Positions 1 to 64,000 of a DNA stretch of 64,000 bases are shown here, piece after piece. The position numbers and the translations under genes were made by a program. Location: the NCBI GenBank assembly GCA_964635995.1, contig CAZWRA010000001.1, positions 226 to 64,225 of the forward strand, written 5' to 3'. The DNA is from an uncultured Candidatus Saccharibacteria bacterium. GTDB taxonomy: Bacteria; Patescibacteriota; Dojkabacteria; J137. The number at the start of each line of letters is the position of its first letter. The stretch's first letter is position 1. The notes beneath the pieces were generated by a model that did not search any database, was not told the DNA's origin, and worked only from the letters and a program-made list of their open reading frames with translations.

Positions 1-896
1 CAGAATCAGAAAAAAGTTCACTTCTAGTAGGTGCAAATATATTAGGTACTGATGATTTATTACAACAAGGTGGTTCTATCGATACTGTTTTATTATCTTC
101 TTCAGATAACGTTTTAACTGTTAACTGGACAGAACATACTGTTGCAGATAACGAGATACTAGAAGACATAGAGAAAAAATATAATGTTACAAGAAAAACG
201 ATTCAATCAGCAAATGCAAAAACCTATCCTTCTCTTTTCTTAGGAGAGCAAATTGAAGCTGGATGGATTCTACGAATACCTGATATTAACGGTATTGTTC
301 ATGAGGTTAGAATGGGTGAAGATATAGATTCAATTGTTGAAAGATATGCTGGTGAAGGAAATCAGGAGGCTAATAGATTTAACATCATTGAATTTAATGC
401 AATTACTCCTCCTTATAAGCTAGAAGTAGGGCAATTGTTGTTTATTCCCGACGGTAATACAGCCTTATTAAGTGTTGAGGATGTAGATTTAGATCAGCTT
501 ATTGGAGCGTTTATTGATCCTTTAGCACACCCAGAATGCTCAGGATACTCTTTCTCTCGAGGTTTCATTTCTTACCATAACGGAGTTGATTTGGCTAAGG
601 GGGGAGGATGTCCTATTGTAGCTATTGCGGATGGTCTAGTTGAATATGCTGGTTGGGCAAGTGAAGGACAGGGATATATGGTTAGAATTAATCACGGTGG
701 AGGTATTAAAACTGAATATTTCCATGGAAATGGCGAGTATTATATAAAAGCTGGAGATGTTGTTGATCAAAATCAGCCAATTATGCATATGGGATCGACA
801 GGAAACAGTACAGGAACTCACTTACATTTAATACTTTGGTATAAAGGTGTTGCAATAAATCCTCGACCTTATGTACCATATATTGGAGCATATTAA
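1..896 (+). CDS. LysM-repeat / M23 (LytM) family peptidoglycan endopeptidase, 5'-partial (frame is open from the window edge; ORF track start at 312 is internal)
   Basis: C-terminal M23 motifs (HxxxD-like region, GSTGNSTGTHLHLIL). Upstream in-frame stretch has LysM-like repeats (…GQLLFIPDGN). No stop codon between nt 3 and 312 in this frame. Confidence 0.8.
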   Translation, partial: ESEKSSLLVGANILGTDDLLQQGGSIDTVLLSSSDNVLTVNWTEHTVADNEILEDIEKKYNVTRKTIQSANAKTYPSLFLGEQIEAGWILRIPDINGIVHEVRMGEDIDSIVERYAGEGNQEANRFNIIEFNAITPPYKLEVGQLLFIPDGNTALLSVEDVDLDQLIGAFIDPLAHPECSGYSFSRGFISYHNGVDLAKGGGCPIVAIADGLVEYAGWASEGQGYMVRINHGGGIKTEYFHGNGEYYIKAGDVVDQNQPIMHMGSTGNSTGTHLHLILWYKGVAINPRPYVPYIGAY

Positions 897-905
897 ATAA
901 ATTTC

Positions 906-2222
906 TTGAAAACTTCTAGGCAAGCAATATGGAACAGGGTTCTTATTATCTATTTTTATATATTTATAATAACTGTCGTCTTGTGGTTTTTAGAAAAAAA
1001 CTTCTATAGTATTGAACTTAATTCTTCTCAGATCTTTAGATATATTGGTCAAATAACAGGAGTACTGGCTATTAATTTTTTAGGATTAAACTATTTACTT
1101 TCTACTAGATTCCGGTTCATTGAAAATATTTTAGGTGGATTAGATAAACTATATAGAGTTCATATTTATACTGGCTTAACAGCTTTTGTTCTTCTATTAG
1201 CTCATCCAGTTTTTCTAAGTATTCAAAATATTGAGTTTAATGAAATATTTAGAAGTTATTTTATTCCTTATGAATCAAATGCACTTGCATTAAATTTAGG
1301 AATCGCAGGATTCTGGTTTTTTCTTGCAGTATTATTTTTTGCGAGTAACAGAAAAGTTTCATATACAGTTTGGAAAATAGTTCATGGATTTATTGGTATT
1401 CCATTATTGATAATATCAGCTCATATTGTCTTAGCTGGGAAATCATATGAATATATTCCTTTAGAAATGTGGACTTCTACATGGATTTTAATTGGAATAT
1501 TTTCTTATGTTTATAAACTTTTTCTTTATGATCATATAGGACCAGTTTTAATTTATACGGTTGAGAAAATAGATAAAACTGAAGAATTATTTGAAATATT
1601 TTTAAGACCTGTTGATAAAAGTTTGAAATTCAAAGCTGGACAATTTGCATTTTTGCAATTTTTAGGTTCAAAAATTTCAATGGAATCACATCCATTCACA
1701 ATTTCATCTGAACCTTCGAATTCAATGTTAAAATTTTCCATTAAGAAATTGGGAGATTGGACTAATAAGCTAGATCTTTTAGAAGTCGAAGATAAGGTAA
1801 AAGTAGCAGGACCATACGGTCATTTTCATACTGATAATTTGAGAAAGTCAAAGAAGCAAATTTGGATTGGGGGAGGTATAGGTGTGACTCCTTTTCTTAG
1901 TATGGCAAAAGATCAAAAATATTGTAAAAATTGTGAAGATATTTATTTAATATACTCCGATAATACTAGAAACCAAGCAGTATTTATAGATGAAGTTAAA
2001 TCATATGATAGTATGAATGAAAATTTAAGAACAATACTTCATATTTCAGATGATCAAGGTTTTTTAAATGCAGATCAAATAGAGAAATGGGTAGGTGGAA
2101 TCGAAGATACAGTATTTCTTATTTGTGGACCAAAACCAATGAGAGATGCTCTTTATAAACAATTAAGAAAGAAAGGAGTTAAAGATAGTGATATTGTTTT
2201 TGAGTTGTTTAACTTTAAGTAA
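906..2222 (+). CDS. Ferric reductase / NOX-like membrane oxidoreductase (N-terminal multi-TM domain + FAD-binding HPFTISS + NAD-binding GGGIGVTPF)
   Basis: Motifs HPFT(I)SS and GGGxGxTP are typical of the FRE/NOX FAD- and NAD-binding domains. The N-terminal region is hydrophobic. TTG start per ORF track. Confidence 0.75.
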   Translation: MKTSRQAIWNRVLIIYFYIFIITVVLWFLEKNFYSIELNSSQIFRYIGQITGVLAINFLGLNYLLSTRFRFIENILGGLDKLYRVHIYTGLTAFVLLLAHPVFLSIQNIEFNEIFRSYFIPYESNALALNLGIAGFWFFLAVLFFASNRKVSYTVWKIVHGFIGIPLLIISAHIVLAGKSYEYIPLEMWTSTWILIGIFSYVYKLFLYDHIGPVLIYTVEKIDKTEELFEIFLRPVDKSLKFKAGQFAFLQFLGSKISMESHPFTISSEPSNSMLKFSIKKLGDWTNKLDLLEVEDKVKVAGPYGHFHTDNLRKSKKQIWIGGGIGVTPFLSMAKDQKYCKNCEDIYLIYSDNTRNQAVFIDEVKSYDSMNENLRTILHISDDQGFLNADQIEKWVGGIEDTVFLICGPKPMRDALYKQLRKKGVKDSDIVFELFNFK

Positions 2223-2225
2223 ATA

Positions 2226-2296
2226 TTCGGAGGCAGGGATTCGAACCCCGATAGTTGGTTCCAGAAACCAAAGTCCTACCTTTAGACGACCTCCGA
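2226..2296 (-). tRNA. tRNA-Gln (anticodon CUG)
   Basis: Manual cloverleaf fold of the reverse complement: acceptor TCGGAGG/CCTCCGA, D-loop with GG, anticodon stem TTGGT/ACCAA, loop TTCTGGA (U33-CUG), T-arm CGGGG-TTCGAAT-CCCTG, U1-A72, discriminator A. CCA not encoded. Confidence 0.75.
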
Positions 2297-3136
2297 TCAC
2301 TTTATTAAGAATAGAATTGCTGTTGCTAATAATACCATACTAAGATACTTTCCTAAAATTGAGGTTTCAAGCTTTTTTGTATCAAAATAGATCTCTGTTA
2401 AAGCTAAAAGTGAGTAAAAAGTCAGAACAACATGAAGACCTATAAAAGAGCTGGGGACATCTTTAAAACCTAAATTTAAAATTAAAAGCACTATCGAGCT
2501 TATGTATGCTATTGATGATGAATTAAAGAAAATTACATCTTTTGAATTCCTCTTATAATAGTTAAGAGTTATTAGTAAAAAGAAAAGAATAAAGAAAAAC
2601 AAGATAAAGACAACGAAAGAAAGATATATGTTCAAAGTTTCAGAAAAGATCTTGTGAACAGAAATGGAAAGGAGATAAACTAAAATTAATTTATGTGAAT
2701 CAATTCCAACACCTTCATATGATTTAACCCTCATTTCTTCTTCATGGTTTGAATCAACATACTTAAATAAACCAACAAATCCTAAAAATAAAATGATTGA
2801 AGAAAGAAAATAAGAAAACCCAGATCCACCGCTTAAACCATAAATCATTAAAATAACTAGGTTTACAACTGGAATAAAAATAACGTTAAATAGGAAAGTT
2901 TTTCTAATTGTTTTATTATCTTTAGGAAGAGATAAATTGTTAAATTTTAATAAATCACCGTAAAGCAAAAAAATCTCAATCAAAAATATAAAAACTGAAG
3001 ATATAAAGAATATTAAAAAGTTTCTTAGATTTTGTGCAATTGTAAACTCTTCCACACTTAGAAAGGTTCCTAATAAAATAGCTATTGAAAAAAAAGAGTA
3101 TCTGGCGTATCTTAAAACATGTTTACTATTTTCCAT
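2297..3136 (-). CDS. Polytopic integral membrane protein, function unknown
   Basis: Long ORF of mostly hydrophobic segments (at least 8 predicted TM helices by eye). No recognisable catalytic motif. Confidence 0.5.
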   Translation of the reverse strand: MENSKHVLRYARYSFFSIAILLGTFLSVEEFTIAQNLRNFLIFFISSVFIFLIEIFLLYGDLLKFNNLSLPKDNKTIRKTFLFNVIFIPVVNLVILMIYGLSGGSGFSYFLSSIILFLGFVGLFKYVDSNHEEEMRVKSYEGVGIDSHKLILVYLLSISVHKIFSETLNIYLSFVVFILFFFILFFLLITLNYYKRNSKDVIFFNSSSIAYISSIVLLILNLGFKDVPSSFIGLHVVLTFYSLLALTEIYFDTKKLETSILGKYLSMVLLATAILFLIK

Positions 3137-3201
3137 ATCTCATGTTAATCTCTAAAAATTTTAATAATTATAGCCTCATTAAATTTTAATGTCTTCTATA
3201 G

Positions 3202-4713
3202 ATGAAAAAATATAGCCTACGATTTCAGTTTACAGATAGAGTCTTCAAATTTACAGTGCCGGGAATAGGAAATAATTTAAATTTCAAGCAAAGACTGTTA
3301 GAAATTGCGACTTCTTTACGAAGCAGTATTTTCTTACTCTTTCTAAGTTTAATTCCTGTTTCAATGTATTTTTATGATCAGGTCTCCCGAGTAGGTTTAG
3401 AGAGTTCACTTTTGATATACCTGACCTTAGGATTATTGGTTGTTTCATCTTTTTACATAATTGAAGTATTTATTGTATCGAGAGAAAGAGTTATAGATCC
3501 TAAAGGATCATTTGCAATCCTAATTTTCGGACTTTTAGTAACAGCATCTTCAGCATTTTTAGTTTTTACTGATTATGAGTCGTCAGAAAATACTTTTGGG
3601 GACGTGTCTGAGATTGCAATAAAAGGATTAGCTGGTCTAACAATTATTATTCTAATGGGGATTTATTATTATATTAGCCTTCATAGATTTCAATATGGTA
3701 AAGGAAAAAAACTGCTTACGTCCTTTGGAATTGGTTTAATTATTTTTGGGTTAATAGGATTAGTGGATGAAAGATTAAGTTTAGATTTACTTGTATATCT
3801 TGTTGGAATTCCAATATTATTTGCAGCTTTTGCAGTTACTACTGGGAAGTTCTTAAAGCTATTGCTTGGAGCTGGTATTGGTTTGTCTATTTATAATATT
3901 GTAAGATTTCCTTGGTTTGAAGATGCTTACACTATATTTCTAACATCATTGGTTATTACTTCATTAATAATTTCATATTTTGTATTTTCTTTTGGATTTG
4001 ATCATTTATCTAACTATTTATCAAATTATAGAAAAGATTTAATATCAATTTTTGAATCAATAAGAAAGTTTAAATTTATTAATTCTGAAGTTTTTCAAAA
4101 GGTTTTGAAAATATTGATTCTTCCTTCTTTAATAATCTTACCTATAACGATTCTTTTGTTAGCTTTATTTTTAATTGGAAATGGTATTAGAACTGAAGTC
4201 TTTAATGGAGTTCTAATAAGTTATGAAACAGCATTTTCAAGAATAAACGATGATCTTATTACTCTAATAACTGGAACAGGAGCTGGGCTAACAACTGTGA
4301 ACTTTCCACTAGGTGCTTCTATAATAATTGCAAATGGAATATTAGGGGTTATTGGATATCTAGTTCTTTATATTTTTGCATTTATAGAAAGTATTAAATT
4401 ATTAATTAAAGAATCAAAAACTCTTTTACAATTCTTTGTAAAAGTATGTTTAACAACAGTAATAATATTTGTTCCAATTTTCTCACTATTCGCTTATCCC
4501 TCATTATTTGTGATTCTTTCATGGTGGGTAGTTCTTTCATTAATTTTAGAAAATAAGTATAAAAATAAATTTATTTATACTCCTGAAATCGAGTCATCAA
4601 TAAAGCAAAGGAGATTTACAAAAATTATTAAGACACTAAGTTTATTGACACTGTTTATTATCTCGTATATCTTGGTATATACAGTAATTAATAACATTGG
4701 AATTTTATTTTAA
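3202..4713 (+). CDS. Large polytopic membrane protein (at least 10 TM), possibly a Wzy/O-antigen-polymerase-like or other glycan-handling permease; function unknown
   Basis: 503-aa ORF that is almost entirely hydrophobic helices with short loops. Assignment beyond membrane protein is speculative. Confidence 0.5.
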   Translation: MKKYSLRFQFTDRVFKFTVPGIGNNLNFKQRLLEIATSLRSSIFLLFLSLIPVSMYFYDQVSRVGLESSLLIYLTLGLLVVSSFYIIEVFIVSRERVIDPKGSFAILIFGLLVTASSAFLVFTDYESSENTFGDVSEIAIKGLAGLTIIILMGIYYYISLHRFQYGKGKKLLTSFGIGLIIFGLIGLVDERLSLDLLVYLVGIPILFAAFAVTTGKFLKLLLGAGIGLSIYNIVRFPWFEDAYTIFLTSLVITSLIISYFVFSFGFDHLSNYLSNYRKDLISIFESIRKFKFINSEVFQKVLKILILPSLIILPITILLLALFLIGNGIRTEVFNGVLISYETAFSRINDDLITLITGTGAGLTTVNFPLGASIIIANGILGVIGYLVLYIFAFIESIKLLIKESKTLLQFFVKVCLTTVIIFVPIFSLFAYPSLFVILSWWVVLSLILENKYKNKFIYTPEIESSIKQRRFTKIIKTLSLLTLFIISYILVYTVINNIGILF

Positions 4714-4716
4714 GTA

Positions 4717-5394
4717 GTGTCAAGAGGTAAAAAACTTACAATTGCAGTTCTTTTAGTTCTAACGCTTGCTTTAGCAGCTATCTCAACTTACGTAGCTCTA
4801 ACTTTAAATTCCGAACGAACTCCAGATGTAGGAGTTTCTGGATTTGGAGATTATGCAACTAGAGATTTATACGAGAACATAACTGTTTTCTTCGGAGGGA
4901 AAGACTGTGATGAATTTCTAAATAGTAATTTTTTTACTAATCAGACATTTGATAATTCGACTGTGTTTTCTTTCTCAAGTATTGAGAATAATTTAGAGGA
5001 TTTCGGTGCCTATGAATATCTTCCAACTTCATGTTCATATGTTTTACAAAATGATAATCGATTAAATTTCTTAGTTTATTCTTATGACTATGACTCATTT
5101 ATTGCAGAGTCAAGAGAAGAACTTTACTCAAGAATAAATGTTTTTGATCAAGTTCTAGATGAAGGAACATTTTCTAATACTGACTATTTTTTTGGAATTG
5201 AAAATGACAAATGTGTAACTCATTTCTTTCAATTAGATAATGAATTTGAGTATGCAAGATTAGAATACAACGTGGGTGAGTTAGATTGTTCAACTTTAAT
5301 AGAAGATAATAAAGCATTTAGTTCTAGAATATCTAGTGAATTAAATGAAACTGTTGAAACTGTAGAATATGTTACTAAATTAGAGTCAATATAA
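4717..5394 (+). CDS. Secreted / membrane-anchored protein with N-terminal signal-anchor; unknown function; likely co-transcribed with the downstream Cys-rich surface protein (TAATG overlap)
   Basis: GTG start directly after the upstream stop. N-region SRGKK followed by a hydrophobic h-region. Acidic, aromatic-rich mature part. Confidence 0.45.
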   Translation: MSRGKKLTIAVLLVLTLALAAISTYVALTLNSERTPDVGVSGFGDYATRDLYENITVFFGGKDCDEFLNSNFFTNQTFDNSTVFSFSSIENNLEDFGAYEYLPTSCSYVLQNDNRLNFLVYSYDYDSFIAESREELYSRINVFDQVLDEGTFSNTDYFFGIENDKCVTHFFQLDNEFEYARLEYNVGELDCSTLIEDNKAFSSRISSELNETVETVEYVTKLESI

Positions 5395-8300
5395 TGAATA
5401 ATAAAATTCTTTTACTACTTGGAATACTTGTTTTATTTGTTGGAGGAATTCTCTCTTTCCTTTTTGTACAAGGAGGTGGAAAGCTTCCTTTTGATGCTGG
5501 TGTTAGTAGTTGTGCAAATCCTGCTGATTTTCCTTGTGGACCTATAACATGTCCTGACGGAACTACTTTTGGCTCAGATCCATGTACTCCAGCTGGTTTT
5601 GGTTCATGTGGAGCTCGAGAAGCACAAGCTTGTGCTGGTCACCAAGGCGGTGGTGGTAATACTTGTAGTGGAGCTGGAAACGCAGGTGCTTGCGGAACTG
5701 TAGGACAAGTTGTAGCTTATTCAGGCGGTACATGTATATGTACAAGAACAACAGGAACACTTTGTGCATGTGTACCTTCAAATGGTTCAGGATGTGTGCA
5801 TGTGAATGATGGATGTAATTCAGTGGGAGAATCATGTAGTAAAGGAGGTCAGTATGGAACCTGCATAAATAACGGTAATGAAACTGTAAATGGAGTTGTT
5901 GGAATTAAATGTTCATGTAAAGTAGCTCCTGTTCAAGGTTCTGTTTGTGGTAATGGTAGTTGTGAACAGGGTGAGACTAATCAAAGTTGCCCAACAGATT
6001 GTAATAGTGAATGTGGAAATGGAACATGTAATGCAGGGGAAAATGTTAACAACTGTCCTGCAGATTGTACTTCAAATGGTGATCAGCAATGTGTGTCTGA
6101 TGGACAGTGCGGCAGCACTCAATATTGTGATTTAAATTTTAGAAAATGTTTATCTAAAAAAGGTGAAAATGGTTCATGCTCAGCTAGCAATCAATGTTTA
6201 AATGGAGACTGTGTAGATGGTCTTTGTGCAAAAACATGTACAAGGAGATCAGATTGTAATGTAGGTCAGTATTGCGAGAGCGGAACATGTAGAGCTGCAA
6301 AAGCTAACGGAGCTAATTGTGGGACCGCAGATGAATGTATTAGTAGAATTTGTGAAGGTGGACTTTGTCTTGCACAGGGAACTGGAACTAGCGGATGTTC
6401 ATTCGATTCAGATTGTACTAATGGACAAATTTGTAGCCCAACAACAAAAACATGTATAACTCCTGGAACTAATAATGATTGTACTAGTAATTCTGAATGT
6501 GCTGCTGGTTATATTTGTGCTTCAAATAGATGTAGACAAGAGGTAGACGATTCAGATCCTAATGTATCTTGCGTAAGTGGACGTTATTATTGTGGACCTG
6601 ATTTTGGTTGTGCTCTAGGTTCAGGAAAAATTTGTAATAATGGAAGTATTTCAGGTTCAACTTGTACTGTAGCTGACGCTTGCGCTTATCAGGTGCAAAG
6701 TGGAAATGTTAGTCCTGGAGGCTCTTGTGTAGGAGTAACTAGACTTAGTGCTGGAGAATCTTCAAGAGGAGGTTTTGTTGGATGTAATGGGACTCAAAAT
6801 TGCTTCTGCCCTCACCAATCAGGAGTAGGCGTAGGAGGAATATATTCAGGAGGTTCAGTAACTTGTTTTGAAGATATTGGTGGAGACTCATGTGGTGCTA
6901 CTGATAATCCAGAACCTCCAATAACTGGGGGTAACCAGCCAATTTGTAGTCAATCATGTTCAACATCTAACCCATGTTCAGATGGAACTAGTTGTATTAA
7001 TGGTGTATGCAGAAATCCTGATTGCCCAAATGATGCGGACTGTAGTTGTAACACTACTCTTCCTATTTGTAATCAAACATGTAACCAAAATAATTGTGCT
7101 GACGGTACAAGCTGTGTTAACGGTACTTGTCAAAATCCAAGTTGTTTAAATGATGCAGATTGTATTTGTTCTATAGACTCAACACCTTATTGTGGAGATT
7201 CAATCTGTCAGGCTGGTGAAACTTGTGAAAGAGCAACTGCTGGTTCAAGTAACTTCAGAGATTGTACAACTAATATATTAGTACCTGAATGTAGAGGAAT
7301 TGCTACTCAACCTCCAACTCCTGCTGGTGTATGTAATTATTGTGGAGATGGAGTTGTAAATGGTCCTGAGGAGTGTGATTATAATTCCCCAGGATCTGAA
7401 AATTGTGATACAAATTGTACCCAAACAATTTCTGCATGTATTTCACTTGAAGAGAATGGACCTGATCCATTACGATCTGGAGAAGGCAATGTTGTAGAAT
7501 ATACATTAACATATAGTCAATCTGGAACTGGTAATCCTTTCCCTTCAATTGTACTTAGAGTAGGTCCAGCTGGTGGAGCTGTTGGTAGAGATGCAAATAA
7601 TACAACTAGTGCATTAGTAAGACCATTCGCAGTTCCTGCAGCAAATGATACCGGAAATACTAAAACATATAAATTCTTATGGGAAGCTGCTGAAACAAAT
7701 GGAAATGCTGTTGCTGATGGAACTTATGATGTAAGAGTTCTATTACAAGGGACAGACAGTACAGCAATCTCTACAGCCGCTTGTCAGGAAACAATTACTG
7801 TTTCTTCAACAACAACACAATCAACAGTATTTACTATTGTAAAATCATCAGCAGAAGTTTGTCTTTCAAATGGAGATGCAAGAATTAACTATACAATTAG
7901 AGTGACAAACACTGGACCTGTTGAAGGTACTATAACAGAAGTTACTGATACACTTGACTCAGATGTTGTTTCTGCAGGAATCATTCCATCAAACATAAAT
8001 CCAACTTATGGGACATATTCTTCAGGAGTTATTACTTGGGTTGGAAGTGCAACAGACAGAACTTATACTTCTGGACAATCAAAAACATTTACTTACGATT
8101 TAACAATTCCTGCTGCATTAGTACCTTCATTTACACAAAGAGGTGTAGATAATGAGGCTACAGTAAGACACGAAAACAATGTTTCTACCCATGAAGTAAA
8201 CACACCAGTATCATGTACAATTAAAGTACCTCAAAAGAAGGTTCCAGAAACTGCTGTATTTAGTGATCCATCTCTTTACGTAATATTTGGCTCACTATTA

Positions 8301-8435
8301 GTTGTTACAGGAATAGTTGTATATAAACTAAACATTGGTAAATTAGCTGTAAGTGGACTAGGTGGAATCTCAATTCCAACTTCAAAAAGTTCATTTGAAA
8401 AGAATGCTCTTGGAGATATTAAAAAGAAAAAATGA
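5394..8435 (+). CDS. Giant cysteine-rich cell-surface protein: N-terminal signal anchor, about 600 aa of tandem 6-Cys EGF-like/Cys-knot-like modules, a Myxococcus-type cysteine-rich repeat (CGDGxxxxxEECD…), DUF11-type (conserved repeat domain) Ig-like repeats, C-terminal VPETA + TM + basic tail
   Basis: Repeated modules C-x4-6-SD-x-D/Q-C-x2-GQ-x-C-x4-6-C (e.g. CVSDGQCGSTQYCDLNFRKC, CTRRSDCNVGQYCESGTC, CSFDSDCTNGQICSPTTKTC). CGDGVVNGPEECDYNSPGSENCDTNC matches the DUF4215/Myxo cys repeat. INYTIRVTNTGPVEGTITEVTDTLD matches the DUF11 signature. Hydrophobic C-terminal segment LYVIFGSLLVVTGIVVY. Confidence 0.7.
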   Translation: MNNKILLLLGILVLFVGGILSFLFVQGGGKLPFDAGVSSCANPADFPCGPITCPDGTTFGSDPCTPAGFGSCGAREAQACAGHQGGGGNTCSGAGNAGACGTVGQVVAYSGGTCICTRTTGTLCACVPSNGSGCVHVNDGCNSVGESCSKGGQYGTCINNGNETVNGVVGIKCSCKVAPVQGSVCGNGSCEQGETNQSCPTDCNSECGNGTCNAGENVNNCPADCTSNGDQQCVSDGQCGSTQYCDLNFRKCLSKKGENGSCSASNQCLNGDCVDGLCAKTCTRRSDCNVGQYCESGTCRAAKANGANCGTADECISRICEGGLCLAQGTGTSGCSFDSDCTNGQICSPTTKTCITPGTNNDCTSNSECAAGYICASNRCRQEVDDSDPNVSCVSGRYYCGPDFGCALGSGKICNNGSISGSTCTVADACAYQVQSGNVSPGGSCVGVTRLSAGESSRGGFVGCNGTQNCFCPHQSGVGVGGIYSGGSVTCFEDIGGDSCGATDNPEPPITGGNQPICSQSCSTSNPCSDGTSCINGVCRNPDCPNDADCSCNTTLPICNQTCNQNNCADGTSCVNGTCQNPSCLNDADCICSIDSTPYCGDSICQAGETCERATAGSSNFRDCTTNILVPECRGIATQPPTPAGVCNYCGDGVVNGPEECDYNSPGSENCDTNCTQTISACISLEENGPDPLRSGEGNVVEYTLTYSQSGTGNPFPSIVLRVGPAGGAVGRDANNTTSALVRPFAVPAANDTGNTKTYKFLWEAAETNGNAVADGTYDVRVLLQGTDSTAISTAACQETITVSSTTTQSTVFTIVKSSAEVCLSNGDARINYTIRVTNTGPVEGTITEVTDTLDSDVVSAGIIPSNINPTYGTYSSGVITWVGSATDRTYTSGQSKTFTYDLTIPAALVPSFTQRGVDNEATVRHENNVSTHEVNTPVSCTIKVPQKKVPETAVFSDPSLYVIFGSLLVVTGIVVYKLNIGKLAVSGLGGISIPTSKSSFEKNALGDIKKKK

Positions 8436-8728
8436 TTGAAGCATTATTCTGGGTAGTTTTAAGATCAGTTGCAATTCCTTATATAGCTTTTCTTATTCTA
8501 AAAGATACATTTTTAGGTGAAGAAGGTGCGTTACTAGCAATAGGAATTGCTTTACTTATTGTTACAATTATTTCTATTACATTAAATGCTATTAAGATTA
8601 TAGGAAACATACTGCTTTTAAGAGGCGAGAAAGTTATAATTCTAATCCTAAAAATAGCTATTCAAGTTCTTGTAGTATTATTTATCTGGATACACTACTT
8701 CTCACAATATTCTGATTTACTAAATTAA
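8432..8728 (+). CDS. Small membrane protein (2-3 TM), unknown; ATGA start/stop overlap with upstream gene
   Basis: 98-aa hydrophobic ORF translationally coupled to the 1013-aa gene. Confidence 0.4.
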   Translation: MIEALFWVVLRSVAIPYIAFLILKDTFLGEEGALLAIGIALLIVTIISITLNAIKIIGNILLLRGEKVIILILKIAIQVLVVLFIWIHYFSQYSDLLN

Positions 8729-8763
8729 TTACTCTTTTTAGGCTATAATTAGAGGATTATTAC

Positions 8764-9753
8764 TTGTTTATGAAGACTATTTACGTAAAAGATTTAACCC
8801 CAAGACAACTTTTTGAGAATGAAACATTCGCAATTTTTGAAGCTTCAAAGGGTGAGGATAGAAATGGAAAACCATATTACACCTTATTAATTGGAGATAA
8901 GACAGGAAAAGTGTCGGCTAAAATTTGGTCTGATGCTATTGAAAATATTGAGAAGGGAATAATTAAAGAAGGAAGTGTAATAGCAGTTACCGGTAAAGTA
9001 GACGAGTATAAAGGAGCTCCTCAAATTGTGATTTTAGATTGTAAGGCGATTGACGAAACCTCACTTGATGATTTTGTAGAATCAAGCATGTTTGATCCTG
9101 AAGATATGTTTAAAGATTTGAAGGTCGAAGTTGATTCCATAACAAATAAAGATTTAAAGAAAGTAATAAACCAAATTTTAGAAGTTGGTGGAGTAAAAAA
9201 TAATATAAAATACTGGCCAGCAGCTAATACAGTTCATCATGCTTTTAGGTCAGGTTTACTTCAGCATATCCTAGAAATGCTAACAATTGCTAATGGTTTA
9301 GAAAAGTTTTATCCAAATGTTGACTTTGATATTCTTAAAGCAGGTATTATATTGCATGATATTGGAAAAGTTTATGAGTTGGACGGGAAAAATATTTCTG
9401 TTCCTTACACTAGAAGAGGACAATTGCATGGGCACATTTATTTAGGAGCGAGATTATTCGAAGAAATTGCAGAAAAAGAAAAGTTAGATTCTGATATTTT
9501 AGATCATGTATTACACCTAATACTTTCACATCATGGAACTCATGAATATGGTTCTCCTGTTCTTCCAGCAACTCCAGAAGCTATACTCTTAACATATATT
9601 GATAATGTTTCAGCAAAGGCAAGAACTGCAGACTCTGTTATTCAGTCTATGGGAGATGAACAAGAATTTAGTAGAAGAGTATTCTGGTTAGAAAATGCCA
9701 AAATGTGGAACAGACCTAAAAATAATAAAGCTGACCAAATGAAACTAGTATGA
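8764..9753 (+). CDS. YhaM-like 3'-5' exoribonuclease / HD-domain phosphohydrolase with N-terminal OB-fold
   Basis: N-terminal OB-fold-like region followed by HD-domain motifs (HHAFRSGLLQHILEM, ILHDIGK, LSHHGTHEYGSP). Confidence 0.75.
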   Translation: MFMKTIYVKDLTPRQLFENETFAIFEASKGEDRNGKPYYTLLIGDKTGKVSAKIWSDAIENIEKGIIKEGSVIAVTGKVDEYKGAPQIVILDCKAIDETSLDDFVESSMFDPEDMFKDLKVEVDSITNKDLKKVINQILEVGGVKNNIKYWPAANTVHHAFRSGLLQHILEMLTIANGLEKFYPNVDFDILKAGIILHDIGKVYELDGKNISVPYTRRGQLHGHIYLGARLFEEIAEKEKLDSDILDHVLHLILSHHGTHEYGSPVLPATPEAILLTYIDNVSAKARTADSVIQSMGDEQEFSRRVFWLENAKMWNRPKNNKADQMKLV

Positions 9754-10334
9754 GATTATTTGTAGGTATATTCCCCCCAAAAGAAGTTTTAGACACCTTT
9801 AGAGACTACCTGAGGCTTTATTCTGGACAGAAGAGAAATCTTAAGTTTGCTCCTGTAGATCAGATGCATTTAACCTTAAAATATATAGGTGGCAATGTTT
9901 CTGAGGATAGTTATGAGATTATAAAGGGTCAACTTCTAAGTACTCAAAAGACAACTGGGCTAGTTGATATAAAAATTAATTCTTTAAAGTTTGGATTTAA
10001 ATATGATTCATTTCCAAGGGTATTAATGGCTCAAGTAGAAACTACAGATTCTTTAGCTGATGCTGCTGATCATTTTCATGAAGAAATTAAAAATTTAAAA
10101 CTAAAAGATACAATAAGAGTAAAAGGGAGATTTTCAAGTACTTTTCATATAACTCTAGCAAGATTAAAAGATTCTGCTTCAAGAAGTGTAGGTAAAGCAG
10201 TGCAGAATCATACTCTAAGCTTAAAAAACTATCCAAAAGATGCTTTTGTAGCTTCAGAAGCATTTTTAGTTGAATCAATAATTAGAACAGGAAAACCCGT
10301 TTTATATAAGAAGCTAGAAAAAATAGCCCTCTAA
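9750..10334 (+). CDS. thpR: RNA 2',3'-cyclic phosphodiesterase (ThpR/LigT, 2H phosphoesterase)
   Basis: Two H-x-T/S-x motifs (HLTLKY and HITLAR) at the spacing typical of LigT. About 190 aa. ATGA overlap with the upstream gene. Confidence 0.75.
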   Translation: MRLFVGIFPPKEVLDTFRDYLRLYSGQKRNLKFAPVDQMHLTLKYIGGNVSEDSYEIIKGQLLSTQKTTGLVDIKINSLKFGFKYDSFPRVLMAQVETTDSLADAADHFHEEIKNLKLKDTIRVKGRFSSTFHITLARLKDSASRSVGKAVQNHTLSLKNYPKDAFVASEAFLVESIIRTGKPVLYKKLEKIAL

Positions 10335-10648
10335 TCACCTTTATCAATAATCTTACTTGTCACGATATAACCATTTTTACTTCTACCTTCAGTAGCATTT
10401 TTTAAGTACTCTTCTCTACTTAATCCATATTCAACAGGCTTATCTTCTTCTAAAACTGTTGATTTATAGTTTGAAAGATTATGTTCGTCTGGAATATCTG
10501 TAACATCGCAATTAACGACCTCTGAGACATAGTCCAGAATATCATTGAATTCTTTTGAATATTTTTCAAGCTCATCAGAAGTTAAATCTAACTTTGCAAG
10601 ATGAGCTATTTTTAATATTTCTTCTTTAGGTACTTTTGACATAAACAA
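10331..10648 (-). CDS. gatC: Asp/Glu-tRNA amidotransferase subunit C
   Basis: About 100-aa protein with GatC-like pattern (…EEILKIAHLAKLDLTSDELEKYSKEFNDILDYV…). Confidence 0.7.
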   Translation of the reverse strand: MFMSKVPKEEILKIAHLAKLDLTSDELEKYSKEFNDILDYVSEVVNCDVTDIPDEHNLSNYKSTVLEEDKPVEYGLSREEYLKNATEGRSKNGYIVTSKIIDKGD

Positions 10649-10718
10649 TCATTGTAATTCTGAATCTAGAACTCGAAACCATACAAAAACAAGCAGGTTC
10701 ACAATTATACTAATAACC

Positions 10719-12086
10719 TTAATCTAGAGTTACTTCTTCTTTCCAATCTGGAATATGACTATTCATAATTCCTATTGAATCAAGTTCTTTATCGAATGCC
10801 TCTGATCTATCTTCTTCTGCATGGATAAGGAATACTTTCTTTAGTTTATCAGTTCTAAATCTTTCAATCCAAGCTTTGTAATCTTCTTTATCTCCATGAG
10901 CTGAGAATCCTTCGTAAGCTACTATATTAGCGTTAACATTTACTTTAGTTTTTCCAATAGTTACTGATTTCGCCCCATCCTTAAGTTGACGTCCAATAGT
11001 TCCTTCAGCTTGATAACCTACAAATAAAACTGAATTTTTAGGATTTGAAAGTCCTTCTGTTAAATGGCTAAGAATTCGTCCTCCATCAGCCATTCCACTT
11101 CCAGCTAAGATAATTTGTCCTTTTTTCTTTGTAAGTCCACTAGATTGTTTACTTCTTTTAACAAATCTTAAACTATCAAAAGTAAATAAACTTTCGTCTT
11201 TACCTGTTAGCGCAGTTAAGTAAATATAAGATACTTTCTGAGCTAAAGGACTATCTAACCATACAGGCTGGTCTTTTGCTAATTTATCTTCTTCCTGCGC
11301 TCTCTTAAAGTCATGAAGAACCTCTTGAGTTCTTTGTACAGAGAAAGTTGGAATGAACACATTTCCTCCCCTAGCCAATGTTTCATTAATAACACTAAGC
11401 ATGTCTTCAACATTATCATTTCTATTTGGGTGAACTTCACTTCCGTATAGTGATTCAATTAAAACATAGTCAGGTTCAGATCTATATTCAGTATCGAAAG
11501 TATCAATAATTGGACTTTGAAGTCTTCCAATGTCTCCAGAGAACATAATTTTTTTATTTCCAGCGCTATCTTCAATGTCAACCTCTATACTTGCAGCACC
11601 TAAAATATGACCAGCTCTTATAAATTTAACTTTAATACCTGGAACAGGCTCAATTTCATCTAGAAAGTGAACACTTTCAAACATGTGAGTAGTTTCTTCA
11701 GCATCATAAGTGTTGTAAACATATTCAACTTTGTTTGTGTATTTACCGAAAGGTTCACCTAATTTAAAGTTATTTTCCTGGATTTTTGCTGAATCCATTA
11801 AAAGAAGTGTAGCTATTTGAATTGTATGATTTGTAGCGTAAATCTTTCCTCTAAAACCATTTTTAAAAAGTTTTGGAAGCATTCCACTATGATCAATATG
11901 AGCATGAGTTAGTAAAACAAAATCAACTTCTGCAGGGTTATATGCGTAAGGTTCAAGATTCCTATGCTCTACATCAGGTCCTTGAAACATACCACAATCT
12001 ACAATAAAGTTACCTTTCTCAGTTTTAACTAGAAAGTTTGATCCGGTAACAGTCTTAGCTGCACCATGAAATCCTATCTGAATCAT
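10719..12086 (-). CDS. beta-CASP family MBL-fold ribonuclease (CPSF73/Ysh1-like, TTHA0252-type)
   Basis: N-terminus IQIGFHGAAKTVTGSNFLV…IVDCGMFQG and HxHxDH motif (LLTHAHIDHSG) characteristic of COG1236 RNA-metabolising metallo-beta-lactamases. Confidence 0.8.
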   Translation of the reverse strand: MIQIGFHGAAKTVTGSNFLVKTEKGNFIVDCGMFQGPDVEHRNLEPYAYNPAEVDFVLLTHAHIDHSGMLPKLFKNGFRGKIYATNHTIQIATLLLMDSAKIQENNFKLGEPFGKYTNKVEYVYNTYDAEETTHMFESVHFLDEIEPVPGIKVKFIRAGHILGAASIEVDIEDSAGNKKIMFSGDIGRLQSPIIDTFDTEYRSEPDYVLIESLYGSEVHPNRNDNVEDMLSVINETLARGGNVFIPTFSVQRTQEVLHDFKRAQEEDKLAKDQPVWLDSPLAQKVSYIYLTALTGKDESLFTFDSLRFVKRSKQSSGLTKKKGQIILAGSGMADGGRILSHLTEGLSNPKNSVLFVGYQAEGTIGRQLKDGAKSVTIGKTKVNVNANIVAYEGFSAHGDKEDYKAWIERFRTDKLKKVFLIHAEEDRSEAFDKELDSIGIMNSHIPDWKEEVTLD

Positions 12087-12243
12087 CAGAATATATATAA
12101 TAAATATTGTTATTTGCGCTTTTGCGCTTATCCATTTACTAAAATTCTCGGAATCGAAAACTTACGTAAATGGACAAATTCCTTAAATTTTACCAAAAAA
12201 ATGAAATTTTATCCCTTTTTTATTCTAGATAGTATAATAATCT

Positions 12244-12564
12244 ATGGTTTCAAAGGAAAATAGACTTACTAAAACAGAGATTTCAAATGCAATGGAAAAT
12301 GGTAAAAGATTTAGAAACGATCTTTTTGATTTAAAACTCCTAAAAAGTGAATCTTTATCTAAAATAGCAGTCATAATTTCAAAAAAAGTCTCTAAAAAAG
12401 CAGTAATTCGAAATAAGATCAGACGACTTATAAAGCAATGGTTTCTTGAACATTCTAATGATTTTGAGCCAAAAATGTACGTTTTTATAGCAAAAAACGA
12501 AAATATTAGAGATTTAAACACAGCTAATTTGCATGAACTAGTAAAACTAACCTTAAACAACTGA
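12244..12564 (+). CDS. rnpA: Ribonuclease P protein component
   Basis: Size (106 aa) and the RNR motif region KKAVIRNKIRRLIKQ. TATAAT-like -10 immediately upstream. No rpmH found upstream. Confidence 0.75.
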   Translation: MVSKENRLTKTEISNAMENGKRFRNDLFDLKLLKSESLSKIAVIISKKVSKKAVIRNKIRRLIKQWFLEHSNDFEPKMYVFIAKNENIRDLNTANLHELVKLTLNN

Positions 12565-13575
12565 TAAATGAGGTTTATAAGCTAAATTCCCTCCTAAAAG
12601 AGTTCTAATATCGCTAATCTTGTGTTTTGTCATTGCTAATCTGTCTAATCCAAATCCAAATGCAAATCCTTGCCACTTATCTGTATCTAACCCTGCCATT
12701 TTCATCATATTTGGATGGATAATTCCACATCCTGCCATTTCTAGCCAACCTCGTTTTTTACATACAACGCAACCTCCTCCTTTACAAAATGGACAAAGCA
12801 TATCAGCCCCAGCTCCAGGTTCAACTTCTGGATAATATTTATTTCTAAATCTAATCTGTACATCTTCTCCATAAAAGGATTTAAACATATTTGTAATTGT
12901 AGCGAATAATTCAGCCATGCTTACTTTTTCCTGAACACAAACTAACTGATACTGATGGAACAGAAAGTGATTACTTTTATTGACCTTTTCATTTCTATAA
13001 ACTCTTCCTGGCACGACTATTTTAAAAGGTGGTTCAAGATCTTCAAGTGCATGAGCTTCAACAGAAGAAGTTTGTGTTCTTAATAAAATATTAGGTTCCT
13101 CAAAGAAAATAGAATCCTGTAGATCTCTTGCTGGGTGATTTAGTGGAAGATTACATCTTTGAAAAAGATATTCATCAGTTTCAAGCTCTAAGCCATCATA
13201 AACGCTATATCCTAGTCTTTTAAAGATTTCATTTATTTCATTAATTGTTTCAGTCAAAGGGTGTAAATGACCTACTTTTACTTTCTCAATACTTAATTCA
13301 TCCTGTATTTTATTTAGGTAATCGGTACTTTTACTATCTTCAAGAGATGCTTTAGCATTGTTTATTAATGTATCTGCTTCTTCTCTTAACTTATTAACGC
13401 TTTGTCCGTATTCCTTTCTCTCATTAGGATCAATTTCTGAAATTTTAGTCATTAAATCTTTAATCTTTCCGCTTTTGCCTAAGTATTCTCTCCAAAGTTC
13501 TGTTAATTCAGCTTCTGAACTTTTTTCTTTAATTTGAGATTTAATTTCGGCTAGGATTTCTTCAAAATTACTCAT
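12553..13575 (-). CDS. pheS: Phenylalanine--tRNA ligase alpha subunit (probable start at MSNFEEIL; ORF track start 13626 likely too far upstream)
   Basis: Class II aaRS motifs (FEEPNILLRTQTSS, KIVVPGRVYRNE, GFAFGFGLDRLAM). No pheT adjacent. Confidence 0.9.
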   Translation of the reverse strand: MSNFEEILAEIKSQIKEKSSEAELTELWREYLGKSGKIKDLMTKISEIDPNERKEYGQSVNKLREEADTLINNAKASLEDSKSTDYLNKIQDELSIEKVKVGHLHPLTETINEINEIFKRLGYSVYDGLELETDEYLFQRCNLPLNHPARDLQDSIFFEEPNILLRTQTSSVEAHALEDLEPPFKIVVPGRVYRNEKVNKSNHFLFHQYQLVCVQEKVSMAELFATITNMFKSFYGEDVQIRFRNKYYPEVEPGAGADMLCPFCKGGGCVVCKKRGWLEMAGCGIIHPNMMKMAGLDTDKWQGFAFGFGLDRLAMTKHKISDIRTLLGGNLAYKPHLSVV

Positions 13576-13656
13576 TTTTAATATTAGTGATATACTTTTT
13601 TTAATGATACTTCTGAATAATATCATGTTTCAAGGATCAGAGGTAGATAACTCAAT

Positions 13657-16600
13657 ATGAAAAACCTACATGAAGCTTTAGAAAAACTAAATAAAGAACA
13701 AAGAGAAGCTGTTGAAATAATTTATGGACCAGTTATGGTTCTTGCAGGTCCTGGTACAGGTAAAACACAGATATTGGCATTAAGAATAGCCAATATATTA
13801 GACAAGGGAATTGGAGTTGATGCTAATAATATTCTTTGTCTGACTTTTACTGAAGCTGGAGCACATGCAATGAGAGAAAGACTCAAAAGTTTTATTGGAA
13901 AAGCTGCTTACAGTGTCGGAATATTTACATTTCATGGTTTTGCAAATACTGTTATTAACGATTTCCCAGAATATTTCTCTTTTTCAAGAAACTTAAATCA
14001 ATTAGATGATGTTTCTAGGTTAAAAATAATAAGACAAACTATCGATGAATTACCGAATCTAGATTATTTAAAACCCTTTTATAATCAATATGCAAAAGAA
14101 GGATTAATAATTTCAGCTATTCAAACATTAAAAAAAGAAGGTATTAATCACGAAGAACTAAATAAAAAAGTACAAGAGCTAATTAAAGAACACAAAGATA
14201 ATCCTAAATTAAATAAGCAAGGAAAACCAACAGCAGATTGGAAAAAAAGATTAGAAAAGCTTGAAAACATTTTTGAACTGGTTGATATATATGGACTTTA
14301 TCAGTCAAAGCTAACAGAAGAGGGATTTTATGATTACGAAGATATGATCCTATTTGTAGGAGATGAGCTTAAAGAAAATAACGATTTAAGATCTCATTTT
14401 TTTGAAAAATACCAATTTGTTCTAGTTGATGAATATCAAGATACAAATGGTGGTCAAAACGAAATATTAAAATGGTTATGTAGTTATGATGATTCTCCCA
14501 ATATATTTGTTGTTGGTGATGATGATCAAGCAATCTACAGATTCCAAGGAGCAAATCTAGAAAATATCCTCTCTTTTAATACTCAATATAAAGATGTAAA
14601 AACAATAGCAATTACTAAAAACTACAGATCTACACAGATTATATTAGATATTGCTTCTTCAATAATCCAAAATAATACTCAGAGGCTTTCAAACAAAATT
14701 AAAGAACTAGACAAAACTTTAGAGGCTAATTTCAAAGATCTAAATGAGGATATAGAACTACATGAATTTGAAAAAAAAGAAGATGAATATACTTTTATTG
14801 CAAGAAAAATTGAAGAGCTTTTAAAAAATGGAATTAATGCCGCTGATATAGCTGTTATATATAGGAAGAATTCACATGGATTGGAACTTAATAGAATACT
14901 TAATACCTACAATATACCAACAGATCATAAAAGCTCAGATAACATTTTAAACAGTAATTCTGTAAATAATTTAATACATCTTCTAAAAGTTATTGAGCTT
15001 TATAAAAAAAATGTAGCAGAAGATATTTATAGAGCTATGTTATTTCCTTTCTTTAAAATCCCTGTTGTTGATGTATATAAATTAGTTAATGAAAATAAAA
15101 GCGAAGATATTAGTTTTGTAGAAAAAGTATTAAATATATCTAATGAAAATGAAAATTTGTTTAGTTTTAATAATCATATTCAAAAATGGCATAGAGATTC
15201 AGCCAACCTAACAATCTCAAATCTACTTTTAAATATTATTAAAGATATAAATCTGTTTAATTTTATTCCTGAAGAAAACAATTTCGATGAAGTATTGTCA
15301 CTAATAAGTTTTTTTGATTTTGCAAAATCAATTGAAAGGATAAATGGAAACACAACACTAAATGAATTTTTAAATGATATTGAATTAATTAAAGAGAACA
15401 ACTATTCAATATCTAAAACTAAATCAGAAAAAAAAGATGGTATAAAATTATTAACAGCACATAGTTCTAAAGGCCTTGAATTTGAGCATGTTTTTATTAT
15501 TCATGCTACAGAAAATAATTGGGGAAATACAAGAAAACAAACTGAACTTTTAGATCCAGAAATTTACAACGAATTTTATGATGTTGTTGATGAAAAATTA
15601 TCAAGGTTAGAAGATGAAAGAAGACTTTTTTTTGTTGCAGTAACTAGGGCAAAAAGAAAAATATATTTTACAAAAAGTGATTATGATTCAAGTGATGATT
15701 CAAAAAAACTTAATAGAACTCAGTTCATTGAAGAGATTAATAAAGAGAAACTTTCAATTTTTGGTCCTGAGACTCATACTACTGATATAAATGATTTAAA
15801 GAAACTAATTCAAATTCCGGAGTTAGAATCTTATAGCAAGCAAGAGCAAGAATACTTATTAAGCAGAATAGAAAACTTTTCTCTAAGCGCAACTGCACTA
15901 AACGATTACATAGAATCTCCTCTTAAATTTAAGGAAAGGCATTTAATTCGTATCCCTTCTGCAAAAAATAAGCATGTTGCTATGGGTACTGGTATTCACG
16001 CTGCTTTAGAGTTATTAAATATTAAATTAATTAAGGAACAGAATCTTGAGAAAATTTCTTTAGCTGAGCTTGAGAGTACTTATAGAGCAGTTCTAAAAAA
16101 GGAATTTGAAGGAGATGAGGAGTATGAAATAACCCTAGAAGAAGGAATTAGTATTCTAAAAAATTATTATGAATACTATATTAAAACAGGTAGCTTCAAA
16201 ATTCCTGTAGATGCTGAATACAATTTTAGAAACCATAATGTAATATTAGATATTGAAGAAGGAGAATCTGTAAGACTAAGCGGGAAAATTGATAAAGTTG
16301 AACTTATTGATAAAGATACAAACTCTGTAAGGATAGTTGATTATAAGACTTCAAAACCTCAAACAGAAAATCAGATAAAGGGTAATACAAAAAATTCAGA
16401 TGGGAGGCACTGGAGACAATTAGTCTTTTACAAGCTCTTGTGTGAATTAGATCCAAACTTTAAACCGAAAGATAAATATAATTCTTTAAAATACATATGT
16501 GATGAGGTGCAAATTGATTATTTACGAGATGATAAAGGGAAATATGTTAAGAGAACTTTTAAAGTAAACCAAGATGATCTTATTGAACTGAAAAAAGTAA

Positions 16601-16680
16601 TCAAGGAAGTTATGAAGAATATTAGAAAATTGAACTTTCCGAAGGAGCCAGTAATAGATCTAAAAAATTTAAACATTTAA
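13657..16680 (+). CDS. UvrD/PcrA-family SF1 DNA helicase with C-terminal PD-(D/E)xK (RecB-like) nuclease domain
   Basis: Helicase motifs I (GPGTGKT), II (VLVDEYQDTN), III (VVGDDDQAIYRFQGA), IV (TKNYRS), V/VI (TAHSSKGLEFEHVFI, VTRAKRKIYF). C-terminal RecB-nuclease-like motif (IVDYKTSKP … QLVFY). Confidence 0.85.
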   Translation: MKNLHEALEKLNKEQREAVEIIYGPVMVLAGPGTGKTQILALRIANILDKGIGVDANNILCLTFTEAGAHAMRERLKSFIGKAAYSVGIFTFHGFANTVINDFPEYFSFSRNLNQLDDVSRLKIIRQTIDELPNLDYLKPFYNQYAKEGLIISAIQTLKKEGINHEELNKKVQELIKEHKDNPKLNKQGKPTADWKKRLEKLENIFELVDIYGLYQSKLTEEGFYDYEDMILFVGDELKENNDLRSHFFEKYQFVLVDEYQDTNGGQNEILKWLCSYDDSPNIFVVGDDDQAIYRFQGANLENILSFNTQYKDVKTIAITKNYRSTQIILDIASSIIQNNTQRLSNKIKELDKTLEANFKDLNEDIELHEFEKKEDEYTFIARKIEELLKNGINAADIAVIYRKNSHGLELNRILNTYNIPTDHKSSDNILNSNSVNNLIHLLKVIELYKKNVAEDIYRAMLFPFFKIPVVDVYKLVNENKSEDISFVEKVLNISNENENLFSFNNHIQKWHRDSANLTISNLLLNIIKDINLFNFIPEENNFDEVLSLISFFDFAKSIERINGNTTLNEFLNDIELIKENNYSISKTKSEKKDGIKLLTAHSSKGLEFEHVFIIHATENNWGNTRKQTELLDPEIYNEFYDVVDEKLSRLEDERRLFFVAVTRAKRKIYFTKSDYDSSDDSKKLNRTQFIEEINKEKLSIFGPETHTTDINDLKKLIQIPELESYSKQEQEYLLSRIENFSLSATALNDYIESPLKFKERHLIRIPSAKNKHVAMGTGIHAALELLNIKLIKEQNLEKISLAELESTYRAVLKKEFEGDEEYEITLEEGISILKNYYEYYIKTGSFKIPVDAEYNFRNHNVILDIEEGESVRLSGKIDKVELIDKDTNSVRIVDYKTSKPQTENQIKGNTKNSDGRHWRQLVFYKLLCELDPNFKPKDKYNSLKYICDEVQIDYLRDDKGKYVKRTFKVNQDDLIELKKVIKEVMKNIRKLNFPKEPVIDLKNLNI

Positions 16681-17511
16681 ATTCAGCTTTTCCTTTTTAC
16701 TTGATTCAATATTTCTTGTAGGCATTGGAATTAACATGCTGGTACATTTTTTATATCGTTCATAATAAGCATTTCCTGCATACTTCTTTTCAATTCTAGG
16801 AATTCCAGTTATAAACAATAACGCTACAGTTAAATATAGAGGGCTTATAAATGAAAGAAACCCCATTGGATAATTTATTACAAAAATAAATAATCCAAAC
16901 CACATTAAAATTTCTCCGAAATAGTTAGGGTGCCTTGAGTATTTCCAAAGTCCATATTTCATAACCTTTCCAGTCCATCCAAGTTTCTTTTTCTCATCAA
17001 TATCCAGATGCTTAAATTTAAACAATTGGTAATCTGCAACAAACTCTATACTAAATCCTATGATCCATATTCCTATTCCAATAGTAGGCAATAAGTAGTC
17101 ATCAAGACTTTCTGCATAAGTGTTTACTGCAACAATTGGGAATGAAATTATTAATAAAGATATTGCTTGCAGAAGAAAAACTTTAAAAAATACATTCCAC
17201 CAAATATCAGTTTTCCAAAGCTTTCTTAATTCAGAATATCTACTATCTTCACCCTTATGCCACTGTCTCATAGTTATATGAAGTGACAATCTTGTAGACC
17301 ATACCAAAACTAGATTAAAAAGCAGTAGTGTTGCATTATTTAGGTTATCGTTATAAAGAATTGAAGCAGAGCTTACGACAACAAAGCCAATACCCCAAGC
17401 TATATCTACAACACCAATGTTATTTTTTAAAATAGCAAAAAGATACCAGAGGAAGAAATACACAAGTATAACAACAGTCACTACTAAGTAAGTCTCTAAC
17501 AGAACCTCCAT
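16669..17511 (-). CDS. DUF1295 / steroid-5-alpha-reductase-like integral membrane protein (possible methyltransferase/reductase fold)
   Basis: Multi-TM protein with C-terminal YSRHPNYFGEILMWFGLF motif typical of the DUF1295/PEMT/ICMT-like superfamily. Confidence 0.6.
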   Translation of the reverse strand: MEVLLETYLVVTVVILVYFFLWYLFAILKNNIGVVDIAWGIGFVVVSSASILYNDNLNNATLLLFNLVLVWSTRLSLHITMRQWHKGEDSRYSELRKLWKTDIWWNVFFKVFLLQAISLLIISFPIVAVNTYAESLDDYLLPTIGIGIWIIGFSIEFVADYQLFKFKHLDIDEKKKLGWTGKVMKYGLWKYSRHPNYFGEILMWFGLFIFVINYPMGFLSFISPLYLTVALLFITGIPRIEKKYAGNAYYERYKKCTSMLIPMPTRNIESSKKEKLNLNV

Positions 17512-17563
17512 AATTGAAAAATTACTATATTAATTTGCCTTAATAAAATAGTGATGTCAACTA

Positions 17564-18298
17564 TTACCTAAGGTTAAACTTTATTATCTCAATTAATGCC
17601 TTCATCCCATCTTTGAATGCATGCATTTTCTTACCCTCTTTAAAAGTTCTTGGATAGTAACTTATAGGAATTTGATAAAATTTAAGGTGTTTACCTTTTA
17701 TCTTATATTTTGAGAACTTAGAAGTCATTTCAGGTTCAAGGCCGAAAGTTGATTTTGATTCAATTGTTTTTCCTATTTCTCTAAAAATATCTCCTTTAGA
17801 CATCTTGTAACAAACTTCCATGTCTCTTGTCCAAATTCCAGCTCTTAATCCAGTAAACAAAGAAGAAAAAAAGCTCAAGGCTGTATTTCCTATCCAATTC
17901 TGAATATAAATTACCTTGTTATTTTTTCCGAATCTATTTCCATATATTAAATCAACATCTGAATTTTGAAATTTCTCAACAAATGACAATAAATCGCTTG
18001 GATCATATTCAGAATCTGCATCCTGAATAACAACAAGATCTCCAGTAGTTTCAACAATCCCTCTTCTAACACTTTGGCTTTTTCCTAAGTTCTTTTCGTT
18101 ATGTAAAATTTTAAATCCTTCTTTTCCTTCAAATTCTTTAAGTATTTGAGCAGTGCTGTCTTTTGACCAATCATTAACAATAACAAGTTCTTTTTCTACT
18201 CCATAATCTAAAGACTGAATTTTATCTATAATTGTCCTAATGTTTTTCTCTTCGTTATAAGCTGGAACAACAAAAGATAGATTCTGATATTTCGACAT
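17564..18298 (-). CDS. Family 2 glycosyltransferase (polyprenol-phosphate sugar transferase-like)
   Basis: GT2 signature: SFVVPAYNEEKNI…VIVNDWSKDST…IQDADSEYDP (DxD). Confidence 0.85.
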   Translation of the reverse strand: MSKYQNLSFVVPAYNEEKNIRTIIDKIQSLDYGVEKELVIVNDWSKDSTAQILKEFEGKEGFKILHNEKNLGKSQSVRRGIVETTGDLVVIQDADSEYDPSDLLSFVEKFQNSDVDLIYGNRFGKNNKVIYIQNWIGNTALSFFSSLFTGLRAGIWTRDMEVCYKMSKGDIFREIGKTIESKSTFGLEPEMTSKFSKYKIKGKHLKFYQIPISYYPRTFKEGKKMHAFKDGMKALIEIIKFNLR

Positions 18299-18302
18299 GA
18301 AT

Positions 18303-18887
18303 TTAACTTAACTTTGGTTTGTAGTCATTATTATATCTTTCTATGCATTCTTCAATAATTTTATTTGTTTCTTCAATATCATGGAATCCTAAAACCTTAC
18401 ATTTTCCAGGCTTCTTTAAATCTTTGTAATGTTCCCAATAATAAGTGGTTTCAGTTTCGAAATATTCACCAAGATCTGAAATAGAATTAATATGAGAAAC
18501 TCTTTTATCATCATTTAAAACACAGATAACCTTATCATCTCTCTCACCACCATCCTCAAAAGTCATTATTCCAATAATTCTAGCTTCAACAAGAGAACCT
18601 GGAACTAAAGGTTCTGTAACATTTACTATTTCTACATCTAAAGGATCACCGTCTTCATCCCAAGTCATAGGAAGTGCTCCATATGCAAAAGGATAAGAAA
18701 GTGAAGAATATCCAACTCGATCTAATTTTAAATGTCCTGTTTCTGTAACAAGTTCGTATTTATTTATTGTATGAGAATTTAACTCAATTATGCAATTAAT
18801 AACATTTTCCTCTTTATTTGCGTAAGCAGGTAAAACATGTAAAAGATTAGGCATTGAAGTGCTTGGCTTTATGTCTATATTCGCCAT
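18303..18887 (-). CDS. ppa: Inorganic pyrophosphatase (family I)
   Basis: Conserved PPase motifs YPFAYGALPMTWDEDGDPLDVEIV and …DDKVICVL… plus YYWEHYKDL. Confidence 0.8.
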   Translation of the reverse strand: MANIDIKPSTSMPNLLHVLPAYANKEENVINCIIELNSHTINKYELVTETGHLKLDRVGYSSLSYPFAYGALPMTWDEDGDPLDVEIVNVTEPLVPGSLVEARIIGIMTFEDGGERDDKVICVLNDDKRVSHINSISDLGEYFETETTYYWEHYKDLKKPGKCKVLGFHDIEETNKIIEECIERYNNDYKPKLS

Positions 18888-18960
18888 AAAAAATTATTAA
18901 TATCTAAATGTTGAAACTAATGTATTATGATAAGTATACTATATGAAATAGTAAATTATT

Positions 18961-19590
18961 ATGTCTGATTATAATCTAAGTCAAAAGATATTTGTAGCTG
19001 TATCTATACTTTCTACAATAATTTTCTTTATTTTTGTGGTATATTTTGTACAAAATGTAGTTAGCGCAAATGGGAGTGTATTAGGAACCCAATCATCTTT
19101 ATTAGACGTAGACTCAGGAAGCTCAAAAAACTTACCTATAAATAAAATTATTAATATTCAAAATAAAAGTATTATCTCACCTGAAAAAGGAGTGACTATA
19201 GTTGCTCATGAGGCAAGTTTTTTATATAGCCCAGGAAGTCTGAATCTCCTGAAAGGTAGTTTTTTTATTCAAACAAATAAACCCTTTGAAGTATTAGTAG
19301 ACAACGATATTATAAAAATTCTTGAACCAGGTTCAAGCTATTTTACGAAAAATGAAGGAGAAATTTATGTTTTTGATGGAATTTTAAGGTCAAATAGTGA
19401 TATTTACGCAGAAGAAGGTCAAAGTTTAAATTTATTTATTCAAAGACAACCAGTTTCTTTATTTAATCTAAATGAATTATCAGAAGACATTGTATTCAAA
19501 GAAATTATCTATACTTTATATGATAATAATATTCTTCCTGATTCATTAAATGAATTAGCTCCAATACCTAAGTTCGTCAGAAGCTTTTAA
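18961..19590 (+). CDS. Membrane-anchored / secreted hypothetical protein
   Basis: N-terminal hydrophobic helix, no recognisable domain. Converges on ychF with a 4-nt overlap. Confidence 0.4.
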   Translation: MSDYNLSQKIFVAVSILSTIIFFIFVVYFVQNVVSANGSVLGTQSSLLDVDSGSSKNLPINKIINIQNKSIISPEKGVTIVAHEASFLYSPGSLNLLKGSFFIQTNKPFEVLVDNDIIKILEPGSSYFTKNEGEIYVFDGILRSNSDIYAEEGQSLNLFIQRQPVSLFNLNELSEDIVFKEIIYTLYDNNILPDSLNELAPIPKFVRSF

Positions 19591-20669
19591 CCGTTATGTT
19601 TAAACAATACAAGATCTCCATCTTGCATTATGTAAGTTTTACCTTCTAGTCTGACCTTACCTTTTTCTTTTGCTTTAACCCACCCGCCAAGTTCGACAAA
19701 ATCATGGCAATTAACAACATCCACAGCTATAAAGTTATTTTCAATATCAGAGTGGATTACCCCAGCTGCTTTAGGAGCAGTTGTTCCTTTCTTAATTGTC
19801 CAAGCTCTACTTTCTTTAGGACCTGATGTAAAGTAAGACATTAACCCAAGAAGGTCATAAGCTTCATTTGTAAGCATTTCAAGTCCAGTTGAACTAATTC
19901 CTAGCTCTTTCATAAATTCTGCTCTTTCTTCGTCACTCATTAATGATAGATCAGCTTCTGTTTTAATATCTAAGGCAATAACATTATGATCTCCAACAAT
20001 CTCTTTAATTTTCTTAATGTCGGCCTCAAAATTACCTTCTGATGAGTTTGCAACATATAAGACTGGTTTATCTGTTAGTAAGAAAAGTTCATTTCTTAAA
20101 GCTTTAATTTCATCGTTATTTTCATTCTCGAAAGTAATTGCAAGATTCCCATCACTTAAATGTTGTTCAAGATTAGTAAGAAAATCAACTAAAGGTTTCA
20201 TTTTTGGATTAGCTCTTGCTTTACCTTCAATAGCCCCTCTTCTACTTTGGATTGTATCTAAATCTTTTAGAATTAACTCAGTATTAATTAGTTCAATATC
20301 TCGTTTAGGATCTACATAATTTTCAACATGAGTAATATTCGCATTTTCAAAAGCTCTTACAACATGAATTATTGCAGAAACCTCTCGAATATTAGCTAGA
20401 AATTGATTTCCAAGTCCTTCTCCTTTAGAAGCACCTTTAACTAATCCAGCAATATCAACAAATTCAACAACAGCCGGTGTAATTTTTTCAGGCTTTTCAA
20501 CTTCTGCAATTTTATTTAGCCGATCATCAAAAACTGGAACAATCCCATGGTTTGGGTCGATTGTACAGAAAGGATAATTTTCAGCAGGAATATCATTTCT
20601 AGTTAAAGCATTAAATAGTGTTGATTTTCCTACATTCGGCATTCCAACAATTCCTAGTGATAGGTTCAT
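19587..20669 (-). CDS. ychF: Ribosome-binding ATPase YchF (Obg-family GTPase with TGS domain)
   Basis: G1 motif GIVGMPNVGKSTLFNALT, YPFCTIDPN, C-terminal TGS-like domain. 360 aa. Confidence 0.9.
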   Translation of the reverse strand: MNLSLGIVGMPNVGKSTLFNALTRNDIPAENYPFCTIDPNHGIVPVFDDRLNKIAEVEKPEKITPAVVEFVDIAGLVKGASKGEGLGNQFLANIREVSAIIHVVRAFENANITHVENYVDPKRDIELINTELILKDLDTIQSRRGAIEGKARANPKMKPLVDFLTNLEQHLSDGNLAITFENENNDEIKALRNELFLLTDKPVLYVANSSEGNFEADIKKIKEIVGDHNVIALDIKTEADLSLMSDEERAEFMKELGISSTGLEMLTNEAYDLLGLMSYFTSGPKESRAWTIKKGTTAPKAAGVIHSDIENNFIAVDVVNCHDFVELGGWVKAKEKGKVRLEGKTYIMQDGDLVLFKHNG

Positions 20670-20724
20670 AAAGGGTTTCTAAACTTGTAATTATATCGTA
20701 TAATCCCGCAATTATGTATCAGGT

Positions 20725-21201
20725 ATGTCAGAATCTGGTGAAATAATAGAACTGCAGGCTCTAAATCATCAAATAAATTTAAGAGCGATAAATGACTTTC
20801 TTAACGACGAAAGTAACTGGAGAGTCCTGAATTCACAAGAAGCAAGAAATTTAAGAGCAACAAGAGTTCAATTAGTTACCTTTTATAATGCATACGTAAT
20901 AAAAAGTAATAAGGCTAAATTTAAACTTGTATACTATCCTGAAGATGCAAAACGTAAAGATTAGAAGCGAATTATAAGAGTTTATGGAGCAATTGCTAAG
21001 ACAGCATTTGAAATGAACTATAGACTTTTTATTGAAGGTTATAAACCTACTGAGAAGATCCATTTGGAGGAAGATGAAGAATATGATGAAATACTTATGA
21101 GTGGGGATTTTGACACAGAACATCCTATGTATGAATTCTATGATGTTTTAGATGATGAAGAAGGCTTAGATGACGACTATGATGATATTAGAGAAGCGTA
21201 G
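20725..21201 (+). pseudogene. Small hypothetical gene apparently interrupted by an in-frame TAG (79-aa and 62-aa ORFs in the same frame, 16 stop-free codons between them); acidic C-terminal tail
   Basis: ORFs 20725..20964 and 21013..21201 share a frame. The intervening 48 nt encode KRIIRVYGAIAKTAFE with no stop. Alternatively these are two tiny independent genes. Confidence 0.3.
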
Positions 21202-23740
21202 GTAACCCTTCAAAATCAGGATTGTTTTTAATCTTCTCAATAGCATCTGCAAGCATTTCAATATAAAGAGCGTATCCAACTCCATTAATATGTCCACTCT
21301 GGCTTTCTCCTAAAATATTTCCAGCTCCTCTAATCTCTAAATCTTTCGAAGCAATTCTAAACCCAGCTCCAAGATCTTGATTATCTACAAGAGATTGTAA
21401 TCTTTCCATATAGAATTTTTGAGAAGCACTTTTCTCAGAATTAGCTTTAATTAAAGACATTAAGGCTTCCTGATTATCAGCATCAATACTGTCTAAAATC
21501 TTTTTACTTGGTTTAGGAGCCATTAAATAACAATATGCTTTAATTTCAGATCGACCGACACGACCTCTCATCTGATAAAGTTGAGACAGTCCAAATTTAT
21601 GAGCATCATGAATAATTATTGTATTTACATTCGGTAAATCTAATCCATTTTCTATAATACTTGTAGCTACTAATACATCAAACTTCTTATAATAAAAATC
21701 TGTAAATAGTTTATCTAGAGAATCAGGAGTCATTCTTCCATGAGCAAATTCAATTGAAACTTCTGGTAGTAAACTTTTTAATTTATTAGCAATTCCTGGA
21801 ATTGATTGAACTCTATTATGAACAAAATATACTTGTCCACCTCTTGAAACCTCCTTTTGAATTTCCTTTGCAGCTCTACTCCAATCTTCAAAAATAATTT
21901 CAGTTGCAACACCTTGTCTTCCTTTTGGAGGTGTAGAAATTATTGAAATATCTTGAATTGATGAAAGGGCTAGGCTTAGACTTCTTGGAATTGGTGTAGC
22001 ACTAACAGATAATACATGGACACCGTAATTAAGCTGTTTAATTTTCTCTTTTTGTTTTACTCCAAATTTTTGTTCTTCATCTACAACTAAAAGACCCAGA
22101 TCTTTAAACTTAATATCTGAACTTAAAAGTCTATGGGTTCCTATTACAATATCTACCTTCCTATCATTAATTTCATCTACAGTAGCTCTATTTTCTTTGA
22201 CAGAATTAAATCTTGAAAGCAATCTTATTTGAAATTTAGTATCTTTAAATCTTTCTTTAAAAACATCAAAGTGTTGAGAAGCAAGGATTGTTGTTGGGGC
22301 AAGTATTGCAACTTGCTTTTTACTCTCATTCATTTTAAAAGCAGCACGCATAATGACTTCAGTCTTTCCAAAACCAACGTCTCCAACAACAAGCCTATTC
22401 ATTGGAGTTTCTGATTCAAGATCTTTAATAACTTCATTAATTGATCTAATTTGATCTGGTGTTTCTTCGTATTGAAATTTATTAATAAACTTTTCATACT
22501 CTTTTGAATCTTTAGAATCAACTTTAAAAGCTTTTGAGACTTCTCTTTTTGCGTAATGTTTTATTAAAGTTTCTGCTGTTATTAAAGCGGTTTTTCTAGC
22601 CTTGTTCTTAACTTCTTTCCAATTCTTCTTTCCTAATTTTGTAAGTTTAGGAACATTTCCCTCATTCCCTAAATATTTTGCAATTTTATTAATCTGATCT
22701 ATCGGAACATAAAGCTCATCTTCTTCTGCAAATTTAATTAGTAAGTAGTCATTTGGAACATTATCTACAACCTGTTGTTCTAAACCTGAATAAATTCCAA
22801 TTCCATAATCCTCATGAACTATATAATCTCCTACAGAAACTTCACCTTCAAACTGCCTAAGAATATTTTGAAGTGTTTTTGAATTAATTCCAGACTCTGA
22901 GCGTTTTAGATCTATAACTCCGAAAAGCTCTCTATCAGTTAAAAGTACAATTTTATTTGAATTCGAAATAAATCCTGCAGGAAGTTTTTTTAATGATTCC
23001 TCAGAAACATGAAATTCATTTTTTTGAAACCTTAATGTAATGTCATCAACTTCTTCTTCAAAAACTTTTTTCCTAGAATTTGTTAATACTTTAAATCCAT
23101 TATTCTTATATTTACTTATCTCAGATTTAGCTACCTCAATATTAGAAAAGAAAAGAGGTCCGAAAACTAAATCTGTTTCAACTATTTCAATATTTCCGCT
23201 AAAGAATTCAGTTATTTTTCTATCTATTGTTTTATCTGAAAAAACAACCTTTTGAAGTTCACCTTTTCCTTCTTTAAAATCTAGTGATTCAAGTTCTCCT
23301 TTGTCTGAAGGTAGATAATCAGTAATTACAATATAATCGATCTCTTTTACCTTTTTATTAGTAAAATGATCATAAAGATTAATTTTCTCAATATCTTCTC
23401 CAAAGAATTCTAGTCTGACTGGAAAATCGTAACCTGGAAGCCAAACATCAATAATATCTCCTCTAACAGAAAACTCAAGCATTGAACTTACGCTATCTAC
23501 CTTTTTAAATTCAAGATTAACACCAACTTTAAATTCATCTATAACACCAATTGTATTAGTCTTACTATCTAGGTTTGTGATTCTATTTAATAAATCAGAG
23601 TATGTAATCTCATCTTTTTTAAGTAAAAAAGCATTTTGAACTGAATCAAAAAGCTCAGCAGAGAAACTTTTTGAATAAAAAGTTAATTTATCTGAGATAA
23701 ATAAAGGTTGTAGATGTCCAAGAGTTTTAACTATTTTCAA
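21188..23740 (-). CDS. mfd: Transcription-repair coupling factor (shortened N-terminus relative to E. coli Mfd)
   Basis: CarD/TRCF domain motif [17 protein letters not shown] followed by SF2 helicase motifs ([25 protein letters not shown]) and C-terminal TRCF domain. Confidence 0.85.
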
Positions 23741-23768
23741 TTTATTTTTTATGTTTAGAATTTGAATA

Positions 23769-26700
23769 TTAGGATTTGGAACTTAGCTTTTTAAGCCATT
23801 CCCCCGTATAACTCTCCTTCGTATTCATAATATCTTCTGGAGTTCCTAGAGCAACAATAGTCCCTCCTTTCTCTCCTCCTTCAGGTCCAAGATCAATAAT
23901 CCAGTCCGCAGTCTTAATTACATCTAGATTATGCTCAATAACAATTACTGAATTACCTTTTAGAACTAATCCATGAAGAACAATTAAAAGTTTTCTAACA
24001 TCTTCAAAGTGTAAACCTGTTGTAGGCTCATCCAAAATATATAAAGTCTTACCTGTTGATCTTTTAGCTAACTCACTAGCTAGTTTAACTCTTTGAGATT
24101 CTCCTCCAGACAGAGTTGTTCCTGCTTGGCCTAATCTTATATATCCAAGTCCTACATCCATAAGAGTTTGAAGTTTATTTCTAATTGCGCTTACATTATC
24201 AAAGAAGCTAACTCCTTCCTCAACAGTCATATCTAAGACTTCAGAAATATTTTTTCCTTTATAATCTATCTGTAATGTTTCTCTGTTATATCTTTTTCCT
24301 TTACATACATCGCAAGTTACATAAACATCTGGAAGAAATTGCATTGAAATTTGAATAACACCTGCTCCCTGACATTTCTCACATCTTCCTCTTTTAACAT
24401 TAAAACTAAACCGCCCTGGTTTGTATCCTCTTGCTTTTGCTTCTTTAGTTCCTGCATACATATCTCTAATTTGTGTAAATACACCAGTATATGTAGCTGG
24501 ATTTGATCTTGGAGTTTTTCCGATTGGAGATTGATCAATATCGATTACTTTATCAATATTTTCTAATCCAGTAACACTCTTGTATTCACCAGGAACAACT
24601 TTTGAGTTATATAAATGTTTAGATAGAACAGGATACACAACTTCATTGATTGTTGAGGATTTTCCACTTCCAGAAACTCCTGTTACACATACAAGTTTTC
24701 CAAGAGGAATCTCAAGGTCAAAACCTTTAAGGTTGTTATGTGTCAGTTTTGTGAATAAAAGAGTATTTTTATTTTCTTTTCTATCTTTAATTTCTCCAAG
24801 TGAATCAAGCTTCTTAATATCATTATAAATCTCTTCTTTATCAATTTTTTTCTTTCCAGAAAGATATTGACCAGTTAAAGAATTTTTATCATTAATCACA
24901 TCCTCAGCTTTCCCGAAAGAAACAACTTCTCCTCCATGTTCCCCAGCTCCAGGACCAATATCAATAACATGATCTGCTTTTTTTATTGTATCTTCATCGT
25001 GTTCAACAACTACTACAGTATTTCCGATATCTCTTAAATTTTCTAAAGTATGGATTAGTTTTTCATTATCTCTTTGATGTAATCCAATAGATGGTTCATC
25101 AAGAACATATAGTACTCCCGTTAAACCTGTTCCAATCTGAGAAGCTAGTCTAATTCTCTGTGCTTCACCTCCAGAAAGTGTTCTAGCTGTTCGACTTAAT
25201 GTTAAATATTCAAGACCTACTGAAATTAAGAAGTTTAATCTAACAGCAATTTCTTTGAATATTTGTCTTCCTATTTCTTGCTCTTGTTCACTTAGAGTAT
25301 CCTCAAGAGGCTTTATTTCAGGGAAGTTAAACAAAGTGTTTAAAATACTACCTTTTTGTTCAAATGAATATGAGTTATCAGCAATAGAAGTAATCCAATC
25401 ATATGCATCTTTAATGCTCATGTTTGTTACATCAACAATATTTGATCCAGCTATTGTTACAGAAAGTGACTCATTTCTTAATCTATATCCAAGACAAGTA
25501 GGACATTCTTTTTCAATCATGTATTGCTCAATCTCATTTCGAATATAATCTGAGTCTGTATCGTTATATCTTCTTAGTAAATTAGGAATTACTCCTTCAA
25601 ATTTATTATTCCATTCAAATTTTTCTCCAGAAGTGTTTGTATAAGTTCCTTTATATTTTTGTGTTCCTGACCCGTATAGAATAATGTCTCTATGCTCCTT
25701 TGAAAGCTCTACTATTGGTTTTCTCAGGTCAATTTTATGATGTTCAGCTACTGACTGTAATCTATTTAAAGTAAATGAATTCTCATTCTCAATTACTCTG
25801 TTCCAAGGATAAATTCCTCCCTCCATTACAGTTAGTCTAGGATTAAAGATTAAACTTTCATCAATCTCTTTAATTGAGCCCAGTCCATTACAAGTTTTAC
25901 ATGCTCCATGAGGAGAGTTAAAAGAAAAAGAATGTGGTTCTATTTCAGGAAATGATTCACCAGATCCTGGGTCAACAAGTTTTTCAGAAAAGAAAATATC
26001 TCCACCATCTTTAATTTTTATATCTTTAAACTTTTTAAGTTGTTCTTCATCTAAAATATTTACATATAATTCCCCATCTCCACTATTTATAGATAACTCT
26101 ACAGAGTCGGTTAGTCTTTTTATAAAAGTCTCGTCTTCTTTGGAATCTTTTTTAATTACAAGCCTGTCTATAACCAAATCGATGTTATGTTTTACATATC
26201 GATCAAGTTTAATCTCTTCCTCAAGATTAAATATATTCCCATCGACTCGAACTCTAACAAAACCTTGAGAAAGAAATCGATTAAATAACTCTTCGTATGT
26301 TCCTTTTCTATTTTTAATAATCGGAGAAATAATTTGTACTTTTACATCTTCACCAACAACACTATAAAAATCTAAAATTCTATCTACTATTTGTTGAACA
26401 GTTTGTTTTTCTAATCTTCTTCCAGTTATAGGACTTCTAGCATGTCCAGTTCTAGCAAATAACAATCTTAAGTAATCATAAATCTCAGTTACAGTTCCAA
26501 CAGTTGATCTTGGGTTATGTCCTGTTGATTTTTGATCAATTGAAATTGCTGGCTGTAATCCCTCAATTAAATCAACATCAGGTTTATCCATTAAACCTAG
26601 AAATTGACGTGCATATGAGGAAAGTGACTCAACATATCGTCTTTTTCCTTCTGCATAAATTGTATCGAAAGCTAAGGATGATTTCCCAGAGCCAGAAAGC

Positions 26701-26819
26701 CCTGTTATTACAGTTAATTTGTCCTTAGGGATATCAACATCAATATTTTTTAGATTATTTGTCCTAGCTCCTCGAACCTTTATAAAATCACTTTCAGCCA
26801 TTGTGGGTAGATAAACCAT
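23769..26819 (-). CDS. uvrA: Excinuclease ABC subunit A (probable true start at MAESDF, 6 codons inside the ORF)
   Basis: Canonical UvrA N-terminus ([58 protein letters not shown]). Two ABC modules with LSGGE signature motifs and zinc-finger cysteines. Confidence 0.95.
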
Positions 26820-26918
26820 TCATTATAACATTAAAACCTTTTTTCAACTGAGTATCACTATTACCTATTTATGATAAATTGGATTAATATAGAATTATTA
26901 ATATTTTTGTAAAATATC

Positions 26919-27752
26919 ATGAAAATAAATAAAGCTTTAATAACTGCTGCAGGTTTTGGATCTAGATTTCTTCCAATAACAAAAACTATTCCAAAAGAAA
27001 TGCTACCTATAATTGACAAACCTATTATTCATTATATCGTAAAAGAGTGTGCTGACGCTGGAATTGAAGAGGTTATAATTGTGGCTGCACCTGATGAAGT
27101 AAAAATTTTTGAGGATTACTTCTACGGACATGCAGAGAATATAAGAATGTTAATGCAGCTTCAAGGAAAAATGGATAGATGGCAAAAAGTGAAGCAAGTG
27201 TTTGAACTTCCTAAAATCACAGTTATTCCTGAAAACAGAACTATAGCTTATGGTAACGGAAGGCCTATTCTTACTGCAAAAACAATTTTAGAGCATGAAG
27301 AAGCTTTTGTAGTTTGCTTTGGAGATGATTTAGTACTTTCTGAAGTTTCAGCAGTAAAACAGGCTGTTGATTTTTTTAAGGAAAATAAATGCGAGGGGGT
27401 TATGCAAGTAGTAGAAATGCCGAAAGAGCATATTACAAAGGGAGGTGAAGTAAGAATTAAAAAAGGAACAAAAAATCAAGTCGAGAGAGTTATTGAGAAA
27501 CCAAAACTAGAAGAAGTAGAATCAACACTTTATTCCTATGGACGTTTTGTTTTAACTAATAAAATATTTAAATATTTAACACCTGATTTAATTGGACAAA
27601 ACGAAGAAATCTGGCTCCAAGATGCAAATGCAGAGCTGGCTAAACACCATAAAATGCTTGTTAATGTTGTAGATGGTGAATTCTATACAACTGGTGATCC
27701 AGAAAATTATTTAAAAGCCCAAAATGCTTTTTACAACAAATTAGTAAGTTAA
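26919..27752 (+). CDS. galU: UTP--glucose-1-phosphate uridylyltransferase
   Basis: N-terminal nucleotidyltransferase motif KALITAAGFGSRFLPITKTIPKEMLPIIDKPIIHYIV matches GalU. Confidence 0.8.
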   Translation: MKINKALITAAGFGSRFLPITKTIPKEMLPIIDKPIIHYIVKECADAGIEEVIIVAAPDEVKIFEDYFYGHAENIRMLMQLQGKMDRWQKVKQVFELPKITVIPENRTIAYGNGRPILTAKTILEHEEAFVVCFGDDLVLSEVSAVKQAVDFFKENKCEGVMQVVEMPKEHITKGGEVRIKKGTKNQVERVIEKPKLEEVESTLYSYGRFVLTNKIFKYLTPDLIGQNEEIWLQDANAELAKHHKMLVNVVDGEFYTTGDPENYLKAQNAFYNKLVS

Positions 27753-28111
27753 TCTTCAACAATTTCTACTTTATTTGTATAAAAAGCTACGTAATTCGAA
27801 AAGTCAGCTTCAGGCTTATTATTATCCTCACGAATAATCTCATTTGAACCTTCTTTAGGTACTGGATAAAACCATGCAGCATTTTCAGAAGACTGACTAT
27901 CAACACTAATTGTGTAGTAATGAGCTAAACCTTTCCAAGGACAAGTTGTATGGTGGCCGGTTTCATTGAAATACTCAGCTTTTATTGAGCTTGGAGGGAA
28001 ATACATATTTCCTTCAATCATGAGAATAGAAGATTTATCTGCTTCCGCAATAATATTGTTATTAAAAAGAACTTTTACCATAAAGATTAGATTAACTACC
28101 CTTATAGTCAC
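27749..28111 (-). CDS. DUF427 domain protein
   Basis: About 120 aa with …CPWKGLAHYYTISVDSQSSENAAWFYPVP… resembling the DUF427 signature (CPYKG…AAW.Y..P). Confidence 0.55.
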   Translation of the reverse strand: MTIRVVNLIFMVKVLFNNNIIAEADKSSILMIEGNMYFPPSSIKAEYFNETGHHTTCPWKGLAHYYTISVDSQSSENAAWFYPVPKEGSNEIIREDNNKPEADFSNYVAFYTNKVEIVED

Positions 28112-28174
28112 ATATTAGGATTCTAAGTTCAATTCTTTCTCTGCTTCTTGAAGAAAAGCAATAAAAATATGAGC

Positions 28175-28894
28175 TTAATTATCTTGCCCTTTTTCATTTA
28201 AGCCATGAACTATTTTTATTCTTTTAACGTGCTGACCTAAAAAATTTATTTGTTCTGTATTAAGAATATCTTCAAAAGCAAATAATGGAACATGTGTTGT
28301 TCTTCTTACTTTAGTTCCAGGCTCTGCATACATACTTTCTTCAAAATCTCTGATTGTTTTATCATAACCTACAATTGCAGCTACAACATCATTTGGTATA
28401 CCTCCTGCTTCTTTCCTAACAATATTAATGCTTACGGTTGGAACAGAAACATAACCTCCAACTAACCTTCTATTTGCTTCAATTGCATTCACATTAGGTT
28501 TTAAAGCAGATACTACTAAGTTATTTCTTTTATCAACATCACTTGTGTTAGATTTTCTACCTTGTTCAATGATGATAAAGCTCATATCTTCACCTTTAGC
28601 GCCTTTACATAGTATATTACTAAGTTGCGTGAAGGCGGGTCCAGCTGACACAATATCAGTACATTCTGTCATATTTTCTTCTATCCACCTAGTTCCAAAC
28701 ATTTTTACTGCTAGAGAAGCATTTCTAAAGTGCACTAATCCGGCTTGAAGCTGATAATCATCAGGATCAAATGCTGCTGTCTCTTGAACAATCTTAATTG
28801 TAGGAATGGATATAGGTAGTACATAATTTCCTTCAATTGTTTCTTGATCATCCGGATCATTACCATCTAATGGAGTAAAATTTAAATCTGTCAT
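28175..28894 (-). CDS. Conserved-looking cytoplasmic hypothetical protein (239 aa), no recognisable domain
   Basis: Clean ORF without signal peptide. No motif recognised from sequence alone. Confidence 0.45.
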   Translation of the reverse strand: MTDLNFTPLDGNDPDDQETIEGNYVLPISIPTIKIVQETAAFDPDDYQLQAGLVHFRNASLAVKMFGTRWIEENMTECTDIVSAGPAFTQLSNILCKGAKGEDMSFIIIEQGRKSNTSDVDKRNNLVVSALKPNVNAIEANRRLVGGYVSVPTVSINIVRKEAGGIPNDVVAAIVGYDKTIRDFEESMYAEPGTKVRRTTHVPLFAFEDILNTEQINFLGQHVKRIKIVHGLNEKGQDN

Positions 28895-28993
28895 TATTTT
28901 TTGTTAACTAAGTTTGAATTATATTATAGATAGTCTATATATCAAAATAATTTCTTTATAACTTATCTAATATATAGTAGGATTTTCTAATGA

Positions 28994-29734
28994 GTGCATT
29001 TTTAATAATAACAATTTCTGTTTTAAATTTTTTTTGCAGGATTTATACTTTCCGATCTTGTAGATACTCGTTATAAGTCGACTTGGAATTCTATTCTATA
29101 TGAAAATACTTTTAAAAATTCAATTGTTGGACTTGTAGCTGCATATGCATCTTTGCCCCTTTCACATTACTATCTTCTAGAAAATCACGATATTGTTTAT
29201 ACGCTTGCATTCTTGATTTCTAATATTATGTTACTGCTTTTAATATTTTCATCTTATTTTGATATTCAATATTTTAAAGTATTAAATGGATTAACTAAGT
29301 ACTCAATATTTTTTCTTATTGTATTAAATATTGGAGCATTATTTATCTTTACTAATCAAAACGACATATTACTATTTAATAATTTAGATTTTAGACCTCT
29401 AGATAATTTAGTTGCAGGTTTCTTTTCTTGGTTTGTAACATTAAGTATTGTTAAGCTTTCAAATGATAAGGGCATGGGTGAAGGAGATATTAGAATAGCT
29501 ACAATTATTGGTTTGTCTTTTGGAATCTCGAAGGTAATTTTAGCAATGTACATAGCTATTTTCAGTGCAATTTTATTTGGATTATTTGCAATGGTACAGA
29601 AACGTAATAATACATACTTAAGATTAAAACTGCCTTTTGTTCCATTTCTAGTTTTTGGAGCAGTTGTATCTCTCTATCTTACAATAAATGCAAATGATAT
29701 TTTCATTTTCATAGAGAATCTTCTATTCTCTTAA
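28994..29734 (+). CDS. pilD: Prepilin (type IV pilin leader) peptidase, A24 family; start uncertain (frame open back to a GTG at about 28994; ORF track ATG at 29153)
   Basis: C-terminal A24 motif GMGEGDIRIATIIGLSFG within a multi-TM protein. Convergent with the pilus gene cluster. Confidence 0.65.
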
Positions 29735-30109
29735 TACACTATAAGGATCAGTAGAGATATTTATTTCATAATTTCTAACAAAATTTGTATCAAGATTTGT
29801 TGAAACTACCTTGATATTTCGAATTGATCCACCTGGATTAGTTACTGTAGCTGAACAAATATCAATACCATCAAATCTTACATCAAAAACTCCAGTATAG
29901 TTGTTATCTTGTTTAATTCTTAATATTCCCTCTTCTAAACACGTAATTGATTTTAAATAACTAACTGAGTAATCACTTAAGTTTCTACTAGTTTTATTAA
30001 TATCAATTGTATTTAATACAAGGGTTACAGCACCAACTGTAAGTATAGCTGTAATAACAATTACAGTTGTCAACGCTACACTTGCTTTTTTAGTTTTTTT
30101 ATAAGACAT
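29723..30109 (-). CDS. Pilin-like / pseudopilin protein with N-terminal TM helix
   Basis: Short basic N-terminus followed by hydrophobic helix (KKASVALTTVIVITAILTV…). Last gene of the pilus operon. Confidence 0.4.
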   Translation of the reverse strand: MSYKKTKKASVALTTVIVITAILTVGAVTLVLNTIDINKTSRNLSDYSVSYLKSITCLEEGILRIKQDNNYTGVFDVRFDGIDICSATVTNPGGSIRNIKVVSTNLDTNFVRNYEINISTDPYSVLRE

Positions 30110-30575
30110 AAATAGTACTTAATGATTCAGTTACTCCAGGGTTTTTGTCATAAGCTAAAGTTATACTAAGTTCTACACCTATAATTTCATTATCAGCATT
30201 TTCAATCTCTGTAAAAATAAACTCCTGAACAATTTGACTTTGTAAAGTTATAATGGACTGATCTGCAGTTTCAGTTCTAACTAGTCTATTATTTTGAACT
30301 GAAAATGAAATATCTCCAGAGGCTGTATTAAAAATTAATGTTCCATTATTCAAGTCGAAATCACTTGATTGATCAATTGTTGATGCTCTTTCTGCTACAT
30401 CTAGTAATTCTTCATTAATAATAATTAATGATTTCTGCATTTCACCCCTGTTTAGTGAAAGTCTCTGATATTCGTTAATTCTTATCCCGAATTGAACAAT
30501 GACGATAAAAGCAACTCCAAACAATGTTAAATATACTGTGTTTTCAAGAAGTGTTATTGCTTTCTTATATCTCAT
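30099..30575 (-). CDS. Pseudopilin / minor pilin-like protein
   Basis: Degenerate prepilin N-terminus (KKAITLLENTVYLTLFGVAFIVIV) with Glu at +5-like position. Confidence 0.5.
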   Translation of the reverse strand: MRYKKAITLLENTVYLTLFGVAFIVIVQFGIRINEYQRLSLNRGEMQKSLIIINEELLDVAERASTIDQSSDFDLNNGTLIFNTASGDISFSVQNNRLVRTETADQSIITLQSQIVQEFIFTEIENADNEIIGVELSITLAYDKNPGVTESLSTIYVL

Positions 30576-30636
30576 CTTGTATAGACTAAGCTAAAATCTT
30601 GAAATATCGGACTAGTAACTCCATCTGATTGAAAAA

Positions 30637-32478
30637 CTAACCTGTACTGAAAATATCTTTATTCTGTACTTCATCTGGTAAAAATTCCCTCTCGCCATTT
30701 GTAAAATAAGTACTTCCAGTATTGTCAGGTCCAACCCAATTCGCTCCTGACATATCCGAGTTATCTGGTGCTCTAACTTGAAGTTCTAAACTTGTATTAC
30801 CAGGAATAGAGCTTGTCCATTGAATTAAGTGATAGCTTGGATCATTATATGTAGTATCAAAAATACTAGAAATAAACTCACCTTCTTCTTCAAAAGAACT
30901 TCCTCCAGATCCTAATCCTCCTTTAATAACTCTAAATTCTTCATTCGAAGCATTTCCAATAACGTAAGAAAAAACATCCTCTAGCGGAGTTCTTACAGAA
31001 GTTACTCCATTAAAACCTGATGGAACATCTAATCCTCCACAATATTGAATATTTGTAATATTAGTAATGTCTACAACCTGATATTCTTGCCCGCCATATC
31101 CTACAATAACAACCCTGTCGTCTGTAACAGTATTTCCTGTAACACTCATTCCATTAGTATCGTAAGAATCGAGAATTGGAACAGATCCTGTTTTATTTGT
31201 AGAATCCAAAATAAAAAATTCATCCCAAAAACTTGAGTAGGTTGTTCCAATAAAAACTCGATTTCCATCCTCGCTAACATAAAGATCTGATGATTGAGAA
31301 AAATTCAAATCTTTATTCTTTACTACTCTTATATCGCTTGGATTTGTTATGTTTACAATTATAAGTTCATACCAGTCATCATACATAGAAAGAAAAGCAT
31401 AATTACCTCTAATTTCAATTTCAGTTATATATCCACTAGAAAATAACCCAACTGTTAAAGAATCTAGTTGCGGCCTTGAGCCTATCTTTGAAGATAGATC
31501 AAATGATCTTAATACTCTTCCTTGAGCAACATAACCTACATTTCCATTAACATAAACACTTGTTGGATCAGTAGTTCCACTTGCATCGAAATATCCAATC
31601 TCGCTGTAGGGAGCAGTATCAGTATCTAAGATAACAACCTCTCTATTGTCTGTAGTGGTAGCTAAATAAGTGTAATTTGCATCTCCATATATTCCTGTTG
31701 TTGAGTAGCCTGAAAATTCAGCTTCGATAGTTACTCCTGCAGGATCTGTTGAGTGATCAATTAATAAGTTCTGAAGAGAATAACTTGTTGAACCTAGAAA
31801 AGCTTTTCCTGGAATTGAACTAACAATTGTAGGTATACCATTCCCAGGAATATCATAAATTGTCTGAGTAAGCTCCGGTTGACACCAATTAGAAAAAGCT
31901 GGGCTAGCTAGCTGAACCTCACCTCCAAAGTCATTAGAAACAATAACAGTATCTAGTGTTCCTGAGTTAAACTCATTTTCTGTTGTATCTACCCATTCAC
32001 TAGTATGCCAACTGTTTAAAAAGAAAGTTGAAAATATTGAAGATTCTTCTCCAGCCACATTATTCCATTTAGCTGTAATTATTACTTGTTTTGATCTAGG
32101 ATCCAATGTTCCTACAGTACTTACAAACTGACCATTAATATCTCGTCTTGCAGGACTTACTGTAAAACTTATAGAAAATCCTCCTGTAATAAATTCACCG
32201 TTAATAATTTCAGCTTCCCCATTTACTATTTGTATATGTCTTGGATTAGAATCAGAAATTGCAAGGAGCTCTCCCCACTTTTCATCTTTTAATATTTCAA
32301 TTCCTTGTATTGTTTCTTGAATTAAAATTTGAGCCTCACTTCTAGTTCTTTGATTAACATCAGATCTTAATGCATCTACACTAAACAAGGAAACGGTTGT
32401 AAAAACAAAAGAAAATAAGGCAACTGCTAAAACAAGTTCTATTAATGAAAATGCTTTTTTGGTTTCCTTATCTTTCAT
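30637..32478 (-). CDS. Large (613 aa) type IV pilin-like protein, candidate tip adhesin / PilY1-functional analogue
   Basis: Prepilin-type N-terminus KAFSLIELVLAVALFS followed by a long Ser/Thr/Gly/Asn-rich beta-rich domain. Confidence 0.6.
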   Translation of the reverse strand: MKDKETKKAFSLIELVLAVALFSFVFTTVSLFSVDALRSDVNQRTRSEAQILIQETIQGIEILKDEKWGELLAISDSNPRHIQIVNGEAEIINGEFITGGFSISFTVSPARRDINGQFVSTVGTLDPRSKQVIITAKWNNVAGEESSIFSTFFLNSWHTSEWVDTTENEFNSGTLDTVIVSNDFGGEVQLASPAFSNWCQPELTQTIYDIPGNGIPTIVSSIPGKAFLGSTSYSLQNLLIDHSTDPAGVTIEAEFSGYSTTGIYGDANYTYLATTTDNREVVILDTDTAPYSEIGYFDASGTTDPTSVYVNGNVGYVAQGRVLRSFDLSSKIGSRPQLDSLTVGLFSSGYITEIEIRGNYAFLSMYDDWYELIIVNITNPSDIRVVKNKDLNFSQSSDLYVSEDGNRVFIGTTYSSFWDEFFILDSTNKTGSVPILDSYDTNGMSVTGNTVTDDRVVIVGYGGQEYQVVDITNITNIQYCGGLDVPSGFNGVTSVRTPLEDVFSYVIGNASNEEFRVIKGGLGSGGSSFEEEGEFISSIFDTTYNDPSYHLIQWTSSIPGNTSLELQVRAPDNSDMSGANWVGPDNTGSTYFTNGEREFLPDEVQNKDIFSTG

Positions 32479-32927
32479 TATAAATTTATAACTCCTGAAG
32501 AGTTAATAATTAAATTTATTGAACTTGATCCGCTCGTTAGAACAATACTACCAGTTCCTACTGGTCTATAGTCTCCTTGATTAAATCTAAGTTCATTTCC
32601 TGTCGCATTAAATACAGCACTTTCTATACTTATTCCAAAAGGTAATTCTTTAACTTGAGTCTCAGTTGCACTAGCTAAATTATTTCCTGTAAAAAGTGTA
32701 TAACTTTCCTCAGCAAAAGATATTCCAAAAGATGAATCGTCAAGACCTGAATAAGCATTTTGTTGTTGAACAAATATATCTGAACTTATTCTTCTGGCTG
32801 TATTCGTTAGATCATTTCTTCTAAATTCGTTAGCTGCTACAGGAACAAACAAAAACCCAGCTAAAGAGACTATAGCCAAAACTAGAATAAGCTCAATTAT
32901 AGTAAACGCATTCTTCTTATCCGACAT
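32478..32927 (-). CDS. Minor type IV pilin
   Basis: Class III signal: KKNAFTIIELILVLAIVSLAGF (Phe+1, Glu+5). Confidence 0.7.
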   Translation of the reverse strand: MSDKKNAFTIIELILVLAIVSLAGFLFVPVAANEFRRNDLTNTARRISSDIFVQQQNAYSGLDDSSFGISFAEESYTLFTGNNLASATETQVKELPFGISIESAVFNATGNELRFNQGDYRPVGTGSIVLTSGSSSINLIINSSGVINL

Positions 32928-34060
32928 TAATACTTCCTGTTAACTGATAGATAGGTCCTACAATAATAATTGCTAGGAAACCAATCATTGCTCCAATAAA
33001 TACTAATAAAATTGGTTCTAATAATGTCGATAGATTGTTTGAAAGCTCTTCAACTTCTTCAGCATGATATTCATATAAATAACCTAAATTTTCTTCAAGA
33101 GTACCAGTACCTTCCCCCAACCTCAATCATTTTTATAAAGGAAGGAGGAAAATACTTTGGGTAGAAAAGTAGTGAGGATGCAACTGACTTTCCACTTTTT
33201 ACCTCATTTGCAACATCTTTTAAGGCTTTTTTATAGTAAGTGTTACTTACAGTGCCTGTTGCAATATCAAGAGCTGATACTAATGGAATCCCTGTTTCTA
33301 AAAGAATACTTAGTGTTCTTGCAAATGAAGCTAAGATGTTATGTTGTGTAAGTTTTTTAATTACAGGAAATTTTAATGAGAACCAGTCTTTAAACTTTTT
33401 TCCAGATTTTGATCTTAAGAACATAATAAAAAGAAAAATTGCTAATGCTAATCCTCCAGCTAGAAATAAAGCATTTGTACGTATAAATGCAGAAGCAGCA
33501 AGTATCCCTTTTGTTAAAGGTGGAATATTTTCAAAAGATGTAAAAAGCTCTTCAAGTTTTGGCAAAATTAAAAATATTACTCCAAGCATTTCAACAAAAG
33601 TCAGCATAAATACAATCGCAGGATAGATTAGAGCTCCTTGAACTTTTTTTTCCAAGAGTGTGTGCTTTCTTTAAATAATCAGAAAGAAAAAAAGGTTTTT
33701 CCCAAAGTGCCTTCCTGCTCACCAACAGAAATTACAGACATGATAATGTCTGAAAAAACTTTTGGATACTTTCTCATTGAATCAGACAAAGTCATTCCAT
33801 CACTAATCATGCCAGCAATTTCAATGTATTTTTTGAAAGTCTTTCGTCAGCAGTTTGTTCAGAAAGAGTAAGAACTGCATCATTCAAAGCAAGTCCAGAT
33901 CGTAACATAAGATATAGATTTCTTATTGAAACCAAAACTGCAAGTTTAGGTATACCACTAAAATAAATCTGTCCTCCTTTTTTCTTTTTTTGGGTAGTTT
34001 TCTCTCTTTAGCCATTATTCTTTTAATGCAGTTACTCTCATTAATTCAGATAATGAAATC
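32917..34060 (-). pseudogene. pilC: Type IV pilus / T2SS platform protein PilC/GspF, disrupted by at least two frameshifts (pieces 32917..33126, 33095..33655 and further fragments 33660..34060 in other frames)
   Basis: GspF-domain motifs in three different frames. They are …LETGIPLVSALDIATGT… …FPPSFIKMIEVGG, then LEPILLVFIGAMIGFLAIIIVGPIYQL, and upstream fragments …IRNLYLMLRSGLALNDAV… / ISDGMTLSDSMRKYPKVFSDIIMSVISVGEQEG. ORFs 33095..33655 and 32917..33126 overlap by 32 nt. Confidence 0.7.
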
Positions 34061-34065
34061 ACTCC

Positions 34066-35297
34066 TTATCTTAATTTCTCAACACCATCTTCAACAATTA
34101 ATTTAAGACCTTGTCTTCTTGCTTCGTTATAAATTTGATCAGTGTCAGCTCCAGCCATTATAATTTTTCTTATGCTTTCAGTAATTTCTAATACTTCATA
34201 AAGACCAATTCGGCCTTTGTATCCATTTTCTACAGATCCTTCAGGTACATTTGGTGCAAATAATTTTTCCCCAACTTTTAAATATGCAGCTAAGTCGGGT
34301 CTATATACTTTTAGTTCTTCATATTCTTCATTTGTTAACCTCACTTCCTTCTTTTATTGTTCGTCAATTTTTCTAGCTAAACGTTGCGCTATAACAACAT
34401 TTACTGTTGTTGCGAGTAAGTATGGTTCTACACTCATATCGATAAGTCTAGGAATTGTAGTTACAGCATCATTAGTGTGAATAGTAGATAGAACTAAGTG
34501 CCCTGTCATTGCGGCATTAGTTGCAATTTTAGCTGCCTCGGAATCTCGAATCTCTCCAATCATAATTACATTAGGATCCTGTGTCTTAGAATTGATCTCA
34601 GTCCGTTACTGAATGTTAAACCAGCCTTTTTGTTAACTTGAACGTGATTTATTCCATTAATTTCATATTCTACTAGATCTTCAACTGTAGTTATATTTAT
34701 ATCTCTAGAATTTATTGTTGTTAAAATTGCGTAAAGAGTTGTTGTTTTACCAGATCCTGTTGGACCTGAAGCAAAAATCGATCCATAAGGTTTTTTAAAT
34801 GCTTTTTTAACAATTTCATAATCTTTATCTCTTAGTCCTAAATCTTCAAGTTCAAATGATCTACCTTTTTGTGTTAAAAGTCGAATTATAACTTTCTCGC
34901 ATTTAGCTGTTGGAAGAATAGAAATTCTTGTATCTAACTTATCCTCAAAATCAAAAGCAATTCTTCCGTCTTGTGGCGCGAAATGTTCATCAGTTCGAAG
35001 CTTTGCATTAACTTTAATTTTAAATACTAATGTTTCTTCGTATCTTTTTTCTATTGTATAAAGGTCTTTTAAAATTCCATCTATTCTATATCGAACAACC
35101 ATATTATCTTCATGAGGTTCAAGATGGATATCAGAAGCACCTTTATTTAAAGCCGTTAAAACTATATCATTAAGCATTCCTGTTATACCTCTTTCCTTAC
35201 CATCCTGTTTCCCCTCTTCAATTAATGGTGCATCATCGGATTGTATTATCTCTTCTTCTTTTATAGATGTGTTTAATGACTTCTTGGCCATAATCAT
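34066..35297 (-). pseudogene. pilB: Type IV pilus assembly ATPase PilB/GspE split in three pieces (34566..35297, 34354..34563, 34066..34344) by one frameshift and one in-frame TAA
   Basis: Piece 1 ends …[18 protein letters not shown] but the -1 frame reads [14 protein letters not shown], joining Walker B. Walker A is GPTGSGKTTTLYA and the His box is [13 protein letters not shown]. Pieces 2 and 3 are in the same frame, separated by TAA (…ARKIDEQ*KKEVRLTNEEY…). C-terminal piece has GYKGRIGLYEVL. Confidence 0.8.
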
Positions 35298-35312
35298 AGT
35301 TTAGAATAAATA

Positions 35313-35345
35313 AAAAAAGACCTCAACAATTGAGGTCTTTTAAAT
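35313..35345 (-). terminator. Rho-independent terminator hairpin downstream of the major pilin gene (perfect 8-bp stem GACCTCAA/TTGAGGTC, loop CAAT, flanked by A-run and T-run; potentially bidirectional)
   Basis: Plus-strand sequence aaaaaaagacctcaacaattgaggtcttttaaa between the pilin stop (35362) and the pilB start (35297). Confidence 0.55.
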
Positions 35346-35361
35346 TCTTTTATTTAAGAGT

Positions 35362-35823
35362 TTATCGAGAAACTGAGATTGTAGTACCTTCTGCATCCGG
35401 TGCTGCGATTGTTACTCTTCCACTTGCTTCTTCGCAAATTGTATAACCTGTATCAGCTCCAGTTCCTGTTGAAGGATCCTGAGGAATTCCTACAATGTAT
35501 GTAGGTGTTAATGCTGTAGCAAGATCAGCATCTCCAGTTCCAATAACATCAGTTAATGGACAAGCTTGGAAAGAACCTCCAACAACTCCAGCAGCTGTTG
35601 CTAGTGAGTCTAAGTCGTTTCCTTGTTCTGAAGTATATTGTGTTACAGCATTTAGAATCTGTAATACATCTGAACTTCTTTGTGCATTTCTTGTGTCTCT
35701 AAAGTTTCTTGCAGGGTTAATTGCAATAAATGTAATTGTTGCAAGAATTGCAATTAAAGCAACAACTACAAGGATTTCAATAAGTGTGAATCCTTCTTTA
35801 TTTTTTTCTTCATTTTTATTCAT
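35362..35823 (-). CDS. pilA: Type IV major pilin (PilA-like)
   Basis: Canonical prepilin leader and N-methylation motif KEGFTLIEILVVVALIAILATI (G-1, F+1, E+5). 153 aa. Confidence 0.85.
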   Translation of the reverse strand: MNKNEEKNKEGFTLIEILVVVALIAILATITFIAINPARNFRDTRNAQRSSDVLQILNAVTQYTSEQGNDLDSLATAAGVVGGSFQACPLTDVIGTGDADLATALTPTYIVGIPQDPSTGTGADTGYTICEEASGRVTIAAPDAEGTTISVSR

Positions 35824-35927
35824 GAAAAACTATAGATAAAAAGTAAAATTTTGATCTCTTTATACATTCAGTATATGAAGGTAAAATTATGAAGTCAACA
35901 AATATTTTTAAGAATTAAGATTTTATA

Positions 35928-36200
35928 ATGGCCTTGTATTATAGAATTGAATTTAATAAGCAAATTAAAGCCGAGGAATTAGGAATAATTCTTAGTAAAA
36001 TTAATTCGTTTATAGGACCTATAGGTATAAATATCTCCGATTTTAATGATGAAAACTTTGAAACTGATAAAGTATTAAAGAAAGAGGGTTACAGTGATGA
36101 AATGCTTTGGATAAATGAGGGAGATTTTTTTAATTATCTTGAAGGTTATCTTAAGATTTTCTTTAAGGAGAAAATTGGAGCAAAAAAGACACTTATTTAA
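35928..36200 (+). CDS. Small hypothetical protein
   Basis: 90-aa ORF, no motif. Confidence 0.3.
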   Translation: MALYYRIEFNKQIKAEELGIILSKINSFIGPIGINISDFNDENFETDKVLKKEGYSDEMLWINEGDFFNYLEGYLKIFFKEKIGAKKTLI

Positions 36201-36485
36201 AAGAGTTCAAAAGATCACTTTTAATTTTAAATAAGGAAGAGTTAAATTTAGATATTGAGAAAATATTAATCCAAGAAGGACAAATGTTAAAAAAGGAAAA
36301 CTGGGTTGAAATACCTGATTAAATCTTTTTATCAAAGTCTTAAGCTCATCTCGTCATAGGTTTGTAAGTGTCTAATTGTGTGTTGCACATGTTTATTTAA
36401 TTAGTAAATTAAAAGAATGATTAAAAATTTCTATTCAAGTATCTTTTTTCTCTAGCCTAGCCAGACGAAGCTTTAGCGTAGGAGA

Positions 36486-36502
36486 ACGGAGAAGACAGGA
36501 TT
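36486..36502 (-). repeat. 17-nt exact copy of the 3' end (acceptor/T-arm) of the adjacent tRNA-Ser gene (cggagaagacaggattc); further degenerate tRNA-like fragments at about 36526..36616
   Basis: The same 17-mer occurs at 36678..36694 as the 3' end of tRNA-Ser. 'cttcgtaaaactcag' (36526) and 'cttcgtaaactcag' (36580) resemble the tRNA variable arm 'ttcgtaaaacg'. 'cagagtcgaacct' (36603) resembles the T-arm. Confidence 0.5.
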
Positions 36503-36677
36503 CCCTTATTTAAATTCGATCCTATGCTTCGTAAAACTCAGCATGATCTCATTTAAAATGGATCTCGATTTTCTTCGTCTTCGTAAACTCAGACAGAAAA
36601 TCAGAGTCGAACCTTCAGTTCTCAACTTTATCTATCTTTTGAATTTCATAACCACTTTGTGGTATGGAAATTATAAA

Positions 36678-36763
36678 CGGAGAAGACAGGATTCGAACCT
36701 GCGTTTCGTAAAACGAAAACATCGTTTCCAACGATGCGCCTTAAACCGCTCGGCCACCTCTCC
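36678..36763 (-). tRNA. tRNA-Ser (anticodon GGA), class II with long variable arm
   Basis: Manual fold: acceptor GGAGAGG/CTTCTCC, 3-bp D stem, anticodon stem CATCG/CGATG with loop TTGGAAA, 17-nt variable arm hairpin (TTTCG-TTTTA-CGAAA), T-arm GCAGG-TTCGAAT-CCTGT, discriminator G. Confidence 0.85.
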
Positions 36764-36804
36764 AAATCGAGTAATTATAACATTTCTAATGCTCTACAAT
36801 TCTC

Positions 36805-37146
36805 TTAAAAGCGTTTAAATCTATATCTAAGTCTTGTAATTAACCCTTCTTTAATTGATGAATTACTATCTAGGTCACCTGTCATTAAACAGTACGTATA
36901 TTCATAAAGATATTTTCCAGAAAGAGATAAAGCATTTCCTAAATCAGTAGAAATAGTAGTCACATAAGAATAAAATCCTTCTCTAACTGTATATGAAGTA
37001 TATTTATCGTTCATTCCTTTAATCAAACCCATCATGTAAATATCAATCGTTTCTTTAATTTTGTTAGTATACTTCATATTTTTATTTTGCATTAAGATAT
37101 TCCTTGCATGAATATAAACATTTTCTATACTTCCAAACTCATCCAA
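36805..37146 (-). CDS. Hypothetical protein
   Basis: 113-aa ORF, no motif. Confidence 0.35.
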   Translation of the reverse strand: MDEFGSIENVYIHARNILMQNKNMKYTNKIKETIDIYMMGLIKGMNDKYTSYTVREGFYSYVTTISTDLGNALSLSGKYLYEYTYCLMTGDLDSNSSIKEGLITRLRYRFKRF

Positions 37147-37175
37147 TAGTCCTCAATAAAACTCATCTATTGTAA

Positions 37176-37949
37176 ATGATACTGTTTCTTGATCTGCAAT
37201 TTCTGTCATATAATCTAAATATGAATGAACTTAATTCACATAATTTCGATGCTAAAACGACACTTTTTAGTGGGCAAACATTTTTGTGGAGTAGACAAGG
37301 TAATGATTTAATAGGTTCTTTTAAGAATAAGATCATTATTTTGAGTGAGAGAAGAAATAAATGGTATTGGCAAACCTATCCCAATAAGGATGATTTTGAC
37401 TTTGTTAAAAATTATTTAAACTTAGATTTCGATGGTCAGAAGTTTATTACAAGTACAAATGATGAACATATAAGAAGTTCTTTTTCTAAATACCCAGGTT
37501 TAAGAGTTTTAAAACAACCTTTTGAAGAAACTATTCTCTCATTTATTCTTGCTTCGAATAAGAATATAAAAGCTATAAGAAAAACCTTTAATTTTCTTAA
37601 AGGAAAACAGAATAGATATATAAAAGTTGATAATAAGAAATACTTTTTCTTCCCTTCAATAGAATTTATTAATGATGTAGATATTTCTGTTTTACAAGAA
37701 TCGGGAGCAGGATATAGAGTTAAATATTTAAAAGATCTAGCTAATAAATTCGAAACAATAAAAACAAAAGGAGATTTTTCAGAAATAGCTAATTCACTAA
37801 AAAAAGTTAATGGAATTGGAGATAAAATTGCAGATTGTATAATGACTTTTTCATTAGGATTTAATAATATAACTCCTATAAATAGATGGTCTGAGCGTAT
37901 AATTACAGAACTTTATAATGATTTTTACTTTGAAAAAGTACTCAGATAA
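37176..37949 (+). CDS. ogg: 8-oxoguanine DNA glycosylase, OGG1 family (HhH-GPD)
   Basis: Colinear similarity to OGG1 blocks: TLFSGQTFLWSR (cf. LPSGQSFRW), ETILSFILASNKNIKAIRKTFNFL (cf. [24 protein letters not shown]), SGAGYRVKYL (cf. LGLGYRARYV), VNGIGDKIADCIMTF (cf. LPGVGTKVADCICLM, catalytic Lys conserved). Confidence 0.75.
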   Translation: MILFLDLQFLSYNLNMNELNSHNFDAKTTLFSGQTFLWSRQGNDLIGSFKNKIIILSERRNKWYWQTYPNKDDFDFVKNYLNLDFDGQKFITSTNDEHIRSSFSKYPGLRVLKQPFEETILSFILASNKNIKAIRKTFNFLKGKQNRYIKVDNKKYFFFPSIEFINDVDISVLQESGAGYRVKYLKDLANKFETIKTKGDFSEIANSLKKVNGIGDKIADCIMTFSLGFNNITPINRWSERIITELYNDFYFEKVLR

Positions 37950-37972
37950 AAGAGATTGGTTTACAAATAAAT

Positions 37973-38341
37973 TTGGCGAGAATACTGCTTACGCTGGTCA
38001 ACTTTTATTTGAATATATTAGAAAATATAATCCTAACAATTATTAAGAGTATGGGATGGTTTAGAAAATCAGATTGTATAGATTTTTATAAGATTCACGA
38101 AAGATTAAATTCATCGTCATTACTAACTCTTTTATGGCTTGCACATTCAAACATAACATTTAAAACTCCTACTGACATATCTACAATTGTAGGATACATT
38201 ACTGAAAATATAATAGCTAAAAGAATAATTGATGGATATGTAACACAAGAAGAAGTTGATTTTTTAAGAAATGATCTCTTATTTAATCCAACATATATAT
38301 GGAATACACAAAAAAATGAAACTATTACTAATGAGATATAA
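37973..38341 (+). CDS. Hypothetical protein
   Basis: 122-aa ORF, no motif. Confidence 0.35.
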   Translation: MARILLTLVNFYLNILENIILTIIKSMGWFRKSDCIDFYKIHERLNSSSLLTLLWLAHSNITFKTPTDISTIVGYITENIIAKRIIDGYVTQEEVDFLRNDLLFNPTYIWNTQKNETITNEI

Positions 38342-38347
38342 TTATTA

Positions 38348-39307
38348 ATGCAATCTTTATCACTTTCAAATCAAACAGTAGGAGATATTTTAAAAGAGAA
38401 AAGACAAGTTCTTGGTTTAAAACTTAGTACAATTGAGCAAGAATTAAAAATAAAAGAAAAATATCTTGCATACCTTGAATCAAATAGATTTCAAGCTTTC
38501 GAATCAAAAGTTCAAGCTAAAGGTTTTTTAAAAAATTACGCTCAGTTTTTAGGTTTAAATCATGAAATGATGGTCGCTCTTTATAGAAGAGATTTTGAAA
38601 ATAAAGACATGAAAAGAAAAATCGAAATTGAAGAGGAGAATGAAGAATTAGAATTAAAAAAAGAAAGCATTTTTTCAAATATTGTAATAAAAAAGAAACA
38701 TATCACAATTTTTACCTTACTTCTTATTGTTTTATTTACTACTCTTCTTATAGTAAATATTTTACAAAGAACATTTTCTAAACCAGAGCTAATTCTATTT
38801 GAGCCTTTTGAAATTTCAGGAAGTTATGAAGGAAAAATTGCTTACGAAGAGAATGACATAATTTTAAAAGGACAAATTGAAAAAGGAAGCTCAATACTTA
38901 TTAACTCGATTCCAATAAGCGTAAATTCTGAATATCGATTCGAATCGAACACAATTCCAACTACAGACGAAGAAACTTTAATTACAGTTACAACTGAAAA
39001 TTCTCTAGGAGCAAAAACTGAAATGAATCTTACTCTCTATAAGCCTGACAATAAGATAGAAAGCTTCAGTGCATTTATTTCTGCTGAACTTTATGTTGAA
39101 TATATGATAGTGAAATCTGATGGAATTGTAAGATATGAAGGAGGGTTTCTTCCAGGAGAGCCTTTAGATATAACAGCATTAGAAACAATCGAAATAGAAA
39201 CTCCAGATTTTCAAGATTTAGAAGTACAAATTATAGATGAGATTTATACCTTAGATACTGAATATAGTGTTTTTCGAAATACAACTAGAGAAATTATTAA
39301 AGAATAA
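38348..39307 (+). CDS. rodZ: RodZ-like cytoskeleton/cell-shape protein: N-terminal XRE-type HTH, one TM helix, C-terminal extracytoplasmic domain
   Basis: N-terminus TVGDILKEKRQVLGLKLSTIEQELKIKEKYLAYLESNRFQAFESKVQAKGFLKNYAQFLGL matches the RodZ HTH region, followed by TM ITIFTLLLIVLFTTLLIV. Confidence 0.6.
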   Translation: MQSLSLSNQTVGDILKEKRQVLGLKLSTIEQELKIKEKYLAYLESNRFQAFESKVQAKGFLKNYAQFLGLNHEMMVALYRRDFENKDMKRKIEIEEENEELELKKESIFSNIVIKKKHITIFTLLLIVLFTTLLIVNILQRTFSKPELILFEPFEISGSYEGKIAYEENDIILKGQIEKGSSILINSIPISVNSEYRFESNTIPTTDEETLITVTTENSLGAKTEMNLTLYKPDNKIESFSAFISAELYVEYMIVKSDGIVRYEGGFLPGEPLDITALETIEIETPDFQDLEVQIIDEIYTLDTEYSVFRNTTREIIKE

Positions 39308-39543
39308 TTATTTTTTCTTTTAATTAAATCTTTCAAAGAAAATAAACCCCAGACAAGATTAATAATTAGAAAAGGCCAAGAGCAAATTAAATAAGCATAA
39401 ACTGCCAGTAATGTTCCAGAAAGAAAGTTTAAAAAATCATATGTAAAGTCAGTATTTTTAAGTTTGTCTGTTTGATTAAGTATAAAAGCTGATAAAGTTA
39501 AAAATGCACCAGAAATTCCGATTAATTGAATTACTATTTCCAT
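39244..39543 (-). CDS. Small membrane hypothetical protein (overlaps 3' end of rodZ-like gene)
   Basis: 99-aa hydrophobic ORF. Could be spurious. Confidence 0.25.
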   Translation of the reverse strand: MEIVIQLIGISGAFLTLSAFILNQTDKLKNTDFTYDFLNFLSGTLLAVYAYLICSWPFLIINLVWGLFSLKDLIKRKNNYSLIISLVVFRKTLYSVSKV

Positions 39544-39584
39544 ATTTTTTATTCTTTAATATCTTCTGAATATTCTCTTAGATT

Positions 39585-40793
39585 TTAATACTTTTTTCCA
39601 ACTAAATTTTTAGGCATATACTCCTGTTCTACTTTCTTTCCATTTTTCTCCTCTAGCCAAGGATATCTCGTATGTCCTTTTCCATACCCATGCTCTTTCA
39701 TTACTTTATTTGGAGCATTTCTAAGATGAAGTGGAATTGGATCAAGAGGTTTATTATGAATATCGCTGATTGCATTACTTATGCCTTCAGTTACAGCAAT
39801 TGATTTAGGACAAGAAGCTAAGTAAGTAGCGCATTGAGCTAAGATTAATTTTGCTTCAGGCATACCGATCATATTAACAGCTTGCATTGTTGAGGTAGCT
39901 ACAACTAAAGCAGTAGGTTTTGCATTTCCGATGTCTTCAGAAGCAAATATAACCATTCTTCTTGCAATAAAAACTGGATCTTCTCCTGCTTCAATCATTC
40001 AAGAAAGATAATGAAGAGTAGCATCTGCTTTTCCTCCTCTCATTGATTTAATAAAGGCAGAAATAGTGTCGTAATGTGCATCTCCCTTTTTATCGTATAC
40101 ACCAAATTTTTGTTGAAGAATATCTGAAACAATCTCTCGAGTTATTTTTTTATTGATTTTAGAAGCGAATTCTAAAGCATTAATAATTTTTCTTGCGTCT
40201 CCGTCTGCAAATGCAATTAAAAACTCTATCGCATCCTCATCCCATTTAATCTTTTTTATCTCTTTATTTGCTCGATTAAAAACTTCTAAGCATTCTTCAT
40301 CGCTTAACTTTTCAAATCTAAATACTCGACTTCTTGAAATTAAAGGAGCATTAATTTCAAAACCGGGATTTTCGGTTGTTGCTCCAATTAAAATTATAGT
40401 TCCGTTCTCAACATAGGGAAGAAATGCATCCTGTTGAGCTTTATTAAATCTATGAATTTCATCTACAAATAATACTGTTTCTCTAGCTTCTTCAATTTTT
40501 CTATGTTCAGCTAACTTTACAATCTCTCTAACTTCTTTTATTCCTCCAGTTACAGCTGAAAATGAAACAAAGTGTGCTTCTGTATAGTTTGGAATTAATC
40601 TGGCTAAAGTAATTTTTCCACATCCTGGAGGTCCCCAAAAAATCATTGAAGAGATATTACCTGATTCAATAATTTTACGAAGAGGTTTGTTCTTTCCTAG
40701 AATATGTTTTTGACCAATGAATTCATCAAGATTCGTCGGCCTTAGACTTTCCGTTATCATCCTTCTTTCTACCTGATGTAAAAAGCGTAACAA
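39585..40793 (-). pseudogene. rarA: Replication-associated recombination protein A (RarA/MgsA AAA+ ATPase) interrupted by an in-frame TGA at 39999..40001; probable true start MITESLRP at about 40760
   Basis: N-terminal ORF has Walker A GPPGCGKITLARLI, Walker B VLFVDEIHRFNK, sensor motifs. The downstream ORF is contiguous and in-frame and encodes the MgsA_C domain (MIEAGEDPVFIARRM…PKSIAV…HLRNAPNKVMKEHGYGKGH). TGA aligns with a conserved Arg (…HYLS*MIEAGEDP vs …YLARMIEAGEDP). Confidence 0.8.
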
Positions 40794-40931
40794 GATCTTC
40801 AGGTTTTTTTGAAATTATTGATCTAAAGAAACCCATGAACTCATTATACTGCAGTCTATCTAAATACCTAAATACATAATTTAACATTGGGTCTGTATAG
40901 TTCTCTCCAGTCTCGACTCTAACTGTATTTC

Positions 40932-41594
40932 CTAATAAATCTTCTTTGAGCTTCGTCCAGTCTTTTGGTGTTTTTTATACCTTGGTACTCCTTTTTCTTC
41001 AAACTCAAAAAACTTTGTCTTACATGCTAACAAACCAATTATATCTAGAACATAATTACTAACATGTATTAATGGTAATGCCTGTTCTTCTGGACTACTT
41101 TGAGTTCTTAGTTGTTGTGAAATATAAAACCCTCTCGCAAGTTTAAACATAACAGGAAACGGTTTTAAATTCTCTACTTCAGCCCTCATTAAAACGACAC
41201 CTGTAATTCTTCTTTCATTAAAAATCTTTTTATCAAGCTCTCCTGTTGTTGAACCTCCAAAGAATATTCTAATTCTATGTGGATTATCTATGTCTGAGCT
41301 AAAACCAATGCTTGAAAATAGCTCAAGAAGATCATATGTACAAGATACTAGGTAAGCGGAAAATCTTTCGAGTTCAACTTCAGAAGTTGATCTATAAAAT
41401 GATGCAACTTGTTCAAATTTATCAATAACAGATTGATCTATTTCAACCCTAATTCCTAACCCATGTCCTTTAGAATCTAAGATAACTTTCTTGTCCTCTA
41501 AAAGAGCATTAACAGGATCCCTGTTAACTGCAGCAATTTCGACAGTTTCTCTTACTAAATCATTATCATCTGGGGGTTTAAGATCTGACATCAA
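40932..41594 (-). CDS. Hypothetical protein (220 aa); C-terminus may be truncated by a homopolymer (A6) frameshift, since an 80-codon stop-free continuation exists in the +1 frame
   Basis: No motif recognised. Downstream region 40794..40930 translates without stops in the +1 frame (…KDWTKLKEDLLGNTVRVETGENYTDPMLNYVFRYLDRLQYNEF…). Confidence 0.4.
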   Translation of the reverse strand: MMSDLKPPDDNDLVRETVEIAAVNRDPVNALLEDKKVILDSKGHGLGIRVEIDQSVIDKFEQVASFYRSTSEVELERFSAYLVSCTYDLLELFSSIGFSSDIDNPHRIRIFFGGSTTGELDKKIFNERRITGVVLMRAEVENLKPFPVMFKLARGFYISQQLRTQSSPEEQALPLIHVSNYVLDIIGLLACKTKFFEFEEKGVPRYKKHQKTGRSSKKIY

Positions 41595-41804
41595 AAAATA
41601 GCATCAATAATATTACATAGAGCACTGCAATATATTTTGAAAGTGTGATTTTGTCAAATTCTATCTAGTGTGAAAGTAGTTTTCCCATTATCAGCATTGG
41701 ATTACAAGCGACAATATGAGCAACAAATTCTAAAAGCTCTTCATTTTTAATATTATAAAAGAAACTTATAACTAAAGCATTTGAGTGAACTTAATTTGAA
41801 AAAA

Positions 41805-42110
41805 CTAATCGTGAAGAATTACTTCAAAAGCACCTTTACCTCCATTATAAAGGTTTGCAGATTTAAATTCAGAGACTAATTTGTTCTTTGGGAGAAGTTT
41901 TCTTACTAAAGGCCTTACTAACTTACCGTGACCAGTTATTACTAATAAGAATTTGTTTCCAAGTAAGTAATTATCTTCGATAAACTCAAAAAGAATTTTT
42001 TCAACTTCAAAAGGATCAAGTTTATCGTAAAGATGAAAATCCAGTTCGTTTTGTTGAAAGAAAAATGAGGTTAGATTATTCGATGAGTGATCTTTGTATT
42101 TATTAGCCAT
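41805..42110 (-). CDS. Smr-domain protein
   Basis: LDFHLY…LLVITGHGKLVRPLVRKLL…GGKGAFEVIL matches the Smr domain pattern (DLHG…IIHGKG…GG.G). Confidence 0.65.
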   Translation of the reverse strand: MANKYKDHSSNNLTSFFFQQNELDFHLYDKLDPFEVEKILFEFIEDNYLLGNKFLLVITGHGKLVRPLVRKLLPKNKLVSEFKSANLYNGGKGAFEVILHD

Positions 42111-43879
42111 TAATAAATCTCAAAATTTTCTAACAATTTTTTATCTCCCTCAATTTGGTATTTTAATAAATCTCTATAAATACCTTCTCTTGAAGAAAGT
42201 TCTTTAGGAGTTCCTGAATCAACAATATTTCCATCGCCAAGAACAATAATTTTATCTACATTTTGTATAGTTGAGAATCTATGAGCAATAATAATTACAA
42301 TCCTGTCTTTCATTAACGCATCCATTGCTGTTTGAACTTCATTTTCAGATTTTGAATCTAAATTACTAGTTGCTTCATCCATAATAACAATAGGTGTATT
42401 ATGAAGAATTGCTCGAGCAATTTGTATTCTTTGCTTTTGTCCACCAGACAATCTAACTCCTCTTTCACCAACTTGAGTATCTAACTTGTTTTCAAATTTT
42501 TCTACAAAATCCCATGCATTTGCAGCTTTTAGAGCGCTAATAATTTTTTCATCGCTAACTTCCATTCCATAAGCTACATTTTCTCTAATTGTTGTAGAAA
42601 AAAGCTCATTTTCTTGGAAAACTAATGATATCATTGATCTAACTTCATTATGTGAAAGATCATTATAATCCTTTCCATCTACAAGAATTGAACCTCCTGT
42701 AGGATCATAGAACTTCATAATTAGATTAATGATAGTTGTTTTTCCAGCTCCAGAATGACCTACTAAAGCTACTTTTTCATTTTCATTAATTGTAAAGTCA
42801 ATTTTTTTTAAAACATTTTTCTCAGATTTTTCATATCCAAAAGAAACATTTTTGAATTCAATTTTTCTTCCAACTAAATTCTCAGCAGAATATTCTTTAT
42901 CATATTGTTCAACTTGTTCAAGATCTAAAATTTCAAATAATTCTTTCGTTCCAGCTTCAGTCTGTTGAATCTGAGTTAAAATAAATGACATAGCGAAAAG
43001 AGGGATTCTTGCCTGCATTATAAGCTGAGTTAAAAGAAAGACATCTCCGAATGTATAGTTCCCAATAAAAGCATTATAAAAAATCACAACATTCATTCCT
43101 AAAAGAATCAATTCTAAACTGAAATTTCTAAGAAAATCAAAAATATGAAATGTTCTACTTTGTTTTGCAAAAATTTTATTAACTTCTACTTGTTCAGAAT
43201 CTACAAAGTCATATTCTTTCTTTTGATTTATATAGCCTTTAACTAACTTCATATTAGTTATAACTTCCTGAATTCTTCCTCTTGTTATATCTTCATGTTT
43301 ATTTTTACCTACTTCTTTCTCTCCCCATTTCTTAGCAGAATACTGACTTAAACCTATGTAAATAGGGAATAGAAGCAATGTAAACATAGCAACAGGTGGA
43401 CTAAATACAAACATAGTCACTACTGTAAAAATGCTTAACAGAATATTAGGGAAAATAAAATTTGAAGCTGTATTCATAAACCCTTGAACTGCAACAATAC
43501 CTCTATTTAGCTGGTTAACTATTTTTCCTGAAATTTCGGTATCAAAGTAGCTTTGAGGAAGTCTGAAGATATGGTTATAAAATTTTGTAATTAAAAATCT
43601 TCTTAATTCTCCTCCAAAATGGTCTCCAATTCTTTGTGAAATTGAACCTAGTGCAATGTTAAAAATACTTAATCCAAATCCTATACCTATAAATAAAAAC
43701 ATCTTATTTATACTCGCATCTCCAGTTTCTATTTGTAATTGAATCTCATCTACAACAACTTTTGAAATAATAGGAATTATCTGTCTTAATAATGAAGTAA
43801 AGATAGAAAGCCCAAGTATAGAGTACATAACTTTATGTAATGGCTTAGAAATTTTTATAAGTCTGACTATGTTTTTCAT
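42110..43879 (-). CDS. ABC exporter, fused permease + ATPase (MsbA/LmrA-like)
   Basis: 6-TM N-terminal domain. Walker A GHSGAGKTTIINL, signature LSGGQKQRIQIARAIL, Walker B VIMDEATSNLD. Confidence 0.9.
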   Translation of the reverse strand: MKNIVRLIKISKPLHKVMYSILGLSIFTSLLRQIIPIISKVVVDEIQLQIETGDASINKMFLFIGIGFGLSIFNIALGSISQRIGDHFGGELRRFLITKFYNHIFRLPQSYFDTEISGKIVNQLNRGIVAVQGFMNTASNFIFPNILLSIFTVVTMFVFSPPVAMFTLLLFPIYIGLSQYSAKKWGEKEVGKNKHEDITRGRIQEVITNMKLVKGYINQKKEYDFVDSEQVEVNKIFAKQSRTFHIFDFLRNFSLELILLGMNVVIFYNAFIGNYTFGDVFLLTQLIMQARIPLFAMSFILTQIQQTEAGTKELFEILDLEQVEQYDKEYSAENLVGRKIEFKNVSFGYEKSEKNVLKKIDFTINENEKVALVGHSGAGKTTIINLIMKFYDPTGGSILVDGKDYNDLSHNEVRSMISLVFQENELFSTTIRENVAYGMEVSDEKIISALKAANAWDFVEKFENKLDTQVGERGVRLSGGQKQRIQIARAILHNTPIVIMDEATSNLDSKSENEVQTAMDALMKDRIVIIIAHRFSTIQNVDKIIVLGDGNIVDSGTPKELSSREGIYRDLLKYQIEGDKKLLENFEIY

Positions 43880-43971
43880 AAAAACAAAACTATTATAACT
43901 CTAAACACTAAACTTTTCAGAGAAAAAGAGCCCACTTTATGCGGACTCTTTAATTATTGAGCAGATTCGTC

Positions 43972-45291
43972 TTAAATTAAAGAAACTGAATGAACAATTT
44001 CATTTGTATAGGAGTTTCTTAGAACTGCGTTATCTCCTTCAACACTTAATTCTACTCCTGTGAAGTAGCTTGGCATTTGGATAAATGACAATGTTTCTGT
44101 AGCTACATCAAAGATTATTAACTGAGCATTAAGGTCCGTTGTTCCACAATCACCGCAAGTTGTTTGATCAAATACTAATAAATTATTTCTAGCAGTGTCA
44201 TGAACCCAAGTCTGTTCTTCATTAGGTAATCCAAAAGGATATCCATAAGTAAATGGAGTAGCAGAAGAATAAACTGTCTCCTCAACTAAATCTGTTACAT
44301 TTACCTTAGTTACTCTATCAGAGTAAAGACTATATATACTATCTCCAATTTTTGAAGCTGCTAAAGCGTCACCTCCTTTCTGAGTAAGAGTTACAAAATC
44401 GCCTGTGCTTTTCTGGAAAGAAACTTCTCCTGTAGTTTAATTGTATTCTATGAAATTAATATCTCTATTAAGTTCTGCAGCAGTATCTAACCAATTATAG
44501 TACTCATCAAATGATCCGAATCTATACTTAACTTAAAAATTGTTTGTAGCTGGATTGTATTCAACTAAAATGTTTTGATCGTTATTATTTCTATATGTAA
44601 ATCTTAATCTTCCAGTTTCGTTTGAAATGAAGAAATCAAACATATCCATTCTGCTTTCTGATTCAGGGAATGTATTTAATGTATATGAATACCAGCTTTG
44701 TGATGATTCAATCCATCTAACTAATCCACCTGTTGTATATGCATTTGAGTTAATTCTTCCCCAAAGTTCTCCATTAGCAACAAATAAATCAACATCTACT
44801 CCTGTACTTACAGCTAAAACAGACTCCCATCCTCGAACTGAACCTGTAGCTAAATCAATCCTTGCTACTCCATCGAATGAATCTACCCAAAGATCACCGT
44901 TAAAGTAAACAAAGCTAATGTTTGAAGTTCCTGGGAACCCCATAGATTGAGTCCAAGTATTAACTATTTGTCCAGATTGCAAATCAAGTTCTAAAATATC
45001 ATATTCACCAGGAAACTGACTCTCTCTTGCTTCATCAGTACAAATTGTAAACATAGAATCGTTAACAATAATGAACTCTTGTTGTCCTCCTCCGCAACCA
45101 TCTGGAATTAATAGACTTCTTGCTACTAAATCTCCATTAGGATTAAAAACCATAATTACTGAAGGATTTACAGTTTTAATGAATAAATGATCTGCATAAA
45201 CTTGTGCGCTTAATGGGTATGTTAAATCTGTATTGTCAGTTAATGTATATTCAAAATTAGTATCAAAATATCTATCATCAATAGTTGTTAC
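43972..45291 (-). pseudogene. C-terminal beta-rich (propeller-like) portion of a large secreted protein gene continuous in frame with the DUF5648 repeat gene upstream, interrupted by three in-frame TAA codons (about 45292, about 44533, about 44437)
   Basis: Manual translation shows one reading frame open from 45894 to 43972 except three TAA. The last 158-codon segment (TTGEVSFQKSTGDFVTLTQKGG…NEIVHSVSLI) has no start codon of its own. ORF-track piece 44533..45153 is the middle segment. Confidence 0.5.
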
Positions 45292-45894
45292 TTATTCAAA
45301 AGAAGACATAAAAACATTGTTATTTTCAAAAGCATTTAAGTTTAGTACTTTAGGAAATACGTAAAAAACTATTCCTTCATACTCGTATATAGAAGATAAA
45401 TCTCCCTCAATATAATCTTTTTCAGGCACATCTACAGTAAATACATGGGCTTGTCTAATATTACTCCAGAATTGAAATACAGGAACTGAGCTTTGTGAAG
45501 ATTGTGTAGTCTCTGCACAATAAGCTACTGCCTCATAATCCCAATTAGGATTTGTGTCTTCAATATATTCTTTCTCAGCTTCAGAAGGTGTATAGAAATG
45601 AACTTCTTTAGAAGGATTATAGAATCTATAAACTTCTGTTCCATTACTACAAGATCCATCGAATTTGTAAGCTTCTAATACAATCCCTTCGTAATTCCAG
45701 TTTGGATTAGTATTTTTAACGTATTCTGCCTCAGCTGAATCAGCAGTATAGAAGTGCGCTAGGGAGACGGGGCTATAAAATCTATAAATAGGGGTTGTTG
45801 CTTCTTGCGCATTAACTTTATTAATCCCTAAAACAATTGTTAAGAAAAGAAAGGATAGGGAGACTATTATCGAAAACAAAAACATCTTTTTCAT
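45292..45894 (-). CDS. Secreted protein with three DUF5648-type repeats (YRFYNP…HFYT…E…NWxYEGI)
   Basis: Signal peptide MKKMFLFSIIVSLSFLFLTIVLGINKVNA. Three repeats resembling the clostridial cell-wall-protein DUF5648 motif (RLYNPnsGeHFYT…GWkYEGia). Confidence 0.65.
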   Translation of the reverse strand: MKKMFLFSIIVSLSFLFLTIVLGINKVNAQEATTPIYRFYSPVSLAHFYTADSAEAEYVKNTNPNWNYEGIVLEAYKFDGSCSNGTEVYRFYNPSKEVHFYTPSEAEKEYIEDTNPNWDYEAVAYCAETTQSSQSSVPVFQFWSNIRQAHVFTVDVPEKDYIEGDLSSIYEYEGIVFYVFPKVLNLNAFENNNVFMSSFE

Positions 45895-46009
45895 AGAAAC
45901 TAAAATAAATAAATATAAATTTCTCTATTTATAAGACTAAAATTACCATTAAAAGTGACAAGTCCTTATTACAAAAATTGTAATAATAAAGTTATAATAT
46001 GAATATCAG

Positions 46010-46083
46010 GGGCCGTAGCTCAATTGGCTAGAGCGCATGGATGGCATTAATGAGGTTGCGGGTTCGATCCCCTCCGGCTCCAT
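46010..46083 (+). tRNA. tRNA-Ala (anticodon GGC) with G3:U70; anticodon stem carries a G-A mismatch
   Basis: GGGGCCG-TA-GCTC-AATTGGCTA-GAGC-G-CATGG-ATGGCAT-TAATG-AGGTT-GCGGG-TTCGATC-CCCTC-CGGCTCC-A. Near-identical architecture to E. coli tRNA-Ala(GGC). 30:40 is G:A. Confidence 0.8.
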
Positions 46084-46097
46084 TTACTAAAAGTTTA

Positions 46098-46436
46098 TGC
46101 AAAAAGAAGTTTTCATAAAAGCAAAGAAAATTATTAATAATCCAGACATTATTATTGATATGTTTACTTCAACATTTGAATGGATAAGCCCAAATGCACT
46201 TGATATATTTAAATATGAGTAAAGTGAGATTATAGGAAAAAAGCGACAACTTTAGTAACTGCAGAATTAGATGAAGCTATAAAGATACTGTTAGATTTAA
46301 TAAAGTCAAAAAAAGGAACTAGAGAGATAGAATTTGTAGATGGCTTAGGTCATAAAATAAGAATTAATGCTGATTTTCAAGTTTTAACTTTTAATAAAGT
46401 TCCCTATCTTATTGCTAAAATCATTTCAATAAAATA
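46098..46436 (+). pseudogene. PAS-domain protein remnant (in-frame TAA plus a frameshift at an A6 run)
   Basis: MQKEVFIKAKKIINNPDIIIDMFTSTFEWISPNALDIFKYE*SEIIGKK then +2 frame ATTLVTAELDEAIKILLDLIKSKKGTREIEFVDGLGHKIRINADFQVLTFNKVPYLIAKI, a PAS-like fold pattern. Confidence 0.5.
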
Positions 46437-46452
46437 AATTTTAAAGAAGACT

Positions 46453-47438
46453 ATGAAAGTTAAGCTTAAAGAATTAGAGTCAATCACACTAAACGCTGTA
46501 AAGAAGTATTGGTATAAGGATAATGAGGCTGAAATAATCAAAAAAGTCTTACTTTATGCTCAGTTAAGAGGTAATAATCAAGGCATAGTAAAGTTGATTG
46601 GAAATGGTATTCCAAGAATTGAAACGGGAAAAGAACCTACTATTGAGAAAGAAACTAAAGTCTCAGCTTTACTAAATATGGAAATTATACTCATGCTATG
46701 GTTGTTATGGATAAATTAGTAGATATAGCAACTAAGAAAGCAATTGAAATAGGAGTAGGAATTGCAGGGAACCACGATACAAGTGAGTCAACTGGAGCAC
46801 TAGGATATTACGTTAATAAAATTGCAGAACAAGGCTTAATCGGAATTGCATTTGCATCTGCACCGTTTCAAACAAACGCCCCTTTTGGAGCAAACGAGGC
46901 AAGATTTTGTACAAATCCACTAGCTTTCGGAATTCCCACTGAGTCTGATCCAATAATTTTAGATATGCCCACTTCAGCTATGGCTTATTATGGATTAATT
47001 GAGGCTAAGACTGCAGGGAAAAAACTTTCTGACAAAGTAGGATTCGATAAAAATGGTAATGAAACTAATGACCCTGCAGAAATAATGTCTGGAGCGCTAA
47101 AAACATTTGGAGGACATAAAGGTTCAGGACTCGCTTTAATTGTCCAAATTTTAGCAGGAGCTTTTGTTAAAGCGGACTCATTTAATAATGATAGTGACAA
47201 CGCTGGTAATCTAGTCGTTCCTATTGATCCAGAGATATTTTTAAGCAAAGACGATTTTAGGAAAAGTGTTACAGAAATAATTAATAAGGTTAAATCCGCA
47301 AGAAGAATAGATAATGTTGAAGAGATTTTTATTCCTGGAGAACGAGGAAATAATTTTCAAAATGAAGTTGTTACTTCAGGCGAAATTGAGATTGAAGATA
47401 ACTTATGGACTGAATTACAAAAAGTTGTTAATTCTTAA
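46453..47438 (+). pseudogene. Ldh_2 family (malate/L-lactate/sulfolactate-type) dehydrogenase split by a frameshift near 46700
   Basis: C-terminal ORF has the Ldh_2 hallmark GGHKGSGLALIVQILAG. N-terminal ORF (46453..46719) supplies the N-terminal domain. ORF2 frame read back gives …NGNYTHAMVVMDKLVD, overlapping ORF1. Confidence 0.7.
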
Positions 47439-48705
47439 CTGAAACTATCTCATCCCAACTAGTTGTATATCTTGGGCTTCGAAGATTACTCTTAGCTCGC
47501 CATGTCTGTTTATCGCCCATTGCTGCAGTTTTAATAGCCCCGCTCCCCCATTCTCTATTAATCTGATCAAAAGCTCCCATTACTATCTTATTCTTTTCTG
47601 TATTATATTCAGGATTGAACATATTAATTTTTTGACTATCTCTAGGTACTAAACCTCCAAGCTGAACCATAGACTTTTTATAAACAACCCCTTTCTTATA
47701 AATCTGCTCTAAACAAAAGTGCGCAGCTTTCGTTAAATCGGGAAGATAATCTGTTGGCGTCTCTAGGGAAATATAATATGAATTATGGTACTCTTTTTCG
47801 CTTGAGGCAAATCTATTAGTTCGAACACTTACCCCAATAAAACTACAGACAGATTTTTGTCTTCTTAATTTTTCAGAAGCTCTTGCGACATAACTTGCAA
47901 CAGATTCTTTAAGTTCGTTCAAACTTGTTACCTTTCTTCCAAAAGATCTTGAACTTATAATTTGTTTTTTTACTTCTTTGTTTTCAACCCCTTCAATACA
48001 ATGAATTCCATTAAGTTCCATTAGAGTTCTCTGTACTGTAACACTCATTTCCTGTCTAACCCAACTTGGATCTAATTTCTTAAAATCAAGCCCAGTATAT
48101 ACTCCGACTCCATTCAACCTTATTGTCAGTCGATATCCTATTCCCCAAATATCTTCCAGAGGAAACTGTTCTAAGACTTTATTAGCTGTTTTATCTGAGT
48201 CAATTACAAAGCATCCCTTATATTTTTCATGTTTTTTCGCATGATCAATAGCTACTTTCGCTAAAGTTTTTGTTGAAGCTATTCCTACAGACACAGGTAA
48301 CCCTGTCCACTTCAGTATTGTATTTCTAATATTTTTACCATATTCATAAAGATCATTTATTTTTACATGCGAAAGATCAATAAACGCTTCATCAATAGAA
48401 TAGATTTGTACGTCAGGAGAGAACTGCTCAAGAATTTTCATCACTCTATTAGACATATCTCCATATAAATGAAAGTTAGCAGAAAATATATGTACATTAT
48501 ATTGATCAATAACATGCTTCCATTCATGAAATGGTGCACCCATAGGAATGCCCAGCTTCTTTACTTCTGAAGATCTAGCAATAATGCACCCATCATTATT
48601 AGATAAAATTGCGATTGGCTTATTAATAAGTATAGGATTAAACACTCTTTCACAAGATGCGAAAAAGTTATTACAATCAATTAATGCGTAGATCTTAGAC
48701 TTCAT
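47428..48705 (-). CDS. umuC: Y-family DNA polymerase (UmuC / DinB-like translesion polymerase)
   Basis: N-terminus KIYALIDCNNFFASCERVFNP, SIDEAFIDLS motif. 425 aa (UmuC-sized). Confidence 0.85.
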   Translation of the reverse strand: MKSKIYALIDCNNFFASCERVFNPILINKPIAILSNNDGCIIARSSEVKKLGIPMGAPFHEWKHVIDQYNVHIFSANFHLYGDMSNRVMKILEQFSPDVQIYSIDEAFIDLSHVKINDLYEYGKNIRNTILKWTGLPVSVGIASTKTLAKVAIDHAKKHEKYKGCFVIDSDKTANKVLEQFPLEDIWGIGYRLTIRLNGVGVYTGLDFKKLDPSWVRQEMSVTVQRTLMELNGIHCIEGVENKEVKKQIISSRSFGRKVTSLNELKESVASYVARASEKLRRQKSVCSFIGVSVRTNRFASSEKEYHNSYYISLETPTDYLPDLTKAAHFCLEQIYKKGVVYKKSMVQLGGLVPRDSQKINMFNPEYNTEKNKIVMGAFDQINREWGSGAIKTAAMGDKQTWRAKSNLRSPRYTTSWDEIVSVKN

Positions 48706-48736
48706 TTGGTAAAATCACTAACTTAATTATAACAAT

Positions 48737-49558
48737 ATGAATGACCATAGATTTAATCATTCTGAAGATGATATACAACCAATATCACAAAGAGAAAGAA
48801 TTGATAACTATGTCTCTAAAGGTCTTGTACCTCCTTCAGATATACGACTACTCTATCAATTAAATCAAGGACAGTATACATATTATGGAGCGGAAGGACA
48901 TAGAAGCGAAGTTATTCAAAGACTGACAAGAGATTTAGTCCATACTATGAACGTAGCTATGCGATGGACAGTAGAAAGAGGGGTGACATGGGAGAATGCA
49001 ATGTCAGCAAGTCTTATTTTTGGTCCAGCATTTACTGATGATTTTAAAGAAATTATTCCTTTAGTTCTTAATGCATACGAAGGTTCTACAGTAAATTTTC
49101 TTACACATGTTCATTTAGTTGCAGGCGGTTATGCAGCACAAGCAGCAGAACTTGCATTAGAGAATTTAAGGTCAGTAGGATTTCGTTATAATATGATTTC
49201 TGATGATTATTATTTAACTATAATTCGGGAATTAGGATTAGTAAGTTCTCAAAATAATAAATTAAATAAGGTATTAAAAGGATTAAGTTTCAACTCAGAT
49301 CCAAATGTATTTGCTGCTGAGGCTTTAATCCGACTTGAATCTAAATACATTATTCAGGATTTCAGAAGAATGGTTACGAAGGAAGGAGGTTACGTTTACT
49401 GTCCTGCCTCAACTGTTATGAGAAATGTTGCTTTATTAACTGTTTATAACATGTACCTATATAAAAAAGATAAATCTATAATAAAGTTAAGTAAAAACCT
49501 TCTTGTTGAAAAAGATATACTCGTACTTAAAGACTTATTTTTAAGCAGTATTACTTGA
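48737..49558 (+). CDS. Hypothetical protein (273 aa), convergent with the small-gene cassette
   Basis: No recognisable motif. Locally higher GC codon usage (Ala/Gly-rich). Confidence 0.4.
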   Translation: MNDHRFNHSEDDIQPISQRERIDNYVSKGLVPPSDIRLLYQLNQGQYTYYGAEGHRSEVIQRLTRDLVHTMNVAMRWTVERGVTWENAMSASLIFGPAFTDDFKEIIPLVLNAYEGSTVNFLTHVHLVAGGYAAQAAELALENLRSVGFRYNMISDDYYLTIIRELGLVSSQNNKLNKVLKGLSFNSDPNVFAAEALIRLESKYIIQDFRRMVTKEGGYVYCPASTVMRNVALLTVYNMYLYKKDKSIIKLSKNLLVEKDILVLKDLFLSSIT

Positions 49559-49786
49559 CTCTTTCAATTCTTCTAAAATTTTCTCGTATTGAGTAATTTT
49601 TTCCCTTACACCTTCAATAGTTTGACTAAAGGAGAAATGATCATTTTCAGTTTCACCATCATCTTCCTTACTGAGTCTACTCTTTGGAATGGTCATCCAT
49701 CCCAATGGAAAGTCTTGATCAAACTCAGAACCTAACTGTTCTAATAATCTCTCATAACCTTGTAGTCTAAGATGTGTAAGTTGCAA
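49541..49786 (-). CDS. Small protein paralogous to the 91-aa ORF at 50323..50598; in-frame with the upstream 167-aa ORF across a TGA
   Basis: MQLTHLRLQGYERLLEQLGSEFDQDFP vs ELTIQGFEKLLELLGEDFDISIP. TTG start. ORF 49796..50299 ends TGA, then three codons ENK, then this ORF in the same frame. Confidence 0.35.
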   Translation of the reverse strand: MQLTHLRLQGYERLLEQLGSEFDQDFPLGWMTIPKSRLSKEDDGETENDHFSFSQTIEGVREKITQYEKILEELKESSNTA

Positions 49787-49795
49787 CTTATTTTC

Positions 49796-50299
49796 TCAAT
49801 CTAAAATCCTAGCCTCTGTTATAAAATTTGGAGGAAGATTTCCATTTCTTTGTTTTTCCAGAACCGTTTCAATTGAGAGAGGAAGATTTACAGAGATATT
49901 TCTAAATTCATTCAAAAGAGCATTATAAGCCGAATATGATTGAGATGCGTGAGAGCCATCCGAAGGAATTGTTGCAAATATATTTCTTAGGCTTTCAGCT
50001 AATCTATCGGTTGAGGTAAGTAAGGCACTTTTCACTTTCCCTTTTTTCTCATCTACAAAAAGAGTAAAATCTTCAGGATTAAATAAATTTAGTTCCGGAT
50101 TAGTAGTTCTAAAAAAAAGTTTAGTATGTGTTGAAGATAAATAAACTGTGCCATCGTCCAGCATAGTTCCTACTTTTCCTAATACTCCCTGTTCATTATC
50201 ATATGTATAAACCCTGTCTCGAGGTATTTCTATAGTTGCATCTCCAAATCTAACTGTTAAATCATCTGTTGATAATCGTTTGTCTACTAAATCCGTCAT
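49796..50299 (-). CDS. Hypothetical protein (167 aa)
   Basis: No motif. C-terminal …NEFRNISVNLP resembles the N-terminal region of the 91-aa paralogue (…SAFRNDLEYY). Confidence 0.4.
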   Translation of the reverse strand: MTDLVDKRLSTDDLTVRFGDATIEIPRDRVYTYDNEQGVLGKVGTMLDDGTVYLSSTHTKLFFRTTNPELNLFNPEDFTLFVDEKKGKVKSALLTSTDRLAESLRNIFATIPSDGSHASQSYSAYNALLNEFRNISVNLPLSIETVLEKQRNGNLPPNFITEARILD

Positions 50300-50322
50300 A
50301 TTGAAATTATAAAAAATAATTT

Positions 50323-50598
50323 TTATGTCTTTGTAAATTGATTAATTAAATCTTCCGATTCTGTAAGCATATTTTTGTATATTTCAAAATCCTCTCTTAA
50401 ATTTCTAACTAAATCTTTAAATGGTTCAGCTTTTAATGTTTCAGGTATACTGATGTCAAAATCTTCTCCAAGTAATTCTAAAAGTTTTTCAAATCCTTGT
50501 ATTGTTAGTTCATAATATTCTAGATCGTTACGAAAAGCACTAATTGCTTCAGGAGTAATCTTTGCAGGTAGAGTGAACGTTGGGTCTGCTTCTTTCAT
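50323..50598 (-). CDS. Small hypothetical protein (91 aa), paralogue of 49541..49786
   Basis: Shared motif L-x2-(I/L)QG(F/Y)E(K/R)LLE-LG-x-(D/E)FD. Confidence 0.4.
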   Translation of the reverse strand: MKEADPTFTLPAKITPEAISAFRNDLEYYELTIQGFEKLLELLGEDFDISIPETLKAEPFKDLVRNLREDFEIYKNMLTESEDLINQFTKT

Positions 50599-50662
50599 TT
50601 TTAGTCTTCCATGATATGCGTGTAATAGTCCGCTATAAATAGGACCATAAAAGTTTCTAAGT

Positions 50663-51040
50663 TCAGCAACTATATTTTATATATGTGATAACCAGGCATA
50701 TCAATTCTAATTCTTCGTTAAACAAAGGGCTGATCTGTTCTGCGAGTATTTCAACGTCTACTGATAATGCTAAGGATTTTTCACCGGATGGTGTTATCAT
50801 AAGAATGAAATCACTACTAGTAAATGATTTTGCTAATCTTTCTATTGAACTTGTATCCATATCTTGTGATCCTAACATTGACATAGTATGAGAATTAGCA
50901 AGATTTATAAGCGTCCCACCTTTTGCTATAGTTCTTTCCCTAAAAATCTGGAATTGATCTGTAGTAGGATTAGTAACTTGATAAATATCTTCTTGATGAA
51001 TTTGATCATATATTCCTTCGATACCTGTTTCATTTACCAT
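50663..51040 (-). CDS. Hypothetical protein (125 aa), weak resemblance to Roadblock/LC7-type domains
   Basis: Size and alternating hydrophobic pattern only. Low confidence. Confidence 0.35.
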   Translation of the reverse strand: MVNETGIEGIYDQIHQEDIYQVTNPTTDQFQIFRERTIAKGGTLINLANSHTMSMLGSQDMDTSSIERLAKSFTSSDFILMITPSGEKSLALSVDVEILAEQISPLFNEELELICLVITYIKYSC

Positions 51041-51075
51041 TTTAGAATATTATAATTTAACTAATTATATAATTT

Positions 51076-51567
51076 TTATATTAAAGTTTTAATAACATGG
51101 GAAACAACTCCGAAAATCTGGAATTCATCAGTTGTATCGATCTTTATCGGCCTGTAGTTTTCATTTTCTGGAATTAGAAATAACTCTCCATTAACTTTTT
51201 TAACCCTTTTAACTGTAAATTCTCCATCTATTGCAGCTATTACAATTTTTCCATCTGTAATTTCTAAAGATCTATCTATAACTAATAAATCTCCTGGATG
51301 AATGCCAATATTCTTCATTGAGTCACCTTCTGCTCTTACAAAGAATGTAGCTGTTGGATGTTTTATTAAATAGTCGTTTAAATCAAGTTTTCTCTCGATA
51401 AAATCATCTGCGGGGCTTGGGAAACCTGCTTTTACTGAGGTTGCATATAAAGGTATCTTTATAGATTTTGATTGAGTTGGTATAAGTATATTTAGGCTCA
51501 TAAGTCTATGATAGCAGATATCATTGCTTTTCTTCTTCTCCTTTTCTAAAGTAGTAACCAAGCACAA
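51076..51567 (-). CDS. umuD: UmuD-like S24 peptidase (LexA-type self-cleaving domain without DNA-binding HTH)
   Basis: …IPLYATSVKAGFPSPADDFIERKLDLNDYLIKHPTATFFVRAEGDSMKNIGIHPGDLLVIDRSLEITDGKIVIAAIDGEFTVKRV… matches UmuD (cleavage-site region, Ser in GDSM, Lys in TVKR). Confidence 0.8.
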   Translation of the reverse strand: MCLVTTLEKEKKKSNDICYHRLMSLNILIPTQSKSIKIPLYATSVKAGFPSPADDFIERKLDLNDYLIKHPTATFFVRAEGDSMKNIGIHPGDLLVIDRSLEITDGKIVIAAIDGEFTVKRVKKVNGELFLIPENENYRPIKIDTTDEFQIFGVVSHVIKTLI

Positions 51568-51934
51568 ACCCTAACGTTCCTAGAAATACCCCTGAGATTA
51601 AAGGAATTACAACTTCAAGATTATCGATAATGCTCACTTTTCTAGCAAGACCATCTAAAACAACGATACCCATTACAGTAAAGAAAACTAGAAAAGTTAA
51701 AGTCGTATAGATTATTGCTAATCGACTTTTTGTATCTTCTCTTTTAATGAAAATAGGATCCTGATTTTTTGCAGCTATTGTCTCAGAAACTTGAGGAGCT
51801 CCAGCAGCATCTACATAACCTTCTTCATATCCATCACTAAACTCTTCACCTAAAAGTTCCTGATCAAATACCTCATAATCATCAGCTGAACTTGAAGTTT
51901 CTCCTTTTTCGTTTGAAGCTTTAACGTTGCTCAT
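51521..51934 (-). CDS. Membrane protein with acidic N-terminal region, unknown
   Basis: Acidic N-terminal region, two TM helices. Overlaps the umuD-like start by 47 nt. Confidence 0.35.
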   Translation of the reverse strand: MSNVKASNEKGETSSSADDYEVFDQELLGEEFSDGYEEGYVDAAGAPQVSETIAAKNQDPIFIKREDTKSRLAIIYTTLTFLVFFTVMGIVVLDGLARKVSIIDNLEVVIPLISGVFLGTLGFVLGYYFRKGEEEKQ

Positions 51935-52190
51935 TTTTAGGATCTAGATTGAATCTTGGCTTGTAACCTCGAAAGCCGTTAATGATTAACTCCCACTCTG
52001 ACTTAGGATATCTTAAAACAACTTGGTGGCCCAGGGACTTTGCAAGCATGAATACCGCAGCTTTAATAATATCTGAGGGATACTCATTTGTTTTCCTTGC
52101 TAGATCTTTAAGAAGCTCAGAAGTTTCTTCATCTACCGGAGCAACTTTTAAATTCTTCTCTTTAAGCTTTTTTGTAAGCTTTTCAGTCAT
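51921..52190 (-). CDS. Small hypothetical protein (89 aa)
   Basis: ORF only. First gene of the minus-strand run ending at umuC. Confidence 0.3.
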   Translation of the reverse strand: MTEKLTKKLKEKNLKVAPVDEETSELLKDLARKTNEYPSDIIKAAVFMLAKSLGHQVVLRYPKSEWELIINGFRGYKPRFNLDPKNEQR

Positions 52191-52255
52191 CGTTTACAGG
52201 GAATAAGAAATTATTTATACTTACCTTATATTATCATATTATTTTCATTCTCTGG

Positions 52256-52885
52256 ATGAATATAAAAAGATCAGCTTTAGGAGCAATGTACGGAATCTTT
52301 TTCTCAACTGTTCTTGGGTTAATACTTTTAGCAGTTACTATTAACTTCCTTATTCAATCTAGAAATAAAACTGATGATGTTAGTGTTAATTCAATACAGA
52401 CAGTAGATGCTTCAAACACTTTTATTGGAAATCCCGATGTAAAAATACTTCCTGTGTCTGATTCTAAAAGTATTCAAATTGATAATGAAATAGTTAATTT
52501 AGGTCAGTCCTACGAGGTAATGACAAGGTATGGGAATTCAAGAGGAACATTATTTGATTGTTCTGAAGAAAGTTGCGAGATTTATGAAATACTAAGTGAA
52601 TCAGGAAAATACTTTTATATTTCAGCTTTATCAGAAATAAAGCTTTCTGATGCTACAATTGGAAGTGAGGATAGTGTTACATTAGGTAACTACTCCTTAA
52701 AATCTGAAGAACTAAATTTATTTAATTCAGATGTAATAGTTTACAGGCAGGTTTATGGTTGTTTGAGTGAAAAGATTTGTGTTCATTCTGGTTCTTTATA
52801 TATTGACGACCAAAATTTAAATTCAGGAGAATTAAATGAATTTCAGCAATTTTTAAATACATTACAATTTTCAAATGGAGAATAG
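52256..52885 (+). CDS. Membrane-anchored hypothetical protein
   Basis: N-terminal TM (GIFFSTVLGLILLAVTINFLI). Confidence 0.4.
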   Translation: MNIKRSALGAMYGIFFSTVLGLILLAVTINFLIQSRNKTDDVSVNSIQTVDASNTFIGNPDVKILPVSDSKSIQIDNEIVNLGQSYEVMTRYGNSRGTLFDCSEESCEIYEILSESGKYFYISALSEIKLSDATIGSEDSVTLGNYSLKSEELNLFNSDVIVYRQVYGCLSEKICVHSGSLYIDDQNLNSGELNEFQQFLNTLQFSNGE

Positions 52886-53426
52886 CATTTCACAAGATCA
52901 ATATTCAGTTTTACTAGGAGTATTAGCTATAGCAATTATTTCTTTATCAGTTCTAGGCTTTATTGCATACAAACAACAAAAAAGAATTAAATATCTTACA
53001 ACACCTAGATATGGATTTATAGGCAAACCTCTTGCCTTAGCAGTTGTAATGTTAATGGGATTTGGAACGATAGGTGCAATTTATTTGAGACCTGAGCCAC
53101 AACCTGACAGTATTTCTGTAACAGATAGAAATCAAATTGTACTAGAAGTTAAATATACTGAACTTGATGATCCGCTAAATCTATTCGAACTTATAGTTAC
53201 TCCTGTTATTGAAGAAAAAGAATGGGGTGACCCAAGTCTAAACTTTAATGTTATGTGGGAAATAAATAAAGCAGGTAAAACAGTAATTAGAAATGAAGAA
53301 AATCTTAATCTTAGTAATCCTGGTGGAATTCAGGAGTATTTAGAACCAGGATTAAATACTATTAGAGTTGGAGTGAGTGTAGGATTTGTAACTCAGGAAA
53401 AAGTAATAACAATATTTGTTGAGTAA
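52875..53426 (+). CDS. Membrane hypothetical protein
   Basis: Two TM helices. Overlaps neighbours by 11 nt and 1 nt (operon). Confidence 0.4.
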   Translation: MENSISQDQYSVLLGVLAIAIISLSVLGFIAYKQQKRIKYLTTPRYGFIGKPLALAVVMLMGFGTIGAIYLRPEPQPDSISVTDRNQIVLEVKYTELDDPLNLFELIVTPVIEEKEWGDPSLNFNVMWEINKAGKTVIRNEENLNLSNPGGIQEYLEPGLNTIRVGVSVGFVTQEKVITIFVE

Positions 53427-54481
53427 TGACAGAAAAAGAAAAAATAGCTTCTAAAATTAAAGATAGAATAAGCTCTTCTGAAAATATCTTAATAGTATGT
53501 TCTAGGCCAGTTGATCCTGACTCACTAGGATCAGGTCTTACCCTAAACTGGTGGATAAAAGAAAATTATAATAAAGAAACTGATTTAGTTATATTTTCTT
53601 CAATTACTGAAAAATTAAAACACTTTCCTAATCTTAAAGATATTGATGTTTCTCAAGTTAATAATGTTAATTGGGAAAAATATGATTTAATTATTCTTTT
53701 AGATTCTTCTTCTTGGAATTTATTACTTACAAATAACTATAAAAGTGTTTTAGAAAAGACAGGAAAAGACAATTTAATTTCAATTGATCATCATTCGAAA
53801 GATGCTTTTCATTCAGAAGTTCCATTAGCATTAAGAATTGATGATATTTGTACTGCAAAAATTATCTATGATTACTTAATTAAAGATTCCAAAATTAAAT
53901 TAAATGAAGATTCTGCAACATGGATGTATTATGCATTAATTGATGATAGCAGGTATTTCAAAAATGAAATGTATCCTGGAATTTATAGCTTTGCTGAAGA
54001 TCTAATTCAAGCAGGTGCTAGACATGATGAAGTAGTAAACATGAGTACAGACAAAGATAGTATGTTGTTTTTATCCTTTGGAATAGAAAATACTGAATTT
54101 TACCCTGAGTTAGAAACAACTTTATTAGCTATAGATTCAGATAAAAATGAAAAGTTAAAAGAAAAATTTGGTGAAAATTGGAGATTAAAAAGTATTCATA
54201 AATATTATGTTGAAGTGTTTATGAGAATTATAGAAGGCTATAACTATGGAATTATGTTTGAAGAAGCACTTGAAGGAGGAGTAAATACAGGTTGGAGAAC
54301 AAGAAATTATGGAGATAATGTTTCTATTCAAAGGGTACTAGAAAAAATTGGATTTACAGCAGGAGGTCATTTTGGAGCTGGTGGTGGACAAATTAGCAAC
54401 ATTTCTATAGAGGAAGCAAAGCTAAAATTTATAGATGAGATGTCTAAGGCCTTAAAAAATAAAGATCAATATAACCTTTAA
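53426..54481 (+). CDS. nrnA: DHH/DHHA1 phosphoesterase, NrnA-like (nanoRNase / pAp phosphatase)
   Basis: DHH motif (ISIDHHS) and DHHA1 GGGH-type motif (AGGHFGAGGG). Confidence 0.75.
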   Translation: MTEKEKIASKIKDRISSSENILIVCSRPVDPDSLGSGLTLNWWIKENYNKETDLVIFSSITEKLKHFPNLKDIDVSQVNNVNWEKYDLIILLDSSSWNLLLTNNYKSVLEKTGKDNLISIDHHSKDAFHSEVPLALRIDDICTAKIIYDYLIKDSKIKLNEDSATWMYYALIDDSRYFKNEMYPGIYSFAEDLIQAGARHDEVVNMSTDKDSMLFLSFGIENTEFYPELETTLLAIDSDKNEKLKEKFGENWRLKSIHKYYVEVFMRIIEGYNYGIMFEEALEGGVNTGWRTRNYGDNVSIQRVLEKIGFTAGGHFGAGGGQISNISIEEAKLKFIDEMSKALKNKDQYNL

Positions 54482-54522
54482 GATTACTACCTTTCAGACA
54501 GATATTTATGTAAACTAAAAGT

Positions 54523-55776
54523 ATGGAATTTGACTATACAGAGGCTGACATCCTATTAAAAAATGCGCAAAGTTTAGGCATAGATTTAATTGCTTTCTAT
54601 GACGAAGTAGGAAGGTTGATTGCTGAGAAAATAATAGAGAAATATGGGAAAACTAAAAGTTACGCTGTTATTTGTGGGAAAGGTGGTAACTCGGGAGATG
54701 GATTAGCTACAGCTTTTCATTTAAGTTGTATTGGGGCAGAAAATGTAACTGTTTATTTAGCTGGGAGAAAACAACAAATCGAAAGTCAAATTACTCGTGA
54801 TATTTTCTCAGACGTTCTAGAGAGATCAGAAAAGGAGAATAACCTAACTGTTAAACAAGATGTGTTTGCAAAAGATATTGAAAAACATGATGTAATTATA
54901 GAAGCATTGGTTGGAACAGGACTAGAAGGATCAAAGCTTTTAAAAAGATTTAGAGATATTATAAAAAGAGTTGCTCATTTTAGTAAGCCAATTATTGCTA
55001 TTGATCAACCTACCCCACATTACGAACCAGATTCAACTTTCTCACTTTTATATCCAAAGGTTGAAAAAGCTTATGTCATAGATATTAAGCTTCCTAGAGA
55101 AATTGAGCTTTATTGTGGTCCTGGAGAAAGAGAAGCTCTTTGGGTACCTAATACTAAGTCACACTTAAATAAAAATGGAAATCTTTTATATATTGCTCAG
55201 GATGACACTCATAATGAAGCTGTAATTAAAGCATGTGCAGATTATAGAACTAACCTCTCAATTTTCACTTTTGAACACTTGACTGATGAAGTAACTACAA
55301 AGAAGCGAATTAAAGCTAGTGAGTTAGAGCATCTTGTTCAAGAAGCAGATACAATTTTTCTTGGAGATATTAAAAATGAGTTAGTTCAATATGCCTCAAT
55401 TAAACATATTATGCAGCAATATCATGGAAAAACTTGGGTTGTAACAGGATCTTCTGCAACATTAATTGACTTAATTCTTTTAGATTTCGTAGAACATATT
55501 GTTTTTGTAATGGATCTAAAAGACTTAGGTATTCTTCTAGGAAGAAAAGAAAAGAAAGATAAAAATTTTGAAGGAAAAGTTAAGAGATTCTGTATTCAAA
55601 ATAAAGTAAATATAATGTTAGTTGGAAGTAACATAACAATGTATAACCAAAAGGGAGATATGCGAAGAGTGCCTATAAAGGCGGAAAAAAGTGCTTCCTA
55701 TCCTATTGCATCCTACACTGCTGCTTTCAGTACAAAAAATGATCTTTGGCTCTCAATGAGAGCTGTTATGGGTTAG
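54523..55776 (+). CDS. YjeF-N domain protein (NAD(P)H-hydrate epimerase family) with divergent C-terminal domain
   Basis: AVICGKGGNSGDGLATAFHL matches the YjeF_N nucleotide-binding loop. C-terminal half not confidently assignable. Confidence 0.55.
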   Translation: MEFDYTEADILLKNAQSLGIDLIAFYDEVGRLIAEKIIEKYGKTKSYAVICGKGGNSGDGLATAFHLSCIGAENVTVYLAGRKQQIESQITRDIFSDVLERSEKENNLTVKQDVFAKDIEKHDVIIEALVGTGLEGSKLLKRFRDIIKRVAHFSKPIIAIDQPTPHYEPDSTFSLLYPKVEKAYVIDIKLPREIELYCGPGEREALWVPNTKSHLNKNGNLLYIAQDDTHNEAVIKACADYRTNLSIFTFEHLTDEVTTKKRIKASELEHLVQEADTIFLGDIKNELVQYASIKHIMQQYHGKTWVVTGSSATLIDLILLDFVEHIVFVMDLKDLGILLGRKEKKDKNFEGKVKRFCIQNKVNIMLVGSNITMYNQKGDMRRVPIKAEKSASYPIASYTAAFSTKNDLWLSMRAVMG

Positions 55777-55916
55777 TAGTAAATACTCAAATCATAAATT
55801 TAATAAGTTTATTCATTTGTTTAATCATTATCTATCTATATTTATAGTAGAGACTCTATTTAAAATATAATTTATACTCCCAATTCTAGAGCAGAAATAA
55901 GTTCGTTAGTATAAAA

Positions 55917-58900
55917 TTGAGTATTAATAATTTCCATATGGCTGATTTCGTTCACCTACATGTTCATACACAATACTCACTGTTGGATGGTCTAAATCGA
56001 ACAGAGAAACTTTTTGAAAAAGTTAAAAATTCCGGTATGGAAGCTGTTGCAATAACAGATCATGGTGTTTTATACGGTGCTCCTGAATTTTGGAAAATGT
56101 CTAAGGATTTTGATGTTAAGCCAATAATTGGATGCGAAATGTACCTTGCTCCAACAGATATGACCTTAAGATCTGATGTTGATGGAATCAGATATTATCA
56201 TCTTCTTTTAATTGCAAAGAATGACATAGGTTATAAAAATTTAATTAAGCTTGTAACTAAATCCCACATTGATGGAATGTACTATAAACCTAGAATTGAT
56301 TTAGATTTATTAAAGAAGCATTCAGAAGGATTAATTTGTACTTCAGCTTGTCTTGCAGGTCCATTATCGAGATATATTGTAAGAGGTGAGTATGATAAAG
56401 CTGAATGGTGGTTAAAAGAGCTTCATGGAACTTTTAAAGACGATTTTTATCTTGAGATACAAAGAAATGGAATTCGATGTGAGGATGAAATTGATAAAGC
56501 ATTAATAGCTAAGCTACCTATCTCTGAACAAGAAGATCAATTAGAAACATTAAAACAACAAGTTAAGGTAAATAAGAAACTATACGATTACTCAAAACAA
56601 TTTAATATTCCAATTGTAGCAACTACAGATGCTCACTTCTTAGATGCTGATGATAAAGATACTCAGAAGATTCTTTTCTGTATTAGAGATGGAAAAAGTT
56701 TAGATGATCCAAGTGCTATGAATGGATATGTCGAAACATATATAAAAACTCCTGAAGAATTAAAAAAAGATTTTTCTGACATTCCAGAAGTTTTAGAGGA
56801 AACTTTAAAAATAAATGAAAAAATAGAAAAGATAAATTTAAAACCTGATAGAGTTCAACCGCATTATTGGAATTTACCTGAAAATTCTACTGCAAGAGAT
56901 GAACTCTCAAAACAGGTTTATGAAGGAGCTTACAATAAATATACTACTGACGATCCTAAAAAAGACCCTAGCACTTTTTCTATAGACGAAATTAAAAAAC
57001 ACTTACCAGAAGAAATTAAAAAACAACTTGATTATGAATTAATGGTAATTGAGAAAATGGGATACAACAATTACTTCTTAGTTGTTGGAGATTTAATGCA
57101 ATTTGCAAGAAAGAATGAAATTGTTGTTGGTGTTAGAGGATCTGCTGCAGGAAGCTTAGTTTCATATTGTTTAGGCATTACTAATGTTGAACCTCTAAAA
57201 TGGGGGCTGGTTTTTGAAAGATTTCTAAATCTAGAGCGAGCCTCTCCTCCTGATATTGATATGGATATCCAAGACGATAGACGAGAAGAGTTAATTGATT
57301 ATGCTAGAGAAAAATATGGAGAAACATCTGTAGCAGGAATTATTACTTTCGGAAAACTAGCAACAAAAGCTGCTATTAGAGATGTTGCGAGAGTGATGAA
57401 TATTGATTTAGCAACAGCAGACAAACTTTCTAAAAAAGTTATTGTTCTTTTCGGAAAACCATTTACTTTTGAAAAGATGATGGGGGAAGATCCAGAATTT
57501 AAAGAAATGGTAGATTCTGATCCAAGGCTACAAAGGCTTGGTGAAGTTGTAAAGAAAATTGAAGGATTAAATCGACATACTGGAGTGCACGCAGCAGGTT
57601 ACTTAATTACTCCAGGTCCAATCGATGAGTTTATGGCATATCAAAAAGACTTAAAAGATCCAGATCTTTTAGTAACTCAAATGGATGGAACTTGGATCGA
57701 TAAATTAGATTTCATGAAGTTCGACTTTCTTGGACTTAGAACTTTAACTATTATTAAAGATTGTATTCTTTATGTTGAAAAAAGACATGGAATAAAAATT
57801 GACCTAGAAAATATTAATGTAGATCCTGATGAACCTCCTGAAAATTATGATCAAAAGGCTTTTGAAGTATTTAGAAACGGTGAAACAATTGGAGTTTTTC
57901 AGTTTGAGTCTCCTCCGATGCAAAGATATTTAGTAGACCTAAAACCTACAACAATGACTGACATATGTTTTATGGCAGCTGCCTACAGACCTGGACCTAT
58001 GGCTTACATTCCAGATTATATTAAGATTAAAAATGGAGATAAAGAAGCTAATTATTTAATTCCTGAACTTGAACCAATATTAAAAGCAACTCTTGGCTTT
58101 CCAGTTTATCAGGAACAACTTCTACAAATCTGTATGCAACTTGGAGGATTTACTCTTGGAGAAGGAGATGTAATTAGAAATGCACTTAAGAAAAAACAAT
58201 TAGACATATTAAAAGAAAAAGAAGAGGACTTTAAAAAGTACTTTGTCGAAAATTATTCTCAATATGGAGAGGAAATTGCAAGCGAAATCTGGAAACAGCT
58301 TGAGCCTTTTGCATCTTACGGATTTAATAAGGCTCACGCTGCTAGTTATGCTGCTGTAGCTTACTGGTGCGCATATCTGAAAGGGAACTACCCACTAGAA
58401 TTCATGACAGCATTAATGCATGCGGATATTGAAAACACAGATAGAATTGTTATTGATATTGGTGAAGCAAAGAGACTTGGATATAAAGTTTTACCTCCAA
58501 ACATAAACATGTCTGATGTGTATTTTAATCCTGAAGGAAAAGATGGAATTAGGTTCGGATTAGGAGCAATAAAAAATGTTGGTAAAAAGCTATGTGAAAA
58601 AATAATTAGAGAAAGAAATCAAAGAGGTGAGTTTAAACATTTTGATGATTTTGTTTATCGAGTTGGAAGTAAAAATATTAATAAAAGAGCTGTTGAATGT
58701 TTAATTAAAGCTGGAGCATTGGATGATTTTGGAGATAGAAATGCGCTTTTAAAAATATGCTCAGAAGTTTTTGAAAAAATATCAGCTAAAGAAAAAGCAA
58801 AAGAAGTAGGCCAAGCTGGACTATTTAGTGTCGAGAGCGAACATGATGGTCTTGAGCAAGTGGACAAAACTCCCTTTCCATCATTTACTGATGCAACTGA

Positions 58901-59510
58901 TAGAGAAAAAATAGAATGGGAAAAAGAGTTAATGGGTGTATTTGTCTCAACACATCCTTTACAGAATTTTATTTGGGCACCACTACTAGAAAATCTTTCA
59001 AAAACTTCAGATATCGAAAAACTTAGAACAGGGGATAAAGTAAAGTTACTTGGAATGTTTAGCAATATTAAAGTTTTAAGAACTAAGGCTAAGAACGAAC
59101 AAATGGCTATACTTCTTATCGAAGATCTTGAACAAACTTGCAGTGCTGTTATCTTTCCAAAAATTTTTAAAACTTTAAACGATCTTAGACTTGTTGTTGA
59201 AGCAAGACCTTTTATTATTGAAGGCACTGTAAATGAAAGAGATGAAGAAAAAACGATAATTATTGATAAGATAGAGCCTGCCAATATTTTAATTCCTCCA
59301 AAGAAAGTTGAGCTAGATTTAAGGGATTTTAAAGAAAAAGAAAAGTTATTAGAGTTAAAAGAATGCTTTGAGAGAACATCTACTGGTGATAATAGTATTA
59401 ATGTAATGATAAAGTATGGATCGAAAAACAATGTAAAAGTTTTGGAGCGATCAATAAACTTTAATGACGAAAAGTCAGTGGCTATTGTTTCTAAATTTAT
59501 TTCTCGTTAA
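55917..59510 (+). CDS. dnaE: DNA polymerase III alpha subunit (probable start at MADFVHLHVHT, 55938)
   Basis: PHP domain FVHLHVHTQYSLLDG, polymerase core and C-terminal OB region. About 1190 aa. Confidence 0.95.
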   Translation: MSINNFHMADFVHLHVHTQYSLLDGLNRTEKLFEKVKNSGMEAVAITDHGVLYGAPEFWKMSKDFDVKPIIGCEMYLAPTDMTLRSDVDGIRYYHLLLIAKNDIGYKNLIKLVTKSHIDGMYYKPRIDLDLLKKHSEGLICTSACLAGPLSRYIVRGEYDKAEWWLKELHGTFKDDFYLEIQRNGIRCEDEIDKALIAKLPISEQEDQLETLKQQVKVNKKLYDYSKQFNIPIVATTDAHFLDADDKDTQKILFCIRDGKSLDDPSAMNGYVETYIKTPEELKKDFSDIPEVLEETLKINEKIEKINLKPDRVQPHYWNLPENSTARDELSKQVYEGAYNKYTTDDPKKDPSTFSIDEIKKHLPEEIKKQLDYELMVIEKMGYNNYFLVVGDLMQFARKNEIVVGVRGSAAGSLVSYCLGITNVEPLKWGLVFERFLNLERASPPDIDMDIQDDRREELIDYAREKYGETSVAGIITFGKLATKAAIRDVARVMNIDLATADKLSKKVIVLFGKPFTFEKMMGEDPEFKEMVDSDPRLQRLGEVVKKIEGLNRHTGVHAAGYLITPGPIDEFMAYQKDLKDPDLLVTQMDGTWIDKLDFMKFDFLGLRTLTIIKDCILYVEKRHGIKIDLENINVDPDEPPENYDQKAFEVFRNGETIGVFQFESPPMQRYLVDLKPTTMTDICFMAAAYRPGPMAYIPDYIKIKNGDKEANYLIPELEPILKATLGFPVYQEQLLQICMQLGGFTLGEGDVIRNALKKKQLDILKEKEEDFKKYFVENYSQYGEEIASEIWKQLEPFASYGFNKAHAASYAAVAYWCAYLKGNYPLEFMTALMHADIENTDRIVIDIGEAKRLGYKVLPPNINMSDVYFNPEGKDGIRFGLGAIKNVGKKLCEKIIRERNQRGEFKHFDDFVYRVGSKNINKRAVECLIKAGALDDFGDRNALLKICSEVFEKISAKEKAKEVGQAGLFSVESEHDGLEQVDKTPFPSFTDATDREKIEWEKELMGVFVSTHPLQNFIWAPLLENLSKTSDIEKLRTGDKVKLLGMFSNIKVLRTKAKNEQMAILLIEDLEQTCSAVIFPKIFKTLNDLRLVVEARPFIIEGTVNERDEEKTIIIDKIEPANILIPPKKVELDLRDFKEKEKLLELKECFERTSTGDNSINVMIKYGSKNNVKVLERSINFNDEKSVAIVSKFISR

Positions 59511-59752
59511 TTTTTGCCTTTATTAAAAGAATTACAATTTCATCTTTCTTACTAGGAATATCTTGCCAGACACACTTTAATCCCGAGAAGTCTGCTTTAT
59601 TCTTAACTTCTTTCGTTTTTATCTGGTACTTAGGATAGTTTTTACAAGAAACTCAGCGTGATCTAAACCCCCTCAATGAAAAACCGCTTGGAAGTAATTA
59701 TTTGTAACTTTTAGTTTTACTATTTTAATTTTATGACGACTTCTTAAAATGT

Positions 59753-60136
59753 CTATAACTGGAACAAATCCAATTCTAAGATGAATGTTAAAATTTTTTC
59801 TGAGAATTTTTGTGTATCTCTTAAAACATCGCAAGCTTTATCAACATATTCAGGAGGAATAAGTATTGTCGACCCATCTCCACCAAAAACAAAAGGAAAT
59901 TCAATATTTTTATCAATATTCAAAACAGCAGTCGTTGCACAAGAGGCTACAAAATTTACATCATGATATCTTCCTTCATCAATAGCAATAGTGGAGCCTT
60001 TTACATCTGAGACTACAACAAACCAGTCAACAGGAGCATCCCTGAAAAGACGTTCGTTCGTTATATCTTTAAACTCTTCCACATAAGGAAGATCGTTGTA
60101 GAAATACGTACTTTTCACAATTTTTAATGTCACCAA
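59753..60136 (-). CDS. Truncated nucleotidyl-cyclase-like (DUF3095-like) N-terminal fragment; downstream 240 bp contains further coding-like pieces in other frames
   Basis: FVVVSDVKGSTIAIDEGRYHDVNFV … FPFVFGGDGSTILIP resembles the class III cyclase-like fold core. ORF only 127 aa. Stop-free stretches in other frames to 59520 (e.g. …LKCVWQDIPSKKDEIVILLI). Confidence 0.3.
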   Translation of the reverse strand: MVTLKIVKSTYFYNDLPYVEEFKDITNERLFRDAPVDWFVVVSDVKGSTIAIDEGRYHDVNFVASCATTAVLNIDKNIEFPFVFGGDGSTILIPPEYVDKACDVLRDTQKFSEKILTFILELDLFQL

Positions 60137-60233
60137 AATTTTACAACAATATCAGTATATCAGCGACTGTCAATAATGGCCAGCAGCAATATCAGAATAT
60201 GCTCTAAATTAATTATTCAGTTGGGGAATATTC

Positions 60234-60682
60234 TCAGATAGATTTTTCTAATTTTCTAACTCTTTTTTGAAGCTTATTGTATTCCCTTAAACCTGCAAAA
60301 GAGTATCTAAAATATACAGACAGGAGCATTAATATAAGTGAGATAATTATTATGAATAATCTAAAAATGGAAGATAGAAGTACTACAAATGAAGGATAAA
60401 GTCTTGACTCAAAATCTTCATCTTCTTCTCGATCATTATTAAATATATCTTCAATTGAATCAACAATATCATCAGGAATGGTGCCAATAGTAGTTAGAGT
60501 GTTATCAGTATATTGAAGTTGTCTTCCAAAAAATTTTCTTCAAATAGATTGTCTGTAAATGAAGAATAAATCTGAGGGATAAAAATAGCTGAAATAATTC
60601 CAGCTAAACCTACAAAGAATAAAAAAGTTATTATTGTTTGCGATGCTACAATAACTTTTCTATAAAAAAGAAAAGCAAACAT
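60234..60682 (-). pseudogene. Small membrane protein gene split by a frameshift at an A6/T6 run (62-aa N-terminal ORF + about 95-aa C-terminal piece in +1 frame)
   Basis: N-piece MFAFLFYRKVIVASQTIITFLFFVGLAGIISAIFIPQIYSSF…; C-piece …TIGTIPDDIVDSIEDIFNNDREEDEDFESRLYPSFVVLLSSIFRLFIIIISLILMLLSVYF…KLEKSI*. Confidence 0.4.
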
Positions 60683-60728
60683 AGGATTAATACAATGAAT
60701 ACTAAAAAATTGTTATTGGATTCATATT

Positions 60729-61076
60729 TTATTCTTCAGATTTTTCTTCAAATATTTTCTCAATTTTAGCAGCCATAGAGAAATCTTTTAAGGTTAGTCC
60801 TCCAGCATCATGTGTACAGAAAGAGACATATACATTTTTATAATCGTAAATTGTTAAATCAGGATGATGTCCTTCCTCATCTGCAAGTTCAGCAACCATA
60901 TTTAAAAGAAGAAGAGCTTCTTTAAAATTAGTCATTTCAAAACTTGTTATTAAATGATCATTTTCATCAATACCCCAAAATTCAAACATATCAATGTATT
61001 TATTTATTTCATCTTTTGGTAACTTCTGAGAATCTAGGTCTTTAATCTTTTTTGAAGCTAGAGCTTTCTTATCCAT
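60729..61076 (-). CDS. phhB: Pterin-4a-carbinolamine dehydratase (PCD/DCoH)
   Basis: EEGHHPDLTIYDYKNVYVSFCTHDAGGLTLKDF matches the PCD active-site region ([EDKH]-x3-HHP…). Confidence 0.8.
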   Translation of the reverse strand: MDKKALASKKIKDLDSQKLPKDEINKYIDMFEFWGIDENDHLITSFEMTNFKEALLLLNMVAELADEEGHHPDLTIYDYKNVYVSFCTHDAGGLTLKDFSMAAKIEKIFEEKSEE

Positions 61077-61127
61077 TTTGATTTATTAATATATTTATTT
61101 TTACCCTATGAATTTGAAATATGCAAA

Positions 61128-63827
61128 TTACTTTCTATAGGCTTCAATTCTAAATATATAGCCTTTTATAAATTTTCTTAAGTTTTCTATTACAACATAA
61201 AATGCTGGAAAAGTAATTACAACTAGAAAAGTACTTGAAAGAAGACCGAAGATAATCACAAATGCAAGTGACTCCCATAGTGGTTCAGTTAATGCTAAAG
61301 GAAAAAGGCCAAGTACAGTTGTAGCTGAAGTGGTTAAAAGAGGTCTGAATCTTAGTTTAACTGCTTTAATAATTGAATCAGATATTGAGCTTCCTTCCAT
61401 TCTCATTTGATTAGCAAAATCTAAAAGCATAACTGTATTGTTAACTACAATTCCAACAAGAGCAATCATTCCAATAATTACAAAAAAACTTATTGGGTTA
61501 TCTGTAATGTATAGACCACCAAATAGCCCAAAGAAGCTAAATGGAATTGCTAACATTATAAGAAGGGCTTGAGAGAATGAGTTAAATACTACTACAAGGA
61601 ACAGATAAATTATTACAAATGATCCTAAAAGAGCAACTCCTGCAGAAATAACAGACTCGAAAATCTCCGAAGCAAAACCTCGATCATCACCAAGTGAATC
61701 TTCTTCTAAACCTAACTCTTGAAGTTTTACAGAGTTATATTCCTCTTTAACTCTTTCTGAGACTAATCTAATTGAAGCATCATCAACTTCACCTTCAAGC
61801 TTCGACTCAATTAATAAGAATCTTCTTCCATCATTTTTTACAATTGAGTCTAAATTTTTAATTCTTGAATCAGATACAGTTATGTCATTTTCAAAATCAA
61901 TATCATTAAGGATATACTCTCTAATTTCCTCCGCAACTTTAATTAAAGAATGTGAATCATTTCCATAAATTTGAATTTGAGATTGGTACTCAACTGTAGG
62001 AGGTCCTGAAACCTGTTCAGCTTGAACTATAATTATAGCTCTACTTGTCTCTTCTAACTTTCCCTCAATAGCTTCAGCTATTTCAACAGAAGTTTCTGAT
62101 CGATCCAATAAAGAAGTAAGTTTCACCATCATAAAAGCAGTGTCAGCTCCAGAAAAATCTCTTCCAACTTGAGGGTATTTTATTTCTTCAACAAGATCAC
62201 TATAGTTATCAGTGATAACTTCTTCGACTTCTTTTACAATATTTTCTTTTTCAAGAATAGTTAATCCATTTTCAAATGTGAAATTAACATAAATACCATT
62301 TGAGTCCTTTTGTGGAGGGAAATCGACAAATTGTAATTTGGAAGCAAAATATCCTCCTAAGCCTATTAATGTAATTCCTAAAAATATTATCAGAATATTT
62401 AGATACCATCTTTTTACATAAAATCCAACAATTGTTCCTAATACCTTTCCATAAAATAGAACAAGTTCATTAAAAATGTTAAAGACCCAATATAAAGGAT
62501 TTTGTCTGTATCCTGGCTTCCTTGTTGGAATTATTACATTTGATAAAAGAGGAACAATTGTTAATGCTATAATTAAAGACCAACTAAGTGTAGTAATTAC
62601 AGTTATTGGAACATCTCTTATTATTTCTCCTAAAAATCCAATAATAAAAAGCATTGGGAAAAAGACAAGAAGTGTAGTTATTGTACCTATAGCATCAGCT
62701 TTTCCAACACTATTAATAGCGGCTTTAACTGCTTTTATTCCCTTTAAGCCTTCTCTCTTATGGTAATCAATACTTTCAACAATTACTATTGCGTCATCAA
62801 CTAATAAGCCTAAAACAAGAATTAGAGCGAAAAGTGATATAACATTTAAAGAGACTCCTAATAACAACAAGGTAATGAAAGTTGCTGCCATTACTGTCGG
62901 AATGAAAATCACTGCAACAATAGCTGCCCTCCAGCTTACAAAAAGAAATAATGTAAGCGCTACAATAATTAAAGCTGAAAAAGCATTTGATTCTAAAGAG
63001 GTAATTTGTTCATTTAGTCCAACAGCTTCGTCATAAACAGTAACTATTTCATATCCATCATAATTGCCTGATTCATTAATTGATTCTAACTTTTCTGTAA
63101 CTTCAGAAGAAAGTTCAGTAGTTGTAACATTACTTTCTTTTTGAATTCCTAACAATATAGATTCATTAATTTTAATTTCTCCATTCTCTTTTTTTCCGTA
63201 TCTATTAAAAGAAAGCTGTAAAAGTTCTTCCTTACCAGTTAAAGGGCTATAAATTTCTTCAAACAAATTTATTGTAGATGAATTATCCACTGTGTTTAGT
63301 GAGTTAAACTCACTTGCTATTTCTTTTGAAACTTCCTGTAACTTCAAAACATCATTATCTTCTTTACTTACAACTCCTAAAATTAAATCGTTCTCTCCAT
63401 CAACTGCGTTCGCTTGTAAAGAAATAACTTCTGGATTTACTCCTTCTGGAAGTTCTAATCGTGAAATCTCTTCATTAATTTTAGCTACCTCTTCTTCAGT
63501 ATCAGTACCAGTTTTAAAAGAAATAATAATAAAGCTGAAATTATCAGCTGAGGTTGAATTAACAACTTCAACAGACTCCCTTATTTTAATAACATCTACA
63601 AGTGGAGTAGTTAATGTTGAGTCAATAATGTTTGGGTCATTAATTGGATAGATTGTTTGAACAAATGCCGTAGGAAACTCTAATTCCGGAAAACCTTCTC
63701 TTGGTAATAGATTTGTGTAAGTAATAAAACCTATGAAAATAATCCCAATAAATGCCAATAGAGTCAGTCGGAAATTTTTTACAGATGACACACTTAACTT
63801 TGTTACAAAATTCTCTTTATTATTCAA
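61128..63827 (-). CDS. RND-superfamily efflux transporter permease (AcrB/HAE-like, 12 TM with two periplasmic loops)
   Basis: AcrB-like N-terminus (…FRLTLLAFIGIIFIGFITYTNLLPREGFPELEFPTAFVQTIYP…). Two large hydrophilic loops separating TM bundles. 899 aa. Confidence 0.8.
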   Translation of the reverse strand: MNNKENFVTKLSVSSVKNFRLTLLAFIGIIFIGFITYTNLLPREGFPELEFPTAFVQTIYPINDPNIIDSTLTTPLVDVIKIRESVEVVNSTSADNFSFIIISFKTGTDTEEEVAKINEEISRLELPEGVNPEVISLQANAVDGENDLILGVVSKEDNDVLKLQEVSKEIASEFNSLNTVDNSSTINLFEEIYSPLTGKEELLQLSFNRYGKKENGEIKINESILLGIQKESNVTTTELSSEVTEKLESINESGNYDGYEIVTVYDEAVGLNEQITSLESNAFSALIIVALTLFLFVSWRAAIVAVIFIPTVMAATFITLLLLGVSLNVISLFALILVLGLLVDDAIVIVESIDYHKREGLKGIKAVKAAINSVGKADAIGTITTLLVFFPMLFIIGFLGEIIRDVPITVITTLSWSLIIALTIVPLLSNVIIPTRKPGYRQNPLYWVFNIFNELVLFYGKVLGTIVGFYVKRWYLNILIIFLGITLIGLGGYFASKLQFVDFPPQKDSNGIYVNFTFENGLTILEKENIVKEVEEVITDNYSDLVEEIKYPQVGRDFSGADTAFMMVKLTSLLDRSETSVEIAEAIEGKLEETSRAIIIVQAEQVSGPPTVEYQSQIQIYGNDSHSLIKVAEEIREYILNDIDFENDITVSDSRIKNLDSIVKNDGRRFLLIESKLEGEVDDASIRLVSERVKEEYNSVKLQELGLEEDSLGDDRGFASEIFESVISAGVALLGSFVIIYLFLVVVFNSFSQALLIMLAIPFSFFGLFGGLYITDNPISFFVIIGMIALVGIVVNNTVMLLDFANQMRMEGSSISDSIIKAVKLRFRPLLTTSATTVLGLFPLALTEPLWESLAFVIIFGLLSSTFLVVITFPAFYVVIENLRKFIKGYIFRIEAYRK

Positions 63828-64000
63828 TACCAGGGATACTTTATATATAAACCTTATATTATACTCCTATAGAAAGGTTTATTCAAATGATGATTTTAAG
63901 ACTTGATTAACTATATGTTTCTCTTCATCAGTTCTAATAGCTAGAATTCTATTTTTTTGTGAAATATCTAGCGTATCTATTACATCAATAGCTCCTTTAT

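Follow-up and report, generated by a model that had tools for sequence, protein, structure and literature searches.

An in-frame TGA in rarA very probably marks a recently inactivated pseudogene in a region of decaying genes

Introduction

Is a single TGA within an otherwise well conserved bacterial gene a nonsense mutation, or is it decoded? The question arises from a 64-kb stretch of DNA, the whole of which we call the window, on whose minus strand the open reading frames (ORFs) 39999..40793 and 39585..39998 encode the two parts of a RarA/MgsA protein. As described in an initial annotation of this DNA, the two ORFs are contiguous and lie in one frame, the TGA at 40001..39999 being their sole separator, and two readings of that codon had been put forward: a very recent CGA>TGA nonsense mutation, or stop-codon read-through or recoding.

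When a lone UGA stands in frame within a gene of a CPR genome, an alternative code readily comes to mind. UGA encodes Trp in translation table 4, which is used by Mollicutes and some endosymbionts, and Gly in table 25, which is used by the CPR lineages Gracilibacteria and Absconditabacteria; under such reassigned codes UGA is frequent within most genes, where it aligns with Trp or Gly. Here we present evidence for standard decoding and for an ordinary pseudogene: in all likelihood, rarA was recently inactivated, bears several lesions and lies in a locus of gene decay, in a genome read with the standard code.

Results

Extent, domains and relatives of the interrupted rarA gene

The full ancestral extent of the rarA/mgsA pseudogene, delimited with Pfam, homologue identity and tblastn, is 39549..40760 on the minus strand, running from an ATG at 40760 to an ancestral TAA stop at 39551..39549. 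This ATG is the start that matches the homologues, the TTG at 40793 being only the first start picked by the ORF lister. When the RarA proteins from the loci of two relatives that we compared with the window (L003, GCA_964437465.1; L004, ERZ25072999) were used as tblastn queries, one frame covered 40760..39558. Pfam recognised AAA (E = 2e-14), RuvB_N and AAA_assoc_2 (E = 2e-25) in the upstream ORF and MgsA_C (E = 7e-47) in the downstream ORF; as the latter match begins only at profile position 14 of 167, the TGA cuts inside MgsA_C and not at a domain boundary. The joined protein is RarA/MgsA, with a 332-bit match to Escherichia coli MgsA (PDB 3PVS); its Walker B motif (LFVDEIHRF) is kept, the AAA+ lid domain is also present, and the order of AAA+, AAA_assoc_2 lid and MgsA_C is the same as in the RarA proteins of Ca. 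Dojkabacteria (P0001, P0002, P0003 and P0004) and in E. coli MgsA. Unlike intact RarA/MgsA proteins, the window gene has GKI in place of GKT, a TGA where a conserved Arg is expected and a TAA that ends it too early, at an invariant Tyr, and it lacks an MgsA_C that is continuous, in one frame, with the AAA+ module.

Its best homologues, RarA proteins of 397-403 aa that are all intact, have identities of 81, 77, 75 and 73%, the first of these values being reached by P0001 over 100% of the length. Each of the best 120 homologue matches covers 99-100% of the query, and none is interrupted. The window, L003 and L004 have in common the gene order ABC transporter-Smr-(hypothetical)-RarA-CBU_0592-HTH_25, followed by the gene for an 8-oxoguanine glycosylase (OGG). 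Judged by this synteny and by the similarity over its full length, the gene belongs to the RarA family by descent. P0002 and P0004 are labelled Candidatus Dojkabacteria (CPR/Patescibacteria) by their source, and on sequence grounds the host genome is Dojkabacteria-like (CPR). A scan of genome contigs with the RarA protein returned, among the matches listed, only distant RarA genes of at most 62% identity; the 90% identity clusters of the two RarA halves have one member each, so that by this measure the split is shared by no other genome.

Three lesions at conserved columns of rarA

The TGA had initially been taken for the only defect of rarA, a view that did not survive alignment with the 120 homologues. 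At columns conserved to at least 97%, the cut-off by which we judged them, three deviations are found in the window alone: T50I, R254* and Y392*.

The first concerns the Walker A motif, where the codon at 40611..40613 (minus strand) is ATT (Ile) while Thr occupies this column in 120/120 homologues. GPPGCGKT has thereby become GPPGCGKI, which no longer conforms to the P-loop pattern GxxxxGK[ST]. In P-loop NTPases the hydroxyl group of the Walker A Thr coordinates Mg2+, and T50I is therefore predicted to inactivate the ATPase of RarA.

The second is the TGA itself (39999..40001, minus strand; HYLS*MIEAGEDP), which is followed directly by an ATG codon. That it replaces a conserved arginine, as had been stated, was borne out by Arg in 119/120 homologues, the remaining one having Trp. 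At this site the relatives carry AGG (L003) and AGA (L004), so that the ancestral codon was probably AGA/AGG and not CGA. Of the proposed CGA>TGA nonsense mutation, the nonsense part thus stands and the CGA origin does not; to judge from the codons of the relatives, the likely change is A to T in AGA.

The third is another nonsense codon, a TAA at 39585..39587 (minus strand) in place of the invariant Tyr392 (Tyr in 120/120), where the window protein ends in KKY* as opposed to KKYY in the homologues. Past this TAA the frame continues for 11 codons (NLREYSEDIKE) to a further TAA, and this stretch is still alignable to the tails of the relatives, as in L004 RarA, which reads NFKKYSEDDTN before its stop.

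The presence of three lesions in a gene that is intact in the relatives supports the nonsense-mutation (pseudogene) option. By the proposed mechanism, three point changes would have arisen independently of each other: Thr to Ile in the Walker A P-loop, at the residue that coordinates Mg; AGA/AGG to TGA at Arg254, a conserved site within MgsA_C; and TAY to TAA at Tyr392, which is invariant. Translation would end at the TGA and give a 253-aa AAA+ fragment, predicted to be ATPase-dead and to lack the C-terminal oligomerisation domain. We infer from these changes that rarA has lost its function.

TGA acts as a stop codon in the window

A tabulation of TGA positions had been suggested as a check, and we ran it on the 64-kb window. 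TGA never occurs in frame in the 44 intact ORFs (0 in 16,037 codons), whereas the other two frames hold 157 and 927, as fits a simple pseudogene; Trp in these ORFs is encoded by 122 TGG codons. The ORFs stop at TAA (34), TGA (5) and TAG (5). TGA was indeed found to terminate other genes at homologue-consistent lengths, as the initial annotation had claimed: in two genes, whose ends are at 51521 and 49558, the TGA stop lies at most 1-2 codons from the ends of the L003 homologues. L004 RarA, too, terminates at TGA. One gene named in that context, rnpA, was not found among the TGA-terminated window ORFs scanned with Pfam.

Reassignment of UGA in this CPR lineage, genome-wide or codon-specific and either similar to tables 4 and 25 or as a new UGA-to-Arg code, would also account for the interrupted frame. 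Akin to genomes with UGA-reassigned codes, the window is AT-rich (about 31% GC), CPR-affiliated and has one UGA within a conserved gene; moreover, a TAA or TAG often follows close behind the TGA stops, and some CPR lineages (the Gracilibacteria and Absconditabacteria mentioned above) do reassign this codon. Unlike in such genomes, UGA is absent from the 16,037 in-frame codons despite being common out of frame, sits at an Arg column and is still a terminator, closing 5 of the 44 ORFs as well as the RarA of L004, and Trp relies on its 122 TGG codons. None of the window's three tRNAs (Gln-CTG, Ser-GGA and Ala-GGC) has a UCA anticodon; prfB does not occur in these 64 kb either. The other candidate for an in-frame TGA, codon 168 of the ORF 49541..50299, belongs to an orphan: among 5.8 billion proteins this ORF has no homologue except itself. 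As far as 64 kb shows, global UGA reassignment is refuted, and we give reassignment of any kind only the slimmest of chances.

Recoding of the selenocysteine type is not supported either, as no SECIS or other recoding element was detected by Rfam even at E <= 1, and the affected column holds Arg (119/120) or Trp (1) in the homologues, not Cys or Sec. The option of read-through or recoding raised at the outset is thus not supported, in contrast to a nonsense mutation under the standard code: in-frame TGA is missing from the intact ORFs, TGA ends are consistent with homologues, and of the four nonsense lesions in this region three are TAA codons.

The orphan ORF just mentioned appears in the window as a 167-aa ORF with a TGA stop (49796..50299), beyond which the same frame runs on for 84 more codons. 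It is part of a region of ~1.5 kb with orphan ORFs (49541..51040, minus strand) that is missing in L003.

Broken and intact genes around rarA

Lesions in the neighbours of rarA were called by tblastn with the proteins of relatives and by Pfam coverage. The most heavily damaged of these genes encode components of the type IV pilus. A pilC (T2SSF) pseudogene (32926..34014, minus strand) has at least four frame changes, at about 33828, 33700, 33650 and 33117, some of them at runs of A8, A6 and G5. The adjoining pilB (T2SSE ATPase) pseudogene (34015..35297, minus strand) has one frameshift, at a CACA repeat at about 34581..34584, and two TAA codons, at 34354..34356 and 34066..34068, where L003 has TAC and GCG, respectively. 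Both pilB and pilC are intact in L003, which has two pilin paralogues; the pilin gene of the window (35362..35823), beside the broken pilB and pilC, is intact. A deletion of the N-terminal 65 residues of PilC was considered and rejected, the N-terminus of the L003 protein being a Q/P-rich low-complexity extension.

Closer to rarA, the OGG gene (37176..38037, plus strand) has a frameshift at about 37903..37919 that leaves the C-terminal ~44 residues out of frame, and the gene for a 290-aa hypothetical protein upstream of rarA (40726..41594, minus strand) has one at about 40959..40971, at an A6 run, tblastn giving one HSP in frame -3 and another in frame -2; the C-terminal part of this gene and the start of rarA overlap, likewise in L003. 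On the other side of the ABC transporter gene, the homologue of a 113-aa gene (46097..46428, plus strand), which has no Pfam family in L003 and there adjoins a PAS_9 gene, carries a frameshift at about 46210..46237. An Ldh_2 gene (malate/L-lactate dehydrogenase family; 46453..47438, plus strand) falls into two parts near 46698..46719, which match Pfam positions 1-77 and 85-333 in different frames. At 59753..60136 (minus strand), adjoining the 3' end of dnaE, a DUF3095 match extends over profile positions 1-105 of 378 only and looks like a truncated remnant.

The disabling changes number about fifteen over eight genes, the three in rarA included. Interspersed among the damaged genes are intact ones, namely those for pilin, HTH_25, CBU_0592, Smr, a 589-aa ABC transporter and a DinB-like IMS protein, and housekeeping genes elsewhere in the window are intact as well (PheS, a 1007-aa UvrD/PD-(D/E)XK helicase-nuclease, YchF, pyrophosphatase, Mfd, UvrA and DnaE). 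Between the ABC transporter gene and the tRNA-Ala gene, the window has a 2.1-kb insertion relative to L003 (43880..46008), which contains a gene for a DUF5648 protein (45292..45894), another for a protein of 206 aa that matches DUF6923 weakly, and a 653-nt stretch free of ORFs.

Most of the lesions recur in a second assembly, and they are clustered by gene

Errors of sequencing or assembly in a low-coverage metagenome, with all true genes intact, could produce a picture of this kind, and many of the frameshifts indeed coincide with short homopolymers or with repeats (A6, A8, G5 and CACA). Illumina reads, however, rarely show indels at runs of 5-8 bases. The sequencing run in which the organism occurs, SRR10095374, was an Illumina NextSeq550 run that belongs to PRJNA564648, a study of thermal-swamp sediment (PMC8027834). 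Two Logan contigs, assembled independently from this run, are 100% identical to the window over 39480..43760 and 33434..38416, that is, over 9.2 kb holding most of the lesions, and they reproduce those of rarA, the 290-aa hypothetical gene, pilB, OGG (in an identical contig, L085) and part of pilC, so that two assemblers agree on them, although the Logan assembly was probably made from the same reads.

The distribution of the lesions provided further evidence against errors. The 13 point lesions are confined to 7 of 62 genes, where random placement would hit a mean of 11.2 genes, and length-weighted random placement gave seven or fewer genes hit with P about 0.002. The lesions stack within genes (at least four in pilC, three each in pilB and rarA), four of them are stop-creating substitutions, and the other coding sequence, which amounts to about 50 kb and has six ORFs of 850-1197 aa in it, is free of lesions. 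Such a multi-hit pattern is the signature of pseudogenes and not of random errors, and we regard an artefact as improbable.

Exact-protein look-ups with both RarA halves and with neighbouring proteins placed the organism in one sample only, SRR10095374, and a DNA pattern spanning the TGA had 0 matches in the metagenome contigs scanned. With one sample to go by, we presume that these lesions have become fixed in the population and do not belong to a minority haplotype.

Possible residual function of rarA

RarA could still work if the TGA were bypassed, either by leaky read-through of UGA-A by tRNA-Trp (yielding R254W) or by termination and reinitiation at TGA-ATG (yielding a two-piece RarA); the TGA lesion would then be tolerated and not simply inactivating. 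Since an ATG directly abuts the TGA, a separate MgsA_C polypeptide is conceivable. Substitution by Trp has a natural precedent in P0078 (L086 1001..2203), a full-length CPR RarA that occurs on 4 contigs from different runs and has Trp (TGG) at the Arg254/TGA column. A Shine-Dalgarno-like motif was present within 20 nt upstream of only 4 of the 25 window gene starts inspected, which suggests that this genome relies little on Shine-Dalgarno-led initiation, as it appears, so that the lack of such a motif before the internal ATG is not decisive. The part downstream of the TGA, moreover, shows no decay, with 2-7 unique changes versus 5-10 in the sister, and a relative-rate test on the RarA branch found no excess of replacements, a result that tells nothing about a recent event when the branch is long; the absence of acceleration fits recent inactivation and would also fit continued function.

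On the other hand, T50I, at a column with Thr in 120/120, should abolish ATPase activity with or without read-through, so that read-through would not restore a normal protein, and the second stop removes a conserved C-terminal Tyr. The TGA falls within MgsA_C (profile position 13-14) and not at a domain boundary. No stimulatory RNA structure was found, the 86-nt stretch around the TGA and beyond it downstream folding no better than shuffled sequences (z = -0.33), and the neighbouring genes are plainly decaying. We thus consider it very unlikely that rarA still works.

Discussion

The reading that we prefer, a recently inactivated rarA under the standard code, extends to its surroundings. At about 32.9-47.4 kb, selection would have been relaxed on pilB, pilC, ogg, rarA and Ldh_2 as well as on two genes of unknown function, all of which would then have acquired nonsense codons and/or frameshifts, the latter often at short homopolymers, while the essential genes interleaved with them would have stayed intact. 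An active wave of gene loss may be hitting type IV pilus (pilB and pilC) and DNA-repair (ogg and rarA) genes together.

Pseudogenes with multiple lesions are known from Mycobacterium leprae and from recently host-restricted symbionts. Akin to pseudogenes of the M. leprae type, those of the window have several frameshifts or nonsense codons per gene, indels at short homopolymers and AT-biased stop substitutions, and intact essential genes are interspersed among them, a comparison that rests on 64 kb of the genome only. The CPR lineage is usually described as streamlined, and it is therefore somewhat unusual, and of modest interest, to see multiply hit pseudogenes clustered among the pilus and DNA-repair genes of a small CPR genome. 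For annotation, rarA, pilB, pilC, ogg, Ldh_2 and three others should be flagged as pseudogenes, with neither split proteins nor a switch of translation table.

Elsewhere in the window, the 1013-aa protein encoded at 5394..8435 (plus strand), whose gene ends at TGA, has weak matches to the cysteine-rich Dickkopf_N and to DUF7107 and DUF11; this large protein is probably secreted or located at the surface.

Follow-up and report, generated by a model that had tools for sequence, protein, structure and literature searches.

A nonsense-interrupted pseudogene for a probable exported DUF5648 and beta-propeller protein in a Candidatus Dojkabacteria genome

We consider it likely that the locus at 43972..45894 (minus strand) of the 64,000-nucleotide stretch of DNA analysed here, referred to as the window, is a genuine pseudogene of an ordinary kind, read in the standard genetic code and carried on the chromosome of an uncultured Candidatus Dojkabacteria bacterium (CPR/Patescibacteria), and that its ancestor specified an exported protein of approximately 640 amino acids. 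The ancestral product would have combined a signal peptide, a DUF5648 module and a beta-propeller domain of about 450 amino acids. Three single-base changes would each have generated a TAA, at codons 201, 454 and 486, and translation would now halt at the first of them, so that at most a mature DUF5648 fragment of about 170 amino acids might still be exported, while the downstream pieces, having no export signal and being unable to close a propeller, would be dead.

Translation of 43966-45894 gives a single frame over 43972..45894 on the minus strand, with 640 sense codons and three internal stops, all of them TAA and all on that strand, at 45292..45294 (codon 201), 44533..44535 (codon 454) and 44437..44439 (codon 486). 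The TAA at 43972..43974 (minus strand) is taken as the terminal stop of the ancestral gene, and the ends of the homologues fall within a few residues of it. At the G+C content of the window, which is about 31%, a random frame would contain approximately 0.08 stops per codon, and the observation of three internal stops against about 50 expected in 640 random codons thus indicates that the frame is, or was, coding. In these respects the initial annotation, which had described one frame interrupted by three TAA codons only, was accurate, as were its coordinates for the open reading frames of 200 amino acids (45292..45894, ORF1) and 206 amino acids (44533..45153, ORF2). Its account of the last segment needs correction, as this comprises 154 codons rather than 158 and does contain potential start codons, a TTG at 44091 followed by an ATG, after 115 start-free codons. 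The same annotation regarded three nonsense substitutions with zero indels as unusual, and mildly so they are, with a probability of about 0.01-0.03 given the lesion counts in the window and for a pattern noticed post hoc; against this, 5.6% of the single-base changes in this AT-rich reading frame create a stop, and the neighbourhood holds a number of other broken genes, described below. Stop-prone AT-rich codons (GAA, TTA, TAT and AAA) are plentiful in the frame, and the pattern of three nonsense codons without an indel points to no special mechanism. A diversity-generating retroelement or phase variation was also considered and rejected, the stops being 750 and 100 bp apart and apparently outside repeats.

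The homology that carries this interpretation lies in the approximately 450 codons of residues 191-640 (43975..45324, minus strand), which are broken by the three TAAs and which were assigned to a beta-propeller family from homologues, a profile and the predicted fold. The roughly 440 codons downstream of ORF1 match no Pfam family above threshold, DUF6923 being sub-threshold at E 0.005, and a word-indexed protein search with the 439-amino-acid C-terminal part returned no match. An exhaustive search with HMMER through 1.84 billion representatives matched 72 proteins, including ORF2 of the window itself, and the propeller part belongs to an unnamed family of 71 cluster representatives that share a domain of about 420 amino acids and have no Pfam model. 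Two intact members align to the C-terminal query as single stretches that cross stops 2 and 3, namely P0002 (506 amino acids; query 14-434, E 8.5e-34) and P0003 (523 amino acids; query 30-434, E 3.1e-24). A profile built from 13 homologues (positions 57-438) matches conceptual residues 191-602 as a single domain over all three stops (E 6.8e-60), and tblastn against the P0002 locus yields one HSP spanning residues 195-639. Alignment of the conceptual full-length protein to homologues, which the initial annotation had suggested as a check, hence shows segments 2-4, the stop-free stretches that follow stops 1, 2 and 3, to be pieces of one ancestral domain. Opposite the second TAA, right after a conserved Trp, the homologues show Thr, Asn, Glu or Val; opposite the third they show Ser, Asp or Glu.

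Across the family, positions with conserved Cys, Trp and Gly can be recognised. The anchors of its members vary and lie N-terminal to the domain of about 420 amino acids; they comprise a membrane anchor (a TM helix), a lipoprotein signal or SLH, which indicates that the propeller domain is extracellular. Several close members sit on low-G+C contigs of CPR-like appearance. The closest homologue, P0004, is encoded on the ENA contig ctg119028_2x_l (L012) at 3649..5100, where it is itself split over several frames, and it carries an upstream TM anchor rather than DUF5648. Given that the name of that contig suggests 2x coverage, and that fragmentation extends to its glutamine synthetase and TraG-like genes, consensus errors are likely there.

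AlphaFold modelling of the read-through sequence predicts one compact all-beta domain (pLDDT 84.5, pTM 0.85) of the beta-propeller type, in keeping with the propeller-like C-terminal region that had been proposed from the sequence. The stops correspond to model residues 16, 269 and 301 and thus lie inside the predicted fold, from which it follows that no fragment could form the domain alone. ORF2, which starts at an internal Met and has no signal peptide, would accordingly represent an unclosed propeller fragment. The predicted structure can be superposed on solved propellers, but with low TM-scores (0.2-0.4), which WD40 proteins reach just as well, and the similarity is one of fold class in a predicted model only, not of family membership. 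Within that fold class the known counterparts are extracellular beta-propellers of the Reg_prop and PorZ_N types, found in the periplasmic sensor domains of BT4663 and BT4673 and as the N-terminal propeller of PorZ. The window sequence has no match to Reg_prop (PF07494) or PorZ_N (PF21544) above the gathering score, and among the 71 homologues only 3 and 6, respectively, match.

ORF1 (45292..45894, minus strand) encodes 200 amino acids, consisting of a signal peptide, a complete DUF5648 domain and a tail of 20 residues that ends at the first TAA, and in no other piece does an export signal survive together with a start codon. Reading of the translation supports the signal peptide that had been noted earlier and points to the Sec type: MKKMFLFSIIVSLSFLFLTIVLGINKVNA, followed by QE (45808..45894, minus strand), has a basic N-region (MKK), a hydrophobic core and a V-N-A cleavage motif (VNA|QE). 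The DUF5648 domain (PF18885) occupies residues 35-180 (45355..45792, minus strand) by its Pfam profile, with an E value of 6.6e-32, 111 bits against a cut-off of 25, and coverage of profile positions 1-134/134. What had been described as a triple DUF5648 repeat is real in that three internal repeats of the YRFY..HFYT type are present, but together they form one complete domain. The further suggestion of a clostridial cell-wall-binding-type module found no support, since neither our analysis nor the cited DUF5648 literature links such a module to DUF5648. DUF5648 is a small three-bladed beta-alpha propeller, and literature on other members ties the module to glycan recognition; in one enterococcal endolysin it is treated as a putative cell-wall-binding domain (bioRxiv 10.64898/2026.04.26.720912). 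The whole-profile match and the three internal repeats liken ORF1 to the DUF5648 modules of the BSAP-2 and BSAP-3 toxins of Bacteroidales, where they are C-terminal receptor-binding domains, and of GH70 enzymes, where they are auxiliary domains. The nearest of the homologues retrieved for ORF1 is MCA9381263.1, a Dojkabacteria protein of 675 amino acids that is 51% identical. Placement of the module differs, as the ORF1 copy is N-terminal and follows straight after the signal peptide, whereas the homologues that we retrieved are larger proteins with the module towards or at their C-terminal end, no more than about 10 residues lying beyond it in four of five.

Whether ORF1 and the propeller part were once one gene turns on the first stop, and here we find moderate support for a single ancestral gene, which we hold to be probable. 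The two parts share a frame and are separated by zero intergenic bases; the 46 codons that follow stop 1 include no possible start, no ribosome-binding site precedes the homologous region, and segment 2 has neither a signal peptide nor an anchor. In the four closest homologues (P0002, P0003, P0004 and P0022) the domain starts with the motif F-x3-[FY]-x9-[YLF]-F, and this motif is kept with exact spacing at residues 195-210, the first TAA taking motif position 7 (residue 201), where the gapless motif alignment places Glu in P0002 and P0004, Gln in P0003 and Asn in P0022. Shuffling of residues 181-200 produced a motif across the stop in 315 of 20000 trials (0.016). The competing explanation is that an intact gene for a small secreted DUF5648 protein ends at its native stop at 45292 and is followed by the remnant of a separate propeller gene, which would have lost its start and anchor and later acquired two nonsense mutations. 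It is favoured by the completeness of the DUF5648 domain in ORF1, by the C-terminal position of this domain in the retrieved homologues and by the propeller family itself, in which 0 of the 71 homologues carry DUF5648 and the combined DUF5648-plus-propeller architecture was not found. BLASTP and local-pair MAFFT likewise place the motif downstream of stop 1 and begin the homology there, and the profile score is essentially the same with the residues upstream of the stop (189.5 bits) as without them (190.1 bits), 9 of 200 shuffles doing as well. Against it stand the want of intergenic bases, of a start codon and of a ribosome-binding site, the exact motif spacing, the profile and tblastn alignments, which begin at residues 191 and 195, and a predicted junction modelled at pLDDT 87; the shared frame argues in the same direction, although by itself it would arise by chance one time in three. 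Nor does a terminator follow stop 1. A strict terminator scan of 43700..46300 found none, and the only terminator-like hairpin in the locus, spotted by eye at 43925..43951 (minus strand; 11-bp stem and 5-nt loop, then UUCUCU; folding dG -16.4 kcal/mol, z -2.9), lies after the fourth stop, with none after stops 1-3. On balance we regard the two-gene explanation as unlikely, and under either explanation the propeller part is dead.

It could also be argued that the stops are not lesions at all. If the TAAs were errors of sequencing, assembly or consensus, or if the sequence were a chimera of strain haplotypes with at most one lesion each, the true gene would be unbroken, and the origin of the sequence in a metagenome-assembled genome, the many broken genes of the window and the shortness of the matching Logan contigs (1.5-4.7 kb), with a contig boundary inside the gene that suggests modest coverage or strain branching, are all compatible with this. 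Logan contigs of SRR10095374 are, on the other hand, 100% identical to 44106..46175 and 39480..44134 and cover all three TAA sites, so that a second assembler reproduces the bases there, with the qualification that all sequence support comes from this one sample and that the Logan reads are probably of the same sample as the assembly. Logan contigs of this run carry ORF1, the ABC-transporter gene beside it and the Ldh_2 fragment described below, and the same proteins have also been recorded on a 65,342-bp contig at NCBI. Two of the Logan contigs meet inside the last segment at 44106..44134, with an overlap of 29 bases whose 29-mer is unique in the window, and strain variation or low coverage may lie behind this break. 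Four genes on the flanks, for the ABC transporter, umuC, uvrA and dnaE, are unbroken, with 59-81% identity to their counterparts in relatives, and no homopolymer underlies the frameshifts found at other places in the window. With stops arising from only 5.6% of substitutions, three stops due to error would have to come with about 50 errors in 1.9 kb; we therefore judge an artefact to be very improbable. Still less credible is a decoding of the TAAs, whether through reassignment, through a suppressor tRNA or through programmed read-through, with full-length protein still being made. Such decoding would fit a frame kept in full and free of indels, with downstream segments not detectably more diverged than intact homologues are. 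TAA is, however, the usual terminator in the window (41 of 59 ORF terminators, against 9 each for TGA and TAG), and conserved genes terminate where their orthologues do. The tRNAs encoded in the 64 kb are only Gln(CTG), Ser(GGA) and Ala(GGC), none with a TTA anticodon, and an Rfam scan of the window returned these three tRNAs and nothing else. Terminator usage and tRNA content lead us to reject recoding of TAA, and the TGA codons and frameshifts that break other genes in the window point to decay rather than a changed code. Bacteria are not known to reassign TAA.

The surrounding gene order places the pseudogene in a variable spot. DnaE (55917..59510) shares 79% identity with its counterparts in two Candidatus Dojkabacteria genomes, and orthologues of the ABC-transporter gene on the long contigs of relatives show 72-80% identity. 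The pseudogene lies between tRNA-Ala(GGC) (46009..46082, plus strand) and the start, at 43879, of the intact ABC-transporter gene (42110..43879, minus strand), which served as the downstream synteny anchor. Four relatives share the order umuC (with umuD in two), tRNA-Ala(GGC) in two, ABC transporter, smr and mgsA, and in all four the tRNA or umuC/umuD directly adjoins the ABC-transporter gene; the tRNA is directly beside it in L007 and L008, and L007 has three unrelated genes between umuC and the tRNA. The interval from umuC to the ABC-transporter gene (window 43880..47428) is near-empty in L006, L008, L009 and L010 and in the window holds two pseudogenes and a remnant, and it constitutes a variable spot around tRNA-Ala(GGC). 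Both the target gene and the neighbouring Ldh_2 gene are absent from the syntenic site in four relatives, which marks the target gene as lineage-specific and accessory. Queried with the target, tblastn found nothing at five syntenic loci in relatives, and pattern scans of genome and metagenome contigs with the conceptual protein revealed no close orthologue in either an intact or a broken state, so that the codons replaced by the stops and the date of inactivation can be judged only indirectly. Integration of a mobile element at the tRNA was considered but seems unlikely, as no integrase was seen among the nearby ORFs examined and it is the 5' end of the tRNA, rather than its 3' end, that the gene borders.

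As to timing, the gene had been proposed to be recently inactivated. Segment 4 is 26% identical to P0002 and 21% to P0003, which over the same columns are 25% identical to each other, and it retains the conserved Cys pair. The segment is as similar to the homologues as these are to one another, and this lack of excess decay suggests, on a coarse scale, that inactivation was recent; that part of the earlier proposal is consistent with the comparison.

Decay is not confined to this gene. At least seven other genes are broken between 33 and 50 kb of the window, by nonsense and frameshift lesions both (about 2-3 nonsense lesions and at least 8 frameshifts outside the target), and in this respect the target locus is not special. 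The gene of the Ldh_2 (malate/L-lactate dehydrogenase) family (46453..47438, plus strand) has a one-base deletion, not in a homopolymer, near 46690; once repaired it matches PF02615 over 1-333/333, and the break is also present on Logan contig L011. The mgsA/rarA gene (39585..40793, minus strand) is split by an in-frame TGA at 39999-40001, inside MgsA_C and with an ATG right after it, where four Dojkabacteria relatives with intact genes of 397-403 amino acids have AGA or AGG (Arg). A pilB-like ATPase gene (34066..35297, minus strand) is shifted in frame near 34575 and interrupted by a TAA in frame at 34354-56, and the pilC-like gene (33095..34066, minus strand) uses at least three frames. These two genes for type IV pilus or type II secretion are thus decayed; the pilin-like gene at 35362..35823 looks intact. 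By comparison with L007, three further genes are split over two frames: that for an OGG_N-type 8-oxoguanine glycosylase at about 37.9 kb (37176..38034, plus strand), the orthologue of a 290-amino-acid gene at about 40.97 kb (about 40729..41594, minus strand) and a 113-amino-acid gene beside tRNA-Ala (46097..46410, plus strand). An ORF of 167 codons (49544..50299, minus strand) ends in a TGA at 49796-98 and is followed in frame by 84 stop-free codons; it showed no family match, and no orthologue was found in the loci of the relatives. Two large ORFs in the window, of 1013 amino acids (5394..8435, plus strand) and 613 amino acids (30637..32478, minus strand), are intact and have no Pfam match at E <= 1e-5.

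Most reports describe the genomes of CPR bacteria as densely coding and poor in pseudogenes (PMC9166423), and a cluster of pseudogenes in one of them is for this reason worth noting. One reading, which we consider doubtful, is that the region records an unusual burst of gene erosion, with at least eight genes broken within about 17 kb (33-50 kb), most of them intact in relatives, in a mutator or decaying Dojkabacteria lineage, possibly tied to the broken OGG-like and mgsA genes, two genes of DNA maintenance that are lost here alongside pilB and pilC. Loss of 8-oxoguanine repair would favour G-to-T changes, for example GAA to TAA, and such a bias could account for an all-nonsense pattern at sites where homologues often have Glu. 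If this were true, we would be dealing with a mutator or decaying lineage and not with a standard streamlined CPR genome. In the relative GCA_964437465.1, a 351-amino-acid gene that is intact in the window (53426..54481) appears as two overlapping ORFs of 216 and 148 amino acids (L007 1592..2640), so that other Dojkabacteria genomes, too, have either broken genes or misassemblies.

We favour the plainer account, in which an accessory gene under relaxed selection would have been lost in a region where many genes decay. The locus resembles the classical nonsense pseudogenes of AT-biased, host-dependent genomes in having premature stops relative to intact homologues, and also in that it is accessory, lies in a variable region among decaying neighbours and is rich in stop-prone AT-rich codons. 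It differs in that the host lineage belongs to the CPR and in that its own lesions are all nonsense, whereas the neighbouring pseudogenes are also frameshifted.

Large propellers are typical ligand-binding scaffolds, and the general view of CPR bacteria is that they live on the surface of host cells, which makes a role in recognition of the envelope or of host surfaces plausible. By analogy with these scaffolds and with other DUF5648 modules, the ancestral protein was plausibly a cell-surface or secreted binding protein, perhaps for glycans of the host or of the cell envelope.

For annotation, the locus is best described as one pseudogene and not as two hypothetical proteins. Its study has, as a by-product, documented an unnamed family of extracellular beta-propellers with 71 cluster representatives, variable anchors and no Pfam model, and it suggests a combination of DUF5648 with such a propeller that is absent from all homologues found. 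It also indicates that a Dojkabacteria genome can hold a dense cluster of pseudogenes, contrary to the usual picture of the CPR, and this cluster bears both on the quality of annotation and on ideas of ongoing gene loss in episymbionts.

Follow-up and report, generated by a model that had tools for sequence, protein, structure and literature searches.

Our results show that the umuD and umuC homologues of an uncultured Candidatus Saccharibacteria bacterium, both on the minus strand, are separated by 2,370 bp holding five ORFs. Four of these are small, lie on the same strand and encode 125, 91, 167 and 81 aa; the fifth is a convergent gene for a 273-aa protein (p273). The region lies in a stretch of 64,000 nucleotides, referred to here as the window. 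The account that we favour, with moderate confidence, is that of a chromosomal, lineage-conserved Pol V-type locus in which orphan genes accumulated stepwise at the umuD-umuC junction, where they would be carried as passengers. A preliminary description had already reported umuD- and umuC-like genes split by 2.4 kb, and all of its ORFs were recovered in place, with a gap of 2.37 kb. The intervening DNA does not hold together as the single cassette proposed there, though, since it has at least two layers, p273 being common to the nearest relative, L002, and the small ORFs being present in the window only. The features of the locus are, from the high-coordinate end:

52188..52238, minus strand: conserved non-coding block 5' of p89, reading TATGATAWTAT...TAGTATARATAAT...TGTAAAC.ATG in the three-genome alignment
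51921..52190, minus strand: p89, a small basic protein (pI 9.5) that opens the conserved p89-p137-umuD unit
51521..51934, minus strand: p137, acidic at the N-terminus and hydrophobic in its C-terminal half, 5' of umuD in three of three loci
51076..51501, minus strand: umuD homologue, 141 aa, with Pfam S24 and NCBIfam UmuD matches
50663..51040, minus strand: p125, orphan, N-terminal part of module A
50675..50678, minus strand: A4 run, where deletion of one A joins p125 to p91 as a single 238-aa ORF
50323..50598, minus strand: p91, C-terminal portion of module A, acidic, with the QGFEKLLELLGEDFD motif
49796..50299, minus strand: p167, N-terminal part of module B, its closing TGA in frame with p81
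49541..49786, minus strand: p81, C-terminal portion of module B, acidic, with a TTG start
48737..49558, plus strand: p273, orphan on the opposite strand, predicted all-helical, common only to L002
48726..48734, minus strand: TGTTATAAT, extended -10 element within the 31-bp divergent spacer between p273 and umuC
47428..48705, minus strand: umuC homologue, 425 aa, Y-family polymerase with IMS, IMS_C and DUF4113

The TTG start of p81 is located 9 nt past the p167 stop, and the 3' ends of p81 and p273 overlap by 18 nt. A tRNA-Ala gene, also mentioned in the preliminary description, is located at 46009-46082, 1.3 kb beyond umuC, and an Ldh_2 gene near the locus carries a frameshift.

The genes on either side of the gap are genuine homologues of umuD and umuC. 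The product of umuD reached 165.6 bits against NF007621, the NCBIfam model for Pol V UmuD (cutoff 110), and matched Pfam S24 (PF00717, E 2.4e-33); among proteins of solved structure, E. coli UmuD came out closest (E 1.8e-37; structures 8gmt and 1umu aligned). Alignment to E. coli UmuD placed an A25-G26 self-cleavage site and an S61/K98 dyad in the protein, which has the S24 fold and no DNA-binding N-terminal domain. The UmuD identity given earlier to the interval 51076..51567 was therefore correct, but its start was probably misplaced: the gene most likely begins at the ATG at 51501 and not at the TTG at 51567. The product of umuC contains the IMS domain (PF00817, E 9.5e-39), the IMS_C little finger (PF11799, E 1.6e-19) and the UmuC-type C-terminal extension DUF4113 (PF13438, E 2.1e-17), and its catalytic carboxylates D10 and D105/E106 align with those of Dpo4. 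The possibility that this gene is dinB was ruled out by that domain set and by a score of 414.6 bits on the NCBIfam UmuC model, against at most 161 bits on any DinB model. The score falls below the curated cutoff of NF002955 (431 bits), a narrow miss that is consistent with a divergent phylum.

Both subunits thus carry the residues that define E. coli Pol V (UmuD'2C), with the UmuD A-G site and Ser/Lys dyad and the UmuC Asp/Glu residues, little finger and DUF4113. However, the arrangement differs from the canonical one, in which umuD directly precedes umuC and the two are adjacent or overlapping and are transcribed together: in the window they are 2.37 kb apart with five genes between, umuC apparently has its own promoter, two lineage-specific genes (p89 and p137) stand ahead of umuD, and neither the CTGT-N8-ACAG nor the GAAC-N4-GTTC box was found at the locus. 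In this reduced-genome Saccharibacteria lineage, part of the candidate phyla radiation, the Pol V-type translesion system is apparently still intact, accompanied by two conserved lineage-specific partner genes.

The presence/absence series on which the proposed history is built comprises three genomes, the window, L002 (UmuC 81% identical) and L020, a distant Saccharibacteria-like relative (UmuC 51% identical). The backbone from p89 to umuC and its flanks are syntenic in all three, and the stretch from tRNA-Ala to umuC is not the same in the window and L002. Identity of p89 to its homologues is 68% in L002 and 30% in L020; no Pfam family was found for it, and a role as regulator is a guess. 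For p137 the corresponding values are 68% and 56%, its C-terminal IPLISGVFLGTLGFVLGYYF is unchanged across the three genomes, and its hydrophobic half is read as two membrane-spanning segments. The L020 locus is organized as p84-p149-umuD-229 bp-umuC, with no homologue of p273 or of the small ORFs, and the L002 gap contains only a 268-aa homologue of p273. The four small ORFs were found in the window alone among these genomes, and none of the 87 other umuDC loci examined has them, so that the same four-gene cassette, which the preliminary description had proposed to look for beside Y-family polymerases of other genomes, did not turn up there. Taken together, the three-genome comparison suggests stepwise accretion of the gap genes, although the small ORFs may have been lost in L002 rather than gained in the window lineage.

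Candidate transcription signals were conserved along with the backbone. The block 5' of p89 keeps long invariant runs in L020 even though UmuC is only 51% identical there, and it is probably a promoter, possibly with an operator. The umuC -10 element is kept as TGATATAAT at the equivalent place in L002, and an identical 9-mer occurs 10 nt upstream of tRNA-Ser; this extended -10 (TGnTATAAT) in the 31-bp spacer is likely to be umuC's own promoter. The preliminary description had proposed to look for a LexA or other repressor operator upstream of 52190; no GAAC-N4-GTTC site was found anywhere in the window, a result that applies to the canonical box, as the Saccharibacteria's own motif, if any, may differ. 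Sites resembling CTGT-N8-ACAG were no more frequent than expected by chance, and neither L002 nor L020 keeps the one at 52184-52199. The small ORFs begin 35 bp past the umuD stop on the same strand, and no terminator-like site was detected anywhere in 47300-52400. This position, directly after umuD with no terminator, would imply control shared with umuD, and a functional link would look alike.

The small ORFs are, or very recently were, coding. Their absence from relatives, which the preliminary description would have taken as a sign of spurious ORFs, was confirmed, but their internal paralogy, codon usage and length show that the ORFs are not spurious. The similarity between p91 and p81 noticed earlier was significant by BLASTP (E 6e-8), and in their 29-aa core 10 of the 14 identical residues are encoded by different codons, with identities of 0.52/0.69/0.34 at the three codon positions; this pattern indicates conservation at the protein level. 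Alignment of p91 with the 167-TGA-81 read-through crosses the stop codon (E 2e-8), and the fused module A (125+91) is collinear with the fused module B (167+81) at 26% identity, which bears out the suggestion that the latter is a second copy of the former type. The N-terminal parts alone (p125 and p167) gave a z of about 2.8, a score reached by 2 of 300 shuffles. Both breaks sit in the linker between domains, the one in module A being a frameshift at the A4 run and the one in module B an in-frame TGA, an ordinary stop codon in this genome; the p91 frame is open for 26 codons further upstream, to 50676. When the 1.5-kb region was shuffled, an ORF of at least 167 aa appeared in none of 500 trials and four ORFs of at least 81 aa in 0.2%. 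All five gap genes use codons as the host does, with the best codon log-likelihood in the annotated frame, and all four small proteins are acidic (pI 4.3-5.0). A faulty assembly could account for the A4-run frameshift; the organism's one other assembly is 100% identical, although it may derive from the same reads.

The gap genes are orphans. None of the five proteins matched Pfam, PHROG or NCBIfam, in agreement with the earlier statement that the four small ones have no recognisable domain, and PADLOC returned nothing for the gap proteins except one match at E 0.072. Queries with p273 and 167+81 against 5.8e9 protein clusters retrieved only the proteins themselves or the L002 copy, a database size at which paralogues about 30% identical would not be significant. 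An exhaustive HMMER search of 1.84e9 representatives, run with p273 only, recovered the same two proteins, so that both this and the word-index searches put the p273 family at two members, and a metagenome scan with p273 gave no match. Viral, phage and plasmid collections held no convincing relatives of the gap genes; the single viral match, L019, was dismissed as a chance pattern match to the N-terminus of a large phage ORF, taken as a portal protein. Clustering at 90% identity leaves all genes of the locus, even umuC, as singletons, and missing homologues are weak evidence because the lineage is very thinly sampled. The two p273 proteins occupy the same position and are 44% identical (E 4e-70), compared with 68-81% for the flanking genes, and the all-helical AlphaFold2 prediction for p273 has a mean pLDDT of 44.

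These observations can be accommodated in two steps. First, in an ancestor shared by the window and L002, a gene encoding a helical protein of about 270 aa would have landed on the opposite strand and uncoupled umuC from umuD, leaving umuC dependent on its own extended -10 promoter within the 31-bp divergent spacer; a genome, then, can apparently give up the coupling and still retain umuC. Second, and solely in the window lineage, an orphan gene would have been gained 3' of umuD and have undergone tandem duplication. Its product, of about 240-250 aa, has an N-terminal domain rich in beta structure and a C-terminal one that is acidic and helical and carries the QG[FY]E[KR]LLE.LG..FD motif. Both copies would then have been interrupted in the inter-domain linker to give the 125+91 and 167+81 ORF pairs. 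Under this scheme transcriptional read-through from umuD probably carries the small ORFs along as passengers, and they are probably neither Pol V subunits nor dedicated Pol V regulators.

The linker breaks, without further stops at 31% GC, fit functional two-gene modules as well as very recent decay, and we consider it rather doubtful that the small ORFs are functionless pseudogene remnants, decaying after duplication of an orphan gene. A single-base frameshift at the A4 run parts the 125- and 91-aa ORFs with the 91-aa frame open 26 codons ahead of its ATG, an in-frame TGA parts 167 from 81 with p91 homology continuing over the stop, p81 has only a TTG start, and the adjacent Ldh_2 gene is frameshifted too, all of which decay would explain. 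However, about 460 codons remain free of further stops, whereas shuffles rarely exceed 75-130 codons, the codon-usage signal is intact, and each half, being broken off at the linker, could still fold and act. That the small ORFs, and perhaps p273, form a damage-inducible accessory module co-regulated with Pol V, for instance as acidic proteins that modulate UmuD', UmuC or RecA, or as stress cargo of another kind, seems unlikely. Such a module would account for their strand and their start 35 bp past umuD with no terminator-like site between, for paralogues conserved at the protein level with host-like codons, for the uniform acidity (pI 4.3-5.0), and for the use of the same slot for cargo, mostly on the same strand, in other lineages. 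Yet the ORFs are missing from L002 and L020, which keep p89-p137-umuD-umuC, and from every other sampled umuDC locus, the cargo of other lineages is heterogeneous and unrelated, both modules are interrupted, and no domain ties the small ORFs to DNA repair.

A toxin-antitoxin, immunity or anti-phage module, or a mobile island beside tRNA-Ala, is very improbable. Small acidic proteins in pairs, a fast-evolving p273 (44% identical, where its neighbours are at about 80%) and a tRNA-Ala 1.3 kb past umuC, at an interval that varies between the window and L002, would suit it, but PADLOC, PHROG and Pfam gave no matches, no integrase or recombinase was found in Pfam scans of neighbouring ORFs, flanking repeats are at chance level, GC is 0.28-0.36 throughout with codon usage matching the host, flanks are syntenic in the three genomes, and phage, plasmid and viral collections hold no relatives. 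The preliminary description's proposals of a mobile element and of a translesion accessory, toxin-antitoxin or anti-phage role were thus not sustained, the latter also because the ORFs are absent from L002, L020 and the 87 loci. We return, then, to genes accumulated at a conserved Pol V-type locus: the gap genes are real and most likely passengers, the locus is a curiosity, and at present sequence analysis offers no testable function for them.

The split umuDC operon recurs, since unrelated genes (0.36-2.0 kb) lie between umuD and umuC in 12 of 87 other loci (about 14%). Both genes are carried by 88 loci, or 87 when L002 is left out, and in 68 of the 88 the umuD-umuC gap is at most 120 bp. A search of the available literature found no description of unrelated genes between umuD and umuC. 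Lineage-specific small proteins beside error-prone polymerase genes do have a parallel in Acinetobacter, where umuDAb/ddrR (with EppR) is reported as a DNA-damage response without LexA in which such proteins take part (PMC11332147, PMC12242105). The window's locus differs in that its UmuD is of ordinary length (141 aa); sequence similarity is absent, and regulation by p89 or the small ORFs finds no support.

It is quite unlikely, in our judgement, that the junction is a general cargo slot across several phyla, in which a new acidic family and p273 serve here as Pol V/RecA modulators or stress effectors. If so, unrelated genes parked there would ride damage-inducible transcription, and the captured family would consist of the two-domain acidic 125/91 and 167/81 modules together with the fast-evolving helical p273. 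That roughly one umuDC locus in seven has intervening genes may matter more than any single cassette, and split loci could be mined for genes profiting from damage-inducible expression. The split loci (L011, L024, L028, L037/L040, L041, L047, L048/L073, L050/L094 and L055) resemble the window in having one to four unrelated intervening genes, mostly on the same strand. Their cargo is wholly distinct, with none like p273 or the small ORFs, and includes SDR, DUF7677+MepB+glyoxalase, DUF559-like, RHS repeats, HEAT repeats, DUF1801, DUF2268 and an MFS fragment. In L048 and L073 the cargo is coded on the opposite strand, as p273 is in the window.

Five genes separate the umuD-like and umuC-like genes of the window. 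Proteins without an established name are called here by their length in amino acids, and the small ORFs are grouped as module A (p125 and p91) and module B (p167 and p81).

Features of the umuD-umuC region (window positions)
51921-52190, minus strand: p89
51521-51934, minus strand: p137
51076-51501, minus strand: umuD (S24 peptidase gene)
50663-51040, minus strand: p125
50323-50598, minus strand: p91
49796-50299, minus strand: p167
49541-49786, minus strand: p81, with a TTG start
48737-49558, plus strand: p273, its 3' end sharing 18 nt with p81
31 bp: divergent spacer between p273 and umuC
47428-48705, minus strand: umuC (Y-family polymerase gene)
46009-46082: tRNA-Ala, the sole Rfam match

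On the NCBIfam model for Pol V UmuD, whose cutoff is 110, the S24 protein scored 165.6 bits, versus 90.6 bits on LexA; its closest solved structure is E. coli UmuD (E 1.8e-37), and alignment to that protein places the cleavage site at Ala25-Gly26, along with Ser61 and Lys98. Its start is most likely the ATG at 51501, in agreement with the orthologue in L002, the nearest syntenic relative, and with the gene called independently on L001, a 100% identical assembly and the sole other one of the window organism. The polymerase has IMS, IMS_C and DUF4113 domains, keeps the catalytic residues D10, D105 and E106, and reached 414.6 bits on the UmuC model, slightly below the curated cutoff of 431. Since this is far above all DinB models (161 bits at most), and domains and catalytic residues fit, the possibility that the gene is dinB is excluded. 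By these scores the two flanking genes are genuine homologues of umuD and umuC, as the preliminary description had proposed. The window (31% GC) reads cleanly under the standard bacterial code. Genetic code 25, in which TGA encodes Gly and the 167- and 81-aa ORFs would be fused, was ruled out because TGA closes 9 of the 47 confident ORFs, one of them p137, which matches its orthologues through to the C-terminus, and because the long ORFs are intact under table 11.

Comparison with two relatives showed that the intervening genes are not one unit. L002, a metagenome-assembled Candidatus Saccharibacteria genome found in a scan of one genome per species, shares UmuC (81% identity), UmuD (79%) and counterparts of p137 (p142, 68%) and p89 (a 91-aa protein, 68%), and keeps the neighbours beyond p89, namely homologues of p209, p183, the DHH protein and the YjeF-like protein. 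Its umuD-umuC gap holds just a 137-bp spacer and an opposite-strand 268-aa gene, which is 44% identical to p273 at the protein level (E 4e-70) and likewise ends 31 bp from umuC; none of the four small ORFs is present in this gap. The more distant metagenome contig L020 (UmuC 51%, UmuD 54%, p137 56% and DHH protein 45% identity) has the order p84-p149-umuD-229 bp-umuC; it lacks both a p273 homologue and the small ORFs. The single 2.4-kb cassette first described is therefore better seen as layered, with a p273 homologue in L002 and small ORFs in the window only. In the simplest history drawn from the three genomes, p273 would have been gained in the ancestor that the window shares with L002, and the module would then have been gained and tandemly duplicated in the window lineage; the alternative is loss in L002. 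A 32-aa acidic ORF, MMDVMADDNYDYDNSPEENDHERLRDLLEGED, fills the spacer between umuD and the 268-aa gene of L002 (9068-9166), overlapping the 3' end of the latter. It occupies the position of the four small ORFs of the window, and its resemblance to p81 (ENDH; ERL..LLE) is not significant. A cassette remnant in this spacer was also considered and is not relied on, because all DNA matches to the window cassette had E >0.4.

Several observations indicate that the small ORFs are real coding sequence organized in two paralogous modules. In all four, and in p273, codon usage is host-like and fits the annotated frame best. A 167-codon ORF arose in none of the shuffles of the 1.5-kb region, and four ORFs of at least 81 codons arose in 0.2% of trials. 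The four products are all acidic (pI 4.3-5.0). The paralogy noticed earlier between the 91- and 81-aa proteins was borne out (E 6e-8); in their 29-residue core, 14 residues are identical, 10 of them by different codons, and identity at the three codon positions is 0.52/0.69/0.34 (background level at the third), a pattern that reads as the signature of old, protein-level conservation. Homology of p91 to module B crosses the TGA that ends p167 (E 2e-8). The p91 frame is open for 26 codons 5' of its ATG, overlapping the end of p125, and dropping one A of the A4 run at 50675-50678 yields a single 238-aa ORF (p125 plus p91). This fused module A is collinear with 167-TGA-81 over its full length at 26% identity, which agrees with the earlier view of p167 and p81 as a second copy of the p125-p91 type; the N-terminal parts alone gave z ~2.8, a score reached by 2 of 300 shuffles.

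The split halves are either functional two-gene modules or very recent pseudogene fragments. They may be decayed, as the A4 frameshift in module A, the in-frame TGA in module B and the TTG start of p81 would suggest, but both breaks fall in the inter-domain linker and no further stop has accumulated in the modules, which argues against decay of long standing. A gene of the malate/L-lactate dehydrogenase family (Ldh_2, window 46453-47438) is likewise frameshifted, into 88- and 246-aa ORFs, and represents a pseudogene or else an assembly error; this bears on module A, which a single-base frameshift breaks too. Another frameshift in a metagenome-assembled genome of the same clade splits the DHH-family gene of L002 (5633-6681, homologue of window p351) into 216- and 148-aa ORFs. 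A direct repeat of 21/24 nt connects the 3' end of umuD (51113-51136, TTDEFQIF) with p125 codons 26-33 (50943-50966, TTDQFQIF). It is the only repeat of such quality in the 5.1-kb region and was matched in 0 of 30 shuffles; "TTD" is peculiar to the window UmuD (SED in L002, PDD in L020). The repeat may be the trace of an insertion event, or chance.

None of the five intervening genes matched Pfam, PHROG, PADLOC or NCBIfam. Word-index searches of 5.8e9 clusters with p273, as single sequence and as alignment, returned only itself or the L002 copy, and an exhaustive HMMER profile search, covering 1.84e9 representatives, recovered this same pair; across these databases the family has exactly two members. 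The fused 167+81 sequence matched only itself in the word index, a metagenome scan with p273 gave no match, and neither did tblastn against phages and plasmids. Scans of viral sequences (IMG/VR) with p273, p167, p91 and the module alignment gave nothing convincing; the single viral match, L019, was attributed to chance, as it consists of a peptide (REDFEIYK) from the N-terminus of a large ORF, and the phage contig carrying that ORF is more GC-rich. PDB sequence searches gave only sub-threshold coiled-coil matches, e.g. a SAP54-like effector at E 0.013. AlphaFold2 models were uninformative (mean pLDDT 44 for p273, all-helical, and 49 for fused 167+81, with a low-confidence beta-rich N-terminal part and helical C-terminal segments), and with these models as input Foldseek found no PDB match at E <=0.001 (TM-scores <=0.22). 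By these searches, for which p273 and fused 167+81 were the queries in the large protein collection and p273 the query in the metagenomes, all five genes are orphans. The organism is so poorly sampled, however, that its UmuC and UmuD, too, stand alone in their 90%-identity clusters.

Within the 31-bp spacer upstream of umuC lies an extended -10 element, TGTTATAAT, at 48734-48726, and L002 has TGATATAAT at the same position. Because the element is conserved in L002 and the identical 9-mer also lies 10 nt upstream of tRNA-Ser, umuC very probably has its own promoter. The 9-mer is found at 36774-36782, 26822-26830 and 48726-48734, upstream of tRNA-Ser, a 1016-aa gene and umuC, respectively, and promoters of this form are probably common in the genome. 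A putative p273 promoter inside umuC (TTCACA-17-TACAAT) was set aside as not conserved in L002, by sequence reading. Neither a terminator-like site nor a hairpin beyond shuffled controls was detected between umuD and the small ORFs or at the convergent junction, which makes read-through from umuD into the small ORFs plausible; they would thus ride as passengers on umuD transcription.

Across the window, L002 and L020, the non-coding sequence ahead of p89 is conserved to a striking degree. A look for a LexA or other repressor operator upstream of 52190 had been proposed; this region has no conserved palindrome of known LexA type; in the window as a whole, GAAC-N4-GTTC is absent and CTGT-N8-ACAG-like sites occur at chance rate. 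A candidate operator common to the p89 and umuC promoters (ATAAT-N1-2-AAG-N-TAG) is not specific, because the pattern also occurs within unrelated genes. In each of the three syntenic loci, umuD is preceded by p89, a small basic protein, and p137 (window 51521-52190, plus the upstream block at 52188-52238; L002 7904-8591; L020 8364-9069). p137 has an acidic N-terminus and a hydrophobic C-terminal half, and its C-terminus, IPLISGVFLGTLGFVLGYYF, is invariant across the three loci despite the L020 UmuC being just 51% identical. Both genes appear to encode partners or regulators of the Pol V locus, specific to the lineage. A ribbon-helix-helix assignment for p89 was not adopted, the hint being a weak one, a match of one member to PSK_trans_fac at E 0.12.

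Insertion between umuD and umuC is not peculiar to this lineage. Among 88 loci retrieved with UmuC that have both genes, L002 included, spacing was <=120 bp in 68, 121-350 bp in 7 and >350 bp in 13 (12 apart from L002). Thus, in 12 of the 87 other loci, which come from diverse bacteria, 0.36-2.0 kb of unrelated genes lies in the junction (L011, L024, L028, L037/L040, L041, L047, L048/L073, L050/L094, L055). The cargo includes a short-chain dehydrogenase (SDR), a four-gene set (DUF7677, an unknown protein, a MepB-like protein and a glyoxalase), and DUF559/REase-like, RHS-repeat, HEAT-repeat, DUF1801 and lipoprotein-like proteins, with an MFS fragment and a DUF2268-like protease on the opposite strand; none of it resembles p273 or the small ORFs. 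The junction recurrently hosts unrelated genes, of which we found no description in the literature searched, and this recurrence is a more general lead than the window cassette.

Taken together, we consider it fairly probable that lineage-specific orphans accreted stepwise where a conserved Pol V-type locus has a permissive junction, and that the small ORFs are transcriptional passengers. That they are true accessory factors of Pol V or the SOS response is unlikely, position being the sole point in its favour. A defence, toxin-antitoxin or mobile-island module is highly improbable, as no positive evidence was obtained for any of these. The mobile context suggested in the preliminary description was not supported: Pfam scans of the neighbouring ORFs detected no integrase, neither significant flanking repeats nor a shift in composition were seen, and the backbone is syntenic across the window, L002 and L020. 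The observation of a split umuDC with paralogous small ORFs stands, and its interpretation holds in part. The locus is an operon of a known kind that holds orphan cargo.

A second variable spot lies beside the locus, between tRNA-Ala and umuC: the interval holds the frameshifted Ldh_2 gene in the window (46083-47427), and a 459-aa glyoxalase/DLH-like gene and two PAS-like small genes in L002 (11275-13917). In L020, an 8-oxoguanine DNA glycosylase gene (OGG_N plus HhH-GPD, 11350-12264) directly follows umuC, so that the Pol V locus adjoins another DNA-repair gene there.
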